Below, in pieces: positions 1-64,000 of a stretch of DNA of 64,000 nucleotides. Under the pieces are notes generated by a model. The model was not told where the DNA came from. It worked only from the letters and a program-made list of their open reading frames with translations, and ran no database searches. A program made the position numbers and the translations under genes. Location: positions 1,806-65,805 of the forward strand of contig JBIIGJ010000003.1 of NCBI GenBank assembly GCA_044236455.1, written 5' to 3'. Within the stretch, counting starts at the first letter, position 1. The number at the start of each line of letters is the position of its first letter. The stretch comes from Pirellulales bacterium (GTDB lineage: Bacteria > Planctomycetota > Planctomycetia > Pirellulales > UBA1268).

Positions 1-1025
1 AACAGGGTGTGCATCGCGAACGAGGCGACCGCGAAGCCCAGGCCCCGCTTTCGCAGGCACAGCCGGTAGAAGCCCTGGTTCATGACGATCAGGGCGAGCC
101 CGCAGGCCAGGGCGGCCCCTGCCGCGGCATGCAGGAACGGCGTTGCCATCATGCAGGCCACGAACAGCACCGCGCAGATGCCGCTCAGCCGGGCCCGCCA
201 GTCGAGGTTGAGCGTGGCGGGCATGTGGCGGGAGTTCACGATCAGCTGCGCCCATGGTTTGGCACGGTGCACGACATCGTCGACGACCATCGAGGCGAGA
301 GTCCATTGCCGGAGCTGCTTGCACCGCAGCTTTGGATCGAGCACGATCCGGCCGCCGTTGTCGGTGACCCGCATGCCGAACTCGATGTCTTCCGCGGTCG
401 GGTGCGCCAGCGTCTCGTCGAACCCGCCGACATCGAGAAAGGCCTCCGTGCGGATGGCCCCGCAGCCCGACCAGAAGCTGCCAATTGTGCCGCGATGCGA
501 CACGTGCGTGTGGTGATGGAGCAGGTTGCGAAACACGCTCGCCGCCGAATGGCCGACTGGTTCGTCGTCGTAGGCACCGAACAGCCCGACAAGGTCGGGA
601 TCGGACCCAAACGCGGAGTGGACGCGATCGATCGCATCCGCGGCAAGTTCCACGTCTGCATCGATGAAGAACAGGATGCTCCCGCGGGCCGCCGTTGCAG
701 CGAGGTTGCGGGCGATCGCCGGCCCGGAACGAGTGTCTGTTTTCACGATCCTGACGCCCGGGCGGTCGAGCCACGTGGGGGTCGGAGGAGCGACGCCGTC
801 GAAGGCGAAGATGACCTCGGCGTTTGCGGCGGTCTCGTCGAGCAGCGACAGGACGCGGCGGGCACACCGCTCGAACGTGCCTGTCCAGAAGACGGTGGGC
901 ATGATCACGGACACATCGAGCCGCCCCACGTCGGAACGGGCCGCGACGCGGCTTCCGGGTGACGCCGTCACCAGATGGTGTGCAGGGTGGTCGTGTTCGA
1001 CGGTCAGCGTGGTCGATTCGTCCAT
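1..1025 (-). CDS. Glycosyltransferase family 2 (GT-A fold) with C-terminal membrane helices; 3' end runs off the window
   Basis: This gene is absent from the ORF track because it has no stop inside the window. My manual reverse-strand translation from the ATG (complement of 1023-1025) reads MDESTTLTVEHD..LDVSVIMPTVFW..ILFFIDADVELAADAI..AEDIEFGMRV. It ends in hydrophobic segments (ICAVLFVACMMATPFL.., ALACGLALIVM). The 'VIMPT' start, the DAD (DxD-like) motif and the ED motif are typical of GT2. The + strand ORFs at 9..962 and 82..516 are low-complexity Arg/Ala/Gly antisense artefacts. Confidence 0.7.
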   Translation of the reverse strand, partial: MDESTTLTVEHDHPAHHLVTASPGSRVAARSDVGRLDVSVIMPTVFWTGTFERCARRVLSLLDETAANAEVIFAFDGVAPPTPTWLDRPGVRIVKTDTRSGPAIARNLAATAARGSILFFIDADVELAADAIDRVHSAFGSDPDLVGLFGAYDDEPVGHSAASVFRNLLHHHTHVSHRGTIGSFWSGCGAIRTEAFLDVGGFDETLAHPTAEDIEFGMRVTDNGGRIVLDPKLRCKQLRQWTLASMVVDDVVHRAKPWAQLIVNSRHMPATLNLDWRARLSGICAVLFVACMMATPFLHAAAGAALACGLALIVMNQGFYRLCLRKRGLGFAVASFAMHTL

Positions 1026-1277
1026 GAGCGATACTGGCGGGACTTGTGTCGATTTCGAATCGTCGGCGTCCACTGCCCGCCGAAGCTTGGCTGTTGCCGA
1101 CTCCACCGACTGTAGATTGAAAGTGCTCGGCGTCCAAGAAAAAATGTGAATTGGCAACGGCGCGCACGAATCGGGAATGGCGCGCACGAAATAGCGCATC
1201 GGCTGGCATTTCGGCAGCCGAGCCCCCTCGACGGAGGAGGTTGATCTGCAGGCCAGGGCTCGCGTTTCCACAGACAG

Positions 1278-1691
1278 TCAGGGCCCCTGCGACCGGAGGG
1301 CGAAGTCGAGGCCGTTCGTTCCGGCGACGACTCGTGCGTCGAGCTGTGAGCGGGAGTGGTAGCGTGGCGGGAGCAGTTCCCGGCCACCGTTCGCCTCGCT
1401 GGCGGTGGTGATCCGCACGGTGTGTTGGTCGATGTTGGCACCGCGAATGTCTCGCAGGTAGCGGAGTTCATAACGGCCTTCGGTGTCGCTGGTGCCCTCT
1501 GAGGTGCGGCCTGGCCCTGCCGGTGTGAATCGCACGGTCGCGTTGGCGAGCGGCTCGCCGTCGAGCGTGACGATGCCGCTGACGTGGCCCAGCGGCGGCT
1601 GGTGCGATGGGGAGCAGCCGAGGATGGCCAGCGAGGTGATCACGCACGTGGTCTGTCGCAGGTGGCTGGCAGAGCAACGGATGGAGGGCAT
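1278..1691 (-). CDS. Small lipoprotein with carboxypeptidase-regulatory-like beta-sandwich pattern
   Basis: I use the internal ATG (complement of 1689-1691) of ORF 1278..1862. The N-terminus MPSIRCSASHLRQTTCVITSLAILGCSP has a lipobox-like LAILGC. It is followed by GIVTLDGEPLANATVRFTP..TDTEGRYEL. The start lies 22 nt downstream of the DUF1559 gene stop, a pairing typical of planctomycetes. Confidence 0.6.
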   Translation of the reverse strand: MPSIRCSASHLRQTTCVITSLAILGCSPSHQPPLGHVSGIVTLDGEPLANATVRFTPAGPGRTSEGTSDTEGRYELRYLRDIRGANIDQHTVRITTASEANGGRELLPPRYHSRSQLDARVVAGTNGLDFALRSQGP

Positions 1692-1713
1692 CGCGAGGAG
1701 GCTCCGGAACCGG

Positions 1714-2802
1714 TCAATAGCCTGCGCCGGCAAGGCTGGCGACGGCCCCGTCGCGTATCGAGCCGAGGAGCGGGAACAGTGCGTTGTTGTCCTTGGCGTC
1801 GATGAATTCGCCGAGCCACTGCACGGAGCCGTCGGCCATCGCGAAGAAGCAGCCGCCGACATGCTCGCTGCCAGGCGACTCGAAGAAGAGATTGTTCATG
1901 CCGCCGGGGTTGGAGTGGCCCGGATCGGTCGCCGTGGTGAAGAGCGTGGCCGCGCCCCCCGCGGCCCAGCCGTCCTGGCTGGTGCGGTTGGAGGTGTTGG
2001 CGGCGCCAGTTGCTCCGGCGACCGGCCGCAGGCGTTGCAGTTCGCCCAGCATGATCGTGTTGGTCAGGCCGTCGCTCGCGGCAGTCAGCAGCCTGCCGGC
2101 ATTGGGCAGAAGCACGCCCTCGCGATTGCCCGAGGAGCCGCTGACGGGAGTGTCGACGTCGGCGAAGCGATGGTCGTCGCCCGTGTCGTTCAGGAAGCCG
2201 TCGAGGCGGCCGTAGCAGCCGCCGTAGTCGGTGCCGCCGCCCCGCCAGCTGGTGTCGACGAGATTTTTATGGTCGTCACGGTCGATGCGGATGCCTGATC
2301 GGCGACTGGGGCAGTAGAGCGTGGGGATGTTGGTCTGGGCCACGGCGGCATTGCCCAGCACGTTGGTGGAACGGTTCCAGCGGGTGAACAGCTGCGACTG
2401 CTCCAGGAATGGCAGCACCGGCACGATCCAACTCGAGCCCTGCTTCGTGCCCGGCGTGAAGGAGGCGATCCGGGCCTCGGCCCAGGGGTTCCAGCAGCCG
2501 GTGCAGGTGGCCGGATTGAACGCTTCGCTGACCACCGCGGCGGCGGGCAGGCGGCGGCTGCTCGCCTCGTAGTTCAGCACCGCAAACGCCAGTTGTCGGA
2601 GGTTGTGCTGGCAGATCCCGCGCCGCGCCGACTCACGCGCGGCCTGCGCGGCGGGCAGCAGCAGCCCGGCCAGGATGGCGATGATCGCAATGACGACGAG
2701 CAGCTCGACCAGGCTAAAGCCGGGCCTGCTCCCGCGATCAATTCTTCCCTGACTCCAGCCGATCGACCTCTCCGTGAGTCGATCCGTCCCTGTCCGAAAC
2801 AA
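1714..2802 (-). CDS. DUF1559 domain protein with prepilin-type N-terminal cleavage/methylation motif
   Basis: The N-terminus ..GSRPGFSLVELLVVIAIIAILAGLLLPAAQAARESARR is a type IV pilin-like signal (G/F-S-L-V-E). The rest matches the DUF1559 pattern (..LYCPS.., ..GGMNNLFFESPGSEHVGGCFFAMADGSV). Confidence 0.9.
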   Translation of the reverse strand: MFRTGTDRLTERSIGWSQGRIDRGSRPGFSLVELLVVIAIIAILAGLLLPAAQAARESARRGICQHNLRQLAFAVLNYEASSRRLPAAAVVSEAFNPATCTGCWNPWAEARIASFTPGTKQGSSWIVPVLPFLEQSQLFTRWNRSTNVLGNAAVAQTNIPTLYCPSRRSGIRIDRDDHKNLVDTSWRGGGTDYGGCYGRLDGFLNDTGDDHRFADVDTPVSGSSGNREGVLLPNAGRLLTAASDGLTNTIMLGELQRLRPVAGATGAANTSNRTSQDGWAAGGAATLFTTATDPGHSNPGGMNNLFFESPGSEHVGGCFFAMADGSVQWLGEFIDAKDNNALFPLLGSIRDGAVASLAGAGY

Positions 2803-2969
2803 TTCCCGCGATTCCGTGCACGTCGTGACGAATGTGGCCGCTGCGTTGCGGTGTGATGCTCGTTATATGGGTGGTCGGATCCCCCGCAAGGGGATGTCTG
2901 CAGAGGCGGGCAGGATCGACCAAAACCGAGAAGACGGAGTGCCAAGAGACCGGGCGACGAGACCGAACG

Positions 2970-3006
2970 CCAAAAGAAAAGGACCCGTGGTTTGAACCAC
3001 GGGTCC
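2970..3006 (-). terminator. Orphan Rho-independent terminator-like hairpin (reads correctly only on the minus strand)
   Basis: There is a perfect 10-bp stem, GGACCCGTGG (2981-2990) paired with CCACGGGTCC (2997-3006), and a 6-nt loop. On the minus strand the hairpin is followed by TTTTCTTTTGG (complement of 2970-2980). No annotated minus-strand gene lies upstream of it, between 3007 and 3347. Confidence 0.45.
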
Positions 3007-3347
3007 GGTAGCGGCTCTAGAAGTGTGGGTCTTTGGGGGGGGGGAACAGCCGCTGAAGAGATCGGTAAGTGTTTTGTGGGGAGGTCGCCCTCGCCTGACT
3101 CAACCATACCCCACAATCGCTGGCGTGTCGACTCCGGCGGAATATTTTTCTCGCAATCCCGTGCACCAGCGGCCTGTTCTCAGATTTTTGCCGGCTTTCA
3201 ACGCGGTTTTTCGGGGCTGTGGCAACGGACACTTCTCCGCCCGGAGACCAGTTCGTTAGGCTACCCGCCGGCTGGCCAGCCCCGACTTTCCCCGGTTGGT
3301 GCCAGCCTCGATCCCCCCAGGCGTCTCACCCCTCAAGGTTTCCATCC

Positions 3348-6062
<2,715 letters not shown>

Positions 6063-6269
6063 CGCGGCCCGCAGCCCACGGCGGCACTTAGATCAGACGG
6101 AAATCTCTGCGCAGGCCGCAAGGTCTCGAAGCGTTTCGCAGAAGCGACCAGGCAACGTATACTGAGACCTGTCGCCGCATGACCGCGGCGTTGATTCGTG
6201 GATCGTGCAGCCCGGATTTGCTGCACGCGTTGTCGCTCTCGCGTTTACTCGCACGGAGGGGAGCATTCG

Positions 6270-7919
6270 ATGGGAGTTGGCATCATGAACGCGATGGCTG
6301 GCGTTGGGAGTGAATACGGCGAGACGGTCGTCGCTGATCGGAGCCGGCCGCGGGCGCACTCGCGTGAGGCGATCGAACGCGTGGTTTTCGAGGAAGTCGC
6401 CCGGGTCAGTTCGACCGCCACGATCCGTACGCTCGTTCCAGAGTCGTCGCTCGCCGGCTGCGGCATCGACACCGCCCGTTTCCTCGACGTGATCACCCGC
6501 ATCGAGGGCCGCTACCAGATGCGGTTTCGCGACGAGTGGCTCGAAGGCATTCGCACCTGCGCGGATCTCGTCGATTGCATCGCCATTCGCATGTTCGATG
6601 AGGCCGATCGTGCGGGGGAGGTGGCCGAGCGAATGAGCCGCACGGCAGGCCCGCAGCCAGCCGTCCAGAGGAATCCCCGGCGGACCGCGTCTGTCACGGC
6701 CACCCGCGTGTTACCGGCAGCCGACAGCTTTGCGTTTCCGGAGTGCGTGGCCCTGGAGGAGCGGCTCGCTGGCCTTGAGGCGGCTGGGCTCGAAAATCCG
6801 TTCCTTCGGGCCAACGAAGAGGTGCGGGGTCGCACATCGCGGGTCGGCGGCCGCGAGGTCGTCAGCTTCACGAGCTTCGACTACCTCGGTTTGGCCGGTC
6901 ATCCCGATGTGACGCGGGCCGCCAAGGAGGCGATCGACCGCTTTGGCTGCAGCGCCTCGGCCAGCCGCATGGTCGGTGGCAACAACACGATCCTCGACGA
7001 ACTCGACGCCGAACTGGCGAGGTTTCTCGGCACGGAGCGGGCTGTCGTATTCCCCTGCGGCTACGGCACGAACGCCTCGGTGTTCAACCATCTCTTCGGT
7101 GCTGGCGACCTGATCCTCTACGACGAACTGGCCCACAACAGCATCATGCAGGGGGCCGGCGCGTCGAAGTCTGGCAAGCGTTCGTTTCGGCACAACGACC
7201 ACGAACAGCTCGACGGTCTGCTCCGCGACCTGCGGTCGCAGTACAAGCGGGTGGTGGTGGCAATCGAAGGCGTCTATAGCATGGACGGCGACTACCCCGA
7301 CCTGCCGAAGTTCATCGAGGTGAAGAAGCGTCACGACGCGTTGCTCTATGTGGACGAGGCGCATTCGCTCGGCACGATGGGCCCGGAAGGCCGCGGCATC
7401 TGCGATTTCTTTGGCTGCGACCCCGCGGATGGCGACCTCTGGATGGGCACGATCAGCAAGGCGCTCGGGGCCGGCGGCGGCTACCTCGCCGGCGGTGAGC
7501 GGCTGATCCGCTATCTTGGCTACACAACTCCCGCGTTCGTGTTTTCGACCGCCTGCTCGCCGCCAAACGCCGCCGCGGCGCTCGAGGGGCTGCGGGTGAT
7601 CCAGCGGGAGCCGTGGCGGGTGACGCGGCTGCGGGAACGGTCGGAGCTTTTCCTGAAGCTCGCGGCCGACTGCGATCTCGACACCGGCGAGAGCAGCGAT
7701 ACTCCCGTGATCCCCGTCATCGTCGGCAGTTCGTCGCGGGCGATCCTCGTCTCGCAGATGCTCTTGGAGCGGGGCATCAACGCCCGGCCGATTCTCTATC
7801 CGGCCGTCCGCGAGAGTGCCGCCCGCGTGCGGTTCTTCATCACGAGCGAGCACAGCGAAGAGCAGATTGTGCAGGCCGTCGAGGCCGTCGCCGACGTGAT
7901 GGCCGCGACGAAGGGCTAG
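6270..7919 (+). CDS. Fusion of an ACP-like domain and an alpha-oxoamine synthase (BioF/KBL/serine palmitoyltransferase family), PLP-dependent
   Basis: The ATG at 6270 is preceded by GGAGGGG. The N-terminal ~110 aa show a carrier-protein pattern (..ESSLAGCGIDTARFLDVITRIEGRYQM..). The AOS core follows: ..FTSFDYLGLAGHP.., ..GYGTNASVF.., ..VDEAHSLG.., and the PLP-lysine motif GTISKALGAGGGY. Confidence 0.85.
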   Translation: MGVGIMNAMAGVGSEYGETVVADRSRPRAHSREAIERVVFEEVARVSSTATIRTLVPESSLAGCGIDTARFLDVITRIEGRYQMRFRDEWLEGIRTCADLVDCIAIRMFDEADRAGEVAERMSRTAGPQPAVQRNPRRTASVTATRVLPAADSFAFPECVALEERLAGLEAAGLENPFLRANEEVRGRTSRVGGREVVSFTSFDYLGLAGHPDVTRAAKEAIDRFGCSASASRMVGGNNTILDELDAELARFLGTERAVVFPCGYGTNASVFNHLFGAGDLILYDELAHNSIMQGAGASKSGKRSFRHNDHEQLDGLLRDLRSQYKRVVVAIEGVYSMDGDYPDLPKFIEVKKRHDALLYVDEAHSLGTMGPEGRGICDFFGCDPADGDLWMGTISKALGAGGGYLAGGERLIRYLGYTTPAFVFSTACSPPNAAAALEGLRVIQREPWRVTRLRERSELFLKLAADCDLDTGESSDTPVIPVIVGSSSRAILVSQMLLERGINARPILYPAVRESAARVRFFITSEHSEEQIVQAVEAVADVMAATKG

Positions 7920-7964
7920 TCCGCATCAGGCCGAGAGGGCTGGCTGATCCCTGCGTCAACACGA

Positions 7965-8062
7965 TCCCGTCGCTTCCGCTCAGGGCTTGTATTGGGGCGT
8001 GGGCTGACGGTTCATGGCCGCGCTGCCCTTGCCATAAAAGCCCCGGGCGGAAGCCCGGGGAC
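7965..8062. repeat. Copy 1 of a ~98-bp TIR/hairpin intergenic element (MITE/REP-like)
   Basis: The sequence is TCCCGTCGCTTCCGCTCAGGGCTTGTATTGGGG...AAAAGCCCCGGGCGGAAGCCCGGGGAC. The 5' 33 nt are identical to the copy at 12089. The 3' hairpin is CCCCGGGC-GGAA-GCCCGGGG (8041-8060). The ends are imperfect inverted repeats (GTCCCGTCGCTTCCGC versus the reverse complement GTCCCCGGGCTTCCGC). Confidence 0.85.
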
Positions 8063-10466
8063 TGTGTTCACCCGACGGCTTGCTGCCGAAGATGCCGTCA
8101 CGACGCACCACCTGCCGCCGCTGCACGAAGGCGTCGGTGACGACCAAAAGCGCCGGCAGAAACACGAGCTCCGCGATCGTGGCCGCGGCCACCGCGGCGC
8201 AGGCGAGCATGCCGAAGCCCGCTAGCGCTGGCACGGAGCTCACCGTCACTGCCGCAAACCCGATGGCCAGCACGAGGCCGCCGATCACGACCGCATTGCC
8301 CGTCTCCGCCACGGCACGGCGGATGGCGCTGGCGATCGAAAGCCCCTCGCGGCGCTGCCGCTGCAGTGCCGAAAGCACGTGCACCGTGTCGTCCACGGCG
8401 AGTCCCAGGCAGACGTTGAACACGATCACCGTCGCGGGGTCGAGTGACCTTCCCAGTGCGACCAACAGCGCTCCGATCACCGCGAGCGGGAAGACGTTGG
8501 GAATCAGGCTCACGATCCCCGCCAGCGGCGAGCGGAAGGCGAGGGCGAGGATGCCGCCGATGACGGCCACCTCGAGCAGCAGGCTCGAGCCAAGGTCGCG
8601 CACCAGCTGGCGGATGTTGCGGGCCGAGACGACCGACATGCCTGCCAGTTCAAACGTCCAGCCGGGCCGTTTGGCCGCGAGCGTGGCCAGCCCAGCATCG
8701 ATCCTGTCGTAGACGCCTTCCAGCTTCCGCGATCCCAGATCGCTCACGCGGGCCCGCACGATCGCCATGCGGTCCTGCTCGTCGACCAGATCGCGAAACT
8801 CGGCGGCATCGAGCCGCTGCCTGGCCCGTTCCGGCAGTGGGCCGGCCACCGTGGACAGCGATATCGCCCGCGTGATCCCGCCCGATCGTACGAGCACGTC
8901 GTGCACCTCGTCGAGCGACTCCAGCACCGGCGCATCGACCCAGCCAAGACCCTCCGGCCAGCGAACCACCACGTCGACGCCCATCGCGCCGCCAAACTCC
9001 TTGTCGACGTGGGCGAGCGCCTGGGAGGCTGCGGCTCCCCGCGGCAGGCTGTCTGCCACGTGGTTGTCGGCATCGAGCCCCGCGGCCACGGCGGCCAGCA
9101 GGAGCGTGGCGACGCAGCCGACCGCCGAGATCAACCGGGCGTGCCGCACCGAGAAGGCCGTGAGGCCAGCCGCCAGGCGGCCCGCGTGGCGGGATGATCG
9201 TCCCAGTCGCAGACCGCTGAAGGCGGGCGTGGAGGCGAGCAGCGGAGTGATCAGCGTGACCGCGAGGAAACTCGCCACGGCGCCCGCTGCCGCGGCCAGG
9301 CCGAAGTTGCGGACCGCGTCGATCCGCGCCGCAGCCAGTGACGCGAAGCCGATCGCCGTCACCAGGCTCGTCAGGCCGCAGGCCGCGCCTACCCGCCGGA
9401 TGGCGCCGCTCGATGCGGCCACGCCAGCCACACCACGCCGCGCGCTGCGGCGCATGTCTTCGATGAAGTGGATCGAATCACAGGTTCCCACCACGAGTGC
9501 CAGCGACGGCACCACGCTGGTGAGCAGGTTCACCGGCACTCCGCAGAGGCCGAGGAGGCCCATCGCCCATACCGCGCCCACGAACGGCGGCACGCAGGCG
9601 ACGATCGTGGCCCGGATGCTCCGGGCCACGGCTGCCGAAAGCACGACCGCCAGGCCGAGGCCCAGCGAGTTGAAGAGCAGCATGTCGCGCCGGAGGGCCT
9701 GCGCCGCTTGCTCGCGGAGGGACGGCAGGCCGGTGAGTGCCAGTTTCAGCACGCCCGAGCCGTCGTCTGCCTGCTCGTCGGCGAGCAGTTTTTCGATGCG
9801 GGCCACCACCTCGCCCAGCCGGGGTGGCCTGTCGGCGGCGGCCTCCAGCCGGGCGATGAGCAGGCTGGAGGCCGCGTTGGCGGAGAGCAGGTGGCCGGTG
9901 ATCAGCGGATGGTCGATGGCGCGGGCCCTGGCGGCCTCGCCCTCCGCTGCGGCGAGTTCGCCCTCGACGTGCGGGATCACCGGCAGCACCGCGCCGACGA
10001 CGCCCTGGCGGCGGACGTCGAACATCGACCGCACCTGCTCCACGCCATCGACATGCGCCAGCCTGTCGGCGAGCGACCGGAGGGCCTCCAGTGACGGGCC
10101 GTCGAACAGGTCGCCCGAGCGGGCCGTGGCCTGGATGATGCAATCCCGGTCGGGCGCCCCGAAACGGTCTGCCACCTCATCCACCAGACGAAAATCGGCA
10201 GCGGCATCCCTCAGGAGCGACCGGAGATCGTCGTCGATCTTCAGGCGGGACAGCCCGACCGCGGCCAGTAGCGTCAGGAGCCCGACGGCGAGTGCGGCGA
10301 AGAATCGCCAGCGGGACGGGGCAGGAGGTGCAGTTCCTCCGGATCGACGATCCAGCCCCGGCAGTCCGGCACCCCGCAGCGGCAGGGAATCGCCGCGTCC
10401 GCTGGCCAGCAATAGTCGATCAGCAGTTCGTCGCCCGCGTTGATCGAACGGATCGTTTGCAGCCAC
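7980..10466 (-). CDS. MMPL/RND-superfamily transporter (HpnN/MmpL-like lipid exporter); start codon uncertain
   Basis: The protein is 828 aa with two blocks of about 6 TM helices, each preceded by a soluble loop (..SIHFIEDMRRSARRG.., ..VDDTVHVLSALQRQRREG..), which is typical MMPL/SSD topology. The longest ORF overlaps the upstream SET gene by 193 nt. The first TM (SRWRFFAALAVGLL) begins near 10316, so a downstream non-ATG start is possible. The last ~27 codons lie inside repeat copy 1. Confidence 0.85.
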   Translation of the reverse strand: MAANDPFDQRGRRTADRLLLASGRGDSLPLRGAGLPGLDRRSGGTAPPAPSRWRFFAALAVGLLTLLAAVGLSRLKIDDDLRSLLRDAAADFRLVDEVADRFGAPDRDCIIQATARSGDLFDGPSLEALRSLADRLAHVDGVEQVRSMFDVRRQGVVGAVLPVIPHVEGELAAAEGEAARARAIDHPLITGHLLSANAASSLLIARLEAAADRPPRLGEVVARIEKLLADEQADDGSGVLKLALTGLPSLREQAAQALRRDMLLFNSLGLGLAVVLSAAVARSIRATIVACVPPFVGAVWAMGLLGLCGVPVNLLTSVVPSLALVVGTCDSIHFIEDMRRSARRGVAGVAASSGAIRRVGAACGLTSLVTAIGFASLAAARIDAVRNFGLAAAAGAVASFLAVTLITPLLASTPAFSGLRLGRSSRHAGRLAAGLTAFSVRHARLISAVGCVATLLLAAVAAGLDADNHVADSLPRGAAASQALAHVDKEFGGAMGVDVVVRWPEGLGWVDAPVLESLDEVHDVLVRSGGITRAISLSTVAGPLPERARQRLDAAEFRDLVDEQDRMAIVRARVSDLGSRKLEGVYDRIDAGLATLAAKRPGWTFELAGMSVVSARNIRQLVRDLGSSLLLEVAVIGGILALAFRSPLAGIVSLIPNVFPLAVIGALLVALGRSLDPATVIVFNVCLGLAVDDTVHVLSALQRQRREGLSIASAIRRAVAETGNAVVIGGLVLAIGFAAVTVSSVPALAGFGMLACAAVAAATIAELVFLPALLVVTDAFVQRRQVVRRDGIFGSKPSGEHSPRASARGFYGKGSAAMNRQPTPQYKP

Positions 10467-10828
10467 AGCCGGTCTTCCTGGAGGCTTCCGTCCTCGTCAA
10501 ACCAATAGAAAAGCTCGCAGTTCGGATCGCAACTGTGGTTCAGGAATCGCAGCGGAGCGGCCGGTTCGAGCACCCTGCCGCTCGGCAACTCCATACAATA
10601 GCTGGGATCATCGGGCTCCACCGGGAAAATCTCGCCCTGAATCTCCCCCAGCACCATGCCGGCCTTGAGCTTCCGCCGGGCGAACACCCCGCGGCCGACG
10701 TGGGTCTCGTCCACCCGCACGAACTGGCGGAGACGTTCGTCTCCCGGCCGACGGGATTTTCCTGGCGAGCGGGCCCCCGATTCTACAGGCTTGTCTGGCA
10801 GAAGCTGTGTATCCTGATGGAAACTCAT
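10274..10828 (-). CDS. SET-domain protein (putative lysine methyltransferase) with post-SET Cys motif
   Basis: SET signatures are present: ..GRGVFARRKLKAGMVLGEIQGEIF.., ..RFLNHSCDPNCELF.., ..INAGDELLIDY.., and post-SET ..CRCGVPDCRGWI... Confidence 0.85.
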   Translation of the reverse strand: MSFHQDTQLLPDKPVESGARSPGKSRRPGDERLRQFVRVDETHVGRGVFARRKLKAGMVLGEIQGEIFPVEPDDPSYCMELPSGRVLEPAAPLRFLNHSCDPNCELFYWFDEDGSLQEDRLWLQTIRSINAGDELLIDYCWPADAAIPCRCGVPDCRGWIVDPEELHLLPRPAGDSSPHSPSGS

Positions 10829-10892
10829 GGCCTGGATGGGTATGGCGTGTCTTAAAGAACGTTTTTCGTCGGTCTGGAAAACTCTAGCGGTG

Positions 10893-12062
10893 ATGAACAG
10901 CGGCCGTCAACGGTTGGTGCGTATCAAGGCTCTGCAGGTCAGGCGGGACCGCTGCGGCCATACGTCGCCGCTGGTGTTCGTGCTCCTGCTGTGGGTAGTG
11001 CTCGTGGCGCCCTGGAGCCTGTCCGCGCGGGCTGACGAGGTGAAGCCAGTGCCGTGCCCGCTGCGGATCGCCTGCTTCAATGCCGAGAACCTCGCCGCCC
11101 CGGGGGAGCGAACCACGCTCACGCGGTTCCGGTTTGAGCCGGCCCGGCGCCGCCACCTCGAACACATCGCCGCGGTCATCGAGTCGCTCACGCCCGATAT
11201 CGTGGTCATGCCGGAGGTGGTGTCTCGCGAGGGGGTCGATGCGGTCGTGAACCTGCTTCACGCGAAGGGGCTCAAGGAGTATCGCGGCTATCACGTCGAT
11301 GGACGGGACAAATTCTCCGGATTCGACGTGGCCATCCTCTCCCGGATCGAGGCAGATGAGTTGGACGGCCGCCAGATTCACATCTTCGTGCCGGCCGGCA
11401 ACAAGCGATCGTCCAAGCAGACGAGGGATGGCGACGGCGCGGCCGCGCAGGGCGACGACTGGATGCGGCGGGCCTACAGCTATGACGACGACCGGGGCGG
11501 CACGCGGCAGGAGGAGGCGGTGCTGCAGCGGCACGCGGTCGCCTACTTCACGGCCTGCGGCCGGAAGATCGGACTGTTGGGGATGCACCTGAAGAGCAAT
11601 CCCTCCGACGTCGGCAGCAACGCGCAACGTATGGCGGAGACGTCGATCGCCCGCGAGGTCGTCCGTCGGGAGATCGTCGCCCGCGGCTACACGCCGATCG
11701 TGCTCGGTGACATCAACGACTACGACCCCGACGTGCCGATGGCCGACTCGAACCGCCGCACGCGGACGACCGTGCTGCACGACCTCAAGGATTACGACGA
11801 CGCCGCGGCGGGGGATGAACTCGTCAACGCGGCCCAGTTCATCCCGCGGGTCGCCGACCGCTACACGTCGCACTGGGATTTCAACGAAAACGGCGTGGCC
11901 GACAGCGACGACGTGTTCACGATGATCGACCACGTGCTCGTGCACCGCGACTTGGTGCCGGCGATCACAAGGGCCTTCGTTTGCCACGCGATCGATCTCG
12001 ACGTCTCCGACCATTTTCCGGTCGTCGTCGATTTCGACCTCGCGAAGTTGCCGCCCGAGTGA
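10893..12062 (+). CDS. Secreted endonuclease/exonuclease/phosphatase (EEP) family protein
   Basis: The signal-like N-terminus is ..HTSPLVFVLLLWVVLVAPWSLSARA. EEP motifs are present: ..LRIACFNAENL.., ..DIVVMPEV.., ..VLGDINDYD.., ..IDHVLV.., ..SDHFPVVVDF. I chose the ATG at 10893. The longer 10827 start would overlap the divergent SET start codon. Confidence 0.8.
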   Translation: MNSGRQRLVRIKALQVRRDRCGHTSPLVFVLLLWVVLVAPWSLSARADEVKPVPCPLRIACFNAENLAAPGERTTLTRFRFEPARRRHLEHIAAVIESLTPDIVVMPEVVSREGVDAVVNLLHAKGLKEYRGYHVDGRDKFSGFDVAILSRIEADELDGRQIHIFVPAGNKRSSKQTRDGDGAAAQGDDWMRRAYSYDDDRGGTRQEEAVLQRHAVAYFTACGRKIGLLGMHLKSNPSDVGSNAQRMAETSIAREVVRREIVARGYTPIVLGDINDYDPDVPMADSNRRTRTTVLHDLKDYDDAAAGDELVNAAQFIPRVADRYTSHWDFNENGVADSDDVFTMIDHVLVHRDLVPAITRAFVCHAIDLDVSDHFPVVVDFDLAKLPPE

Positions 12063-12088
12063 AGTGAGTTCGCGGCATTCACGCGGAG

Positions 12089-12186
12089 TCCCGTCGCTTC
12101 CGCTCAGGGCTTGTATTGGGGGATGCTGCGACCGTTGATGGTTGCGTTGCCTTTCCCATGAAAGCCCCGGGTGGAAACCCGGGGAC
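12089..12186. repeat. Copy 2 of the TIR/hairpin element
   Basis: The sequence is TCCCGTCGCTTCCGCTCAGGGCTTGTATTGGGG...GAAAGCCCCGGGTGGAAACCCGGGGAC. The hairpin is CCCCGGGT-GGAA-ACCCGGGG (12165-12184). It shows a compensatory C:G to T:A change relative to copy 1. It lies 27 nt after the EEP stop and 16 nt after the stop of the convergent isomerase gene. Confidence 0.85.
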
Positions 12187-12201
12187 GGGCCCCGGCGATG
12201 G

Positions 12202-13104
12202 CTATGAGTTGAGCTCTGAGCGCACCTGCTCGAGCAGCTTCTTGGTGGCGAGGATTCCCTCCGGCTCCTGCAGGGCCTTGCCCTCGTATTCGATGCCGAC
12301 CCAGCCCCGGTAGCCGGCGTCGACAACCAGCTTCAGCATCCGGCGGTAATCGGTTCGCACCTCGTTGCCGTCGGCGTCGAATTCGTGGCTCTTGGCACTG
12401 ACGCCCTTCGCGAACGGAAGCAGCTCCTCCACGCCCCGGTAGCGGTCGTAGTCGTGGAAGTTGCCGAAGTCGGGAAGTGTGCCGCAGTTCGGCTTGTTCA
12501 CGACCTTCATCACCCCCGCCAGCCACTCGCCATTGCTGGAAAGCCCGCCGTGGTTCTCCACGATCACCGATATCTCCATCTGGGCCGCATAGTCGGAGAG
12601 CCGCGACAGGCCGTCGGCGGCGAGCTTCTGCTGTTCCTCGGGCGTGCCCTTGCTCGCCGCGTTCACCCGGATCGAGTGGCAGCCGAGCCGCTTAGCCGCC
12701 TCGACCCACGGGAAGTGGTTTTCGATCGCCTTGGTGCGGGCCGTCGCATCGGGATCGCCAAGGTTGCCGAGGCCGTCGCACATGATGAGGAGATTCTCGA
12801 CGCCCTCGTCTTTCGCCCGCTTGGCCAGGTCGGCCAGATAGTCCGCGTCCTTCGCCTTGTCCTTGAAAAACTGGTTGACGTACTCGACGGCCGAAATGCC
12901 GAACTGCTGTTTTGCGGCCCGCGGGAAATCAAGGTTGTCGAGCTTGCCGGCGAAGAGGGTGCGGTGGAGCGACCATTCCGCCAGCGAGATGCGAAAGAGT
13001 GGGGGCGGCGCGGGAGGATCGGCCGCCCTTGCGTATGGCGCAGCGAGCGCGGCCGCCGCGGCAGCCAGGAAACCCCGACGGTCAATCGATGTTGAACGCA
13101 CCAT
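12202..13104 (-). CDS. Sugar phosphate isomerase/epimerase (xylose isomerase-like TIM barrel) with TAT-type signal
   Basis: From the ATG (complement of 13102-13104) the protein reads [27 protein letters not shown], which carries a twin-arginine motif. The TIM-barrel pattern follows (..[14 protein letters not shown].., ..HSIRVNA.., ..VIVENHGG.., ..GWVGIEYEG..). Confidence 0.85.
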
Positions 13105-13185
13105 ATCGCTACCCATGCTTGGACACCCTCTCCGGGAGAATAGCAGATGCCGCCACTGCGGCACCATGGTCGCCGCCCAGCTCCG

Positions 13186-14787
13186 TCAACCAGGCCGTTC
13201 GTCCTGGAGGTATTCGCGGGGGCGGTAGGTCCACATCACCGGCAACAGGATCACGGTCGCCACCGCCATGCAGCCGCAGAAAAACCAGTAATACGCGGCC
13301 CCGGCCAAGAGGGAATGGCCGGCCGCATCCTGAGAGAAGGTGTTGACCAGCGCCGTAAACAGGTTGCCCAGTGATACGCTCAGCAGATAGAGGCTCATGA
13401 CGAGCGACTTCATTTGCGGCGGCGCCTGCGTGTAGCTGAACTCGAGGCAGGTGATCGACACGAGGATCTCCGCCGCGGTTATTACGACGTAGGCCAACAG
13501 CTGCCAGCCCACGGAGGGCCAGCGGGCAGTCAGCCGCGTGCCGTCTCTGCCCACCGCCATGCCGGCGTTGACCATCGCCTCCACGCGGGTGTCGGAGCCC
13601 GGTGTCCCGCCGTTTTTCATCGCATCGGCCAACGCGTTGAGGCCGGTCTCCCTCATGGCCGCCTCCGTCGCGGCGAGGTCCACGCCGTCGCTGGCTGCAA
13701 CCGGCGCGACGACACTGCGAAACCGTGCCGCTTCGGTGTCGATGAGCCGCTGGGCGTGGGCCGTGATCGCGAAGGCGAGGATCGTGAGCACGAAGCCGAC
13801 GAGGATCTTGCGGAGGGGCGTGAGCGGAATGATCCTTTCGACGGCCGGGTAGATCACCAGGCTGAAGAGCGGGATGAACGCGAGCACCAGCAGCGGGTTG
13901 ATGGCCTGGACCTGGCTTTCGAGCCACTCGACGCCGAGGAACCGCCGGTCCATCTGCTGCGCCTGCTGCACCCATGCCCCGCCGGACTGATCATAGAGCG
14001 ACCAGAACACGGCCACGAGCAGGTAGAGCGGCACGAGCTTGAAGATGGCGGCCAGCCCCTCCGGGCCGAACGTCTCGGCGAAGTAGCGATTCCCCCGCGG
14101 TGGCACGTGGATGAAATTGTGCCGCCCCATCCAGAAGACGAGCGTGGCCAACGCCATGAGGATGCCCGGCACGCCGAACGCCCAGCCGGCGCCATAGTTT
14201 CTCAGCAGCCACGGCGTGAGGAGTGTCGAGAAGAACGAACCGAAGTTGATGGCGAAATAAAACCAGCCGAAGACCCGTTCGAGGAGATGGCGGTTTGAGT
14301 GGCCGAACTGGTCGCCCACGTGCGCCGACACGCAGGGCTTGATGCCCCCGGAGCCGATCGCGACGAGGGCCAGGCCGGCCAGCAGCCAGCCCCGCGGTGC
14401 GAGCGTGGCCGCCAGCAGCGGCTGCGGCAGGTCCATGAGCGCCAGGCAGAGGTGTCCGAGGCAATAGACGATCGACAGAAGCAGGATCGTGAGATACTTG
14501 CCGAGGAAGGCGTCGGCCACGACACCACCGATGATCGGAAAGAAGTAGGCACTGGCCACGAACAGGTGCATCCACTCCCGCGATTCGGGCTCGGTCATGA
14601 AGTCGGGGCCGCCCGCGGCCGAGTGCAGGAACTGCGTCATGAACACGACGAGGATCGTCTTCATGCCGTAGAACGAGAAGCGTTCCGCGGCCTCGTTGCC
14701 GACGATGTAGGGGATCCCCGGCGGCATGCCGGTAGTGGCGGACGGATGGGTGGCGAAGCCGTGCCGGGGGCCGTTTGTGGAGGACAT
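13186..14787 (-). CDS. Proton-dependent oligopeptide transporter (POT/PTR2 family, MFS)
   Basis: From the ATG (complement of 14785-14787) the protein reads MSSTNGP...GIPYIVGNEAAERFSFYGMKTILVVFM, which contains the PTR2 ExxERFxYY motif. Multiple TM helices run throughout. Confidence 0.9.
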   Translation of the reverse strand: MSSTNGPRHGFATHPSATTGMPPGIPYIVGNEAAERFSFYGMKTILVVFMTQFLHSAAGGPDFMTEPESREWMHLFVASAYFFPIIGGVVADAFLGKYLTILLLSIVYCLGHLCLALMDLPQPLLAATLAPRGWLLAGLALVAIGSGGIKPCVSAHVGDQFGHSNRHLLERVFGWFYFAINFGSFFSTLLTPWLLRNYGAGWAFGVPGILMALATLVFWMGRHNFIHVPPRGNRYFAETFGPEGLAAIFKLVPLYLLVAVFWSLYDQSGGAWVQQAQQMDRRFLGVEWLESQVQAINPLLVLAFIPLFSLVIYPAVERIIPLTPLRKILVGFVLTILAFAITAHAQRLIDTEAARFRSVVAPVAASDGVDLAATEAAMRETGLNALADAMKNGGTPGSDTRVEAMVNAGMAVGRDGTRLTARWPSVGWQLLAYVVITAAEILVSITCLEFSYTQAPPQMKSLVMSLYLLSVSLGNLFTALVNTFSQDAAGHSLLAGAAYYWFFCGCMAVATVILLPVMWTYRPREYLQDERPG

Positions 14788-14917
14788 GCTGGTCTCGCGG
14801 GCCCGCGGTGCGGGCGGGCAGGGGGTGGCGGCGCGGCCCGAGAGGGGAACGCAGGCCGAAAATGTGGCACACCTGCCATGCTGGTGCAAACAGCACATTC
14901 AGCGGACAATCTCCTCC

Positions 14918-16231
14918 ATGCAGCCGCATACGCATACGAACGCTCATCCCCTTCCGTCGGCAGCCCAGCCGGCCGGGCTGCTTGTCGTCACCATCGACCG
15001 GCTGCCGGCCTGGATGCTGGCCGCCTACGGCGCCACGTGGGTGGCGACACCGGCCCTCGACAGCCTGGCGGCCCGTGGGGTCGTGTTCGACCGCGTGATC
15101 ACGCCGTCAATGACCTTCGGCGACACGCTCCACGATCTGCTCGCCGCCTCAGCGCCTGCCGGCAAAACGCTCCTGGCCGCCGCTGCCGCCGCCGGCTGGC
15201 GGCCGGTGGTCGTCACCGACGACGCCGCCTTTGCGGCAGGTATGACGGCAGATGATGCCGTGTCTGCGGCCGGCGTTCGGCTGGTCGAGGCGGTCGCGAA
15301 GGAGCAGGCCGAGGACGACGACGCGCAGACCACTATCGCGAGGCTCATCGACGCTGCTCTCGACGCGATCACGTCGGGCGAGCACCGGCTGGTCTGGTGT
15401 CACGTCGGCAGCCTGGGCGTGGCATGGGATGCTCCGGAACGGTATCGCGACCGCTACGTCGATCCTGAGGATCCGCCGCCGCCGAGCGGAGCCCGCGTTC
15501 CTGGGTTTGCGGTGGATGACGACACCGACCCCGATCTCGTGGTCGGTGCCCGGCAGGTGTTCGCCGGACAGTTGACGCTGCTCGACAGCCAACTCGGCCG
15601 ACTGTTCGCCGCGTTGCAGGAGGGAAGGCCCGCTCACGCCAGCGGCTGGGCGGTGCTGGTCGCGGGGGTGCGCGGCCTGCCCCTGGGGCTGCATGGCTGG
15701 GTCGGCGTCGGCGGCAAGGATCCGCCGTATGGTGAGATGATCCACGTGCCGGCGATCCTCGTGGATGCCGCCGGGCGTATGGCGGCCCAGCGGTATGGCG
15801 GGCTCGTTGTGCCCGCCGATCTGGGCTGCACGCTCGTGGACCTCGTGCCGCAGACGACAGACGCCGAGCCGCAGGCGTCGGCCATCGATCCATCGGCTCC
15901 ATGGCGGGGCGTGAGCTTGGTGGGACTGTTCGAGAACTGGTCGGCGCCGGTCCGCGATCGGGTGATCGTGGCCGGCCCCGACGCTGCCGCGATCGTCACG
16001 CCGGCGTGGCATGGCCTTCTGGCCGACTCTGTCGCGGAAGCGAGGCCGCGAAGCGATGGCGAACAGCAGGTACGCATCTTCGCCAAGCCGGATGATTTCT
16101 TCGAACGGGTGGACGTCGCCAACCGCTGTGCAGACGTGGCAGGTCAGCTCGGGGAACTCTTGGCACGGGCGGGCGCCGGCTATCAAGAGACTGCCTGGCG
16201 GGCATCGCTACCGGAGGCAAAGAGCCAATAA
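14918..16231 (+). CDS. Sulfatase/alkaline-phosphatase-fold protein lacking the formylglycine (C/S-x-P-x-R) motif
   Basis: From the ATG at 14918 the protein reads MQPHTHTN..LLVVTIDRLPAWMLAAYGATWVATPALDSLAARGVVFDRVITPSMTFGDTL. This follows the sulfatase N-terminal layout, but TPSMTFGD replaces CxPSR. Later ..GEMIHVPAILV.. resembles the sulfatase HVP(L/F)I block. Confidence 0.6.
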   Translation: MQPHTHTNAHPLPSAAQPAGLLVVTIDRLPAWMLAAYGATWVATPALDSLAARGVVFDRVITPSMTFGDTLHDLLAASAPAGKTLLAAAAAAGWRPVVVTDDAAFAAGMTADDAVSAAGVRLVEAVAKEQAEDDDAQTTIARLIDAALDAITSGEHRLVWCHVGSLGVAWDAPERYRDRYVDPEDPPPPSGARVPGFAVDDDTDPDLVVGARQVFAGQLTLLDSQLGRLFAALQEGRPAHASGWAVLVAGVRGLPLGLHGWVGVGGKDPPYGEMIHVPAILVDAAGRMAAQRYGGLVVPADLGCTLVDLVPQTTDAEPQASAIDPSAPWRGVSLVGLFENWSAPVRDRVIVAGPDAAAIVTPAWHGLLADSVAEARPRSDGEQQVRIFAKPDDFFERVDVANRCADVAGQLGELLARAGAGYQETAWRASLPEAKSQ

Positions 16232-16305
16232 CAGCGAGAAACATCCGGCTTTTCACGGGCAAAACACGCTTGGTCGCACCGGATGCATCCCGCTACCATC
16301 CCTGG

Positions 16306-19300
16306 ATGGTGCGATCTCTTTCACAATCCGCCGCACGCCCCGTTTGCTGCCCGAGACTGTTCGGCTCGCTGCTCACTATGCTGGCGCTGGCTGCAGGCTG
16401 GCCGCTGTCGGCGGGCGGCGCCCAGGAAACAACGCTGTCTGAACGGCCCGTCACCATTCGCGTGAACTGGGGCGGGGGGAAGGCCCGTGCCTGGTCGGGA
16501 TCGATCCGGCTGGTGCCCGTCGAAGGGGATACAAACACCGCCGAGGATCTCCAGTGGCAGACGCTCTGTGGCGATGCGGATGCTGCGGCGGCCGCCCATG
16601 CCGTCGGCGGCACGATCTTCGTGCATGAACCGAGCCGCCGTGGCAGCGACGGCGTCGAACTGGTGATCCCACGCTGGCGCGGTGCACGAATCGCTGTGCG
16701 GCTCTTCGCCGATGGCGACGAGCGGAACGCCTCGACCTTTGAAGCCGACGTCGCCGGTCTGCTGCTTGAGGCCCATCAACAGCCGCTCGATAGGGACGGC
16801 AACCGCCTCAGCCTGAAGGCCGCTCCCGGGGATGCGCTCCGGGTGGAATTCATTTCACTCGCCACAGCGGCTGGCAGCGAGACTTCTCCGTCGGCGCTGT
16901 TCCGCCCCGGGGAGACGGTCCGCATGGCGGTCGATCCGCTCCTGCCGAGGCGGTCGCCCGGATCGGGCGCGGTCGAATTGCGGATGCGGCTCAAGGTTGC
17001 GGCCGAGGCCGAGCCCGCGGTCGCCCAGTCGCTGCTCCTTGTAGAAGCGGGCACGGCCGAATCATCACCAGCTGAGCCGCGGCTCCAGGGGTATGAACGG
17101 GTGTATTTCGATGTGCCGCTGCCAGCCCGCGAAGGGGCCTACGACATCGAACTGGAGGCGATCGAGCGGGGCGGCCTGCGGTGGTCGCGGCCGATCGCGT
17201 CGCGGACGGTGCAGGTGGTGGCGGTGGGCGACGCCGTTCCCGATGCGATCGCGGCAGGCTCTGACCGCGGCGAGGGCTGGAAGGTGATTCACGAACTCGA
17301 CCCGGGCAGTCCTCGGCTGCACGAGCGGCTGCGGCGGCTGCCGGGCGTGGGCATGTCGTACGTGCCGATGCCCGCCATGCCGATGCCGTCGATGTCGTTG
17401 CCGAATGTCAGCATGCCGAACGTGCCGTTGCCCAGCGTGCCCATGCCCAACGTTTCCATGCCGAAGCTCCCAGCCGTGTCGCTGCCTTCGGTGTCGCTGC
17501 AGTCGGTGTCTGCGATGGTGCCCAAGCTCAGCGGTCTCCTGGCCACGGGTCACTCTACCGTCGAGGTGCATTCCCTCGGGCCGATGCTGCGGCTGCCGCC
17601 GGCGCGATCGGTCGACGAGCCGGCCTGGGAAGGGATCGTGATCGCGGGGGCGCAGCCGGGGCTGCCACATCTGGTGGAGGTGGAGTTTCCGCTCGACCAA
17701 CGTGCGGTCGTCGGCGTGAGCGTGCTGGAGACGGATGCGGCGGGTGCGTCGGTCGAGATCCGTTCCAGCGGCGGATTCGAAGTCGCTCCGCCCGTGGCCA
17801 CCGCTGAGGGTGCAAAGCCGGCGGGGTTGGGCCGTCATGGCTTCGTCTTCTGGCCCACCACCCGAAATCCCATGATTCTGATCGCCAATCCCTCGCCACA
17901 GGGGGCGGCGGTCTTTGGCCGCGTGCGGGTGTCGGCTGGGCCGTTACGTCCGCCGGCCCGGGCTGCAGGCGTCGCCAGTGGCAGCGTTACCACGACCGCG
18001 GGCCCGGGGCGGCGCGTGCATGCCTATGTGCCGGCTCCCGACTTTTCGCAGTTTGGCGGACCCGAGCGGGCGGCCAGCGGGTCGGGCCGGTCGTTCGCCG
18101 ACTGGAAGACGTTTCTCTCCGGGGCCACGCATGCGGCGGAATGGTTTTCGTCGCAGGGCACCGCGGGGGCGATGGTGGTCGTCTACCGTGAAGGCGCCGC
18201 AATCTGGCCGTCGCGGCTGACCCGGGGCGCTCCGCGCTGGGACAGCGGCGTCACTTCCGACGCGGGCCTGGATCCCGTTCGCAAGGATCTGCTGGCCATG
18301 CTCTGCCGAATCCACGCCCGCGAGGGCCTGCGGTTGCTGCCGGCCGTCTCCTTCGATGCGCCGCTGCCGGCGCTGGAGAGGATGCTCGCCGATGGGGCCG
18401 CCGAGGCGGCAGGCATCGTCTGCGTGGGACGCGACGGCAGGCCGAGGCAGACCGACGGCGGACGGGGCTACCACTACAACGTGCTCGATCCGCGGGTGCA
18501 GCAGGCGGTGGAGGATGTCGTGCGAGAACTGGCGGGGCGGCTTCGCGGTGCGGACGCCGTCGATGGCCTGGCGCTGGTGCTGCCGCACGACGGCTGGCTG
18601 CACCTTCCCGGCACGGCCTGGGCCCTCGATGACGCCACATTCTCGCGGTTTCTCGCCGAAGTGGGCGGCCAGGTGCCGGCGGTGGGCGGCGTGCGGTTTG
18701 CCCATCGTGCTGCCCTCGTGGAAGGGCCGCTGCGGGACCAGTGGCTGGCGTGGCGGGCCGAGGTGGTCGCCCGCTTTCATTCCCGGCTGGCGGCGGTGTT
18801 GGCGGAGCATGGCGCGGGCTTGAGCCTGCACGTGGTGCCAACGACGCTCTTTGCGGAGGGGGACCTCGCGACCCGCTTTCGTCCGTCGTTGGCCCCGGAA
18901 CCCGCCGACGCGGATGTGCTGCGGGAAATCGGCCTCGACCCGGGGCGGATCACCGCCGATCGGCGGATCGTGTTCGTTTCGCCGCACATGCATGCCACGG
19001 CCGAATCGCTGCTCGACCACTGCATCGTCGACAATGCCAACCGCTCGCTCGCCCTGGCCCGCGGTGCCGCCAGTGCGGCCCGCAGGGGTGTGATCGCGCT
19101 GGAGCAGCCACGCCGGATGCCGGTGGGCCAGGTCGTGCCGCATGGGCCGTTTGGCGGCGCGGCGGCAGCGACTGAAACCGTGCCGATTCATGCGTTGCCC
19201 GAAGGGCCGTCGCGAGGCAGGCATCTGGCGGAATCGCTCGTGGCGGCGGATGTCGAGATGGTATTCGACATGGGGCTCGCGTTTGGCCGCGTCGAGCCGG

Positions 19301-20475
19301 CGTTCGGCCGCTCCCTGCAGGCCTTCACGGCACTCTCGGGCGGTGGGCTCGAACTGGCCGATCCGCTGCCGGCGCCGCTGGTGGTCCGCAGCCGGCGCGA
19401 TCAGGGACTGACCGTGGTGAGCATCGTGAATGCCGGGCCGGCCCCGTGTCTTGCCGGGCTCGCGCTCGCGGGCTTGCCGTCCGCCGTGGTTGACGCCGTC
19501 GACGGAACGCGGCTGCCGCTCGATCCCGCTGGTGCCGTGTCCGTGCCGCTGCAGCCGTGGGAGGTGCGCACGCTCGTGCTCGACGGAGGCGTGGCGGTGC
19601 AGGGTGCGCGGGTCGAATTCGACGACGAGGTGCGGCGGTCGATCGGCGAGCGACTGGCCGATCTGAGCCGCCGCCGTGGCGTGCTCGAGACACCGCGGCC
19701 GCTCGATGTGCTCGACAACCCGGGATTCGAACTGGACGGCCCGGCGGCCGCCGGTACCGATGCGGCCGGACGGACGCCCGGCGGCGCGATCGGAGGCTGG
19801 GAACTCGTCCAGGCCAGTCGCGGAACGGTCGCCTTCGTGCCGGGAGTCGACGGTGCTGCGGGCCGCGGGATCGGCTTCTCGTCGGTGAACGGCCTCTCGA
19901 CGCTGCGGAGCAATCCGTTTCCGCCGCCCTCCACGGGGCGGGTGAGCGTGGCCGTTTGGCTCCGCGTGGGAGAGGGAGAGCCGCAGCCGCCCCTGCGGCT
20001 GGCGCTCGAGGGCGTGGAGGAAGGCCGCGAGTATTACCGGTTTGCCACGGTAGGCGGGCTGGCCGGCGGCAAGCCGCTCACGCCAGGCTGGTCGCAGTTC
20101 GTGCTGCAGGTCGATGATCTGCCGGCCCACGGGCTGGAGTCGTTGCGGGTGCGGTTCGACCTGCTCGGTCCGGGCAGCGTCCAGATCGACGGCGTGCGGG
20201 TGTTCGACCTGGCGTTCGATGAATCGCAGCGTGTGCAGCTCTCGCGGCGGCTGTCGATGATGGAGCAGCGACTGGCGGCGGACGACTTGGGCTCGTGTCT
20301 GCTCGAACTCGACACGTATTGGCCGCGGTTCCTCGCCGCGTTTGTCTCCGATGACGCGGTGGCGGCGCTGCGAGAAGACTCGCTCCGTGCGACAGGCGGC
20401 CCGACGCAGGCTCCCGCCCCGGAGGCCGAGCGGTCGGGCAGCATGTTTGACCGTATGCGACGCTGGTGGCAGTAG
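16306..20475 (+). CDS. Large secreted protein (1389 aa), function unknown. It has a central glycoside-hydrolase-like region and a C-terminal CBM4/9-like beta-sandwich, judged by pattern only.
   Basis: The ATG at 16306 gives the signal peptide MVRSLSQSAARPVCCPRLFGSLLTMLALAAGWPLSAGGAQE. A Met/Pro/Ser/Val repeat lies at ~17340-17530. The C-terminal ..LDNPGFELDG...IGGWELV...VAVWLRV...VRVFDL matches the NGGFE..W pattern of CBM_4_9 modules. Confidence 0.8.
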   Translation: MVRSLSQSAARPVCCPRLFGSLLTMLALAAGWPLSAGGAQETTLSERPVTIRVNWGGGKARAWSGSIRLVPVEGDTNTAEDLQWQTLCGDADAAAAAHAVGGTIFVHEPSRRGSDGVELVIPRWRGARIAVRLFADGDERNASTFEADVAGLLLEAHQQPLDRDGNRLSLKAAPGDALRVEFISLATAAGSETSPSALFRPGETVRMAVDPLLPRRSPGSGAVELRMRLKVAAEAEPAVAQSLLLVEAGTAESSPAEPRLQGYERVYFDVPLPAREGAYDIELEAIERGGLRWSRPIASRTVQVVAVGDAVPDAIAAGSDRGEGWKVIHELDPGSPRLHERLRRLPGVGMSYVPMPAMPMPSMSLPNVSMPNVPLPSVPMPNVSMPKLPAVSLPSVSLQSVSAMVPKLSGLLATGHSTVEVHSLGPMLRLPPARSVDEPAWEGIVIAGAQPGLPHLVEVEFPLDQRAVVGVSVLETDAAGASVEIRSSGGFEVAPPVATAEGAKPAGLGRHGFVFWPTTRNPMILIANPSPQGAAVFGRVRVSAGPLRPPARAAGVASGSVTTTAGPGRRVHAYVPAPDFSQFGGPERAASGSGRSFADWKTFLSGATHAAEWFSSQGTAGAMVVVYREGAAIWPSRLTRGAPRWDSGVTSDAGLDPVRKDLLAMLCRIHAREGLRLLPAVSFDAPLPALERMLADGAAEAAGIVCVGRDGRPRQTDGGRGYHYNVLDPRVQQAVEDVVRELAGRLRGADAVDGLALVLPHDGWLHLPGTAWALDDATFSRFLAEVGGQVPAVGGVRFAHRAALVEGPLRDQWLAWRAEVVARFHSRLAAVLAEHGAGLSLHVVPTTLFAEGDLATRFRPSLAPEPADADVLREIGLDPGRITADRRIVFVSPHMHATAESLLDHCIVDNANRSLALARGAASAARRGVIALEQPRRMPVGQVVPHGPFGGAAAATETVPIHALPEGPSRGRHLAESLVAADVEMVFDMGLAFGRVEPAFGRSLQAFTALSGGGLELADPLPAPLVVRSRRDQGLTVVSIVNAGPAPCLAGLALAGLPSAVVDAVDGTRLPLDPAGAVSVPLQPWEVRTLVLDGGVAVQGARVEFDDEVRRSIGERLADLSRRRGVLETPRPLDVLDNPGFELDGPAAAGTDAAGRTPGGAIGGWELVQASRGTVAFVPGVDGAAGRGIGFSSVNGLSTLRSNPFPPPSTGRVSVAVWLRVGEGEPQPPLRLALEGVEEGREYYRFATVGGLAGGKPLTPGWSQFVLQVDDLPAHGLESLRVRFDLLGPGSVQIDGVRVFDLAFDESQRVQLSRRLSMMEQRLAADDLGSCLLELDTYWPRFLAAFVSDDAVAALREDSLRATGGPTQAPAPEAERSGSMFDRMRRWWQ

Positions 20476-20479
20476 TCGC

Positions 20480-20830
20480 TCAGCCCGGGGGCCAGCCGAG
20501 GTGGCGGCCGCCCAGCAGGTGGACGTGCAGGTGATGCACGGTCTGTCCGCCGTCGCGGCCGCTGTTGACGACGAGCCGGTAGCCGTCGTCGAGTCCGAGC
20601 TTTCGCGCCAGTGCCGATGCCACGCCGACGAGATGGCCGAGCAATGGCTCGTCGGCTGCGGTGACGTCGGCCAGCGATGGGATCGGTCGCTTCGGTATCA
20701 CGAGCAAATGGACGGGGGCCTGCGGTGCCACGTCGTGAAAGGCGAGGCAGAGGTCGTCTTCGTGCTCGATGCGGGCCTGGATCTCGCGGCGGATGATCCG
20801 GGAGAAAATGGTCTCAGCCGGCGCTGTCAT
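20480..20830 (-). CDS. HIT (histidine triad) family nucleotide hydrolase
   Basis: The protein is 116 aa from the ATG (complement of 20828-20830): MTAPAETIFSRIIRREI..CLAFHDVAPQAPVHLLVIPK..GGQTVHHLHVHLLGG, which contains the HxHxHxx triad. Confidence 0.9.
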   Translation of the reverse strand: MTAPAETIFSRIIRREIQARIEHEDDLCLAFHDVAPQAPVHLLVIPKRPIPSLADVTAADEPLLGHLVGVASALARKLGLDDGYRLVVNSGRDGGQTVHHLHVHLLGGRHLGWPPG

Positions 20831-21167
20831 CGGTCGCTTCCGGTGGAGTTGCTTCAGCGGCGGCCTCGGCCTGGCGGGCGGCGGCCGTCTTACGAATCCG
20901 CTTCCGCGGAGCCTTGGGCACGGACCATTCTTTGGTGAGGCACTCGAACACCTCGGGCGACTCGTAACGGACGACGTTGCGTCCTTCGGGCATCGGGCCG
21001 ACGAGCGAGCGGAAGACCGGGGCGCCCCGCAGGGCCAGGTCGGTGCTGCAGTCGTCGGTGCCCACCTGAAGGTGCGTCTTGAGGATCTGCTCAGGGGAGT
21101 CGAAGTCGCGGATGATGAGTTCTCCGTCGGCGCCGCGAGTGACGATCCGCCATGTGTCTTTTGCCAT
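20814..21167 (-). CDS. Hypothetical protein (117 aa), Ala/Glu-rich basic C-terminal tail
   Basis: The ATG (complement of 21165-21167) is preceded on the minus strand by AGGAG. The protein reads MAKDTWRIVTRGADGELIIRDFDSPEQILKTHLQVGTDD... and has a globular-looking composition. It overlaps the HIT start by 17 nt. I recognise no motif. Confidence 0.6.
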   Translation of the reverse strand: MAKDTWRIVTRGADGELIIRDFDSPEQILKTHLQVGTDDCSTDLALRGAPVFRSLVGPMPEGRNVVRYESPEVFECLTKEWSVPKAPRKRIRKTAAARQAEAAAEATPPEATDDSAG

Positions 21168-21408
21168 TGTCGATACGCTCCTGACGGGGACGAACGGCCG
21201 GCCAAGGCGTTCGGAAGCCCACGTGTCATGAAGGGAAATCGGCAGGCGGCGGCGGCGGCTCAAGGGAGGGCGGGGGGAGTGGTCGTGGCCGTCACGGAAG
21301 CGCCTTGCCGGCACGGCGTGCTTTTCCAGTAGAAGCGTTGCAGGTGGCCCGGGACGAAACCCAGCGATAGCCGGGCTTGGCTGCAGACCGGACAAAGCGG
21401 TGGCGAAC

Positions 21409-21437
21409 TTGAGCGCCGCCGAACTGCGGCCTACATT
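21409..21437 (+). promoter_or_regulatory. Sigma-70-like promoter candidate for tRNA-Ser
   Basis: TTGAGC (21409-21414), a 17-nt spacer, then TACATT (21432-21437). The motif ends 16 nt before the tRNA 5' end. Confidence 0.4.
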
Positions 21438-21453
21438 AAAGAGCAGCCGATCT

Positions 21454-21536
21454 GGAGGGTAAGCGAATTGGCCAGCGGTCTGACTCGAAATCAGATGCCC
21501 AGCAATGGGTTGTGGGTTCGAATCCCATGCCCTCCG
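21454..21536 (+). tRNA. tRNA-Ser (anticodon CGA), class II with long variable arm; D-arm non-canonical by eye
   Basis: The acceptor is GGAGGGT/GCCCTCC. The anticodon arm is TCTGA-CTCGAAA-TCAGA (anticodon CGA). The variable arm is TGCCCAGCAATGGGTTG. The T-arm is GTGGG-TTCGAAT-CCCAT, and the discriminator is G. I could not fold a 3-4 bp D-stem from AAGCGAATTGGCCAGCGG. A strong terminator immediately downstream on the same strand supports expression. Confidence 0.7.
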
Positions 21537-21546
21537 CCTTGCGGGT

Positions 21547-21594
21547 AAGCCCGTGATTTGCAGCGTGAACGCGTGGCAAATCACGGGCTTTTTC
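21547..21594 (+). terminator. Rho-independent terminator after tRNA-Ser
   Basis: A 15-bp stem, AAGCCCGTGATTTGC (21547-21561) paired with GCAAATCACGGGCTT (21576-21590), is followed by TTTTC. Confidence 0.75.
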
Positions 21595-21855
21595 ATGCGC
21601 CGGCAGGGCTGGAGCCGGCCGGGGCCAGCCTGATCCGCAAGAAACGGTGCCGCATTTTGCAGGATGGCTTTGCAAAATAGGGCAGGTGCCAGCCGCCCTT
21701 CCCGTCGGCCCCACGCAAATGGCCCCTCTTTCAGCAGCCGCTCTTTTGCCACGGGTTTGGCATGCCGTGTGCTCGTCCACCGGAGTACCTTCGCCGGCGT
21801 ATTGCCCTCGAGGGTGTTTTCAGAGCCCGCACTGGTGGACGAGGAGGCATCTGGC

Positions 21856-22512
21856 ATGGCAACTTTCGCATCGCAGCATCGTCTCTCGAAGCCGTCTCGG
21901 ACCGATCACGGCGCCCGCGGGGAAGCCGAGCCGACCGACGAGGATCTGATTGGCCGGTTCCGCATCGCCGACGATGAGGAAGCCTTTGGTTCGCTCATGC
22001 AGCGGTATGAGCGGAAACTCTTCGGGTATCTGCGTCGCTATCTGGGCAATGCCGAGATGGCCGAGGACGTTTGCCAGGACACGTTTTTTCGCGTGCATCT
22101 GAAACGGCATTCTTTCGCGGACGGTCGGCGGTTTCGCCCCTGGCTGTATGCGATCGCCACCCATCAGGCCATCGACGCCAGTCGGCGTGCCCGACGCCAT
22201 CGGATGGTGCCCCTCGACAGCATTCCGCGGGGGGCCGACGACGGTGCAGCTCTCGTCGACATGATGTCGGGCGACGATGAGACGGCCAGCGATCGGGCCG
22301 AGCGGGAAGAGTCGAGCCGGTGGGTCTCCTCAGCGGTCCAGGAACTTCCCGAGCGAATGAGGCATCCCCTGTTTCTCGTGTATCACCAGGGGATGAAGCA
22401 CCGTGAGGTGGCAGACGCGTTGGGTATTCCCGTGGGCACCGTGAAGAGCCGCCTGCACACCGCGCTGCAAAGGCTGAACCGCTCGTGGCAGGACAGCGGT
22501 CGCCAGAATTGA
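21856..22512 (+). CDS. ECF-type RNA polymerase sigma-70 family factor
   Basis: The ATG at 21856 is preceded by GAGGAGG. Region 2 reads ..AFGSLMQRYERKLFGYLRRYLGNAEMAEDVCQDTFFRV..PWLYAIATHQAID. Region 4 reads ..LVYHQGMKHREVADALGIPVGTVKSRLHTALQRL. No anti-sigma-like gene follows. Confidence 0.9.
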   Translation: MATFASQHRLSKPSRTDHGARGEAEPTDEDLIGRFRIADDEEAFGSLMQRYERKLFGYLRRYLGNAEMAEDVCQDTFFRVHLKRHSFADGRRFRPWLYAIATHQAIDASRRARRHRMVPLDSIPRGADDGAALVDMMSGDDETASDRAEREESSRWVSSAVQELPERMRHPLFLVYHQGMKHREVADALGIPVGTVKSRLHTALQRLNRSWQDSGRQN

Positions 22513-22655
22513 CCGCGGTTCGGGGCTGACCGGACCCCATCGCCGGACGTTCGCGACGGCCATCCTGGCCGCCGCTTTCTGCGCCAGAAAAAAGCCCTGG
22601 AAGTTTTTTTACGGACAGCTAGACATATCTGAACGGATGGACACAATGGGCGGCC

Positions 22656-25600
22656 ATGAAGTCGTCACGGAAGAAGACATCGAGCGGCCCCGCCGCCGCG
22701 AACTGGCACAGGCTGGAGGTGGCGGTTCCGGAACGGAGTCAGCTCACGGTGGTCGCGGGCGGCCTGCCGGGCCGTGAGCCGCCGCAATCGAGCCGGCTCA
22801 TCGAGTCGATTGCCGCGGCCTGCCAGCCGGCGGCCCGGTTCGTTGCCGCCTGGCTCGTGGCGCCGTCTCGCCGCGTCGGGAACGAGTGGATCGAGACCCT
22901 GTCGCGGACGGGCCATCCGACCGCCAACCTCCACGTCACGACGCTTTCGGCCCTCGCCTACGACATCGTCTCCGAGTCGCTCACGCGGGAATCTCTCACG
23001 CTGGCGCCGCGACGGGCCCGGCTCGTTGCCGTGGAGCAGCTGCTCGTCGAGCATCGCGATCAGCTCCGTTCGTTCGCCGGCACCGGTGGCTCTCTTCAGC
23101 GGCTCGCCGAACGGGTGTTGCACAGCCTGGAATCGCTCCGGACCGCCGGCCTTACCGCTGCCGAGGTGACGCGGGGCCTGCGCATATCGGGCCGCGCATC
23201 CGACAAGGCCCACGACCTGGCCCTGCTCATGGATCGCTATGCCGCGAGGCTGCGGCAGATGAATCTGATCGACGTCGCCGGCGAGCTGAAACTCGCGGTG
23301 GAGCACGCCCGCGCAGGCACACTGCCCGAGTCGCTCGGTCGGCTGCTCGTGCCCGATGATCTCGATCCGCCACGGCTCGAAAAGGAATTGCTCGACGCCC
23401 TGCGGGACTCGCCGCGAGTCGAGGTGCAGATGCTGGCCACTGATCCTCCCGTGCCCGAGGTCGCCCTGTTTCCCGGTCTCGAACGCACGGCGATGTTTTG
23501 CGCGGCCGGTGCATCGAACGAGGTGCGGTTTGTGCTCCGCACCTGCCTTCGGCTGGGCCTGCGGCTCGACGAGGTGGAGGTGGTCCACGCCGACGCCTCC
23601 ACCTATCCCACACTGATCCGCGACATCGTGGCTGCGTTGCCGAGCGACGAAGGGGAGCGGCAGGGGGCTCGCCGGGCCGATCACCTGCCTGTCACGTTTG
23701 CCGAAGGTCTGCCGCTGGCCGATGCGAAGCCCGGCCGGGCGCTCGCGGCATGGATCGAGTGGCGCCGCGATGGCCATCCGCAATCAGGGCTCGAACGGAT
23801 GCTGCGGGATGGGCTGATCGAGCTCCGCGACAAGACCGCCGATGCGCCGCGGCCATCGGCGCTCGTCCGCGAGCTGCGGAGCGTGCGGGTCGGACGGGGG
23901 TTGGAACGCACGGTGGCGCTCGTGGCGGCAGCGGCGGCGCGGGTGCGGGAGCAGCCGCCTGCGTCGTTTGCCCGGGGCCGTCATGACGACGACGACTGGT
24001 CCGACGCTGGCGAGATTGGCGAAGAGCAGCTCGTGGCCCGCAAGCAACGCCACGTCGTGCTTTTGGGGGCCTTGCAGAAACTCACGCAGCAGCTGGCCGA
24101 CTGCGAAGGGGCCGCGGAGCCCACCGGCGAAACGGTGCTGCGCGGCGCCCGGACCTTCATCGACACGCTCTGCGTCTCCGAGAGTGAGTTCGACGGCAAT
24201 GCGCGGCGGCTGCTTCTCGACGAGATCGATGCGATGCTGGAGTGGCAGGGGGATCGTGGCGCAGCGAATGATCGTGAGATCCTCGACTGGCTCGAGCGAC
24301 TGCCGCAGGAATTGGTCGTGCTCGGGTCAGGGCCCAGGCCCGGTTGCCTGCATGTGAGTGCGCTGGGAACCGGCGGCCACTCGGGACGGCCCTACACCTT
24401 CGTGCTCGGCCTCGACGAGAACAGGTTTCCGGGAAGCGGCGCAACCGATCCGCTGTTGACCGACGGTGAGCGGACGCTCCTCAACGCAGCGCAGCCCGAC
24501 GCCCGGCTGACGGTGGCCCACGACGCAGCGGCGCGGAACCTGCTGTCGTGGCGGCGGCTCATGGGCCGGCTGCGCGGCCGCATCTGGCTGGGCTTCTCCT
24601 GCCGCGATACGGCCGAGGACGGGGAGGTGTTTCCGTCGCCCGTGCTTCTCTCGCTCTTCGCCGTGTCCACCGGGAATCCGCTGGCGAAGGTCGATGATCT
24701 GCTCAAGGCCTTGCCGCCCGCCGAGACGCTCGTTCCTACGGATCCGGAAGCGGCCTTGGATGAGACACAGTGGTGGCTCGCGTCGCTTGGCCTCCACGCC
24801 ACTCCATCGCAACTCGACGAGGCGCTGACTGCCCACCGCGGCCACCTCGCCCATGGCCAGACGGCCGAGACCGCCCGTTCATCGGATCAATTCACGCCGT
24901 ACGACGGCCATGTGCCGGCTGCGGGGCGGCTGCTCGATCCGCGGGCGGATCATGGGCGAGCGGCCTCGGCGAACAGCCTCGAGATGCTTGGAGGCTGTCC
25001 GCGGCGGTTCTTTTTTCGATATGGCCTCGGCATCGAGGCCCCCGAGACGTTTGACGACGACGCGGACCGCTGGCTCAACGCCCTCGACGCGGGCAGCCTG
25101 CTCCACACCGTGCTCGAGCGGTTCATGCGCGGCGTCATCGAGCGGGCGGAACTGCCCGAGGTCGAGCGGCATCTCGATGGACTGTTGGAGATTCTCGACG
25201 AGGAACTGGACGAGAGCCGTCGCAAGCATCCGCCGCTGACCGAGCTGTCATTCGCCGCCCGCCGCGCCGAAATGCAGCTGACGATGCAGACGTTTCTGCA
25301 CGACGAGGAACGCTCGTGCCGCGAAATGGGGCTGCGTCCGCTGGCCCTGGAAGTGGCGATTGGTGTCGAGCCCGGCGACAACGGCACCCCCTTCGACTGC
25401 CGCGATCCGGTGACCGTGACGCTTGCCCCCGGTGAGACGATCCGGCTTCGCGGCCGCATCGACCGGATCGACGTTCGCGACGACGGCACGGGTGGCTCCT
25501 CCTACACGCTGTGGGACTACAAGAGCGGCAGCGGCTTCGGGTTTCCGACGACCGGGGCCGACGATCCGTTTGTGGGCGGCCGCAAGCTCCAGCACGGGCT

Positions 25601-28600
25601 CTACGTCGTGATGCTGCACGAGCGGCTGGCGCCGGGCTCGGGACTGGCCGGCGGCAGCGTGGAAAGGTTTGGCTACTTCTTTCCCAGCCGCGCCGGCAAG
25701 GGACGGCGGCTGGCGTGGACAAGCACGCAACTCGAAGGCTGTGTCATGCTCGTTCGACAGTTGGCCGAGATCGCTTCGCATGGCACGTTTCTGCCGACGA
25801 GCAGTGCCGCCGACTGCACGCACTGCGACTTTGCGACGGTCTGCGGCGATCCGGCTCGCGTGACCCGCGACGCAGCCCGCAAGCTGGCCGCGTCGGAGTC
25901 GCTCCGGCAGCTGTTCGAGGGGCTGCGGGGCACGCCCCGACCCGCGACGGCCCCCGAGGTGAGGCGACCGCGGGCCGAGCCCTGGTCGCTCACACCGCAT
26001 CCGGCCGTTCCCGACACGCCCCCGGATGAGCCGACCAGGAAGCGTATTCGCGAGGATTTGGCCACGACACTGTTGGTCGAGGCAGCCGCGGGCACTGGCA
26101 AGACATCCTCGATGGTCGACCGGATGCTCGGGCTCGTGCGGACGGGCGTGGCCAGGCCGGAGTCGGTCGTGGCCGTCACGTTCACGAAGAAGGCGGCGGG
26201 CGAGCTTCGCCGTCGCTTCCGGGAGAAGTTGCAGCAGGCCGTGGCCACGACGAGTGATTCGACGGAGCAGCAGCGGCTGGCCGCGGCGCTTGAACGCATC
26301 GACCGCATGGTGATCGGCACGATTCATGCCTTCGCCGGACGGCTCCTGCGGGAGCGGCCGATCGAGGCGGGCGTCGATCCGGGCTTCCGAGAACTCGACG
26401 ACCCGGCCGATCGGCTGCTGCGTCGCCAGGCATGGCGCGAGTTCGTCACCGCTGCGCCGACCGATCATGCTGATCTCCTCGCCCGACTGGAGGCTGTCGG
26501 GCTGCGGCTCGGCGACTTCAGCCGACTGTTTCTCGACCGCTTTGCCACCTACGGCGACGTCGATGCCTGGCCGGCTCCCGAGACCCCCGCTCCCGACACC
26601 GGGCGGATCGTGGCGGAACTGGAGCCGTTTGTGAACGACATCGAGGCGGCTGAATTGTCGCCGTCGGCCGACCGGGGGACCGATGAACTGATGACGGCGC
26701 TCGAACAGTTTTCCCGAATGTTTCGCCGGTGCGACACGTCGTCGTCGGTGGCCGTGATGGATCTCCTCGGGGAACTCGACCGCGCGCCGAAAGTCATCCA
26801 GAAATACTGGCCGGGCGCCGGTGCCACCGATGCCGAGGTGAAGGCGGCCCGCAAGGCGGCGGCCGAGAGGTGGCAGGCCGCATGGGATGACATCGGGGAG
26901 CGGATCGTGCGGCCGGCGCTCTGGCAGTGGCGGGCGCATCGCTATCCGTTGGCGATCGCGACGCTGCAGGCGGCGTTGGCTGTCTATGACCGGCTTCGGG
27001 CCGAGCGCGGCGTCCTCTCGTTTCAGGATCTGCTCTGCAAGGCGGCGGGGCTGCTGGCCCGCTCGCCCGAGACACGCCGCAGCTTCCGCAGCCGCTACAC
27101 GCACATTCTCGTGGATGAGTTCCAGGACACCGACCCTGTGCAGGCCCAGTTGCTGCTGCTGCTCACGGCCTCGGACCCCGATGAAACCGACTGGCGGCGG
27201 TGCCGGCCCGTGCCCGGATCGCTCTTTGTCGTAGGGGATCCGAAGCAGTCGCTCTATCGCTTCCGCCGGGCCGACATCGTCACCTACGCAACAGTGAAGG
27301 AGATCATCGAGTCAGCCGGGGCGGTACTGGCACTCACGACGAACTTCCGCAGCAGGGGGGATCTCGTCGACTGGGCCAATGGCATCTTCCAGACGGAATT
27401 CCCATCCGCGCCCACGCTCCAATCGCCATCGTTCACTCCGAGCATCACCGGCCGCCAGGAACAGCCGGCGACGGGCGGCGCGGATCAGATGCATTGGCTC
27501 ACGGGAGTGCGGGCCCTGCGGTTCATGCGATCCGGCCATGCGGGCGACGCGTGGGCCGAACGGGAAGCAGGCGAAATCGCAGCGTTCATCCGCGGTGCCA
27601 TCGATGCGGGCTTCGCGGTGCCCCGCACGAAGTCGGAAACCGCCAAGGGTCTTTCCCCCGCCTGTCGGCCCGGCGACTTTCTGATCGTCGGCCGGGAGCG
27701 GAAGCATCTGGGCATCTACGCGAAGGCACTGCATGCGGCCGGGTTACCGGTGGATGTCACGGGCACGGTGGGCGAGGATCAGGCTGAGTCGCTCCGGAAC
27801 GTGAGTGATTGCCTGGCGGTGCTTGCCGACCCGGATGATCCCGTGGCGGCCCTGGCGCTGCTGCGCGGTGCTGTCTTCGGGTTCAGCGATGCCGATCTGC
27901 ATGCCTACAAGGTGCAGGGAGGTCGGTTCGGTGGCGGGATCGACGTGCCCGCCGGCCTGGAGCCGGCACTCCGGGAACGGTGCGAGGGCGCCCGCGACGC
28001 CCTGAATCGCTGGCGAAGGTGGGTGCGGCAGTTGCCCGTGGTTGCGGCAATCGAGCGGGTGATCGATGACGCTGGCCTCATGCTCATCGCCGCAGCGGCG
28101 GACGGCGAGGCAGGCCCGCGGGGTCGGGCTATCGCCGGACTGCTCCATAAATACCTGGAAACGATCCGCAGCGTTCGGCTCGACATCGTCTCCATCCACG
28201 ACTGCCTCGATCTCCTCGACGACATGGTAGATACGGCGACTCGTGCTGAGTTTGACCCGCTGTCGATCGACGCACCGTCGGTCGACCGTGTGCGGGTCAT
28301 GAACCTGCACAAGGCAAAGGGACTCGAGGCTCCGGTGGTGTTTCTCGCCGACTACCAGTGCCGCGAGGCCGGTGACAAGCCGGAGGACGGACCGTTCCTG
28401 CACATCGACCGCGCGGGCAACCGTACGGAGGGATGGCTCGCCGTGACCACGCCCGTCGGCCGTTCGCAGCGAATCGTCGCCGCTCCGCCGGGTTGGCCCG
28501 ATCTGTGTGCGCGGGAACGCGGCTTCGAGGCGGCCGAGCAGATCCGTCTCGATTACGTAGCGGCCACGCGGCCTGGGGCGTGCCTGGTCGTGTCGCTCTT

Positions 28601-29450
28601 CGAGAAGCACGATGCCGGCACGAAGTCGCGGCCCGAGTCGTTCAGGGCCGAGGGGGCCTGGCAGCGATTCGGTTCGTCGCTCGCGGATGCAGGTGATCTT
28701 CCGGATCCGGTCGTGGACGGCACCCGGACTGCCGGAGCCGCGGGATCTGTCGCCATCACTCCGCCAGCGGCACTTGGTGAAGGCCTCCGCCAGCGGTTCG
28801 CCACCTGCGCGCAGCCCACGTTCGCGCGGATCTCGCCCCGCGAGGTGCTGACGGAGCCTGCCGAGGGCATCCGATTCACCGGGCATGGGCTCGGGGAGCC
28901 GTGGGGCCGCGTGATCCACTGCCTGCTCGAGCTCGCGGCCCGCGATCCGAGGCTCGATCTCGAGGCAGCGGCTGCAATGGCGCTGTCGGCCGAGGAACTG
29001 TCGCCTGGCCACCTCGGGCGGGCCGTGGCAACCGTGCGGGACGTCATGGCGAGCGACGTCTGGCGGCGGTCGCAGGCCAGCGGTCAGCGGTATGTGGAAG
29101 TGCCGTTCTCGCTGCAGGTGCGGGGCGAGGACCTTCCAGAAAAGGTCCGCAGACTGTCTGGGGAGGGTGGGCCGCCGTTGCCGACGGTCGTGCGTGGCGT
29201 CATTGATCTCGTCTTTCTGGAGCCTGACGGCCCGCGGGAATCTGGCGGCGATCGGTGGACCGTCGTTGACTGGAAGACCGACTCCGTCACGGCGGCGAGC
29301 GAGTCGCTTCTCGAAGAGCATTACCGTCCCCAAGTCGAACTCTATGCCCATTGTTGGGCGGAGTGCTGGAGCCGCCTTCATGATCGATGGGTAGGAGCGA
29401 CCGAGACAATAAGCGACACTGCAGGCACGCATCCCGGAGAAACAATATGA
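22656..29450 (+). CDS. Single-chain AddB-AddA-type helicase-nuclease. An AddB-like half with a PD-(D/E)XK/Fe-S nuclease is fused to a UvrD/AddA-like SF1 helicase with a RecB-type nuclease.
   Basis: In the N-terminal half, Cys781 (GGCPRRFFFRYGL) plus C1054-x2-C-x5-C1063 (CTHCDFATVC) flank the nuclease motifs GRIDRID and LWDYKSG, which is the AddB iron-sulfur nuclease layout. The C-terminal half carries Walker A AAAGTGKTS (aa ~1143-1151), TFTKKAAGEL, IGTIHAF, ILVDEFQDTD, FVVGDPKQSLYRFRRAD, TTNFRS, VMNLHKAKGLE, and the terminal nuclease RGVIDLVFLE..WTVVDWKTD..YRPQVELYAHCW. Confidence 0.9.
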   Translation: MKSSRKKTSSGPAAANWHRLEVAVPERSQLTVVAGGLPGREPPQSSRLIESIAAACQPAARFVAAWLVAPSRRVGNEWIETLSRTGHPTANLHVTTLSALAYDIVSESLTRESLTLAPRRARLVAVEQLLVEHRDQLRSFAGTGGSLQRLAERVLHSLESLRTAGLTAAEVTRGLRISGRASDKAHDLALLMDRYAARLRQMNLIDVAGELKLAVEHARAGTLPESLGRLLVPDDLDPPRLEKELLDALRDSPRVEVQMLATDPPVPEVALFPGLERTAMFCAAGASNEVRFVLRTCLRLGLRLDEVEVVHADASTYPTLIRDIVAALPSDEGERQGARRADHLPVTFAEGLPLADAKPGRALAAWIEWRRDGHPQSGLERMLRDGLIELRDKTADAPRPSALVRELRSVRVGRGLERTVALVAAAAARVREQPPASFARGRHDDDDWSDAGEIGEEQLVARKQRHVVLLGALQKLTQQLADCEGAAEPTGETVLRGARTFIDTLCVSESEFDGNARRLLLDEIDAMLEWQGDRGAANDREILDWLERLPQELVVLGSGPRPGCLHVSALGTGGHSGRPYTFVLGLDENRFPGSGATDPLLTDGERTLLNAAQPDARLTVAHDAAARNLLSWRRLMGRLRGRIWLGFSCRDTAEDGEVFPSPVLLSLFAVSTGNPLAKVDDLLKALPPAETLVPTDPEAALDETQWWLASLGLHATPSQLDEALTAHRGHLAHGQTAETARSSDQFTPYDGHVPAAGRLLDPRADHGRAASANSLEMLGGCPRRFFFRYGLGIEAPETFDDDADRWLNALDAGSLLHTVLERFMRGVIERAELPEVERHLDGLLEILDEELDESRRKHPPLTELSFAARRAEMQLTMQTFLHDEERSCREMGLRPLALEVAIGVEPGDNGTPFDCRDPVTVTLAPGETIRLRGRIDRIDVRDDGTGGSSYTLWDYKSGSGFGFPTTGADDPFVGGRKLQHGLYVVMLHERLAPGSGLAGGSVERFGYFFPSRAGKGRRLAWTSTQLEGCVMLVRQLAEIASHGTFLPTSSAADCTHCDFATVCGDPARVTRDAARKLAASESLRQLFEGLRGTPRPATAPEVRRPRAEPWSLTPHPAVPDTPPDEPTRKRIREDLATTLLVEAAAGTGKTSSMVDRMLGLVRTGVARPESVVAVTFTKKAAGELRRRFREKLQQAVATTSDSTEQQRLAAALERIDRMVIGTIHAFAGRLLRERPIEAGVDPGFRELDDPADRLLRRQAWREFVTAAPTDHADLLARLEAVGLRLGDFSRLFLDRFATYGDVDAWPAPETPAPDTGRIVAELEPFVNDIEAAELSPSADRGTDELMTALEQFSRMFRRCDTSSSVAVMDLLGELDRAPKVIQKYWPGAGATDAEVKAARKAAAERWQAAWDDIGERIVRPALWQWRAHRYPLAIATLQAALAVYDRLRAERGVLSFQDLLCKAAGLLARSPETRRSFRSRYTHILVDEFQDTDPVQAQLLLLLTASDPDETDWRRCRPVPGSLFVVGDPKQSLYRFRRADIVTYATVKEIIESAGAVLALTTNFRSRGDLVDWANGIFQTEFPSAPTLQSPSFTPSITGRQEQPATGGADQMHWLTGVRALRFMRSGHAGDAWAEREAGEIAAFIRGAIDAGFAVPRTKSETAKGLSPACRPGDFLIVGRERKHLGIYAKALHAAGLPVDVTGTVGEDQAESLRNVSDCLAVLADPDDPVAALALLRGAVFGFSDADLHAYKVQGGRFGGGIDVPAGLEPALRERCEGARDALNRWRRWVRQLPVVAAIERVIDDAGLMLIAAAADGEAGPRGRAIAGLLHKYLETIRSVRLDIVSIHDCLDLLDDMVDTATRAEFDPLSIDAPSVDRVRVMNLHKAKGLEAPVVFLADYQCREAGDKPEDGPFLHIDRAGNRTEGWLAVTTPVGRSQRIVAAPPGWPDLCARERGFEAAEQIRLDYVAATRPGACLVVSLFEKHDAGTKSRPESFRAEGAWQRFGSSLADAGDLPDPVVDGTRTAGAAGSVAITPPAALGEGLRQRFATCAQPTFARISPREVLTEPAEGIRFTGHGLGEPWGRVIHCLLELAARDPRLDLEAAAAMALSAEELSPGHLGRAVATVRDVMASDVWRRSQASGQRYVEVPFSLQVRGEDLPEKVRRLSGEGGPPLPTVVRGVIDLVFLEPDGPRESGGDRWTVVDWKTDSVTAASESLLEEHYRPQVELYAHCWAECWSRLHDRWVGATETISDTAGTHPGETI

Positions 29451-30673
29451 CGACTCCCGCCGATCCAAAGATCACCTGCCCCCATTGCAAGAACGAGGTC
29501 CGGCTGACGGAGTCGCTGGCTGCGCCGCTGGTGGAGGCAACCCGCGAGCAATACGAGGCGAAGCTCCGGGCCGAACGCGCAACGATCGCCGCCGCGGAGG
29601 CGAAGAAGGCGAAGCTCGAACTCTCGGCTGAATTGGAACAGCGGGCGAAGGAGCTTGCGGATTTGAACACGGTGCTCGCGGAGCGGGACCGCAAGCTGGC
29701 GGAGGCGCAGAAAGCCCAGACCGATGCCATCCGCAAGCAGCGTGAACTCGACGACGCCAAGCGGGAGCTCGAACTGTCGATCGAGAAGCGGGTGCAGGAG
29801 TCGCTGGCCACGGCCCGCGAGCATGCGAAAAAAGAGGCCGAGACCGATCTCAAGCTGAAGATGGCCGAAAAAGAGCAGACGATCACGGCCATGCAGAGGC
29901 AGATCGAGGATCTCAAGCGGCGGGCCGAGCAGGGGTCGCAGCAGCTCCAGGGAGAGGTGCAGGAGCTCGAAATCGAGGCGGTGCTCAAGCAGTCGTTTCC
30001 AAGCGATGTCTTTGTGCCGGTGCCGAAGGGGGAGTTTGGCGGCGACTGTGTGCACAGGGTGGCCCGTGGCGACGGGCAGCCCTGCGGCACGATCCTCTGG
30101 GAATCGAAGCGAACAAAGAATTGGACCGACACCTGGCTGCCCAAGCTCCGTGATGATCAGCGGGCCGCGAAGGCCGACCTGGCGGTCATCGTGACCCATA
30201 CGCTGCCCAAGGGTGTCGAGACGTTCGGCCACGTCGACGGCATCTGGGTGACGGGCACGCGGACATTCGTGCCGCTGGCCATCGCCCTGCGGCACACGCT
30301 GCTCGAACTGTCGCTGGCCCGCCAGGCCGGCGAAGGACAACAGACGAAGATGGAACTTGTCTACCAATACCTGACCGGGCATCGTTTCAGGCAACGCGTG
30401 ACGGCGATCATCGAGAAGTTCGAGGAGATGCAGGCCGATCTCGTGAAGGAGCGGACCACGATGACCAAGCTCTGGGCGAAGCGGGAGATGCAGATTCAGG
30501 CCGTGTTGGCGGCGACGGCCGGCATGTACGGCGACCTGCAGGGCATCGCCGGTCAGGCGATCGAAACGATCGACGCGTTGGATATCTCCAGGCTTACCGC
30601 AGCCGGTGGGCCCACGCTCGGCCACGCCGAGGCCGAGAAGGCGGGGGCCGGGCAGGCTCGGACTCAGGCGTGA
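29447..30673 (+). CDS. DUF2130-type protein with an N-terminal zinc-ribbon-like CxxC, a long coiled coil, and a C-terminal D...ExK nuclease-like core
   Basis: The ATG at 29447 overlaps the upstream TGA (ATGA). The protein reads MTTPADPKITCPHCKNEVRLTESLAAPL.., followed by a K/E/A/L-rich coiled coil. The C-terminal region reads ..EIEAVLKQSFP..GEFGGDCVHRV..GTILWESKRTKNW..DLAVIVTHTLPKG... Confidence 0.85.
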   Translation: MTTPADPKITCPHCKNEVRLTESLAAPLVEATREQYEAKLRAERATIAAAEAKKAKLELSAELEQRAKELADLNTVLAERDRKLAEAQKAQTDAIRKQRELDDAKRELELSIEKRVQESLATAREHAKKEAETDLKLKMAEKEQTITAMQRQIEDLKRRAEQGSQQLQGEVQELEIEAVLKQSFPSDVFVPVPKGEFGGDCVHRVARGDGQPCGTILWESKRTKNWTDTWLPKLRDDQRAAKADLAVIVTHTLPKGVETFGHVDGIWVTGTRTFVPLAIALRHTLLELSLARQAGEGQQTKMELVYQYLTGHRFRQRVTAIIEKFEEMQADLVKERTTMTKLWAKREMQIQAVLAATAGMYGDLQGIAGQAIETIDALDISRLTAAGGPTLGHAEAEKAGAGQARTQA

Positions 30674-32070
30674 TCGCCCGCGCGAGTGGGGGGCGGGTGA
30701 TCAGCCCCGGCCCCTTCGCCTGCGATCCCCTCGAGTTCCTTCCGAACGAGGTCAAGAAAGAGACGGGCACCCGCGTGCGGGTCGGGGTGCGCGGAGCAGA
30801 GGCAGCAGAGTGCCAAGCGGCCCGCATAAGTCGTCACCCCGATCGACGCGCGGGTTTGTGGCCGTAGCGGCGGCACGCCGAGAGAACCTTGAATCACCAG
30901 ATCGGCCGGAGCGTCGCAGCCGTCTACCTTGCCAACTCCGGACCGCATCCGTCGGCTGGGGTCACCGATATTGCTCACCACCACGGTCGAGATGCAGAGC
31001 GGGAGCCGGGTTGTCAGCCTGAGCAGCCACGGCCAGCGGGCGAGAAAGGCAATGGCATCGAGAAAAAAAGCTGCGGCATTATGGTCGAGAATCCAGCGAG
31101 TGGCCGTGGCGATGGAGGTCGCGAGTTCGTGGGCCTTGGTGCACTGGGCGGCCGTGCGGTCGAGAAAGGCATAGCCAAGGTTGTTGTTCGCAGGCTCACG
31201 CTGTCCGGGCTGACGGAGGTTGACCGGCATCGTCACCCGCACGTTGCCCGGCCGTCGTCCGGCGTGTGTATTCCAGGCGACCGCCGCACGCATCACGGCG
31301 GCGATGATGCTGTCGTTGAGCGACACGCCGCCCGCCGACGCCGCCACCCGCAGGCGATCGGTGGACGCCTGGTCGAAATCGAGCCACATGTAGGGGGGCG
31401 AGCGGGGATCGCACTTCGAATCGACCGCCGGTGAATCAACGCTGGTCGTTACGCGTGCCAGGGGGGTGGGCCAGAAGCTGGCAAACGACCATGCCTCTCG
31501 CGCCATGTCCTGGCCACCGTTGGCCGAGGGTGACTCCGGAGTATTTTCGGCAGGTGGCCCGATTCGCACTGCCCGCGGCGGCGAGAACGTTCTCGGCTGG
31601 ATGCCGGCATACGACGCCCAGATGTCTCCCACAAACTCGCAGCCAGCCACGCCGTCGCAGGCCGAATGATGTATCTGGAAGACCACGCGATGCCCGTGTT
31701 CATCATCGCAGAGCACCACGACTCGCACCCCGCTCTCGCGACGGAGATCGAATGATCGCCACAAGTCGCTCCCGCGTGCTGAAGGGTTCCAGATCACCGT
31801 GGGCAGCACGTCGGGGGTGAGCCAGACGGGATGGCCCTTGTCAGTGCCCACCCGGCTGCAGAGGAGCGGGTGTCGCCGGGCCGCCATTTCCACCGCCTCC
31901 CGGAACCGGTCTTGCTGAAGGGGGCCGGAGACCAGGTTTTCCAGAAAGAAGCACATCGGATGACCCGGGCGGTCGTCGATGAGCATCAGCTGCTCGAACG
32001 GGGTCAGCGGCCGCCCGGCCGTGGGCGAGGCCGGTTCGGCGGAAAAACGGTGCGCAGAGAGGGCGGCCAT
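30664..32070 (-). CDS. Stand-alone condensation/PapA-type acyltransferase (HHxxxDG family)
   Basis: From the ATG (complement of 32068-32070) the protein reads MAALSAHRF..RPLTPFEQLMLIDD... The catalytic motif is FQIHHSACDGVAGCEF. The protein is 468 aa. It is divergent from the PKS gene, and its stop overlaps the DUF2130 stop region by 10 nt (convergent). Confidence 0.8.
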   Translation of the reverse strand: MAALSAHRFSAEPASPTAGRPLTPFEQLMLIDDRPGHPMCFFLENLVSGPLQQDRFREAVEMAARRHPLLCSRVGTDKGHPVWLTPDVLPTVIWNPSARGSDLWRSFDLRRESGVRVVVLCDDEHGHRVVFQIHHSACDGVAGCEFVGDIWASYAGIQPRTFSPPRAVRIGPPAENTPESPSANGGQDMAREAWSFASFWPTPLARVTTSVDSPAVDSKCDPRSPPYMWLDFDQASTDRLRVAASAGGVSLNDSIIAAVMRAAVAWNTHAGRRPGNVRVTMPVNLRQPGQREPANNNLGYAFLDRTAAQCTKAHELATSIATATRWILDHNAAAFFLDAIAFLARWPWLLRLTTRLPLCISTVVVSNIGDPSRRMRSGVGKVDGCDAPADLVIQGSLGVPPLRPQTRASIGVTTYAGRLALCCLCSAHPDPHAGARLFLDLVRKELEGIAGEGAGADHPPPTRAGDHA

Positions 32071-32162
32071 GAGGGTTGTGAGGATACCTTCACCGCCGCG
32101 GTACCGCGAATTCGCCCGGGAAAAGCTGGCTGGAGCCGTCTTCCCCCCCGGGGTCGAAATCG

Positions 32163-32190
32163 TTGACACACAGCCCCTGCCAAGCATACT
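32163..32190 (+). promoter_or_regulatory. Sigma-70-like promoter candidate for the PKS operon
   Basis: TTGACA (32163-32168), a 16-nt spacer, then CATACT (32185-32190). The motif lies ~210 nt upstream of the PKS start. The same TTGACA/nATACT pattern occurs upstream of rho and of the gene at 60573. Confidence 0.4.
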
Positions 32191-32403
32191 GCGGACCTCG
32201 GCAGCCGGTGGCCGGGCTTCGGCCCCGTCGCTTGGCATCTCCCACGGATGGGTCGTTTTTCGCCAAGGCGAACTGACTCGTGTAATCCATCCAACTTCCA
32301 TATCCGACTTGCCCCCGGTGCAGGCTGCACTGTCGGCACGCTTCCACGCGCGCTGTTCGGGAGAGAGTCGCTGGCCTCACGATAGACGACAAGGACGACG
32401 ACT

Positions 32404-35400
32404 TTGAAGGACTCGCTGGCAATCGTCGGCATGGCATGCCGACTCCCGGGCGCTGATGGTCTCGATGCATTCTGGCGGCTGGTGGCGGAGGGCCGGACGG
32501 CCTGGGGCCCTCTGCCCGAGTCACGTTTTTCCCGCGACCTCTACTTTCACCCCGAAAAGAGTCGGGTCGGCAAGAGCTATTCTGAGATGGGCGCCGTTGT
32601 GTCCGACCGACCGGTCGATCCGACAGTCTGTCCGATCACGCCCGCAATGCTCTCGCAGTACGACGTCGCCCACCACATCTTCCTAGAGGTGGCGTCGCTG
32701 GCCTGCCGCGATGCCGGTATGGATCCATTCGCGATGCCAGCCGATCGGCGGACAGGTGTCTACGTCGGCCATACCGGCGGCAGCACGAAGATCGGCGACC
32801 TTGTCTACTCGACCGGCATCGATGAGGCGGCGGCCCTGCTTTCCGAGGTGGACGCGGCGCGGGCGCTCCTTGGCGAAGACGTGGACGCTGTCAGTGCCGA
32901 GGTGACTGCGGCCGTCAGGAAGCGGTATCCCGGGCGGAAGCCGGGCGAGAATCTTGATCTCGGGGCGATCGGCGCCGCCAAGATCGTGCAGGAGGCGCTG
33001 CAGCTCGACGGCCCGTATCTCGTCGTCGACGCAGCCTGCGCCTCGTCGCTGCAGGCGATGGCGATCGGCGCGAGGGCACTGCTACAGGGTGGCATCGACC
33101 AGGCCATCGTCGGCGGAGCCTCCTACTGCAAGTCGGACAGCCTCGTGCTCTTCTCCGCGGCCCAGTCGGTGAGCAACGTCGGGTCGTGCCCGTTCGGCGA
33201 GGCCGCCGACGGCCTGATCACGGCCGAGGGCTACGTGGCGCTCGTCATCAAGACGCTGTCCCGGGCGATCGCCGACGGCGACCGCATTCGCGCGGTGATC
33301 CGCGGCCTGGGCGTGGCCAGCGACGGCAAGGGAAAAAGCCTCTGGGCGCCGCGGCAGGAGGGGCAGGTGCTCGCCGTCGAGCGGGCCTATCCCGACGCGA
33401 CCGACATTGGGCGCATCGAATACATCGAGGCGCATGCCACGAGCACGCAGGTGGGCGATGCCACCGAACTCGGCGCGCTGTCGCGGCTGATGGCGAAACA
33501 CCTGCCTGCGGGCCGACAAATCCCGATCGGGAGCGTGAAAGCCAACATCGGCCACACGCTGGAGACGGCCGGCATCGCCAGTCTCGTGAAGGTGGTGCTC
33601 GCCATGGAGCACGGTGCGATTCCGCCTGGGTCCACCTGCGATGAATTGAACGGGGAATTCGACTGGAAGAACGGCCCCTTCACGGTGCCGAAGGCACCGC
33701 TTGCGTGGCCGGCCCATGTTGATGGCTCGCCGCGGTGCGCGGCGGTGAATGCTTTCGGCATCGGCGGGCTCAATGTCCACGTCTCGCTTGCGGAGCACGT
33801 GCGGGCAACGCGGCATGCCGCACCGACGGCTGCGTCCGCCGCGGATGACGATGCCATCGCGATCGTGGGCGCCGGCTGCGTGTTGCCCGGCGCCCTCACG
33901 CTTGAGGCGTTCTTCGATCGGCTCGAGCGAGGTGAGACGGCGATCGGCCCCGTGCCCTCCGACCGTTGGCTGGCGGGGCGGGCCCTCGACGCCTCCGGAC
34001 CGCGGACGTGGCACGCCATGGCCGATCAGGGCGGATTCGTCCGCGATTTCAACTACGACTGGCGGCGGCACAAGGTGCCCCCGAAGCAGATCGCTGCCGC
34101 CAATCCGCTGCAGTTCATGCTGCTGGAAGCAGCCGATGCCGCCATCGCCGACGCCGGCGGGCCCCAGGCGGGGCTCGAGCGGACGCGGACCGGCGTCGTG
34201 GTGGGCACGCTGTTCGGTGGTGAGTTTGCCAATCAACTGCAGATGGGGCTGCGACTGCCGGAGACGGGCCGCTTTCTGCGCGACGCGCTCGCGAGACGCG
34301 GCGTGGCAGCCGCCGAGATCGACCGAATCGTCGATGCCTACGAAAAGAAGGTGCTCGAGCGGCTGCCGGCACTCGTGGACGAGACGGGCAGTTTCACGAG
34401 CAGCACGCTGGCCAGCCGGCTCACGAAGACGTTCGATCTCATGGGGGGTGCACTGGCGCTCGACTCCGGCGACTGCTCCAGCCTTTCGGCCCTCTCCGCC
34501 GCCGTCGACATGCTCCGCGAGCGGGCATGCGATGCGGTGATCTGCGCCGCGGGCGACCGGTCGATGGACCTGATGGCCTACGAAGGGCGATCGCTCGGCC
34601 GGCTGCTTTCCAAGGCGCCTGTCTCGGTGCTCGATGGACGGACGAGCGGCGGCGCCGTGCCGGGCGAAGGCGCCGTGGTGCTCGTTCTGAAGCGTCTGGC
34701 GGACGCACGTGCGGCGGGCAACACGATCCGCGGCGTGATCCGTGGCGTGGCCGTAGGATCAGGCCGCTCGGTGTCCGAGGCGGCCCGCCGGGTGGTCCGT
34801 GAGGCCTGTGAACGCGCGGTGATCGATCCTGCTGCGGTCGGCGCGGTGGAGGTGGCGATCTCCGCAGGCCATGCGAACAGCGGCGAGGAACTGGTGGCGC
34901 TTGGTGGCCACTACGCCGGATCGGATGCCGCTGGCGAGACGGCCGTCGCCGGCTCGCTGGACGGGCTCATCGGTCACGTCGGTGCCGCCGCCGGTGCCGC
35001 GGGCCTGTTGAAACTCTCGCGGGCGCTTGCAGCCGGCGCGTTGCCGGGAACGGCGGCGCTCTCAGCGGACCGTGCGCAGGTGCACGGGCTCGTGGCGGCA
35101 CGGTCGTCCATGCCGGTTCGCCCGGTCGATGCGGCAGGCTGTCGCGTGGGAACCGTGACCGTGGCCCAGGATCGGCAGGTTGCCCATGCCGTGATCGACA
35201 ATGGTCTCGCGGTGCCGGAAGCTGCGCGGCCGCGGCCCGTCGGCTTGGCGACTGTTCGTGGACCGTCACCCCAGCGGGCTGCGTGTTCGCACGCCGTCGG
35301 GCGTCCGCTGGTGGCGGCCATCTTCCCGGGGCAGGGCTCGCAATACACCGACATGTTCCGCGGGCTCGTGGATGAGTCGTCCGATGCCCGTGCGGTGCTC

Positions 35401-38400
35401 GGTCAGCTCGACAGCATGGCGCGAGCGGCCGGCCGTGAGACGCTCGCCGAGATCGCCTGGCGACCTGACAACGGTCTGGGCACGAGGATCTGGGATACCC
35501 AGTGGGCGATGTATCTGGGCGACCTGCTCGCCTGGGGTGTCTTGCAGGACATGGGTTTCAAGCCCGACGTCGTCGCCAGCCACAGTTTCGGCGAGTTTCC
35601 CTCGCTCGCTGCCGTGGGAGCGTGGAGCGTCGAAGACGGGGCGCGGGCGACCAAGGCCCGCGCCGATGCCGTCGAGCGGCACGGACCGCGGAATGGTGCC
35701 ATGCTCTCGGTGATCGCGGATCGGGCGACGGTGCAGTCGGCGATCGAGCCGTTCACCGGACAGGTCTGGGTCTGTGCCGAAAATGCACCCGAGCAGGCCG
35801 TGATCGGTGGCACGGCCCGGATCGTGGACGCGGTGGAGGTGATCCTCGAATCACGGAGGGTCAAATCGAAGCGGCTCGCCGTGCCGAGCCCCTTCCATAC
35901 ACCGCTGCTCGCGGCCGCGTCAGACGAACTCGCGGCCACGATCCGCAGCCTTCCGATCGCAACGCCGCGGATCACGACCTACAGCAGTACGACGACGGAA
36001 TTGCTGACCCGGTCGGCGGACATCCACGACAGCCTGATTCGCCAGATGACCGAGACGGTCCGCTGGGTGTCGGTCGTCGAGAAGCTCTACGAGGCGGGGG
36101 CGCGCACGTTCGTGGAAGTTGGTCCCTCGGGCGTGCTCACCGGCCTCACGCGGCGAATTCTGGAGGGCCGCGAGGGCGTAACCTTCCTGCAGTTTGACCA
36201 GCGCGGTCGCTCGCCGCGGGAGCATCTCGCGAGGCTGGGGGAGCAACTGGCGGCTGCAGGAGCACTCGGCGGCGGAGCGTCGCAGGAGAGGGTCGCAACG
36301 CCATCGCAGCCGCGGCAGCTGGGACGGATCGTGTCGTTCGATGCGACCACGCGTCGGCGCGAACGCAACCGCTCGGGCGGGGCGGCCCCCCGTGGCGCCA
36401 CGAGGCCGGTCGAGATGGCGGCGCACGAGGAGGTTGGACGCAACAGCAACGGTCGCGTGCATCGTGAGCCCGCGGCGCCGCAGCCGGCTGCGGTCGCGAC
36501 GCAGGTGCTCGAACCGGTGGCAGAGCCGACGAGTCGGCTCGCGGCCCTCGTGCAGGAACAGCCGGCCACCGGAACAGAGGCTTTCTATCTGGAGGACGCC
36601 ATCGCCGAACTGCTGACGGAAGCGGGCATCGAACCGCCGCTCATGCGGGCTGGTGGAGCGAGCCGTGGAGTGCAGACGTTTCTCGACAGTGCGACTCACC
36701 TGTTCGAAATTACCGCAGACGATCATTCGGCGATCCTCTCGGCGGCATCGCGCGACGCGCTCTGCGACGTGCTCGCCCGGTCGGGCGGCAAGTCCCGGTG
36801 GTTGTCCCGCAAACCGGCGAAAGAAGGGCCGGCGGCCGCGGAGCTGGAAGCCTTCCTGATCGACTTCGTGGTGGAGCAGACGGGGTATCCGCGAGAGATC
36901 GTGGAACTTGATGCCGATCTCGAGGCGGACCTCGGGATCGACAGCATCCGCAAGGCACAACTCTTCGGTGAGATCGGCCAGAAGTATGGGCTGACGGCTG
37001 ATGACAGCGTGTCGCTCGATGAGTTCCCCACGCTGCGTCACCTGCTCGGCTACATGCTGCCCCGCGTGGGCGGGAAGTCGGCATCGTCGTCGGCCACGCT
37101 TGTCGAGCCGTCTGCCGTGCCGGCGAATGGTCACGCGGCCAACGGCCATGCCGGCAATGGTCACGTCGCGAATGGTCACGCCCAGCGAACGGCTGCGGTC
37201 GCCCCCGCACCAGCCACTTCGGTTTCAGCCGACGACGGCCTGGTAAAGGAGCTGGAAGCCTTCCTGATCGACTTCGTGGTGGAGCAGACGGGGTATCCGC
37301 GAGAGATCGTGGAACTTGATGCCGATCTCGAGGCGGACCTCGGGATCGACAGCATCCGCAAGGCACAACTCTTCGGTGAGATCGGCCAGAAGTATGGGCT
37401 GACGGCTGATGACAGCGTGTCGCTCGATGAGTTCCCCACGCTGCGTCACCTGCTCGGCTACATGCTGCCCCGCGTGGGCGGGAAGTCGGCATCGTCGTCG
37501 GCCACGCTTGTCGAGCCGTCTGCCGTGCCGGCGAATGGTCACGCGGCCAACGGCCATGCCGGCAATGGTCACGTCGCGAATGGTCACGCCCAGCGAACGG
37601 CTGCGGTCGCCCCCGCACCAGCCACTTCGGTTTCAGCCGACGACGGCCTGGTAAAGGAGCTGGAAGCCTTCCTGATCGACTTCGTGGTGGAGCAGACGGG
37701 GTATCCGCGAGAGATCGTGGAACTTGATGCCGATCTCGAGGCGGACCTCGGGATCGACAGCATCCGCAAGGCACAACTCTTCGGTGAGATCGGCCAGAAG
37801 TATGGGCTGACGGCTGATGACAGCGTGTCGCTCGATGAATTTCCCACGCTGCGTCACCTGCTCGGCTACATGCTGCCCCGCGTGGGCGGAAAGTCGGCAC
37901 CGCGGTGGGCGGCGCCGGCCAAGACGATTGTGGACCGCGGGGAATACTTCGATCGCGGTCTGCGAAGCGGCCGGGAACATGCCGTGGTCATCCGTCTCTG
38001 GGCGAGGCAGATCGCGGCCGGTGGAGTGGCGACACGGCCGACCGGCCTTGATCCGGCCCTCGACGAGGAACTCACCGGCATTGCCGAGGGGGCGGGCGTC
38101 GATGCGGACATCATCGCGGCCGCCTTCGCCGATCCGGCAGCGGCGCTCGGTGGCTGCGACGCGATGATCGTCGCACCGGTCGAAACGGCTGCTGATGCAC
38201 GTGGGCTGCTCGTCTGCTTCGGCCGACATGCCGAGCCTGCTGCGAGATGCTTCGAGGCCAATGGCCTGCGTGGGACACTCGTCGGCGTCAGGGGATTGCC
38301 CGGCGCTGTCGTGGGCTGGAATCAAGCTGGTCTCGTCGCGACGATCAGCCGCGGAAACGCGACGCATGCGCCGGTGGCTTGTATAGTCGAACGGGTTGTG

Positions 38401-41307
38401 ACGGAGTGCCGATCAATCGCCGAGGCCGACGCGATGATCGCTCGCATGGCGACGCGGCCATGTGGCCTCGTGGTGGCGAGCGTGCGCGGCGGTGGGATCG
38501 AGGTCTCGCCTGCGGGAAAGATCGAGTCAGTCCCCACGGTCTTCCGGCAGTGTGATTCACGTGCGGCGCTTGCTCGCGTGGCCCTGGCGGACGGTGCGAC
38601 CGTGCCGGAGCAGGCCTTGGCTTCGGTGCTGATGGCCTCCGGTGGCATGGGAGAATCGCTCTCGGCCACGTGTGTCTGGATGGCGGTGGGGTCGGCCAGC
38701 GGAAAGCCCGCGGTCCGCGCCGGTGGACCCGCCGGTCGCGATTGGCTCGCGGGAGCGGCAGTGCAGCCTGTTGGCGAGGTGTGGCTGACCGTCTCGCGGG
38801 AGGCGCCGAAGGCTGCTGCCACTGGCATTCCAAAGGCGAATGAGATCACGCGGCGTTACGGCCTCGCGGTCCGTGACGCCGGCTCGACTCATGCCGCACG
38901 CAGCCTCGGTGGTGAACGTGTGCTGATTCTGGGCAGTGGCAATCTCGCCGATGCGATGGTCGCCGCACTGCGTGCCCAGGGGGCGAGTCCGCTCGTCGTG
39001 GATTGCGGATCTGTCGAGGAGGCTAGTGCAGCGGTTGAACGAGCGGAGGCGGGCGGTCCCGTGCGGCACATCGTCGTGGCTACGCCGCGGCAGTCGGCCG
39101 CCGGCGACTGGATCCCGCGGCGTTCGGCGGCCGTCATCACGCCATTCTTCGCCTGCCAGCGGTGGCTCGTCCTCCGCGGCAAGGCCAACGACATCGGCTC
39201 CGCGACCCTGACCGCGGTCGCGAATCTGGGCGGTGATTTTGGTGTCGCCGGAGCGATCGGCTCGGTGGAGAGCGGCGCGATGGCGGGGCTCTTCAAGGGG
39301 ATCGCCCGCGAGTTCTCGCAGCTGCACGTCCGCGTAGTGGATGCGCCAGCGGCGCTGACCGCAGTCGAACTCGCGAAGGGAATCGTGTCGGAAATGCAGG
39401 ACGGCGACGGGCCGGTGGAGATCGGCCTGGTCGACGGGCGGCGTGTCACGATCGCGGCCTGTGAAACGCGGCCTGCCGCGTCCGCGGCGCTTGAGTCGCT
39501 GAAGCCGGGCAGCACATGGATCGTGACCGGCGGAGCACGGGGCGTGACGGCCGAGTGCGCGAGGGAACTGGGCCGCAGGAACGGGCTCAAACTCGTGCTC
39601 GTTGGTTCGACCGCGCTGATCGCCGTGGAGCAGTCGTGGCTGTCGCTCGAGGATGCCGGCCTCCGCGACCTGAAGGGCCGCGTGATGCTCGACGCGAAGG
39701 GCCGCGGCGCCGATCCGCGGACGGCGTGGAAGACCGTCGAGAAGTCGATCGAGATCGCAAAGTCGCTGGCGAAGTTCAGCGCGGCCGGCGTCGATGCGAG
39801 GTATTTCCCTTGTAATCTTTCAGATGCAGCGGCCGTGCGGTCGCTCGTTCAGAGCATCACCCGGGACGTCGGGCCGGTCCGCGGCATCGTGCACGGCGCC
39901 GGGTTCGAGGCGGCATGCCGGTTTGAAAAGAAGACCGTCGACGGTCTTGAGGCGACGCTCGGACCCAAGTGCGTCGGCCTCGAGCACCTGCTGGCGGCGA
40001 TCGACGCTACCACGCTCGAGGCTGTCATCGGCTTCGGCTCGACGAGCGGACGACTCGGCGGCCACGGGCAGGCTGACTATTCGCTCGCCAACGACATGCT
40101 CGCGAAGATGCTGGTGCAGCTGCGGCAACGGCGCGGACTGCGGGCGACGGTTTTTCACTGGCACGCCTGGGACGAGGTGGGCATGGCCAGCCGGCCGGAG
40201 AGCCGGTTCGTGCTCGAGCAGTTCGGGCTCAAGTTCATGCCGCTCGCCGAGGGCGTGCGTCGGTTCATGGACGAGATCGAGGCGGGCCTGCCTGAGGCCG
40301 AGGTGCTGGTCACCGAGCCGGCGATGTGCCCAGACGCGGTCTCATCTGCCGTCGCCCCCTGCGACAGCGTTGCGGCGACCACCGCCTTGACGCACACTGC
40401 CAGCGCCCTGACAAACGGTCGCGTGCCAGAGCCCGCAGGCGACGTGGGCAGCCTCGTGGGCGGCGTCGAGCAGCAGGGCAACAGCACGTGGGTTTCGTTC
40501 CGTCTCGATCCCGCGAGCGACCGGTTTCTTATCGACCACCTCCAGCACGGGCGGCCGCTCCTGCCCGCCGTGATGGGTGCGGAACTCTTGGCTCAGGCGG
40601 CGGTGGCCGCAGGGCAATGCGGCCGCGTGCAGGAGATTCGTGATTTTGCCGTCGAGCGTCCGATCGGGTTTCCCGTCGATGCTTTGCGGGATGTGCGCGT
40701 GGAGATTGGCGCACGCGACGGTGACACGATCGTCGCCCAGGGCTGGGCGCCCGTGCTCAACGCCGAAGGCCGCACCGCCGGCGAGGAGCGGGTGCATCTG
40801 CGCGGCAAGGTGCTCGCCGGGGCGGCGGAACCGGTCGTGGCGACGCTGGATCAGCCACCGTTCCCCTTCAATCCGATGGTCTACCAAGACGACGCGGCCC
40901 TTAGGCACGGCTCCACCTTTCGCACCCTGACGGGGCTCTTCCTCGATCGCAGCGGCGGCTGGGGACGGCTCGTTGCGCCAGCCGCTGACGTCGTGGCCCA
41001 GCCACGCGGCGCGCTGGGATGGACGGTTCCGGTCGCCCTCCTCGACGGCTGCATCGTGGCCTGTGCGGTCTACTCCTACATCCTCTGCGGCCGACGCGCG
41101 GAGGTGCCTGTCGCGTTTGAGCGGTTGCGGATCATGTCGCCGCCCCGCAGCGGGGAGAAATGCACGGTGCGACTGTTCTTCCAATCGCAGGACCAGCGGG
41201 AGAGCGTCTACGACTTCGTGCTCTTCGGCGACGACGGCCGTGCGATTCTCGCACTCGACGGACTGCATCTGGTCGTCGCGGGCCCTGATCGGAGCCGTCA
41301 CCCATGA
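32404..41307 (+). CDS. PfaA-like iterative type I polyketide/fatty-acid megasynthase with domain order KS, KS-like, AT, ACPx3, C45(IAT)-like, KR, DH
   Basis: The TTG start at 32404 ([16 protein letters not shown]) lies after AAGGA. KS1 carries DAACASSL (Cys212), [11 protein letters not shown] and KANIGH. The KS-like domain carries [20 protein letters not shown] (Cys691), SAGHANSG and GLIGHVG. The AT carries FPGQGSQY and ASHSFGE (Ser1061). There are three ACPs with LGIDS. The KR carries [10 protein letters not shown] and ADYSLAN. The DH carries [11 protein letters not shown] (HxxxGxxxxP, His2712). Confidence 0.95.
   Translation: [2967 protein letters not shown]
32413..33790 (+). other. PKS domain: ketosynthase 1 (Cys-His-His intact)
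   Basis: The domain carries [22 protein letters not shown] (Cys codon 33037-33039), [28 protein letters not shown] and [11 protein letters not shown]. Confidence 0.9.
33853..35205 (+). other. PKS domain: second KS-like domain (CLF position) retaining Cys/His/His
   Basis: The domain carries [29 protein letters not shown] (Cys codon 34474-34476), [15 protein letters not shown] and [15 protein letters not shown]. Confidence 0.75.
35305..36165 (+). other. PKS domain: acyltransferase
   Basis: The domain carries [30 protein letters not shown] (Ser codon 35584-35586), [11 protein letters not shown] and [13 protein letters not shown]. Confidence 0.85.
36841..37898 (+). repeat. Tandem 408-bp repeat (2.6 copies) encoding three ACP domains plus (A/V)NGH-rich linkers
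   Basis: Units begin at 36841, 37249 and 37657 (GAGCTGGAAGCCTTCCTGATCGAC..). Units 1 and 2 are identical by eye over all 408 nt. Unit 3 matches for ~240 nt with 3 substitutions and then diverges at ~37899. The ORF-track peptides 37001..37246 and 37409..37654 are identical, as are 37176..37439 and 37584..37847. Each unit encodes [42 protein letters not shown].. (Ser codons at 36943, 37351 and 37759). Confidence 0.95.
37930..38730 (+). other. PKS-embedded domain resembling peptidase C45 / acyl-CoA:6-APA acyltransferase (Ntn-hydrolase fold)
   Basis: From memory of isopenicillin-N acyltransferase, the following blocks match in order. [16 protein letters not shown] matches [32 protein letters not shown] matches [31 protein letters not shown] matches RDGCTTAY (nucleophile Cys, here Cys1918 at 38155-38157). 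[22 protein letters not shown] matches [41 protein letters not shown] matches [22 protein letters not shown]. Confidence 0.55.
38910..40300 (+). other. PKS domain: ketoreductase (structural plus catalytic subdomains)
   Basis: The N-terminal Rossmann-like part reads [15 protein letters not shown]. The catalytic part reads [20 protein letters not shown].., ..VHGAGFE.., ..[12 protein letters not shown] (Tyr codon 40078-40080). Confidence 0.8.
40440..41300 (+). other. PKS domain: PS-type dehydratase (double hotdog)
   Basis: The domain carries [38 protein letters not shown] (His codon 40537-40539), followed by the second hotdog half ..[17 protein letters not shown]... Confidence 0.75.
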
Positions 41308-41990
41308 TTGGCTGGCCATTCGCGGAGGAACTCCCCATTGGCCGCATTCGGCGCGGGTTGCGGGTCGGCCCCTGGTTGGTCGACGTGCTGTGCAACGAGC
41401 CGCTTGACGGCCTCGATCTGCTGTCGGGCGAGGTGTTTCGACTCGCCGAGGATCTCGCTTTCCTGAGCCAAGGGCTGGATGCAGGTGCGGTGCGAGTGGC
41501 GGCCTTGGCACCGTCGGGGCGCCCGGTGGCGACCGTCGACGGCGAGCCGGCCACGTTCTTCATCTCCGTCTCCCACGTGCGCGGTCTGGTCGGGGCCGCG
41601 GTGTCCGACGCTGCCTGGGTGGGAATCGACATCGTCGATCCTGCGGATGCTGGCCGATCCCTCGACCTCTGGTTCACGCCCGACGAACTAGCTCTCCTGC
41701 CCGATGATCATGGTTTGCTCCGCGCCATGCTCTGGGCCGCGAAGGAGGCTGCGTACAAGGCGGCCCGGCTTGATACGGAGTTTCGGCCGCGGACAGTGAC
41801 GATCGAGAGCCTGTCTCCCCAGGCCTTCGATTGGCTGGTGCGAGACGGCCGGGCAGAGGTCCGCGGAGCCGGATGCTTCGTCACGGCCAGCCGACACATG
41901 GTCGCCATCGCGGCGACACCGATCAGGGATGTCGCCGGGAGTGTGGTGAACGACAGATCGTGCACCCGGGAGCCGGCTGCATGTTCATAA
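41304..41990 (+). CDS. 4'-phosphopantetheinyl transferase (Sfp-type)
   Basis: The start shows an ATGA overlap with the PKS stop. Motifs are ..FISVSHVRGLVGAAV.., ..VGIDIVDP.., ..MLWAAKEAAYKA... Confidence 0.85.
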   Translation: MIGWPFAEELPIGRIRRGLRVGPWLVDVLCNEPLDGLDLLSGEVFRLAEDLAFLSQGLDAGAVRVAALAPSGRPVATVDGEPATFFISVSHVRGLVGAAVSDAAWVGIDIVDPADAGRSLDLWFTPDELALLPDDHGLLRAMLWAAKEAAYKAARLDTEFRPRTVTIESLSPQAFDWLVRDGRAEVRGAGCFVTASRHMVAIAATPIRDVAGSVVNDRSCTREPAACS

Positions 41991-43135
41991 GCGAAACCCA
42001 TCTGCCGCAACTGCTGCCGCCGGAAGCGTACTACGACCGCGGGTGGTATGACCGTGAACTTGCTGCGGTGCTGCGGCCCTCATGGTGGGCGGTGGCCGTG
42101 CTGGATGAACTGCGAAACGAGGGAGACTTCGTCACCTTCGACCATGTGGACGGCCCGGTGATCCTCAGGCGCAGCGGCGGAGCAATCCGTGGTTACCGCA
42201 ACGTATGTGCGCACCGGTTGGCCAAACTTACCGGCAAGGCGAGCGGCCATTGCGAGTCGCTGCGATGCGAATATCACGGCTGGGAGTACGAAGATACGGG
42301 CGTCACGCGAAAGATCCCCGATGCGCCGAGCTTCCGTCCGCTTGAGAAGGGGCGGCTCGGCCTCGACGTGCTGCGGGTGGAGACGGTGGGTGGAATCGTA
42401 TTTCTGTCGTTCGATTCCGGGGCTCCCCCGGTCCGCGACTGGCTGGGCGAGGAGGCCAGCCGGATCGAGGCTCATTTCGACCATCGGACTCACATGCTTT
42501 GGAAAGCCGATGTGGACGTCCCGGTCAACTGGAAGCTGCTCGTAGAAAATAATCTCGAGAGCTATCACGTTGGCACGGTGCATGCGGCCACGCTCGGCGG
42601 CTTTCCGGAAGAGCGGGCGTGCGAGCACGAACTGCGGGGGCATGGGTCACGATTCACAACGCCAGGTGCGCGTTCAGTCCTGTCACGATTTCGGCTGGCG
42701 GTCGCGGAACGAATCGGTCGCCGCACGAGCGGCCGCTACAGCCACGCCATCGTGCATCCCGCGTTCATGTGGATTGATGTCGGCCTGTTATCCGGCTTTC
42801 AATCCGTCGTGCCGACCGGACCAAAGTCCTGTCGGATTGTCATCCGCGCCGGTGCCGTGCAGTCGACGCGGACTGCGGCCGTATCGGACTGGGCCGCTCG
42901 CCGTTGCGTGTCGAGAGAATTACGTTTCTGGAAAAGGGTTCTCAGGGAAGACTTTGCCATCCTGCCGCAGGTGCAGGCTGGCGTTGAATCAGCACGCCAT
43001 CCAGGGCCGGGGCTGATCTCGCGGCGCGAGGAGCGGATCGTCCACTTCCAGCGCTGGCTGCTCGACCGCATGGGGAGCGACACCGCTGGGCCATTCATCG
43101 AACCCATGAGCTTCAACGAAGGAGTGTCTGCATGA
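41981..43135 (+). CDS. Rieske [2Fe-2S] non-heme iron oxygenase (alpha-subunit type)
   Basis: The ATG at 41981 overlaps the PPTase 3' end by 10 nt. The Rieske motif is CAHRLAKL...CEYHGWEY (CxH..CxxH). The mononuclear iron motif is NNLESYHVGTVHAATL. Confidence 0.85.
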   Translation: MFISETHLPQLLPPEAYYDRGWYDRELAAVLRPSWWAVAVLDELRNEGDFVTFDHVDGPVILRRSGGAIRGYRNVCAHRLAKLTGKASGHCESLRCEYHGWEYEDTGVTRKIPDAPSFRPLEKGRLGLDVLRVETVGGIVFLSFDSGAPPVRDWLGEEASRIEAHFDHRTHMLWKADVDVPVNWKLLVENNLESYHVGTVHAATLGGFPEERACEHELRGHGSRFTTPGARSVLSRFRLAVAERIGRRTSGRYSHAIVHPAFMWIDVGLLSGFQSVVPTGPKSCRIVIRAGAVQSTRTAAVSDWAARRCVSRELRFWKRVLREDFAILPQVQAGVESARHPGPGLISRREERIVHFQRWLLDRMGSDTAGPFIEPMSFNEGVSA

Positions 43136-43896
43136 TCGATCTCACCGGAAAGGTCGCCCTCGTCACCGGCTCGAGCCGGGGCATCGGTCGGGCCTGTGCC
43201 CTCCGCCTCGCCGAGGCGGGCGCCGACGTCATCGTCAACTACGTCACCAGCGGCCGCGAGGCTGACGAAGTCGCCGCGCAGATCGCTGCCGTGGGGCGCA
43301 ACGCCGCCTGCGTGCGGGCCGACGTCGGCCAGGAGGAGGACGTCGACGACATGGTCGGCTTCGTCAAACAGGAGTTCGGCCGGCTCGACATCCTCGTCCA
43401 CAACGCGGCCACGGGCGGGTTCCGTCCACTGGCCGCCACCACGCAGCGGCATTTCGATGCGGCGATGCATACCAACGTGCTGTCGTTCGTCTATCTGCTC
43501 AAGGCCGCGGCACCGCTGCTCGAGTCGGCGACGGGCCGCGGAAAAGCTGTCGTGCTCTCCAGCCACGGCACGCACATGGCGCTGCCGATGTATGGCCTGA
43601 TCGGCGGCTCGAAGGCGGCGCTCACGTCGCTCGCGCGGCACTGGGCGCTGGAGCTGGGCGACCGCGGCGTGAACGTCAACGTGGTCGAGGCCGGGCTCGT
43701 GGAGACCGACTCGACGAAGCGGTTGCCGGGCGCGGCCGACATGTTCGCCGGCCGGAAATACAAGACGATGATGGGCGACCGAATGCTCGAGGCGTCCGAC
43801 GTGGCCGATGCGGTGCTCTTCCTTGCAAGCCCCCTCTCCGACCTCGTGCAGGGACAGACGCTCGTCGTCGACGGAGGCGCCGCGATCCACGTCTGA
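43132..43896 (+). CDS. SDR-family enoyl-[ACP] reductase, FabL-like
   Basis: The start shows an ATGA overlap with the Rieske stop. [85 protein letters not shown] tracks B. subtilis FabL block by block as I recall it ([52 protein letters not shown]..). Confidence 0.8.
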   Translation: [254 protein letters not shown]

Positions 43897-43899
43897 CAC

Positions 43900-45429
43900 A
43901 TGGCAAGCCACGACTCCTACCTTCTGCTCACCGGGGCGACCGGCCTGCTCGGCCGGTCGCTCCTTCGCGATCTCGCCGCCGCCGGCCGCCGCGTGGCCGT
44001 CATCGTCCGCGGCTCCAAGACCGCCGACGCCGCTGAACGCGTCGATGACCTGCTCGACGACTGGCGCGAGGTGGCCGGCGCGGACGTGCCCTGCCCGGTG
44101 GTTCTCGAGGGCGACCTTTCCGCGGATGGCCTCGGACTTGATCGTGAACAGCGGTCTTGGATCGCGAGGAACGTCGGCGAGGCGATCCATTCGGCGGCCA
44201 GCCTTTCGTTTCAGCTCCGCGAGTCCGACGGCGAGCCCTACACCAGCAACGTCACCGGCACCCGGAACATGCTGGCCCTGTGCCGCGATACTGGCATCCG
44301 CCGGCTGCACCATGTGTCGAGCGCTTATGTCTGTGGCCTCCGGCAGGGACGGATCCTGGAGAGCGAGCTCGACGTCGGCCAGACCCCCGGCAATGACTAT
44401 GAGCGGAGCAAGATCGTTTCGGAGGGGGAGGCCACCAGCGCCGACTTTCTCGACGTGTGCACCATCCACCGGCCCAGCATCATCGTCGGCGACCTCGTCA
44501 ACGGCTTCACGAACACGTTCCACGGGTTCTACAAGCCGCTGCGGATCGTGCAGCCGTTTGTCGAGGCGTTCGTCGGCGCGGAGCTCGAGCCGGGTTCGCT
44601 TCTGGAAGTGCTCGGCATGACGGGCAGCGAGTCCAAGAACCTCGTTCCGGTCGACTGGGTGTCGGCTGCGATGACGCGGATCATCCTCGACGAGTCGCTC
44701 CACGGTCGTACCTACCACTTCACGTCGGACACGCCGACGAGCGTCGGCACGCTCTGCAGCGTGTTCGAGGGACTGGTCGTGGAGATGGCCGCGGAACTGA
44801 AGCGGCAGCGGGAGACCCAGGCAGCGGCCGGCACCGCCCGTCCGAAGCCCGCGGCCGCCTTCGACCCGCTCACGCTCGGCAAGCTGTTTCTTGACCAGAT
44901 GCACGTCTACAAGGCCTACTGGCGAGACGATCCCCGGTTTGACGGCACGAACACGCAACTCGCCGTGCCGGGCCTGCCGGCGCCGGTGCTCGACGAGGAG
45001 ACGATCCGCCGTCTTTGCCGGTTCGCGATCGCGAACAACTTCCGCTGGCCACCGCCGGGCCGTGTGAAGCGGCAGTCGACTGCGAGGGCCTCGCTCGAAG
45101 GCCTGCTGGGCTCGGCCGCCTGGTCGGCGCCGCGTTCAGCATCCGCGATCGGCCTCGCGGCCACTGGAGCGGGTGGCGGACAGTGGACGATCGCGATCGA
45201 TAGTGGGCTGCCGGTTTCGCTCCATGTTGGCCTACCCGCGGCGTCGGTTCCGACGGTCTGGCTGGCCGCCGACACGCTGGAGCGATTGCTCGCCGGCGTC
45301 GTGACGGCTGGCGAACTGCGCGGCCGCGGCGAACTCGTCGTCGAGGCTGGCGACCCGGCGGGCCGTCGCCTAGCGGTCGACGTGATCGGTCGGCTCACCT
45401 CTCGGCCGGCGTCTCTCGCCAACGCCTAG
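43900..45429 (+). CDS. Stand-alone thioester reductase (NAD(P)-dependent, TIGR01746-like) with C-terminal SCP2-like extension
   Basis: The protein reads MASHDSYLLLTGATGLLGRSLLRDL (GxxGxxG), then ..IHSAASLSF.., ..HHVSSAYV.., and NDYERSKIVSE (YxxxK). The C-terminal ~110 aa (..GGQWTIAIDSG..VWLAADTLERLLAGVVTAGELRGRGELVVEAGDP) resemble SCP2 sterol-carrier modules. Confidence 0.8.
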   Translation: MASHDSYLLLTGATGLLGRSLLRDLAAAGRRVAVIVRGSKTADAAERVDDLLDDWREVAGADVPCPVVLEGDLSADGLGLDREQRSWIARNVGEAIHSAASLSFQLRESDGEPYTSNVTGTRNMLALCRDTGIRRLHHVSSAYVCGLRQGRILESELDVGQTPGNDYERSKIVSEGEATSADFLDVCTIHRPSIIVGDLVNGFTNTFHGFYKPLRIVQPFVEAFVGAELEPGSLLEVLGMTGSESKNLVPVDWVSAAMTRIILDESLHGRTYHFTSDTPTSVGTLCSVFEGLVVEMAAELKRQRETQAAAGTARPKPAAAFDPLTLGKLFLDQMHVYKAYWRDDPRFDGTNTQLAVPGLPAPVLDEETIRRLCRFAIANNFRWPPPGRVKRQSTARASLEGLLGSAAWSAPRSASAIGLAATGAGGGQWTIAIDSGLPVSLHVGLPAASVPTVWLAADTLERLLAGVVTAGELRGRGELVVEAGDPAGRRLAVDVIGRLTSRPASLANA

Positions 45430-45548
45430 CGCGGCTTGTTGGCCGCAACCAAAACGACAGTTCGGGGCTGTCCATGCTCCGTCGCCAGACGTTCGCTTCG
45501 CTCCTTCGCCCCGCAGCACGGTTCAAATGGACGCCGATTTCTGCCCGA

Positions 45549-46760
45549 TCAGCCCCGCCGGTCGATGACCAGCGGGTCGTGCGACCGGACATCGCCGATC
45601 CGCAGGGAGGCCTTCCCCGAGAGCAGGTCATCGACGAGCGATCCCACCACTTCCGCCCGCCAGCCCGAGGCCAGCAGCGGCGTCCGCTCGTCGTCGCCAT
45701 CCCAGTAGCCGAGCTTGTAGGCCAGCAGGTCACGCATGTCGGAGGAGGTGCCGACGAGCGCCGGTGCCAGGTGCATCTGCCGGCAGACGCCCGCTACCGC
45801 CGTCGCCAGAAACTGCCCGAGCACCGCAAGCTGAGGGGGCGGCGCCCGGTGCTTCTCGCCACCGGGGCACTCCTCATCGGGAAGTTCGAGGCCGCGTTGA
45901 ATCGCGTCCGACAAGCCGCGGAGGATGTGCCGTAGGTCCGAACGCTGCATGCCGCGGATGGCCGAGATCTGCCGCTCGTCGGCGCTCTTCCGCTTGCAGA
46001 GTTCCACGAGCAGGTCGTCGCGGAGCACCCGCTTGGGTGGCATGTCGCGGGATTCCGCCACGCTGTCGCGCCAGTGCCAGAGTTCGCGGGCGATCGCCAG
46101 CTCACGCCGCGACAGGCCGGAGAGGCCCGACACCCTGCGCCATCGCTTCCGCACGAACGACTCCTCCACCTCGTCCTGCCAGGACTGCATCTCGTCCTGC
46201 ATCCAGGCGGTCCGTCCCGACGTGGCGAGCTTCCCCTCCAGCTTCTTCCAGAGCTTTTCAAGGTGGCGAACGTCGTCGAGGGCGTATTCGAGCTGGGCCG
46301 GCGTGAGCGGTCGCTGCCGCCAGTCGGTCCGCGTCTCCCCCTTGTTGGTTGGCAGGTTCAAAAACCGCCGCACGATCGAGGCATAGCCGGCGGGGTAGTC
46401 GTGGTCGACAAGCCCCGAGGCCACCTGCACGTCGAAGAGCGACGACGGCCGGGCCTTGATGGCGTGCAGGATGAATCCCATCTCCTCGCGGCCCGCATGC
46501 ACGACCGTGGTGCGGCCGGGCTCGGTGAGCAGCCGCCAGAACGGATCCAGCTCACGCACCTTGAGCGTGTCGATCACCGCCAGCGTGCCGGGCGCCGCCA
46601 CCTGGATCAGGCAGAGCTGGCTTCGATAGGTGTGCTCCGAGACGAATTCCGTGTCGAAGGCGACGTGCGGATGCGCGGCCAGCCGGTCGACGAGGGCCCC
46701 GAGTTGCGACTCGGTCGTGACCAGATCGTAGGCGTCTTCGGAAGTGTGGGCTGGGGTCAC
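45549..46760 (-). CDS. rnd: Ribonuclease D
   Basis: The DEDDy exonuclease block reads ..HVAFDTEFVSEHTYRSQLCLIQV...HAGREEMGFIL...YALDDVRHL. An HRDC-like region follows (..ELAIARELWHWRDSVAESRDMPPKRVLRDDLLVELC..). Confidence 0.9.
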   Translation of the reverse strand: MTPAHTSEDAYDLVTTESQLGALVDRLAAHPHVAFDTEFVSEHTYRSQLCLIQVAAPGTLAVIDTLKVRELDPFWRLLTEPGRTTVVHAGREEMGFILHAIKARPSSLFDVQVASGLVDHDYPAGYASIVRRFLNLPTNKGETRTDWRQRPLTPAQLEYALDDVRHLEKLWKKLEGKLATSGRTAWMQDEMQSWQDEVEESFVRKRWRRVSGLSGLSRRELAIARELWHWRDSVAESRDMPPKRVLRDDLLVELCKRKSADERQISAIRGMQRSDLRHILRGLSDAIQRGLELPDEECPGGEKHRAPPPQLAVLGQFLATAVAGVCRQMHLAPALVGTSSDMRDLLAYKLGYWDGDDERTPLLASGWRAEVVGSLVDDLLSGKASLRIGDVRSHDPLVIDRRG

Positions 46761-46837
46761 GCGGTTGGATGCCGGGGTATGCGGACCGCCGGGCGGCAGG
46801 AAAGCCGTCGGCTGTTCAGAGGCAGTTCAGTGGCTGT

Positions 46838-48448
46838 TTACAGGAAGAGCAGGGAGACCAGGATGAAGACCGGGAGGAGAACACCGAAACTGTATACACA
46901 ATAGCCAAAGAAGCTCGGCATCTTCACACCAGATTGCTCGGCGATTGCCTTGACCATGAAGTTTGGGCCGTTGCCGATGTAGGTCATCGCCCCCAGGAAG
47001 ACCGCCCCCAGGCTGACGGCGGCCAGCCTCGCCACGTCCACGCCCGCCATGGTGGCGCCATCCGCGGGCAGCGCCTGGGCCGCCTTGAAGAAGACGAGAT
47101 AGGTCGGAGCGTTGTCGAGCACGCTGGAGAGGGCCCCGGTAGCCCAGAAGAACGCCCGCGGCGAATGGATTCCGAGAGCGGCGCCATGCTCGTGCAGAAG
47201 GGCCAATGCCGGCTGCATGCAGACAAAGATTCCCAGAAAGAGCGCGGCCACCTCCACGATCGCCCCATACGTGAAACCGTTGCGTTCGCGGATCTCCGCC
47301 GACCCGAGGACCAGCGACAGGGCCACCAGGGTCAGCAGCACTCCCTCGCGTAGAAATAGCCACGGGTGCCAGTCGGTGCCGGGCACGGCCTTGGCCGGAT
47401 CGAGCAGCGCCACTGCCGCGATGACGCCGGCCATCAGCAGGGCATTGGGCCAGAGGCCGCTCACCTTCAGGGGGCCGGCCATGCGGATGTCGCGTTGGAC
47501 GTCGCTGGCGCGTTCGTGCGGGTGGGCATAGAACGTGTCCCAGAGCCAGTAGATCACGAGCAACAGCCCGTTGGTGACCAGCCACGGCTTCCAGAGCGAC
47601 AAGGTCCACAGGAAGTCGACCCCTTCCAGATAGCCCAGGAAGAGCGGCGGATCGCCGATGGGCAGCAGGCAGCCGCCACAGTTGCAGACCAGGAAGATGA
47701 AGAACACGACCGTGTGGGCCACGATCCGTCGCTCGCGGTTGGTCTCCAGGAGCGGCCGCACCAGCAGCATTGCAGCGCCGGTCGTGCCGATGAAGCTCGC
47801 CGCGAGGGCCCCGATCCCCAGGAACGCCGTGTTGACGGTGGGCGTGGCCTCCAGATCACCCTCGATCCGCACGCCGCCGGTGATGCAATAGAGGGCGAAG
47901 AGCAGCACGATGAACGGCACGTATTCCGCAAGCATCGCGTTGGTGAGGATGGCGCCGGCCACGCCCCACGACGGCCCGGCCGCGGCCGGTGGCACGAGAC
48001 CATGCGTCGGGAAATGAAGGTCGACCGGATGCCGGTGCATGAATGCGTAGTAGGCGAGCGTGAGCAGCGCGAGCCCGCCGGCCACGAGCAGCTTGCTGGA
48101 GTTGTGTTCCCACCAGTGCGACAGGTGCGACGTGAGCGGGAGAATCGCGATGGCTGCCAGCAGCACCGCGAACGGCAGCACGGTGAGCGGTGGCGGAGAG
48201 GTACTGACGCCAGCATGGGCGTCGGGGGCGTGCCCGTGGCCGGCGTCGTGCGCGGTGTCATGGCCGTCATCATGGGCCACGGCGCCGTGGGCGGCTTGTG
48301 CCCGCACCAACAAATCACGACCATGTTGCGGCCAGCCGAAGACGGCTGCGGCGGCATAGGCCGCCAGCACGAGCGCGATGCCCGCCACGGTCCGCGACGA
48401 GGCGGATGACACCGTTCCGGTGGGGTGCGAAGGTGTTGAGTCATGCAT
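46838..48448 (-). CDS. ArsB/NhaD/CitMHS-superfamily ion transporter (sodium:proton antiporter-like)
   Basis: The protein is 536 aa and polytopic (more than 10 TM helices). It carries ..LPFAVLLAAIAILPL..HWWEHNSSKLLVAGGLALLTLAYY.. and ..GNGPNFMVKAIAE... The N-terminal loop is His/Asp-rich (HGAVAHDDGHDTAHDAGHGHAPDAH). The family assignment rests on pattern only. Confidence 0.75.
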   Translation of the reverse strand: MHDSTPSHPTGTVSSASSRTVAGIALVLAAYAAAAVFGWPQHGRDLLVRAQAAHGAVAHDDGHDTAHDAGHGHAPDAHAGVSTSPPPLTVLPFAVLLAAIAILPLTSHLSHWWEHNSSKLLVAGGLALLTLAYYAFMHRHPVDLHFPTHGLVPPAAAGPSWGVAGAILTNAMLAEYVPFIVLLFALYCITGGVRIEGDLEATPTVNTAFLGIGALAASFIGTTGAAMLLVRPLLETNRERRIVAHTVVFFIFLVCNCGGCLLPIGDPPLFLGYLEGVDFLWTLSLWKPWLVTNGLLLVIYWLWDTFYAHPHERASDVQRDIRMAGPLKVSGLWPNALLMAGVIAAVALLDPAKAVPGTDWHPWLFLREGVLLTLVALSLVLGSAEIRERNGFTYGAIVEVAALFLGIFVCMQPALALLHEHGAALGIHSPRAFFWATGALSSVLDNAPTYLVFFKAAQALPADGATMAGVDVARLAAVSLGAVFLGAMTYIGNGPNFMVKAIAEQSGVKMPSFFGYCVYSFGVLLPVFILVSLLFL

Positions 48449-48518
48449 GATGTAGAACTATCTCCAGCGGTATCCGCCGCGAGAATGGTATGAAACTGGC
48501 TTCGATCGTGAAAGCACA

Positions 48519-49109
48519 ATGACGAGCCACCGTGGTGAAACCAGCGAGATATGGCTGCGGGGCAATCTCCGCCCCGTGGCGTGGCTGGCGGCCGTGGCGA
48601 CCGTCGTGGCAGGCGGGCTCGTCGCGGCGGCGACCCTGCGGGCGTCGTCGCTCCCGTACTTCCTGCTGGTGGCGGCGCCATTCGGTGGCATGGCAGCCGG
48701 TATCATCGGCACGCTGGCATCCGCCGCAGCGCGGCCGAGGCTCCAGCGAGTGGGCGGCTGCCTGCGGGTCAGGCTGTCGCCGACGACCGTTCATGACGTG
48801 CCGCTCGACATGGTGGAGTGTTTCTTCCAGGGGTCCAATCCGATCGCCCGCAACGGCGAACCGACCTGCGGCGACCACGCGGCGTTTCGGGTGAACACAC
48901 TGGTGATGCGGTTGGCGGAACGCGCCGCGGAGATGTCGACGCGGCCGACGTTCACTCCCTGGGGCACCTGGGATGATGGCTACATCGTGTTCGACGGACG
49001 CTGGTGCGAGCCGCTGTCGGCGGAGCTTGCCCGCTCCCTGAGCCGGCGGCTGCTCGATGCCAAGCGGTCGCTGTCCGAGGCAACGCCGGCGGCCGGAGGA
49101 GGGCCGTGA
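48519..49109 (+). CDS. Hypothetical membrane protein (2 N-terminal TM helices plus a soluble domain)
   Basis: After the ATG at 48519 come the TM segments PVAWLAAVATVVAGGLVAAA and YFLLVAAPFGGMAAGIIGTLA. The stop overlaps the GTG start of the next gene (GTGA). Confidence 0.6.
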   Translation: MTSHRGETSEIWLRGNLRPVAWLAAVATVVAGGLVAAATLRASSLPYFLLVAAPFGGMAAGIIGTLASAAARPRLQRVGGCLRVRLSPTTVHDVPLDMVECFFQGSNPIARNGEPTCGDHAAFRVNTLVMRLAERAAEMSTRPTFTPWGTWDDGYIVFDGRWCEPLSAELARSLSRRLLDAKRSLSEATPAAGGGP

Positions 49110-49879
49110 ACTGGCGGGGGCTGCTCGTGAGCGTGCGGAATGCCGCCGAGGCGGCCGAGGCACTCGACGGCGGCGCCGCGATCATCGACGTCAAGGAGCC
49201 GCGTCATGGTTCCTTGGGGCCGGCGGAACCGGAGACAATCGCCGCCGTCGCGCGAGTGGTGGGCACCCGGCGACCGTGGACAATGGCCTGCGGCGAGCTT
49301 GGCGGGCCCGCCAGGGACGGGCAGGGCACGAACGGCGACACGCGGCTCGAGCCGGTCGCCGCGCTGATTGGCGACCGCCTGTCTCGCGTTGCCACGTTGC
49401 TGGGGGAGGCCTCCCTGCCACCCGCTGCGGTGAAGATCGGTCTGGCGGGCGCAGTGGGGACGGACTGGCGGCGGCGGCTGTTGGCGGTGTTCGAGTCGTT
49501 GCCAGCCGCGAGCGAACGCGTCGCGGTGGCCTATGCCGACTGGCAGCGGGCTGCGGCGCCGCCACCCGAGGAGGTGATCGCGGCGGCGGCCGAGCTCAAC
49601 TGTCCTACCCTTTTGATCGACACGTTCGACAAATCCGCAGGAGGTCTGTTCGACTGCTGTCAGCCGGGAATGCCGGCGGCCTGGGTGGCGGCAGCCCGCG
49701 ACGCACGCCTGCAGGTGGTGCTGGCAGGGAGGATCACCACGGCGGAAATTCCTGCAGCGTGGGCCCTCCGTCCCGACGTGGTCGCGTTGCGGTCGGCTGT
49801 ATGCTTCAATGGCCGGGATGGCGTGGTGCAGGCTGGGCTTGTCCGCCATGCCGTCCGCCTCAGCGACAGCCAAACCTGA
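49106..49879 (+). CDS. (5-formylfuran-3-yl)methyl phosphate synthase family protein (MfnB/DUF556-like)
   Basis: I infer a GTG start at 49106. NWRGLLVSVRNAAEAAEALDGGAAIIDVKEPRHGSLG.., ..VKIGLAG.., ..LLIDTFDKSAGGLFD.., ..VVLAGRI.. and ..VALRSAVC.. track M. jannaschii MfnB as I recall it (LLVSP..EA..GGADIIDVKNP..GSLG, KVGL, LDTAVKDGKTLFD, LAGS, GVRGAAC). Confidence 0.75.
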   Translation: MNWRGLLVSVRNAAEAAEALDGGAAIIDVKEPRHGSLGPAEPETIAAVARVVGTRRPWTMACGELGGPARDGQGTNGDTRLEPVAALIGDRLSRVATLLGEASLPPAAVKIGLAGAVGTDWRRRLLAVFESLPAASERVAVAYADWQRAAAPPPEEVIAAAAELNCPTLLIDTFDKSAGGLFDCCQPGMPAAWVAAARDARLQVVLAGRITTAEIPAAWALRPDVVALRSAVCFNGRDGVVQAGLVRHAVRLSDSQT

Positions 49880-49944
49880 AGTCGCCTTACGCCGGTGTTG
49901 AGGCTTGTCATCCCAACGTTACCCATGCATGCAGGAGAACGGTT

Positions 49945-50262
49945 TTGAAATCGATCGAAGTACGTGTGCCACACTCACTCGAGCGGGATGAAGTCCGCCG
50001 CCGGTTGGATCGTGCGCTGGTGACGGCGCGGCAGGAATATACCGCCATGGTGGGAGATATCGACGCATCGTGGGAGGGGGATGACCGCCTCCGCGTCCTG
50101 CTCTCCGTCAGCGGCATGAAGTTCGACGGCACGGTCGACATCCTCGTCGAGGAACTCGTCGTCGCCCTGCAGGTGCCGGGCATGGCGGCCCTGTTTTCCC
50201 GCCGTATCCAGGAGGGGATCGAGGAACGTCTGGGAGGATTGATCGGGTCGCAACAGGCGTAG
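49945..50262 (+). CDS. Polyhydroxyalkanoic-acid-system-family small protein (TIGR02610-like pattern)
   Basis: The TTG start at 49945 lies 6 nt after AGGAGA. The 105-aa protein reads (M)KSIEVRVPHSLERDEVRRRLDRAL...ASWEGDDRLRVLLSVSGMKFDGTVDI...IQEGIEERLGGL. Confidence 0.55.
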   Translation: MKSIEVRVPHSLERDEVRRRLDRALVTARQEYTAMVGDIDASWEGDDRLRVLLSVSGMKFDGTVDILVEELVVALQVPGMAALFSRRIQEGIEERLGGLIGSQQA

Positions 50263-50377
50263 GGCTGACGCAGTCTCTCCTGTTGCTTCTCTCCGGCACC
50301 GGTGTCGGTGGTCGATTGAATCCGGTCAGTGGCTTCCTCCGGACGGTTTCCGTGGGAGTGGATGAAAGATCGGCACG

Positions 50378-51487
50378 ATGAACGTCATGCAGTCCATGAC
50401 CACAGCACGTCGCCTCCTCGGCATTGCCCTGGGGATGGTTTTCATTGCTGCCCTCGGCCTGCCGGCATTGGCCACGCTGATGCAGGAAGACGATCCGTTT
50501 GCCGACGAACTCAACCCGTTCGGCACCGGGAAATCAACGCCCCGCGGGGCGGTCCCGCCCCGCGCGGAACCACTTCCGGAGCCGGCCCGCCCCGCGACCA
50601 CGCCCCAGCCGAAACTGCCGGTTCCCTTTCCTGAAACGATGGTTCCGGAGGAGCCGGCGAATCGCCCGCAGCGCGGTCTTGGTCGGCAGGACCGGCCCTC
50701 TTCCCGCGAGCGGGAGCCGGGCTTCCGCGCCCCCGGCGGGTCGCGCGCTCGAGCGTTTGGTTTCGACGATTCCGACAACGAGCCGGAGCGGACTCCGTCG
50801 GAGGCCGAGAACAAACTCGCCGAGGCGGATCGTCTCGAACGGCAGGGGAAGCTGGAAGAGGCCCGCGACGTGCTTCGTGATGCGGTGAAACTCGACCCCG
50901 CGCTGATGATGGGGCATCTGGCGATGGGAGTGGTGCTGCGGCAGTTGGGTGATTTCAGGGGCTCGGTGGACGCCTGCTCGAAGGGGATCGAGGTCGATCC
51001 GCAGGAGCCGGAGTTGTATCTGCGGCGGGGCATCGCCTGGTATCACCTGGGCCTGTACGGCATCGCCCTGGAAGACTTCGAGGAGGCGGCGGGGATGTCC
51101 TACGACGATCCGCGGCCTGAACTCTGGCGAGGGCTGACGCTCACCGAACTCGACCGGCCGTTGGAGGCGATCAACGCCTATGCGTCGGCCATCCGCCGCG
51201 ACCGCACTTGCATGCTGGCGTATCTCAACCGTGGGCTTGCCTATCTGTCCACTGACGAGCCCCGCAAGGCGGAGTTCGACTTCAATCAGGCGATCCGACA
51301 AAAGCCGAAGGATGCCCGCGCCTGGTCCAACCGGGGCGCGGCCCAAGCACGGCAGGGGCGGTATCACGAGGCGATCGAATCCTACGAGACCGCGCTGGAG
51401 ATCAGCCCAGATGACAAGGCTACGAGGCGGAATCTCGAGGCCGCCCGCCGTATGGCAGGCCAGGAATCGGTGACGCGCAGCCGGTAG
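50378..51487 (+). CDS. Secreted/anchored TPR-repeat protein
   Basis: The signal/anchor is MNVMQSMTTARRLLGIALGMVFIAALGLPALA, followed by a Pro/Arg/Glu-rich linker. At least 6 TPR units follow (..LEEARDVLRDAVKLDP.., ..AWYHLGLYGIALEDFEEA.., ..NRGLAYLSTDEPRKAEFDFNQAIRQKP.., ..GRYHEAIESYETALEISP..). Confidence 0.85.
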   Translation: MNVMQSMTTARRLLGIALGMVFIAALGLPALATLMQEDDPFADELNPFGTGKSTPRGAVPPRAEPLPEPARPATTPQPKLPVPFPETMVPEEPANRPQRGLGRQDRPSSREREPGFRAPGGSRARAFGFDDSDNEPERTPSEAENKLAEADRLERQGKLEEARDVLRDAVKLDPALMMGHLAMGVVLRQLGDFRGSVDACSKGIEVDPQEPELYLRRGIAWYHLGLYGIALEDFEEAAGMSYDDPRPELWRGLTLTELDRPLEAINAYASAIRRDRTCMLAYLNRGLAYLSTDEPRKAEFDFNQAIRQKPKDARAWSNRGAAQARQGRYHEAIESYETALEISPDDKATRRNLEAARRMAGQESVTRSR

Positions 51488-51497
51488 GGGCACGTTG

Positions 51498-51576
51498 TCC
51501 CGTCGCTTCCGCTCCGGGCTTGGTTACGGCGGTTACGTATCGTTTGCCAACAAGCCCCCGGCGGAAGCCGGGGGAC
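51498..51576. repeat. Copy 3 (shorter, 79 bp) of the TIR/hairpin element
   Basis: The sequence is TCCCGTCGCTTCCGCTCCGGGCTTGGTTACGG...CAAGCCCCCGGCGGAAGCCGGGGGAC. The hairpin is CCCCCGGC-GGAA-GCCGGGGG (51555-51574), with a second, independent compensatory pair change. It lies 10 nt after the TPR gene stop (51487) and 34 nt beyond the convergent gene stop (51611). Confidence 0.8.
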
Positions 51577-51610
51577 GGGCCGTCCACCGGGCGGGGTCGA
51601 TCGCTTCCCC

Positions 51611-52750
51611 TCAGGGTTTTGGCACGGCGAAGACTCGCAGCGTGCCGTTGTTGATCGTCCAGTCAAGTGCCAGCGGGTCGAGGATGTTGTCGAGCAGTTG
51701 GTCGCGAGACGCATCCTTGACGGACGCCCGCACGATCTCTGTCTGGGCGATACCGGCACGTTTGAGCGACTCCCGATCGAGATCGAGCGTCAGGCCCAGC
51801 CGTACGGCGATCGCCGCGAGCAACTCCTCCAGCGGTGCCGCGACCTTCAGTGAGAACGTGTGCTGGTCCGCGGCTGGCGTCGGCTTGGGAGAGGGTCGGC
51901 GGCCCGGCAGCTTGGCGGCGGTGGTCTCTCCTCCGCGTGTGGCGGGCGGAAGCCCGGCATCGATGGCGATGATCATGCCAGTGGCAATGGGAGAGGACTG
52001 GCCACCCGCCTTCGCCGGAGCGGCCTGCCAGTCGACCCGGAGATCGAATGCCGCGAGCAGCAGGTCGAGCCGTTCGGCCAGCGTCATCTCGGGCAATGAC
52101 ATCGCGGGGAGGTGATCGTGCGGCACCGTGTCGATGCCGGTGACGGCGATGCCCGCCTGTGCGGTGGTGGCTGCCAGGAGATCGCGGGGGCGGGCTCCAG
52201 CGGGCCACGACAACAGCCGCGCCGTGTTGAGCACGGCTCGCTGGCGGGGAGGCAGCGAGGCCACCTGTGACTGGCGGGCTGCTTCGGCGCGGATGACGAT
52301 GGCCGCCTCGCCACGAGGCACGATCCGGATCGATGACTTGAGCACCGCCACCTCACCGCCAGCGATCGTGGCACCACGCTCGAGCACGTCGAGCAGTGGT
52401 TCGCCCCGGCATTCGAGCCGGATGGCGGTGTCGGGATCGAGCCGGCGATCGACCAGCACAGGCAGGCCTGCCGTTTCGCTCACGCGGCCCGCCCACTCCC
52501 GCAGTCCGATGCCGCTCCAGGTTGCCGTGATGGGGGCGTCGAGTTCCGCCGCGGCGGCCGGGCACGCATCTCCGACGATCCCCCAGATGATGCCTGCGAC
52601 CGTCGCGATCAGGCCGTAGCAACAGCGGCGCGCCGCGGTGCAGGCAGACGGGAACGCCTGGAGTGCAGTAGGCTCAGGCCCGCACCGGGATGAAACGGGC
52701 AGTGGCACAGGAACGCTCCGGGGAAACACTGCGGTGATGCTGCGGAGCAT
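51611..52750 (-). CDS. Hypothetical membrane-anchored protein with two STN/secretin-N-like beta-alpha modules (pattern only)
   Basis: Only the C-terminal 379 aa of ORF 51611..54595 are retained. The start is MLRSITAV.. (complement of 52748-52750). The TM segment is CCYGLIATVAGIIWGIV. Repeated modules are ..LREWAGRVSETAGLPVLVDRRLDPDTAIRLECRGEPLLDVLE.. and ..LEELLAAIAVRLGLTLDLDRESL..DQLLDNILDPLALDWTINNGTLRVF. The upstream part of the ORF is antisense to glpD. Confidence 0.6.
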   Translation of the reverse strand: MLRSITAVFPRSVPVPLPVSSRCGPEPTALQAFPSACTAARRCCYGLIATVAGIIWGIVGDACPAAAAELDAPITATWSGIGLREWAGRVSETAGLPVLVDRRLDPDTAIRLECRGEPLLDVLERGATIAGGEVAVLKSSIRIVPRGEAAIVIRAEAARQSQVASLPPRQRAVLNTARLLSWPAGARPRDLLAATTAQAGIAVTGIDTVPHDHLPAMSLPEMTLAERLDLLLAAFDLRVDWQAAPAKAGGQSSPIATGMIIAIDAGLPPATRGGETTAAKLPGRRPSPKPTPAADQHTFSLKVAAPLEELLAAIAVRLGLTLDLDRESLKRAGIAQTEIVRASVKDASRDQLLDNILDPLALDWTINNGTLRVFAVPKP

Positions 52751-52789
52751 ACCGTCATCCGCGGGGGCGATGACAGACGACAATGGCGG

Positions 52790-54580
52790 ATGACCATGGC
52801 AGCCGAAAAAACAATCGTCGTACTCGGGGCGGGAATCAACGGCGCCGCGATCGCCCGGGAACTCACGCTTTCGGGCGTGGGAGTGATCGTCGTCGACGGC
52901 GATGACATCGCGTCGGGCGCCACGGCCTGGTCGACCCGGCTCATCCACGGCGGCCTGCGGTATCTGGAATATGGAGAGATCGGCCTGGTCCGCGAGAGTC
53001 TTGCCGAACGTAACCGTCTCGTGCGGCTGGCGGCGCATCTCGTGCAGCCGCTGCCATTCTATCTTCCGGTGGAGGGGCGGTGGGGCGGTCTGTGGGCTGC
53101 CGGGGCACGGCTGGTCGGCTGGGAGTCGCTGGCCCGCGGCTGGCGGGGCCGGCGGGGACGGGGCAGTTGGACGGTGGGGGCGGGCCTCTCGCTCTACGAC
53201 CTGCTGGCGGCCGGCGCGGGCTGGCCGCGGCACCGCATGGTGCGGGCAGGTGGCGCGGGAATGCCGCAGATCGATCCACGCCTCTTTCCGCGCGCAGGCC
53301 TCTACTTCGATGCACAACTGCTCTTTCCAGAACGTTTCACGGTGGAGCTGCTCGTTGATGCCCGCGGCATCGCGGCGGCGGCGGGCACGCGGTTCGCGGT
53401 CTGCACCCAGCGGCAGGTGCGGCTCGGCCGCGACGGCATGCTCGCGATCGGTCCGTCGCCCGGCGGCAACGGCCCGCTGGAGGTGAGGGCCGACGCCATC
53501 GTGAATGCCACCGGCGCCTGGGTGGACCGCACGCTGGAGTCGTTGTTTCCGACGGCCGATGCCGCCGGCCGCCGACTCATTGGTGGCACGAAGGGGAGCC
53601 ACCTCGTGGTGAGATGTGCGGCGCTGCGGGGGGCGCTTGCCGACTACGGCGTCTATTGCGAGGCGACCGATGGCCGGCCCATCTTCGTGCTGCCGTTCGG
53701 GCCCGAACTCGTGCTCGTGGGCACCACGGACATTCCTTTCAGTGGCGATCCGGCGAAGGCGCGTGCCGACGAGGCGGAGATCGGCTATCTGCTCGCCGCG
53801 GTGGCACGGCTCTTTCCGATGGCGGCGGTGCGGCGCGACCATGTGCAGCAGCACTACTGCGGCGTGCGGCCGCTGCCTTGTGTTTCCGGCGATGCGCGGT
53901 CGCCGGCGGGGGTCACCCGGCGCCATCTGCTCGTGCGGCACGAAGATGCGTCGCTGCCGCTGTGGTCTATCGTGGGCGGCAAGCTCACCACCTGCCGCAG
54001 CCTCGCCGAAACGTCGGCAGCCACCGTGCTCGGCACGCTCGGAGTGCCGGTGCGGGCCACGTCGCGGGAGCGGCCGCTGCCGGGAAATTGTGCCGGTGCC
54101 TCTCGTGAGGCCGCGGCGATCGAGTGTCGTGGCCTGGCGGAACGGGCGGGCGTGCCGCAGTCCGATGCCGCCGCGGTGGCGGACAATACCGTCGCACTCT
54201 TCGGGGCACGCGCTGCGTCGGTGTGGCAGGGGGCGGAGGGGATGGCCGCGCGTGGGCAGGTGATTCGTGGCATCGGCCTGCCGGCTGCGGCGGTGGGGTT
54301 CTGCGTTCGTGAAGAGTGGGCCGCCACGCTCGAAGACCTGATCGAGCGGCGGCTGATGCTGTCGTTCCACGAGCGGCTCAGCCGCGAGGCGATCGCAGAC
54401 GTGGCCGAGTCGATGGTGGCGGTCGGTGCGTTGCCGCAGGATCGGATGGAGGCCGCCATCGACGGCTGCGTGACGAGATTGGAATCGCGGTATGGCCGCA
54501 ACGTGCCGCAGACGAACAGCGTGATGGGCCCGGCCGGCGGGGCCAGACAGGCCGAAAACATGAAGGGGAGCAAACGATGA
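52790..54580 (+). CDS. glpD: FAD-dependent glycerol-3-phosphate dehydrogenase
   Basis: The protein reads MTMAAEKTIVVLGAGINGAAIARELTLSGVGVIVVD (GxGxxG), then ..ASGATAWSTRLIHGGLRYLEYGE.., ..GGKLTTCRSLAE... It is ATGA-coupled to glpK. Confidence 0.9.
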   Translation: MTMAAEKTIVVLGAGINGAAIARELTLSGVGVIVVDGDDIASGATAWSTRLIHGGLRYLEYGEIGLVRESLAERNRLVRLAAHLVQPLPFYLPVEGRWGGLWAAGARLVGWESLARGWRGRRGRGSWTVGAGLSLYDLLAAGAGWPRHRMVRAGGAGMPQIDPRLFPRAGLYFDAQLLFPERFTVELLVDARGIAAAAGTRFAVCTQRQVRLGRDGMLAIGPSPGGNGPLEVRADAIVNATGAWVDRTLESLFPTADAAGRRLIGGTKGSHLVVRCAALRGALADYGVYCEATDGRPIFVLPFGPELVLVGTTDIPFSGDPAKARADEAEIGYLLAAVARLFPMAAVRRDHVQQHYCGVRPLPCVSGDARSPAGVTRRHLLVRHEDASLPLWSIVGGKLTTCRSLAETSAATVLGTLGVPVRATSRERPLPGNCAGASREAAAIECRGLAERAGVPQSDAAAVADNTVALFGARAASVWQGAEGMAARGQVIRGIGLPAAAVGFCVREEWAATLEDLIERRLMLSFHERLSREAIADVAESMVAVGALPQDRMEAAIDGCVTRLESRYGRNVPQTNSVMGPAGGARQAENMKGSKR

Positions 54581-56169
54581 CGGAAGCGAGACCAACCCAC
54601 ACCGGCATGAAGACCTGCATCCTCGCGCTCGATCAGGGCACGACGTCGAGCCGGGCGATCCTGTTCGATCGGCATGGTGCTCCGCTGGCGACGGCGCAGG
54701 AGGAGTTTCCCCAGATCACCCGAACCGTCGTCGGCGGGGCAGGGGGCGGCGCCGGAGGTGATGCCGGAGACCTGGCTATCGTCGAGCACGACCCGGAGGA
54801 TATCTGGCGGTCACAACTTGCCTGCGCCCGCCGCGTGCTCGAGTCGAGCGGCACGGCGCCGGAGCAGGTGGCCGCCATCGGCATTACCAACCAGCGGGAG
54901 ACGACGATCCTCTGGGATCGCATCACCGGCCGCCCCGTCGCGCCGGCGATCGTCTGGCAGAGCCGTGTCTCGGCACCTCTCTGCGATTCGCTCCGAGCGC
55001 GGGGAATCGAGGACGACGTTCGCTGCCGTACCGGCCTGCTCCTCGATCCCTATTTCTCAGCCACGAAGATCATGCATCTGCTGGAGACGATGCCGGGGCT
55101 GCGGAAGCGCTGCGAGGCGGGCGAGATCCTTTTCGGCACGGTCGACACCTTCCTGATCTGGCGGCTCACGGGTGGCCGCGTGCATGCCACGGATGTCACC
55201 AACGCCAGCCGCACGCTCCTCTTCGACATTCACCGGCTTGAGTGGAGCGAAGAACTCTGCGAGATCTTCGGCGTGCCGCGGGCGATCCTGCCGGAAGTGC
55301 GGCCGTCGAGCGGTTCGTTCGGCGAGGCCGACGCCGCGTGGCTGGGAGCGACGATCCCGATCGCGGGGTGTGCCGGCGACCAGCAGGCGGCGGCGTTTGG
55401 TCAGGGCTGCGTCCGGGCGGGCGATGCGAAAAATACGTACGGCACCGGCGCGTTCCTGATGTTCTCCACGGGGCATGAGCCTGTGGCCAGCCGCCACGGC
55501 CTGCTCACCACGCCAGCCTGCACGCTGGGGGGCAGCCCTGCGGCGGCCACTCCTGCCGCCGACTTTTTTCTCGAGGGGTCGGTCTTCGTGGCCGGCAGCC
55601 TCGTGGGCTGGCTGAGGGACGGGCTGGGGATGATCGGGCACGCCAGCGAGATCGAGCCGCTTGCTCGGAGCGTGGACGACACTGGCGGCGTGATGCTCGT
55701 GCCGGCGCTGACGGGACTGGGCGCGCCTCACTGGGATCCGTTCGCCCGGGGGCTCATCATCGGCCTCTCGCGGGCCACGACCCGCGGGCACATCGCCCGC
55801 GCGGCGCTCGAATCGATCGCCCTGTCGGTAGCCGACGTCGTCTCCTGCATGCAGCAGGATGCGGGCGTGAGCCTGGGCCGCCTCCGCGTCGACGGCGGCG
55901 CGAGCGCCAACGATCTGCTCATGCAGATGCAGGCTGACGTGCTCGGTCTGCCCGTGGAAAGGCCCGCGGTGCTCGAGACCACGAGCCTGGGGACAGCACT
56001 GCTGGCGGGCCTTGCGACGGGGTTTTTTTCCGATGCGGCCGCCGTGGACGAGGCACGACGGGTGGAGCGGGTCTTCGAGCCGCGATTGGCCGAAGCGGAC
56101 CGCACGCGGCTGCTCACGCAGTGGCGAAACGCCGTCGAACGCTGCCGCGGCTGGGCCAGGCTGCCGTGA
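54577..56169 (+). CDS. glpK: Glycerol kinase
   Basis: The protein carries ..ILALDQGTTSSRAILFD.., ..IGITNQRETTILWD.., ..DPYFSATKI.., ..GTVDTFLIWRLTGG..HATDVTNASRTLLF.., ..GDQQAAAFGQ.., ..KNTYGTGAF.., ..GLGAPHWDP.. and ..LRVDGGASAN... The start is either the ATG at 54577 (overlapping the glpD TGA) or 54607 (MKTCIL). Confidence 0.92.
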   Translation: MTEARPTHTGMKTCILALDQGTTSSRAILFDRHGAPLATAQEEFPQITRTVVGGAGGGAGGDAGDLAIVEHDPEDIWRSQLACARRVLESSGTAPEQVAAIGITNQRETTILWDRITGRPVAPAIVWQSRVSAPLCDSLRARGIEDDVRCRTGLLLDPYFSATKIMHLLETMPGLRKRCEAGEILFGTVDTFLIWRLTGGRVHATDVTNASRTLLFDIHRLEWSEELCEIFGVPRAILPEVRPSSGSFGEADAAWLGATIPIAGCAGDQQAAAFGQGCVRAGDAKNTYGTGAFLMFSTGHEPVASRHGLLTTPACTLGGSPAAATPAADFFLEGSVFVAGSLVGWLRDGLGMIGHASEIEPLARSVDDTGGVMLVPALTGLGAPHWDPFARGLIIGLSRATTRGHIARAALESIALSVADVVSCMQQDAGVSLGRLRVDGGASANDLLMQMQADVLGLPVERPAVLETTSLGTALLAGLATGFFSDAAAVDEARRVERVFEPRLAEADRTRLLTQWRNAVERCRGWARLP

Positions 56170-56172
56170 AGA

Positions 56173-58044
56173 TCAGCGTATGGCCTGACCGGCGGTCGGT
56201 GCCCGATTCTCGGCAACCAGGGCCCCGGACGTGTAACGCTGGGGGTTGGCAGCGAAGGCGTCGCGAGTGTCTGTCGATGAGAAGAGGTAGGTCCGCGACT
56301 GATAGGTAACGCCGTAGCGACGCTGGCCGGGCGTGCTCTTGCCGGTGTCGAACGCCAGAACGGGATCGTCGCCGGAGAGTGCCGGGGCATATCGGTCGGG
56401 GTCGGCCAGAAAGGCCTTCTGCTGTTCAGCAGTGGCGAAGAGATAGGTTCGACCGCGGTGCCTCGCGCCCCACTGGGCGCGGCCCTCGACCCACACGCCG
56501 CGTTCCGCGAGTGTGACGGGGCAGTAGCCTTCCAAGCCGACCGGCATGGAGCCGTAGGCGTCGGGCTCGACCGCCGGAGCCGCGGTGGCTGGAACCTGGG
56601 GCGCTGAACTGGAGGCGGTGATTGAATCCTGCGGAGCCGGCTTCGCTGTCGCAGGCTTTGAGAACATGCTGAAAGGTTTCTGCATGGCCGAGAGCAGTGA
56701 CGAACTGAAGCTGGTCGCCGGTTTCTGCGGTTTGGAATCGGCAACGGCGGTGGCCGAACCTGCGGTGACCGGCGGCTTTGGCGTCGTCGGTTGCGTTTCC
56801 GCTGGGGGCTGAGGAGCGGCTGGCGTCTTGGATGCCGCAAGCGGCTGGGAGACCGCAGGGCTCGCCGAGGCGGACGGTGCTGCCGGCGCGGCGGGAGCCA
56901 CCGCCACGGCTGCCGCGGGCGCCGGCTGCGCGGGGGAGGCCACCTGATCGCGCTGCGACCCGCCGAGCCAGGGGGCAGACTTGGAAGGAATGGTCGCGGG
57001 AGTGGTGGGCGAAGGCTCGATGCTCAGCGGCGTGTGCGCGACAGTGCTGCTCAGCGGTTCATTGAATGACGCTGCTGCGGGAGCGGTCGCTGCGTGATCG
57101 CTTGCTGCCAGCGTGGCCGGAGCTGCCGGAGCGGCGACCGGTGCCGTGGGCAGTTCGGCGGGGACTGCGGACGGAGCAGCCAACGCTGCGGTCGCTTCTG
57201 CTGCAGGCACGGCCGCCAGGGTGGTCGAACTGGCTGTCGGCTCTGGTGTCGCCCGCACGGCCGTTGGGGCGGTCGACAGAGGGGGCTCGCTGTCCCGGAA
57301 CGAGGCCGCGATAGCGTCGCTCGTGTTGGCGACCGGGGCGGAATTGTCACTGGCGAAGTCGGAAAGCATGCGGACCTTGGCGGCGACGGCCTTGATCGCG
57401 TGGCCGCCCGGCGGCACCGTGCCGCGTACTTCACCCCCCGTGTTCACACGCATGGCCTGGCCCACGTCGCCTCCGAAGGTCGGCAGTGCGCCTGATCCGC
57501 TTCCGGAGACGTCGGCATACTGCCGTAGGCTGGGCGAGGGCTCCGTCGTCTTGGCCTGAAACTGGGGCCGTGTCGCGGAGGCAAACGCCGCCTCCTGCGC
57601 AGCGCGGGCCGCTGACGCCACGAATCCGGCGGGCGTTTCGGGAAGTTCGAATGTCGATAGCACCTGCTCATTGGCCGTGAGGATGCAGGCGGTTGGCACC
57701 CGCGAAACGCCCAGGCGGCGCGTGGTCTCGGCGTTCGCATCGACATCCACGCACACCGGTTCGAAGCAGGCCGCGATGAGGGCAACGGCTTCGTCGCTGG
57801 CGAACGTTGTCCGGTCGAGATTCACGCTCGACGAACTCCAACTGGCGGTGAAAATCGCGAGCACTGGCCGTCGGCTGACCTCGGATGCACGGCGTGCGGC
57901 CGCGAGATCGGCATGCCATGCAACGGCGGCCGATGCGCTGACTGACCACGCAGACGACAACACCAGCAGGGCCACCATGGCCAGCAGGCGGTAGGTTCGA
58001 GCGGGGATTGGCATAGGAATCACCATGTAGGTCGGAAACATCAC
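56173..58044 (-). CDS. Secreted thioredoxin-fold protein (CxxC replaced by SSSS) with an Ala/Pro-rich linker and two C-terminal YHS-like modules
   Basis: The signal peptide is ..RTYRLLAMVALLVLSSAWSVSASA. The Trx-like block is RRPVLAIFTASWSSSSVNLD..VCVDVD..RLGVSRVPTACIL. A low-complexity A/P/T/S region of about 330 aa follows. The C-terminus reads GYCPVTLAERGVWVEG...RTYLFATAEQQKAFLADPDRYAP and a second unit ..YQSRTYLFSSTDTRDAFAANPQRY. Confidence 0.8.
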   Translation of the reverse strand: MMFPTYMVIPMPIPARTYRLLAMVALLVLSSAWSVSASAAVAWHADLAAARRASEVSRRPVLAIFTASWSSSSVNLDRTTFASDEAVALIAACFEPVCVDVDANAETTRRLGVSRVPTACILTANEQVLSTFELPETPAGFVASAARAAQEAAFASATRPQFQAKTTEPSPSLRQYADVSGSGSGALPTFGGDVGQAMRVNTGGEVRGTVPPGGHAIKAVAAKVRMLSDFASDNSAPVANTSDAIAASFRDSEPPLSTAPTAVRATPEPTASSTTLAAVPAAEATAALAAPSAVPAELPTAPVAAPAAPATLAASDHAATAPAAASFNEPLSSTVAHTPLSIEPSPTTPATIPSKSAPWLGGSQRDQVASPAQPAPAAAVAVAPAAPAAPSASASPAVSQPLAASKTPAAPQPPAETQPTTPKPPVTAGSATAVADSKPQKPATSFSSSLLSAMQKPFSMFSKPATAKPAPQDSITASSSAPQVPATAAPAVEPDAYGSMPVGLEGYCPVTLAERGVWVEGRAQWGARHRGRTYLFATAEQQKAFLADPDRYAPALSGDDPVLAFDTGKSTPGQRRYGVTYQSRTYLFSSTDTRDAFAANPQRYTSGALVAENRAPTAGQAIR

Positions 58045-58238
58045 TCCAGCCTCTGGGCCTCACGAGCTTTTGGGGCGCCCCCAGGTCCGGAAGATGTATC
58101 GGTCGAAACGGTCGCAGGAATCGCATCGAAAAAGCGGCCAGTATGGATTTGGAGCCGAAAAGCTCGCCTGAAAGTTCGCCATTTGCCCCATCTTGCCGCT
58201 TCGTGACTCCGGTCCAGTTTCCTGCGAATCCCCGCCGC

Positions 58239-58267
58239 TTGACATTCCGTGCGGGGCAGAAGATACT
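58239..58267 (+). promoter_or_regulatory. Sigma-70-like promoter candidate giving a ~410-nt rho leader
   Basis: TTGACA (58239-58244), a 17-nt spacer, then GATACT (58262-58267). It sits in a 639-bp non-coding gap that is visibly less GC-rich than its surroundings. Confidence 0.35.
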
Positions 58268-58471
58268 TCTGCCTGACACGTTGAGACAGGGTTTTTCAGC
58301 AGCGGCACAGCCGCCGTGTCGATCCCGAGGAATCTCAAAAAGATTTTTCGAGATAGAGGGCCTTGCAATGGCCCCCCCGGGATCTGCTTCCGGTTCTCAG
58401 ACGTTCACGTGGAGCGTCTGGACTCTGAAGCCTAGGGCCTTCGAGCCAAAACTCTTGGTTTGCTATCTGGT

Positions 58472-58516
58472 TGGATTGAAATCCGTTTGGATTGAGATCC
58501 GCTTTGATTGAAATCC
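58472..58516. repeat. Three phased copies (16-bp period) of a 12-13 bp palindrome in the rho leader
   Basis: The copies are TGGATTGAAATCC (58472-58484), TGGATTGAGATCC (58488-58500) and TTGATTGAAATCC (58504-58516). Each contains GGATT..AATCC inverted arms. Confidence 0.8.
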
Positions 58517-58683
58517 TTGAGGGGTTGGTTTTTGGGGCCGGTTTATCGAGTTCTCGTTCATCCAGGATCTCGTCTGTTCGGTCTTTTCGGCCGTCCTCAG
58601 CTTGACTGACCGCATGGTGCGGAGCGAGCGGACGGTGCGAACGGGTGTGGTCCGATCCTTTTTCCCCAGGGTGTGTTGTATCC

Positions 58684-60102
<1,419 letters not shown>

Positions 60103-60162
60103 AAGTCCGTCCCGGCGGTTTTCGGAAAAGGCAGCCGGCCGAAACAGCCGGTGCGCTCGTGA

Positions 60163-60375
60163 CTACTGCGCGTGTTGTTGAGGCGATACGGCCTTGAGTC
60201 GGTCGAGCCAGTAGGCGTATTGAGGGTCGCCGTTGCGGAAGGAAAACACGGCGTCGGGCAACCGCGATTCCTCCGGCCCTTCCGACCGCACCCTGACGAC
60301 GATTGCCCCATCGCCACGCTTTTCGATCGACAGACGGTGGTCGGGAATCAGGGAAGCTTCCGGCGGCGATGGCAT
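60163..60375 (-). CDS. Small hypothetical protein (70 aa), weakly supported
   Basis: I use the internal ATG (complement of 60373-60375) of ORF 60163..60540. The protein reads MPSPPEASLIPDHRLSIEKRGDGAIVVRVRSEGPEESRLPDAVFSFRNGDPQYAYWLDRLKAVSPQQHAQ. The longer 125-aa version would run through the AT-richer promoter-like region of the divergent gene. Confidence 0.35.
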   Translation of the reverse strand: MPSPPEASLIPDHRLSIEKRGDGAIVVRVRSEGPEESRLPDAVFSFRNGDPQYAYWLDRLKAVSPQQHAQ

Positions 60376-60504
60376 GTTGACCAGCCTTTGGCGGGCTTGG
60401 GTTTCGGGGCGTGCGATCCCAGCACGTCTTGCCCAAAGTATGACGTTCCCTCCTGGAGGAATCCAGCCGGGGGGCCAAGGACGCCGCCGGGATGCGGCGT
60501 TATT

Positions 60505-60534
60505 TTGACACTCCATAAACAGCATTCGTATACT
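60505..60534 (+). promoter_or_regulatory. Sigma-70-like promoter candidate for the gene at 60573
   Basis: TTGACA (60505-60510), an 18-nt spacer, then TATACT (60529-60534). GGAG lies at ~60560, about 10 nt before the ATG. Confidence 0.5.
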
Positions 60535-60572
60535 GGTCATTTCCGCCGAAGGTCCCCCCGGAGTTCACACGC

Positions 60573-61316
60573 ATGACGCAGTATGCGTCGCTTGCCGACG
60601 ATTTCTACGTCAACATGAATCTGGCCACGGAGATGGAACTTCCGGGCCAGCGGGAGACCGTTCTGCACTTCTTTGAGAGAGTGCAGAAGCGTTTTCCCTC
60701 CATGCGGAAGTTCTACTGCCGTGACAAGCGGGATTTCGTGCTGGAGGAGGACAAGGAACAGGGGCGGTATCGCTGGGCGGCGGTGGAGTCGAAACGGCTC
60801 TGCTCTGGCCAGGTGAATCCGCCTTCGCTCGAGGCAGTGCTCGAACAGCACCGCCTGGTTCTCGACCTGGCTCCGGCGTTCCTCTCGATCAGCCCGCTGG
60901 ATTGCGAGGCGCTTGATCTGCTGTTCGGCTTCGATTTCGCCTTCCGTGGCAACCACAACGCCCTGCTGGCAGAGGCTCTCGGCGTTGGGTCGGCATTCGA
61001 CCGGACGGCCGAACTGCCCGGCGGCCGCGTCATCAATTACGAGCCGTCCCTGACGATTTCTCTCGATGAAGACTGCCGGGTGCAGGTCCGCGTCAGCACC
61101 GAGACCAGGACCAACGCGTTTCAGGTCCGTACTGGTGACTTCGCCGAGGAGCAACTGAGCGTCTACGTGACGGCACGGCAGTACGGGAGTCTGGAACCCG
61201 GCACCACCTACGTGGAGGCGATGGACCGGCTGGCCACCCTGGCACGCGAGGTGGTGGATACCTGTGTGGTCGATCAGATCCTGCGGCCTCTCGCCCGGAC
61301 GATCTCGCTCAAATAG
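60573..61316 (+). CDS. Conserved-looking hypothetical protein (247 aa)
   Basis: The protein reads MTQYASLADDFYVNMNLATEMELPGQRETVLHFFERVQKRFPSMRKFY... It has a balanced globular composition, a good promoter and SD, and a clean stop. I recognise no motif. Confidence 0.75.
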   Translation: MTQYASLADDFYVNMNLATEMELPGQRETVLHFFERVQKRFPSMRKFYCRDKRDFVLEEDKEQGRYRWAAVESKRLCSGQVNPPSLEAVLEQHRLVLDLAPAFLSISPLDCEALDLLFGFDFAFRGNHNALLAEALGVGSAFDRTAELPGGRVINYEPSLTISLDEDCRVQVRVSTETRTNAFQVRTGDFAEEQLSVYVTARQYGSLEPGTTYVEAMDRLATLAREVVDTCVVDQILRPLARTISLK

Positions 61317-61456
61317 TATCGTGGAAAAGCCATCCATGGCCTTTTCCACTCGACGTGGCGAACATCGTGTTCGCCGTATCGTGGAAAGCCATCCATGGCC
61401 TTTTCCACTCGGCGTGGCGAACATCGTGCTTTGCCGGATCGTGGAAAAGCCTTGCC
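61317..61456. repeat. Tandem ~60-bp repeat (2.3 units), each unit carrying a 9-bp-stem hairpin, in a convergent gene gap
   Basis: Unit 1 is 61317-61376, unit 2 is 61377-61435 (1-nt deletion plus a few substitutions), and a partial unit 3 starts at 61436. The unit is TATCGTGGAAAAGCCATCCATGGCCTTTTCCACTCGACGTGGCGAACATCGTGTTCGCCG. The hairpin is GTGGAAAAG..CTTTTCCAC. The repeat begins right after the TAG of the + gene and ends at the stop of the - gene. Confidence 0.9.
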
Positions 61457-63153
61457 TAGCGTTGGTCGCCGGAGCGGCCGCCACGCCTAGAGTCGCGCGG
61501 CCTGTCTGACGAGCCGCCGCGGCCCGCGGAGTCGCCCCGCGATTCCCCACGGCCACGGTCGCCGTCGCCGCCGCGGGGCGGTCGGCTGCGGGCGTCGAGG
61601 TTGCCGGCGATCACGATGCCGATGGCCTCCACCCAACTGGGCACGTCGAGCACATCGTTGAGCCCGCTCTCGATGATGCTGTCATCGTCATCCGCTGGAG
61701 GGCGATTGTCGCGGATGCGGCCGTCGTGGCTGGCATCTTCGATGCCGAGAAACTCCAGGCCCTCGTCATCCTCCTCGCGTCCCCCCGCCACCGGGGCAAA
61801 TTCATCGCGACGGCCACGGTCGAAGGTCGATGCGGATCGCCGCTCGTCGCCCCCGCTTCTGCCACGGCTACGTCGGCTGCGGCGTTGTTCGCCCCCTCCG
61901 GTGGAACGGCGGGATGCCGAACCCTCCCGGCTGCCCTCGGCTGCAGATGAAGTGCCACGAGAGTCGCGGCTGCGTCCTTCGCCGCCGCGGCGGCGCCGAC
62001 GACGACGGCCACCGGATTCGCCACCTTCACGGCCTTCAGTTCTTGCGGTTCCAGACGACTCGCCGGTGCCTTCCGTCCCCGATCGGCTGCCCTCTTGCCG
62101 GGAGGCATCGGCCCTACCGGAGTCCGTTGGCCTCGCGGGAGACCGCACGCCATACCCTGACGGCAGCGGTTCGTCATCGAAATCGCCATCATCGCGGGCG
62201 GGTACGCTGCCCTCGCGATCCGACTGTGCGCCCGCGCCGACGTCGCCTTCGCGATCGCCACGGCCGCGACGCCTGCCGCCGCGACGGCCTCGACGCCTCC
62301 GACGGCGTGGAGCGCCGTCGGCGTCACGATCGCCTTCTCCGGCTGGTTCTCGACGCTGGCCCCCGTCGTCATCACCGACTGATTCACGCGGCAGGCTGGC
62401 GCGGTCTGCGGCTTCACCCGACTGCTCCGTCGACGGACGGTCGAAGTCGTCGTGATCCTCTGCGGAGGCCGGCCTGCGCCCAGCGGTTTGTTCGTCATCC
62501 AAGCGGCTCGGCAGCGGGCGATCGCGGCCTTCCTCGCGGCCTCTGCCGCCACGTCCGCGGCCGCCGCGTCGGCCCCGGCGACGTCGTCCGCGGCCCTCAC
62601 CCTGCTCATCATCGCGGGGGCCCCGCGGTGCATCGCCAGACTCGGTCCGATCTCGAGCGCCTTCGTCGGCGCGTTCGCCAGCGGAACGGGACGGTCCTTC
62701 ACTTTGCGTTTCTTCGGTGCGTCTTTCTTCGGTGCGTCGAGGCCGCTGTGGCTCGCGGCTCTGTTGTGGGGCCGAATCAGCCGCCGGCCGGCGGGTGCCG
62801 AAAGAGAATTCGTCGTGGTCCCGCTCGCTGCGACGGGCCGGCTGTTCGACCGCTCCACGATCGACCGGAGCCGCTGGCCGGACTGGGGCTGCAGGCGGTT
62901 GTGGCCGGCTGGCCGGGGCCGAGGAAGCCGTTTCTGCGGCAGGGGTCAGGCCGAGCGTCGAGGCCACGCTTCCCCAATCGGAGTGAGCGGCGGGGGCCGG
63001 CTTCTCGGCACGGGGCTTTTGCGGCGGGCGGACAGACGCGGGAGGCGCTGACGGAGTCGGAGGAGGGACAGCGGGCTTGGCGGCGGGTTTGGCACCCAGA
63101 GAGTCTGCCAGATCGGCCCAGGGATCTTTCTTCTGTTCGTGTTCCGACATCAT
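61456..63153 (-). CDS. Highly charged Arg/Gly/Asp/Glu/Ser-rich, largely disordered protein (~565 aa), function unknown
   Basis: The start MMSEHEQKKDPWADLADSLGAKP.. is the complement of 63148-63153. The middle is made of RRRRGRRGGRGRGGRGREEGRD-type tracts. The C-terminal ordered-looking block reads ..LEFLGIEDASHDGRIRDNRPPADDDDSIIESGLNDVLDVPSWVEAIGIVIAGNLDARS, followed by an RG tail. The opposite-strand ORFs here are Pro/Arg/Ser junk. Confidence 0.7.
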   Translation of the reverse strand: MMSEHEQKKDPWADLADSLGAKPAAKPAVPPPTPSAPPASVRPPQKPRAEKPAPAAHSDWGSVASTLGLTPAAETASSAPASRPQPPAAPVRPAAPVDRGAVEQPARRSERDHDEFSFGTRRPAADSAPQQSREPQRPRRTEERRTEETQSEGPSRSAGERADEGARDRTESGDAPRGPRDDEQGEGRGRRRRGRRGGRGRGGRGREEGRDRPLPSRLDDEQTAGRRPASAEDHDDFDRPSTEQSGEAADRASLPRESVGDDDGGQRREPAGEGDRDADGAPRRRRRRGRRGGRRRGRGDREGDVGAGAQSDREGSVPARDDGDFDDEPLPSGYGVRSPARPTDSGRADASRQEGSRSGTEGTGESSGTARTEGREGGESGGRRRRRRRGGEGRSRDSRGTSSAAEGSREGSASRRSTGGGEQRRSRRSRGRSGGDERRSASTFDRGRRDEFAPVAGGREEDDEGLEFLGIEDASHDGRIRDNRPPADDDDSIIESGLNDVLDVPSWVEAIGIVIAGNLDARSRPPRGGDGDRGRGESRGDSAGRGGSSDRPRDSRRGGRSGDQR

Positions 63154-63324
63154 GAATTCCACAATGGCTGGGGAGGGGGGCACGTCGTGCCAGCAGCCGG
63201 GCCATCCGGCGACACGTCGCGCGGAGGCGGTCCGACCCGCCGGTCCGCTCGCAAGATACTACAAAACCTTCCCCAGCGTCAGCCGACGGCGGTTTGCCAG
63301 CCGTGCCGGCCCGCCAGCCGCGGC

Positions 63325-64000
63325 CTAGGGCCTGGCCCGCTGGCCGCGGGCCAGGGCGCGGATCATGCTGCCGTTGTCGGCGACGTCGAAGAGCGGCCGA
63401 TACGGGCTGGCCAGGCTCCGCCGGGCACGGCCGGCGGGGTAGTAGACGATGTTGGCGGACAGGTTCCACGCCGACGGCGAGAAAGTGACGTTGGTGGGAC
63501 CGAGCGGCAAGGTCTGCGACTTGTCAGGGAGCAGGTAGGTGAAGTTGCTCTCCAGGGCCAGCGACCGCGACAGCGGAGCCCGGACCATCGCCCCCACGAT
63601 CCCCTGACCGTCGCCCGTGGCACCGCCCCAGACGCGGGCCTCGTTGGCATCGCCAAAGTGGAGCCTGTAGAAGGCGGTGTAGAGGTCGACGGTGCTGGCC
63701 ACCCCGGGCGTTCTCGAGCCGGGGGTGAGCGTGCCCTGCTGCTCCATGGCATTGAAGGCGCCCCAGAAGCCCAGTTCGTGGTAGCCCCAGACGTAGCTCA
63801 GTTCGCCGCGGATCTGCGAGACGTCGATCTGTTCGAAGTAGCTTTCGCCCAGATAGTCGTACACGGCTCCGCCTTGGAGGCCGCGGCCCTCGAAGGCCCG
63901 CGTGAAGAAGCCGGTGGTCACGAAGGTCTGCTGCCGCGAGTTGGCCTGGAACGTGCTCGTCCCGTCGTTGAGCGTGGGCTGATGGAAGTTGGTCTGGACG
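63325..64000 (-). CDS. Putative outer-membrane beta-barrel protein (5' end outside the window)
   Basis: The frame stays open upstream of the track's GTG 'start' to the window edge (my translation: ..VQTNFHQPTLNDGTSTFQANSRQQTFVTTGFF..). Alternating aromatic/hydrophilic beta-strand patterns are present (..ELSYVWGYHELGFWGAFN.., ..VDLYTAFYRLHFG.., ..LALESNFTYLL.., ..NLSANIVYYPAG..). Confidence 0.6.
   Translation of the reverse strand, partial: VQTNFHQPTLNDGTSTFQANSRQQTFVTTGFFTRAFEGRGLQGGAVYDYLGESYFEQIDVSQIRGELSYVWGYHELGFWGAFNAMEQQGTLTPGSRTPGVASTVDLYTAFYRLHFGDANEARVWGGATGDGQGIVGAMVRAPLSRSLALESNFTYLLPDKSQTLPLGPTNVTFSPSAWNLSANIVYYPAGRARRSLASPYRPLFDVADNGSMIRALARGQRARP

Follow-up and report, generated by a model that had tools for sequence, protein, structure and literature searches.

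Studies have shown that class 3 TnpA_Y1 transposases are 'principally present in Planctomycetes', and hairpins flank the class 3 tnpA_Y1 genes in an arrangement that has been called REPtron-like (Quentin et al. 2018, PMC6006769, Table S1). For example, a hairpin of Planctopirus limnophila reads CCG-GAA-GC-GTGA-GC-GA-CGG, and a second hairpin of this species has a GTCA loop. The hairpins of Legionella and Solibacter read CCGC-GA-CC-GTAA-GG-GA-GCGG and CCGC-GA-CC-GTTA-GG-GA-GCG, respectively, the latter being present in about 600 genomic copies, and the foot of the class 3 hairpins is CnGA(G) (PMC6006769). REP and Y1 transposase systems have also been documented in Rhodopirellula baltica, which belongs to the Pirellulales, and the CGTC-tagged REPs described in the same study consist of an unpaired CGTC, a stem of 8-9 bp starting with A/T pairs, a loop of 4-5 nt and a CCA tail (Di Nocera et al. 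2013, PMC3733652).

In this study, three copies of a palindromic repeat were analysed in a window (the whole stretch of DNA that was analysed, 64,000 nt from a Pirellulales bacterium) and compared with 110 related loci from Planctomycetes MAGs and metagenomes. The copies belong to a multi-copy REP/REPIN/BIME-type palindromic repeat family of uncultured Planctomycetes, which is probably mobilised as single-stranded DNA by a Y1 transposase, and the probability that we give to this reading is roughly 0.6.

Copies in the Window

The element is an inverted dimer of two hairpin modules of about 25 nt, type A and type B, and the window holds simple dimers only. The 25-mer TCCCGTCGCTTCCGCTC(A/C)GGGCTTG has three matches, all on the + strand, at 7965, 12089 and 51498, where the first-pass annotation had placed its three copies; none were expected according to 100 shuffles. 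The features of the three copies are as follows.

7965..8062, + strand: copy 1, in which a type A arm (7965-7989) and a type B arm (8038-8062) enclose a spacer (7990-8037) as a full inverted dimer
8041-8060, + strand: type B hairpin of copy 1 (stem 8041-8048/8053-8060, loop GGAA; arms CCCCGGGC/GCCCGGGG)
12070..12186, + strand: copy 2, in which a spacer separates the type A arm (12089-12113) from the type B arm (12162-12186)
12070-12088, + strand: outer left arm of copy 2 (TCGCGGCATTCACGCGGAG)
12165-12184, + strand: type B hairpin of copy 2 (CCCCGGGT GGAA ACCCGGGG)
51498..51576, + strand: copy 3, with a canonical type A arm (51498-51522) and a type B arm (51552-51576) on either side of a short spacer
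51555-51574, + strand: type B hairpin of copy 3 (CCCCCGGC GGAA GCCGGGGG)
51590..51618, + strand: candidate degenerate extra type A arm (18/25 positions equal to type A, by eye)

Copies 1 and 2 are 98 nt long and have related spacers, and copy 3, as had been observed before, is shorter (79 nt). The spacer of copies 1 and 2 is also found in a copy of a related locus (L037), with 83-87% identity among the three. The outer left arm of copy 2 matches the flanks of copies in two other loci (L014 and L065) at 91-94% over 44-47 nt, and because this flank is common to copies in other genomes, the boundary of copy 2 was set about 19 nt further left, at about 12070. When the 3' block is read on the minus strand, 18 of 24 positions are equal to the 5' block, so the ends are imperfect inverted repeats, for which 13 of 16 positions had been counted earlier. 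The whole element can be folded into one long hairpin on either strand (-43 to -57 kcal/mol, z about -4). The type A arm of copy 1 is a variant with A at 7982, and the C-to-A change in the type A arms of copies 1 and 2 weakens the hairpin, so these two copies may be inactive relics.

The upstream + strand stops are 45, 26 and 10 nt before copies 1, 2 and 3, respectively, and the facing genes are convergent. The earlier statement that every copy follows a + strand stop and faces a convergent gene therefore stands for the window, except that copy 1 does not lie wholly between genes, a part of it being inside the ORF of an MMPL transporter. The candidate extra arm starts 13 nt 3' of copy 3 and overlaps the TGA (51611-51613) of the convergent minus-strand ORF; it is not significant by itself, and only its adjacency and orientation are in its favour. 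All three copies have one orientation, and the GC skew is positive across the whole window (n = 3 copies).

Module Structure and Covariation

The modules were aligned in one register on the strand bearing the G-N-N-A loop. Type A, which is the 5' block of the element on the minus strand, reads AAG CCCG-GA-GC-GGAA-GC-GA-CGGG AC; its 4-bp basal stem is followed by a tandem G.A/A.G internal loop and then by a 2-bp stem that is closed by a G-N-N-A tetraloop. It is an imperfect hairpin whose sequence is conserved to the point of being nearly invariant. Type B, which is the 3' hairpin of the element, reads AAG CCCC(C/G)GGC GGAA GCC(G/C)GGGG AC and forms a perfect 8-bp stem; the frame of the two modules is equal, with Watson-Crick pairs in type B in place of the G.A pairs of type A. 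A strict pattern of stem, GA, 2 bp, GNNA, 2 bp, GA and stem was matched 150 times in the related loci and once in the window (copy 3; 0.1 expected in shuffles). The feet of type A are ACAAG (69), CCAAG (31), GGAAG (16) and GCAAG (12), that is, nnAAG. In about 95% of the modules the loop begins with G and ends with A (positions 1 and 4), the loops being mostly GGAA or GGGA, and about 85-90% of the loops are of the GNRA type. In RNA folding, the GGAA strand of type A reached -12.1 kcal/mol (z -4.1) and its complement -7.8 kcal/mol (z -1.7), and in DNA folding the two strands reached -5.2 and -4.2 kcal/mol, respectively.

In the window, the arms of the three GGAA hairpins differ only by paired changes (CCCCGGGC/GCCCGGGG, CCCCGGGT/ACCCGGGG and CCCCCGGC/GCCGGGGG), as the first-pass annotation had said, and the covariation that it had read from three copies is also present in a larger set. 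Among 29 distinct type B 25-mers, 86% of the cells are paired and both sides change in 6 of the 8 pairs, values that none of 500 shuffles reached; because the copies are related by descent, such counts and shuffle controls overstate independent covariation, and many of the counted covariation 'events' are subfamily expansions. In type A, the core GA-GC-GNNA-GC-GA is fixed while the basal stem varies, and the basal stem covaries from CCCG/CGGG to CCCC/GGGG (ten times) and CGTG/CACG (once), with one G.U variant. Compensatory change in DNA palindromes can also be produced without selection by template switching or gene conversion.

In 46 distinct dimers, two folds were compared. Pairing reaches 96% in the local hairpins, with the central pair being CG in 22 and GC in 19 sequences. 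The long-range fold of the dimers is 84.7% paired, and its outer flank pair is GC in 33 and AU in 6 sequences, with no single changes. In the long-range fold, however, the column of the type B central pair would face an invariant T, and the pair is broken in half of the sequences, and therefore the conserved structure is the local hairpin.

Distribution and Genomic Context

A 21-mer from the 5' block was found by exact matching in 74 stretches of species-representative genomes, which come from about a dozen Planctomycetes MAGs, nearly all of them labelled Planctomycetaceae, Pirellulales or Planctomycetia, and in 28 JGI metagenome contigs. The copies are thus part of a dispersed repeat family, and the earlier suggestion of a REP/BIME-type repeat rather than a unique sequence is borne out. 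Many of the matches lie a few hundred nt from contig ends, which is expected because repeats break assemblies. In the 0.71 Mb of the window and the 110 related MAG and metagenome loci, the count of modules came to 184 for type A and 97 for type B. Two of the MAGs (loci L042, L005 and L058) share synteny with the window, at a nucleotide identity of 74-86%, and the window therefore derives from a close relative of these MAGs.

The modules stand alone as singlets, pair up as A/B or A/A dimers, or form mosaic tandem arrays with recurrent linkers. In all, 55 dimers were found; the simple A/B dimers are 62-107 nt long with spacers of 13-60 nt, and a type A arm followed by a type B arm is the minority arrangement (35 of the 132 type A modules in the first set). 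Mosaic arrays with linker motifs occur in JBJTIV and JAIXPT, and a further array module, AAGCCC-GA-GGC-GTGA-GCC-GA-GAGGAC, has the same GA/GNRA/GA core as type A. The whole element of 80-100 bp had been taken for the unit that spreads, and this could not be maintained, because the single 5' module often spreads and is amplified alone.

The placement is mostly downstream of genes. With a crude GC3-based ORF caller that misses some genes, and for clusters with a gene call on either side, approximately 23 convergent, 21 tandem (co-directional) and 6 divergent contexts and 7 positions inside long ORFs were counted. In the co-directional gaps, the orientation of the modules relative to the neighbouring genes is mixed, and in one locus (L008) modules stand in frame inside a U32 peptidase gene. 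The restriction to convergent gaps that had been described is thus a property of the window, whereas elsewhere modules are also found in tandem gaps and in frame within genes.

This placement bears on the first alternative, which we consider unlikely: a host-selected RNA element, acting as a bidirectional terminator or as a 3'-end mRNA stabiliser, may have spread by recombination or duplication with no dedicated transposase. Such an element would account for the enrichment downstream of genes and for the window copies that lie 10-45 nt after a + strand stop with a convergent gene opposite. It would also agree with the prevalence of GNRA loops and with the G.U wobble variants on the GGAA strand, where no A.C is found. 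On the minus strand, the hairpin of copy 1 with CTTTTAT is terminator-like, and in the JAIXPT subfamily the hairpin is preceded by AAAAA, which gives a T-run on the opposite strand. However, only copy 1 passed the terminator scan, and only on the minus strand; copies 2 and 3 failed on both strands. After the hairpin there is no + strand U-tract in any window copy, the + strand tails being ACUGUG and ACGGGC, and the hairpin of copy 1 lies within the MMPL ORF, 60 nt ahead of the stop. The mixed orientation in tandem contexts, the in-frame intragenic modules and the tandem arrays of 35-44 nt, which a terminator does not need, also speak against an RNA role as the origin of the family, and orthologous genes manage without the element. 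In addition, the invariant GA-GC-GGNA-GC-GA core matches that of transposase-associated hairpins.

Change at Orthologous Sites

The orthologous sites of the three window copies were compared. At site 1, between an aminotransferase gene and the MMPL gene, the following feature belongs to copy 1.

7980..8063, - strand: element-derived 3' end of the MMPL/RND transporter ORF (7980..10466, 828 aa), SPRASARGFYGKGSAAMNRQPTPQYKP

The last 27 codons and the TGA stop of this minus-strand ORF are copy 1 sequence, and the stop lies within type A. MMPL homologues with 65-88% identity end in ...DGIFGSEPLPWPASPRPT* or similar, and the element-encoded tail was found only in the window and in P0001 (99%). The native C-terminus of the MMPL transporter has been replaced by copy 1, which also provides the stop codon. 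Orthologous sites without the element are present in three loci (L076, L077 and L078). A metagenome contig whose MMPL protein is 99% identical (L075) carries three extra tandem 44-nt units before the copy 1 element, each consisting of type A plus 19 nt, which makes four type A copies compared with one in the window.

At site 2, between the Exo_endo_phos and AP_endonuc_2 genes, the loci that are empty at site 1 (L076, L077 and L078) have a diverged element with a homologous spacer in the same convergent gap. In one lineage, loop changes on both arms preserve a long-range pair, and in another a perfect hairpin is found where type A stands. At site 3, next to a TPR gene, the element is inverted in L080-L082, and in L079 only a type B arm is present, with partial repeats. 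In other places, a module array follows the HIT gene in L058, where the window has a gap of only 4 nt to the neighbouring gene, and L086 and L093 differ at the same locus by three and two 35-nt type A units, respectively. Since sites have been gained or are empty and copies have been inverted, have diverged and have changed in number, the family is both old and still changing. No target-site duplications were seen by eye at filled and empty orthologous sites, where diverged intergenic DNA blurs the boundaries.

The comparison of sites also bears on a classical MITE, that is, a deletion derivative of an IS with a DDE transposase, moved in trans via double-stranded terminal inverted repeats, which we consider improbable. 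The imperfect terminal inverted repeats of about 25 bp (18/24), the size of 62-107 bp, the fold into a single long hairpin and the dispersed copies with a common spacer (copies 1 and 2 and the L037 copy, 83-87%) would all be in keeping with it, and a 45-nt direct repeat flanks one element in L077 and L078. This 45-nt repeat, however, is in L077 a linker unit of an array and not a target-site duplication, and neither the window copies nor others are flanked by a visible short target-site duplication. The arms occur independently as singlets and in head-to-tail tandem arrays, and no inverted arm pair encloses a transposase. Moreover, one arm is conserved in sequence and the other in structure only, unlike the two sites of one transposase that binds double-stranded DNA. 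The MITE-like features that had been pointed out earlier accordingly failed in two respects, as neither a target-site duplication nor a parent IS was found.

The remaining explanation, coding or chance, with a short conserved minus-strand ORF (...RGF(Y/H)GKG...PQYKP*) or a local segmental duplication behind the similarity, is hardly credible, because, although the minus-strand peptides of copies 1 and 2 are similar and both end in PQYKP*, copy 3 is interrupted by an in-frame stop and differs in its spacer, P0001 and the window differ twice in the tail and both times non-synonymously, the frame of copy 2 belongs to no real gene, and hundreds of copies stand in other genomes in many contexts and orientations. 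The idea of a small peptide was thus rejected on the stop of copy 3 and the non-synonymous variants, and the similarity of the peptides is explained by DNA identity. 

Comparison with Known Repeats and Proposed Mechanism

The closest counterparts are the hairpins of class 3 Y1 transposases. Like type A, they carry a G-N-N-A tetraloop on a 2-bp stem, below which follow a GA..GA internal loop and a G+C stem of 3-4 bp, and their foot is likewise purine-rich with a terminal AG. A variant of type A with a GTCA loop, found in L076 and L080, contains the 14-mer GCGTCAGCGACGGG of the Planctopirus limnophila hairpin, and the high genomic copy number is also a property reported for class 3 hairpins (~600 in Solibacter). 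There are differences, however. The class 3 foot is CnGA(G) and that of the present family nnAAG, the hairpin of P. limnophila has GAA opposite GA and a basal stem of 3 bp, and no class 3 gene was found beside the copies in the window and the 110 loci. The combination of an imperfect and a perfect hairpin and the mosaic arrays are not described for class 3.

REP sequences and REPINs associated with RAYTs (Bertels and Rainey 2011, PMC3116915; Nunvar and others) are likewise made up of two inverted imperfect palindromes of about 25 nt and a spacer, which together form a long hairpin. They are also extragenic and mostly downstream of genes, reach high copy numbers, occur as singlets and dimers, persist at orthologous sites and decay in place. 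In contrast, the GTAG tag (GT[AG]G) of these systems is absent on either strand at the ends of types A and B, and the family described here is a heterodimer with two arm types. Enterobacterial BIMEs resemble the family in their head-to-tail and mosaic arrays, their recurring linkers and their variable repeat number, which here is seen in relatives and in L075, but the sequences are unrelated and the window copies are simple dimers. BIMEs are bound by IHF, gyrase or Pol I.

Type A shares a CGTC at one end (+ strand) with the CGTC-tagged REPs (Di Nocera et al. 2013, PMC3733652), which are likewise mostly head-to-head dimers with no adjacent transposase. In type A, however, the CGTC is in the stem and internal-loop region, the stems are built of G+C pairs alone, and a CCA tail is missing. 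MITEs such as Correia/NEMIS, ERIC and RUP are alike in size, in terminal inverted repeats and in a transcript that folds into a long hairpin, and they too are occasionally inserted in frame into genes or replace gene ends; they differ in that the present family shows no target-site duplication and no parent IS and has arms that are independent and can be amplified in tandem. In the Acido-Lenti-1 RNA (RF01687), too, GCU comes after a G+C hairpin of 8 bp with a loop of 4 nt, but the score of this family, the best of the weak Rfam scores, is 21.7 bits against a gathering threshold of 37, and the match covers only the generic hairpin, with 21 model positions skipped. In Rfam (release 15), a tRNA was the sole match of the window at the gathering threshold, and the weak matches were generic hairpins and miRNA precursor models. 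A BLAST search of a plasmid collection with copy 3 returned only a chance match of 24 nt in Rhizobium, and no description of this repeat family was found in the full-text literature searched or in Rfam.

Since the architecture of type A is that of the class 3 hairpins of Table S1, we infer that type A is a class 3-type Y1 recognition hairpin. The window and the 110 loci were scanned in six frames with regular expressions for the RAYT-type motif Y..NP and the class 3 motif NHVH ... YV[VI]xEQ, and no HUH/Y1 transposase was matched in these ~0.71 Mb; the gene is expected once per genome. Because no HUH/Y1 signature was found there, the association of element and enzyme is drawn by analogy only. 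Between inverted arm pairs there is no transposase gene; the genes there are housekeeping genes, namely those for a Dabb protein, an AraC regulator, prmC-prfA and a U32 peptidase.

In this study, we propose the following mechanism. The hairpins would form in single-stranded DNA and would be recognised by a HUH tyrosine (Y1) transposase with a single gene at another place in the genome; the likeliest candidate is the 'class 3' TnpA_Y1 group. This enzyme would copy, move and tandemly amplify modules and dimers, and the dimers and arrays would be its non-autonomous products. Copies would survive where the harm is slight, chiefly after the stops of convergent or co-directional genes, and the survivors would persist long and then decay or rearrange in place. 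At the 3' ends of transcripts, the copies may form RNA hairpins that could act in termination or in protection from 3' exonucleases, and such an effect would likely be a side effect and not the raison d'être of the family.

A more specific form of this proposal is possible, and we put it forward tentatively, at less than even odds. The family may be a genomic 'REPIN population' of the class 3 HUH-Y1 transposases of Planctomycetes, which are barely characterised, with a grammar unlike that of gammaproteobacterial REPINs, in which an invariant imperfect recognition arm with tandem G.A and a GGNA loop is combined with a perfect hairpin that drifts freely, and the recognition arm alone would be amplified in steps of 35-44 nt between nearly identical strains.

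Significance

The repeat family is new, but the kind of element to which it belongs is known, and it is closest to the hairpins associated with class 3 Y1 transposases. The current view of REP-type elements is unchanged by it, and the finding will not surprise a specialist. It adds a well-defined REP-like family with modules, dimers and arrays to a phylum in which few such repeats have been described, and it links this family, through the hairpin architecture, with class 3 Y1 transposases, for which targets have been described at only a handful of loci inspected by hand. The family is thus of use in the study of these transposases.

For practical work, the many copies at contig ends indicate that these repeats fragment MAG assemblies, and the strain-level length polymorphisms that they cause could be used as markers. 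The repeats should be masked or flagged when Planctomycetes genomes are annotated, because they alter the C-termini of proteins such as the MMPL transporter. If the family is indeed a REPIN population of class 3 transposases, freshwater Planctomycetes would be a natural system in which a domesticated single-stranded DNA transposase still remodels the 3' ends of genes, by the replacement of C-termini and the donation of stop codons.

Gene ends and coding sequence derived, or possibly derived, from the element

The end of the MMPL/RND transporter gene at site 1, the gap between the aminotransferase and transporter genes, is encoded by the palindromic element itself. The native C-terminal tail of this gene, which we estimate from homologues at approximately 10-20 residues, is gone, and the TGA stop exists because the type A module (the imperfect hairpin of approximately 25 nt) carries a C-to-A variant base at 7982. 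The family may have remodelled a second gene end, that of the convergent ORF beside copy 3 (stop at 51611, minus strand), since its extra codons and stop fall within a degenerate type-A-like stretch. This ORF ends in ...TLRVFAVPKP* in the window and in ...TLRVFAD* in the L080 orthologue. The two stretches are as follows.

7980-8063, minus strand: element-derived C-terminus of the MMPL/RND transporter, 27 residues
51590-51618: degenerate type-A-like stretch holding the extra codons and stop of the convergent ORF

In the related locus L008, a U32 peptidase ORF (915 aa) contains several in-frame modules (about 3700-4000), which apparently occupy a linker region; their translations include ...SPRRKPGDS... 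and ...GVPSLPLRAC....

Element orientation and other window features

All three window elements share a single orientation and the GC skew is above 0 in all 8-kb bins, with n=3 being too small to judge replication-strand bias. The following features were also observed, and both hairpins are unrelated to the element family.

2981-3006: perfect hairpin, 11-bp stem, GGACCCGTGGT-TTGA-ACCACGGGTCC
21454-21536, plus strand: tRNA gene, 83 nt (Rfam, 34.9 bits)
50543-50564: perfect hairpin, 9-bp stem, CGCGGGGCG-GTCC-CGCCCCGCG

In the related locus L058, the counterpart of this tRNA and the adjoining HIT gene are joined to the homologue of window 45559-46434, which points to a rearrangement between relatives.

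Repeats at orthologous sites

In L077 (about 3900-4130) and also in L078, copies of a 45-nt direct repeat, CCATCCCGCGTGCCATGCGGATCCGGGAAGCCCAACAACCCG, border the element at site 2 on either side, and the same unit serves as the linker joining elements in the mosaic JBJTIV arrays. The L076 orthologue of site 1 holds a different repeat set instead of the element.

L076 8188-8447: CCACGGGGGCCTCGG-like 15-nt tandem units between two GTGGCGGCA(G/A)GATT...GTTGAAAAC units

These repeats appear to be another repeat family of the same lineage.

Follow-up and report, generated by a model that had tools for sequence, protein, structure and literature searches.

The window, the whole 64,000-nt stretch of DNA analysed here, derives from a Pirellulales bacterium (GCA_044236455.1, JBIIGJ010000003.1, positions 1,806-65,805, forward strand). 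Its plus strand carries a fused addB-addA gene at 22656-29450, comprising 2264 codons and a TGA stop. Inspection of this ORF identified an ATG start and zero internal stops across 2264 aa. The initial annotation had proposed AddB and AddA in one 2264-aa polypeptide, which is borne out by the unbroken ORF and by a junction that is collinear in homologues, and a motif search of the protein recovered every motif it had quoted at the position given. Pfam matches comprised PDDEXK_1 in two stretches, UvrD-helicase, AAA_19 and UvrD_C. Upstream lie a tRNA-Ser(CGA) at 21454-21538 and an ECF-type sigma factor at 21664-22512, both as previously reported. Downstream, a gene for a 408-aa DUF2130 protein (29447-30673, plus strand) overlaps the addBA stop with its ATG (ATGA) and is therefore probably co-translated. 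All features within the fused gene described below are on the plus strand.

The C half consists of an AddA-type SF1A helicase with motifs I-VI (26028-28832), followed by an AddA/RecB-type PD-(D/E)XK nuclease domain that corresponds to the second PDDEXK_1 stretch (28833-29447, boundaries approximate). Motif I, AAAGTGKT (aa 1143-1150, 26082-26105), is the sole Walker A of the entire 2264-aa protein according to the motif search. It is followed by motif II, DEFQDTD (aa 1487-1493, 27114-27134), motif III, GDPKQSLYRFRRA (aa 1527-1539, 27234-27272), motif IV, TNFRS (aa 1562-1566, 27339-27353), motif V, HKAKGLE (aa 1885-1891, 28308-28328), and motif VI, YVAATRP (aa 1967-1973, 28554-28574). The nuclease domain includes GVIDLVF (aa 2181-2187, 29196-29216), VDWKTD (aa 2204-2209, 29265-29282) and QVELY (aa 2226-2230, 29331-29345). 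In an alignment of 18 homologues the helicase motifs were invariant, as were the RecB-type nuclease residues D2184, D2205, K2207, Q2226 and Y2230. The C half matched Pfam UvrD-helicase at 7e-51 and aligned end to end with Bacillus subtilis AddA (3u44_A, E 8.6e-59) in a profile search against PDB; the addA_alphas model likewise spanned it end to end. Motifs I-VI and the full-length AddA match thus uphold the assignment of the C-terminal ~1140 aa as an AddA/UvrD-type SF1 helicase with a RecB-type nuclease.

The N half begins with an extension (aa 1-~45, 22656-22790) that carries a conserved W..[IL]E..VP motif and occurs in the fused clade only, stand-alone relatives being devoid of it. This is followed by an AddB-like, motor-dead helicase-fold scaffold (aa ~46-769, 22791-24962) with a degenerate P-loop position, WLVAPSRRVG (22851-22880, no GK[ST]), and a vestigial motif-V-like sequence, GGHSGRPYTFVLGLDENRFPG (24372-24434). 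The AddB-type PD-(D/E)XK nuclease domain (24963-25844) coincides with the PDDEXK_1 match over aa 770-1063. It contains GGCPRRFF (aa 779-786; Cys781 codon at 24996-24998), the AddB-type nuclease motifs GRIDRID (aa 933-939, 25452-25472) and DYK (aa 954-956, 25515-25523), and CTHCDFATVC (CxxCx5C; aa 1054-1063, 25815-25844), which completes a 1+3 cysteine Fe-S pattern. C781, C1054, C1057 and C1063 as well as D936, D954 and K956 were invariant in the alignment of homologues, and the predicted site shows the 1+3 arrangement of a four-Cys Fe-S staple around the AddB nuclease.

Since a phmmer search of PDB with the isolated N half returned noise only, a profile and then a structure model were needed to place it. 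The profile search against PDB gave a weak match to AddB (3u44_B, E 0.0021). With the AlphaFold2 model, the five best PDB matches in Foldseek were all AddB chains, aligned over the full length (~1120 columns) with E values of ~1e-22 to 1e-23 and 4ceh_B as best match (E 2.3e-23), the model being moderately confident (pLDDT 68, TM ~0.47 to AddB). RecC ranked second and AdnA third behind AddB. These structural matches, together with the invariant nuclease triad and four cysteines, sustain the description of the N-terminal ~1120 aa as AddB-like and, as far as the model can tell, the N half would represent an AddB/RecC-type scaffold without motor activity. The degenerate ATP-binding site noted in the initial annotation was also confirmed, as no Walker A is present in the N half. 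A P-loop without Walker A (APSRRVG; WLxAPSxRxGxQW) is common to the whole subfamily, fused or unfused. This is not disqualifying for an AddB, a Walker A being present in no more than "a large subset" of these proteins (PMC3064778).

Among the known helicase-nucleases, B. subtilis AddAB (3U4Q, 3U44, 4CEH, 4CEI, 4CEJ) was the top match to the C half by sequence and to the N half by structure. It and the fused protein both have an AddA that combines a single SF1A motor with a nuclease, a motor-dead AddB of helicase fold whose PD-(D/E)XK nuclease is flanked by 1+3 cysteines, and the gene order B then A. In contrast to B. subtilis AddAB, the protein described here is one chain with a ~35-residue coil joint, its N half is only ~15% identical in the structural alignment, and its AddB part is devoid of the Walker A that in B. 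subtilis AddB stabilises the Chi complex (PMC3064778). While AddAB has separate subunits, a single chain was found here and at 36 related loci, and separate subunits at 37 distant loci. Scores against the NCBIfam equivalog models were far below cut-off, with 193.8 bits for addA_Gpos (cut-off 707.65), 188.4 for addA_alphas (860.75) and 30.3 for addB_Gpos (903.7, nuclease domain only), and the alpha-type addB model did not match the fused protein. The stand-alone relative P0097 likewise remained below these cut-offs. This points to a separate, uncharacterised AddAB-like subfamily.

RecBCD resembles the fused protein in that RecB is similar to the C half and RecC comes second, after AddB, among the structural matches to the N half. 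In characterised RecBCD, RecC is devoid of a nuclease active site and of Fe-S cysteines, and the RecD motor is required. The N half, in contrast to RecC, still has a complete nuclease site together with the cysteines; a RecC-like reading was rejected on account of this invariant triad and the Fe-S cysteines. RecC and the N half are alike in having no ATPase motifs (PMC4614115). A tblastn search with both halves detected no second AddA/AddB-like gene in the 64-kb window. Mycobacterial AdnAB, whose AdnA was the third-best structural match, pairs two UvrD-like helicase-nuclease subunits in a heterodimer. In AdnAB helicase motor motifs are present in both subunits and Fe-S clusters are absent from both nucleases, whereas the fused protein has a single Walker A (aa 1143-1150) and four invariant cysteines. 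With one Walker A, and APSRRVG where the N half would have its P-loop, an AdnAB-like reading was rejected as well.

The spread of the fusion was assessed by homologue searches. Full-length relatives formed 68 protein clusters of 2200-2300 aa with 35-97% identity, covering 95-100% of the fused protein and collinear through the junction, which was also collinear across the 18 aligned homologues. At genome level, the junction was in a single frame at 36 of the 79 related loci (GTDB; many independent projects). Every fused sequence was of MAG or metagenome origin with no isolates seen, and a second protein search with the N-half profile gave 17 matches with zero isolate genomes among them. The main fused set, from Pirellulales-type MAGs, is monophyletic, and the trees of the two halves are congruent, clade by clade.

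At 37 more distant loci, in other Planctomycetota, Verrucomicrobiia, Actinomycetota, Omnitrophota and others, the same subfamily is encoded by two adjacent genes, addB-like then addA-like, with the addB stop overlapping the addA start (ATGA-type or 8-14 nt). The top 150 proteins from a representative library comprised 3 fused and about 145 stand-alone proteins. The stand-alone pairs are 28-39% identical across the whole of each half and share with the fused protein the degenerate P-loop WLxAPSxRxGxQW, a GGHSGRP motif and the nuclease motifs; they differ in being encoded by two genes, the stop codon of the first overlapping the start codon of the second, and in the missing N-terminal extension. 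In one Actinomycetota-labelled stand-alone branch the CxxCx5C cysteines are lost. JGI annotates the pairs as helicase/nuclease subunits B and A, thus naming the N-half relatives as subunit B, and the B partner is a "PD-(D/E)XK nuclease family protein" at NCBI. The view that the B-then-A order was kept with a lost stop is upheld by this arrangement. The fusion probably arose when the addB stop was lost and the frame restored at a translationally coupled junction, whereby the old AddB tail and AddA N-terminal tail would have become the ~35-residue coil and the 1:1 pairing of AddB and AddA would have been made covalent.

The linker, Pro/Arg/Ala-rich and without stop or restart as proposed earlier, was located at aa ~1088-1124 (25917-26027), where unfused relatives have the tail of AddB and the N-terminal tail of AddA. 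It was predicted with low confidence as a coil, pLDDT falling below 50 at aa 1094-1106. GC3 over the linker was coding-like (0.80-0.96), and its dN/dS of 0.13-0.47 indicated purifying selection; flankB dN/dS values were ignored for pairs with the window, L001 and L014, where an upstream indel makes them unreliable. Junction spacing is fixed at 77 aa among fused homologues, and an LTPHP motif is semi-conserved within the linker. GC3, dN/dS and the constant 77-aa spacing argue for a linker that is translated and constrained. The fused ORF could still yield two subunits, through an internal restart in the linker or its cleavage, and so an ordinary heterodimer, given that a disordered coil of such low pLDDT could be protease-accessible and that the window sequence has a GTG codon at V1102. 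However, this position reads L, I, P or R in homologues, so that a start codon is not conserved, and there are zero Met residues in the linker core (aa ~1088-1124) throughout the subclade of at least 62% identity. Furthermore, constant linker length, the semi-conserved LTPHP and purifying selection favour a role within the chain, which makes separate subunits quite improbable.

The ECF sigma factor and tRNA upstream had been taken as a hint of accessory status. A specialised or accessory system, acting for instance on foreign DNA with the coupled DUF2130 protein instead of as a housekeeping end-resection enzyme, would fit these neighbours and the ATGA-overlapping DUF2130 gene, which is kept downstream in 13 loci and whose family has been placed in the PD-(D/E)XK superfamily (PMC3424549). 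However, the DUF2130 linkage is restricted to the subclade of at least 62% identity, and no conserved downstream partner was found in the ~41% subclade. Among the related loci with a sigma-factor homologue, four (L006, L008, L010, L011) have it upstream on the opposite strand, indicating that this linkage is not fixed either. Moreover, the GC content of the fused gene equals that of its flanks, synteny of the neighbouring genes extends to the closest relatives, and inheritance is clade-wise with congruent half-trees. N-half relatives were absent from phage collections and gave one weak, partial match in plasmid collections, which makes it less likely that the gene was mobile or accessory in origin. 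The hint was thus not sustained: on these genomic comparisons accessory status is not supported, and we consider such a system very unlikely.

That a sequencing or assembly error, by a lost stop or a frameshift, merged ordinary addB and addA genes is effectively refuted. The genes of unfused relatives do overlap by just 4-14 nt, so that one indel could be enough to join them in silico, and three B-to-A-type fusions in other lineages (P0083, P0070, P0077) are singletons and possibly artefacts. However, the 36 fused loci stem from unrelated projects and assemblers, the fused clusters extend to identities as low as 35%, the fused set forms a clade in both half-trees, the junction is constant in length with dN/dS below 0.5, and the same uninterrupted ORF is present in an independent assembly. 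The identical 2264-aa product was encoded on this Logan contig, assembled from an independent SRA run, and was also called on dozens of JGI/ENA contigs.

Altogether, the locus most likely encodes a single-polypeptide AddAB-type helicase-nuclease, a genuine, vertically inherited fusion that would serve as DNA-end resection enzyme of a freshwater Pirellulales-type clade (probability about 0.85). By analogy to characterised AddAB (PMC3064778, PMC4614115), the fused protein would bind a duplex end and its AddA part would translocate 3'->5' along the 3'-ended strand and cleave that strand by means of the AddA nuclease. The AddB part would take and cut the 5' strand and survey the 3' strand for Chi, whose sequence is species-specific, and after Chi a 3' single-stranded tail would remain for RecA.

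No natural AddB-AddA fusion was found in the literature on AddA-AddB fusions or on AddAB in Planctomycetes, the survey of Cromie 2009 being outside the scope of this search. The fusion is real and conserved, yet departs only modestly from a well-known enzyme; it leaves the understanding of how AddAB works unchanged and, as subunit fusions are common, its importance is modest. A more far-reaching reading, in which the fusion, the 77-residue junction with its LTPHP-type motif, the N-terminal extension and, in one subclade, DUF2130 make up a re-wired end-processing machine, appears unlikely. In that case the linker or extension might serve as a latch within the chain or as a docking site for partners, DUF2130 might have become an accessory subunit, and regulation could depart from that of Chi-controlled AddAB. 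As a conserved fusion of AddAB type, the natural covalent chain acts as a Rosetta stone, confirming pairs of "PD-(D/E)XK nuclease family protein" and "UvrD-helicase domain protein", poorly annotated in Planctomycetota, Verrucomicrobiota, Actinomycetota and others, as AddAB-type partners. It also illustrates a simple evolutionary path by which two translationally coupled genes can become one. In practical terms, a single-chain, single-motor, dual-nuclease enzyme with 1:1 stoichiometry suits expression, single-molecule and structural work. Just 5' of the ATG, the sequence TAGACA-16-CACAAT (22620-22647, plus strand) weakly resembles a sigma-70-like promoter by consensus match only.

The fused addB-addA ORF extends over positions 22656..29450 of the forward strand and comprises 2264 codons from its ATG start with no interruption, as expected for the single AddB-AddA polypeptide proposed in the initial annotation, whose quoted motifs were all recovered. 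The N half carries GGCPRRFF (aa 779-786), GRIDRID (aa 933-939), DYK (aa 954-956) and CTHCDFATVC (aa 1054-1063), while the C half contains AAAGTGKT (aa 1143-1150), the only Walker A motif of the entire protein, together with DEFQDTD, GDPKQSLYRFRRA, TNFRS, HKAKGLE, YVAATRP, GVIDLVF, VDWKTD and QVELY. Pfam assigned two PDDEXK_1 domains, UvrD-helicase, AAA_19 and UvrD_C. An N-terminal extension (aa 1-~45, window 22656-22790) with a conserved W..[IL]E..VP motif, modelled at pLDDT below 50, is present in both subclades of fused homologues and lacking in stand-alone relatives and in the fused outlier P0068.

Among 5.8 billion proteins searched, 68 clusters with lengths of 2200-2300 aa matched the query at 95-100% coverage and 35-97% identity; when 18 of them were aligned, the junction proved collinear and stop-free. 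Scanning one genome per GTDB species with the N-half profile yielded 79 loci: in 36 the AddB-like and AddA-like parts share one frame with no intervening stop, in 37 they form two ORFs, and 6 end before the junction. The proposed check of how widespread the fusion is thus found it in numerous homologues, and the projects and assemblers behind the fused loci are unrelated. Exactly the same 2264-aa product is also encoded on an independent SRA assembly (Logan SRR27335591) and on dozens of JGI/ENA contigs. Furthermore, GC3 was 0.80-0.96 throughout the linker (ORF mean 0.81), dN/dS of the 37-codon linker core was 0.13-0.47 in ten pairwise comparisons, and the last cysteine is separated from the AddA Walker A by exactly 77 residues in all members of the subclade of at least 52% identity. 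The protein clusters, one-frame loci, independent assembly, coding GC3 and low dN/dS rule out a sequencing or assembly artefact; the fusion is real and its initial interpretation correct.

Assignment of the C half to AddA was confirmed by its family profile, which matched B. subtilis AddA (3u44_A) at full length (E 8.6e-59), ahead of UvrD, AdnB and RecB, and by end-to-end alignment to NCBIfam addA_alphas. For the N half, sequence evidence was weak (AddB 3u44_B, E 0.0021, profile positions 558-937; addB_Gpos, 30 bits, confined to the nuclease domain), and it was therefore modelled with AF2 (pLDDT 68, pTM 0.51) and searched against the PDB. The top five matches were AddB chains, the best being 4ceh_B (E 2.3e-23, ~1120 of 1148 columns aligned, TM ~0.47), with RecC (4e-16) and AdnA (5.5e-16) ranking after them. 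Together with the AddB nuclease-defining residues C781, C1054, C1057, C1063, D936, D954 and K956, which are invariant in all homologues, this upholds the AddB-like nature of the N half. Stand-alone relatives are named 'ATP-dependent helicase/nuclease subunit B' by JGI and 'PD-(D/E)XK nuclease family protein' by NCBI. The ATP site of the N half is degenerate, as had been suspected: its P-loop position is a strand-loop-helix with the sequence WLVAPSRRVG, lacking GK[ST], and every fused and unfused relative shares this degeneracy. This fits AddB, in which a Walker A is limited to 'a large subset' of the proteins (PMC3064778).

AddAB combines a single motor with two nucleases, of which the B nuclease bears an Fe-S cluster (PMC4614115). 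The fused protein likewise has one motor, two nucleases and the Fe-S cysteine pattern on its B nuclease, conforming to AddAB in its domains and departing from it only in not being 'two separate subunits'. A reading as AdnAB-like was rejected because the protein has a single Walker A, and a RecBCD-like one because the partner N half keeps an intact nuclease active site and the Fe-S cysteines. By analogy, the fused protein would work like AddAB. It scores far below the NCBIfam curated addA/addB equivalog cut-offs and thus represents a distinct, uncharacterised AddAB-like subfamily, which public pipelines name generically 'subunit A' or 'UvrD-helicase domain-containing protein'. The papers searched, a key 2009 survey not among them, gave no description of a natural AddB-AddA fusion.

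The domain composition, the conserved catalytic and metal-ligand residues and the single ATP site are established for the fused protein. Extrapolating from characterised AddAB, the AddA part would act as sole 3'->5' motor and cleave the 3' strand, and the AddB part would guide and cleave the 5' strand and scan for Chi, providing RecA with a 3' tail. By the fusion, the 1:1 complex would become covalent. In a model of aa 760-1560 (30-sequence alignment, pLDDT 83.6, pTM 0.69) the AddB nuclease and AddA 1A/1B regions are well folded and joined by aa ~1088-1124, which lack secondary structure, with pLDDT below 50 at 1094-1106. As initially described, Pro, Arg and Ala abound in this linker, which in the subclade of at least 62% identity to the window protein bears a semi-conserved RRPxxxPLxLTPHPxxPxxPPDE motif. 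Homologues revealed no conserved internal start codon in the linker, and across this subclade its core contains no Met.

When 1.84 billion representatives were searched exhaustively with HMMER, the N-half profile picked up 16,534 relatives at E<=1e-3, of which 2,290 reached E<=1e-30. Three of the 150 top-ranking relatives are fused (2261-2273 aa) and the others stand alone, mostly at ~1000-1100 aa with a few shorter fragments. In the 37 unfused loci, labelled as other Planctomycetota, Verrucomicrobiia, Actinomycetota, Omnitrophota, Gemmatimonadota, Rokubacteria, Glassbacteria and Desulfomonilales, the addB-like gene is directly followed by the addA-like gene, in the order claimed for the separate subunits. 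In many of them the addA ATG overlaps the addB stop (ATGA-type or 8-14 nt), which points to translational coupling. Unfused AddB-like proteins have the tail ..LxPFRELR.. and unfused AddA-like proteins the N-terminus ..PPDxxxRxxIxxxL..LVEAAAGTGKT; since both can be recognised flanking the fused linker, the latter corresponds to two former tails joined. The ancestral state was two genes; fusion would have come about when the stop was lost and the frame restored, which joined the AddB tail and AddA N-terminal tail as linker.

By neighbour-joining, the N and C halves gave congruent trees, in each of which the window and 31 fused loci formed a single clade; its two subclades share >=62% and ~41% identity with the window. 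The nearest locus, L001, a Lake Mendota 'Pirellulales bacterium' MAG (86% identity), also shares neighbouring genes. The fused protein P0068 (2237 aa, 35% identity, 3 contigs) has a longer, different linker and lies outside this clade, and may represent a second fusion event. P0083 (2316 aa), P0070 (1825 aa) and P0077 (1917 aa), B->A-type proteins found by chance in unrelated lineages, are singletons and hence candidate fusions only; like P0068, they place a PD-(D/E)XK domain before a UvrD-helicase domain outside the main fused clade, and P0083 adds an N-terminal AAA_19 helicase domain, resembling the AdnA-AdnB arrangement.

Several MAGs with fused genes of clearly planctomycete type are labelled 'Candidatus Kuenenia sp.', 'Chitinophagaceae', 'Rickettsiales' or 'Actinomycetota' (e.g. 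L004, L014, L017, L033, L034, L071). This looks like placeholder or mis-binned taxonomy, and single-locus phylum labels therefore need caution. A branch of unfused AddB-like proteins, mostly from Actinomycetota-labelled MAGs (L034, L037, L038, L039, L045, L046, L048, L051, L055, L056, L060, L067), has the C-terminal CxxCx5C cysteines replaced (in L038, 'DVSISDFRAYFGD'); all keep the nuclease motifs and most, excepting L039 and L046, the upstream Cys. The branch looks like an Fe-S-less AddB variant. In a groundwater Planctomycetota MAG (L066), several tandem ~45-nt repeats (agtgaagcttgggcccgtcgcacagcgacggggctrcttcgg), seemingly palindromic and REP element-like, lie in the intergenic spacer that separates addB-like from addA-like gene (13219-13545).

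The ECF-type sigma factor (21664-22512) and tRNA-Ser(CGA) (21454-21538) reported near the fused gene both lie upstream of it. The linkage to the sigma factor is not fixed, since, among related loci with a homologue of it, four have that homologue upstream and in the opposite orientation. The accessory status hinted at from these neighbours was not borne out: GC content equals that of the flanks, no relatives occur in phage records, and the single plasmid match is weak and partial, so that nothing in the evidence found suggests an accessory or mobile gene. The window contains no further AddA- or AddB-like gene. Downstream, a 408-aa DUF2130 gene (29447-30673, forward strand) starts with an ATG that shares nucleotides with the fused gene's TGA (ATGA). 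It is kept at this position in 13 loci, all of the >=62% subclade, and its product gave a weak SMC-like coiled-coil match; DUF2130 is a PD-(D/E)XK superfamily member of unknown function (PMC3424549).

Further downstream, a 2967-aa polyketide/PUFA-synthase-like protein (KS-AT-ACP repeats-KR-DH; 32404-41307, forward strand) is flanked by a PapA_C-like acyltransferase, a Rieske ring-hydroxylating oxygenase and an NAD_binding_4 reductase (flanking ORFs at 30664-32301, reverse strand, and 41831-43135 and 43900-45429, forward strand); these genes may constitute a lipid or polyketide biosynthetic cluster. A 1401-aa ORF at 16270-20475 (forward strand), with no Pfam match, occupies the same position in L001 and L014 at ~78% identity.
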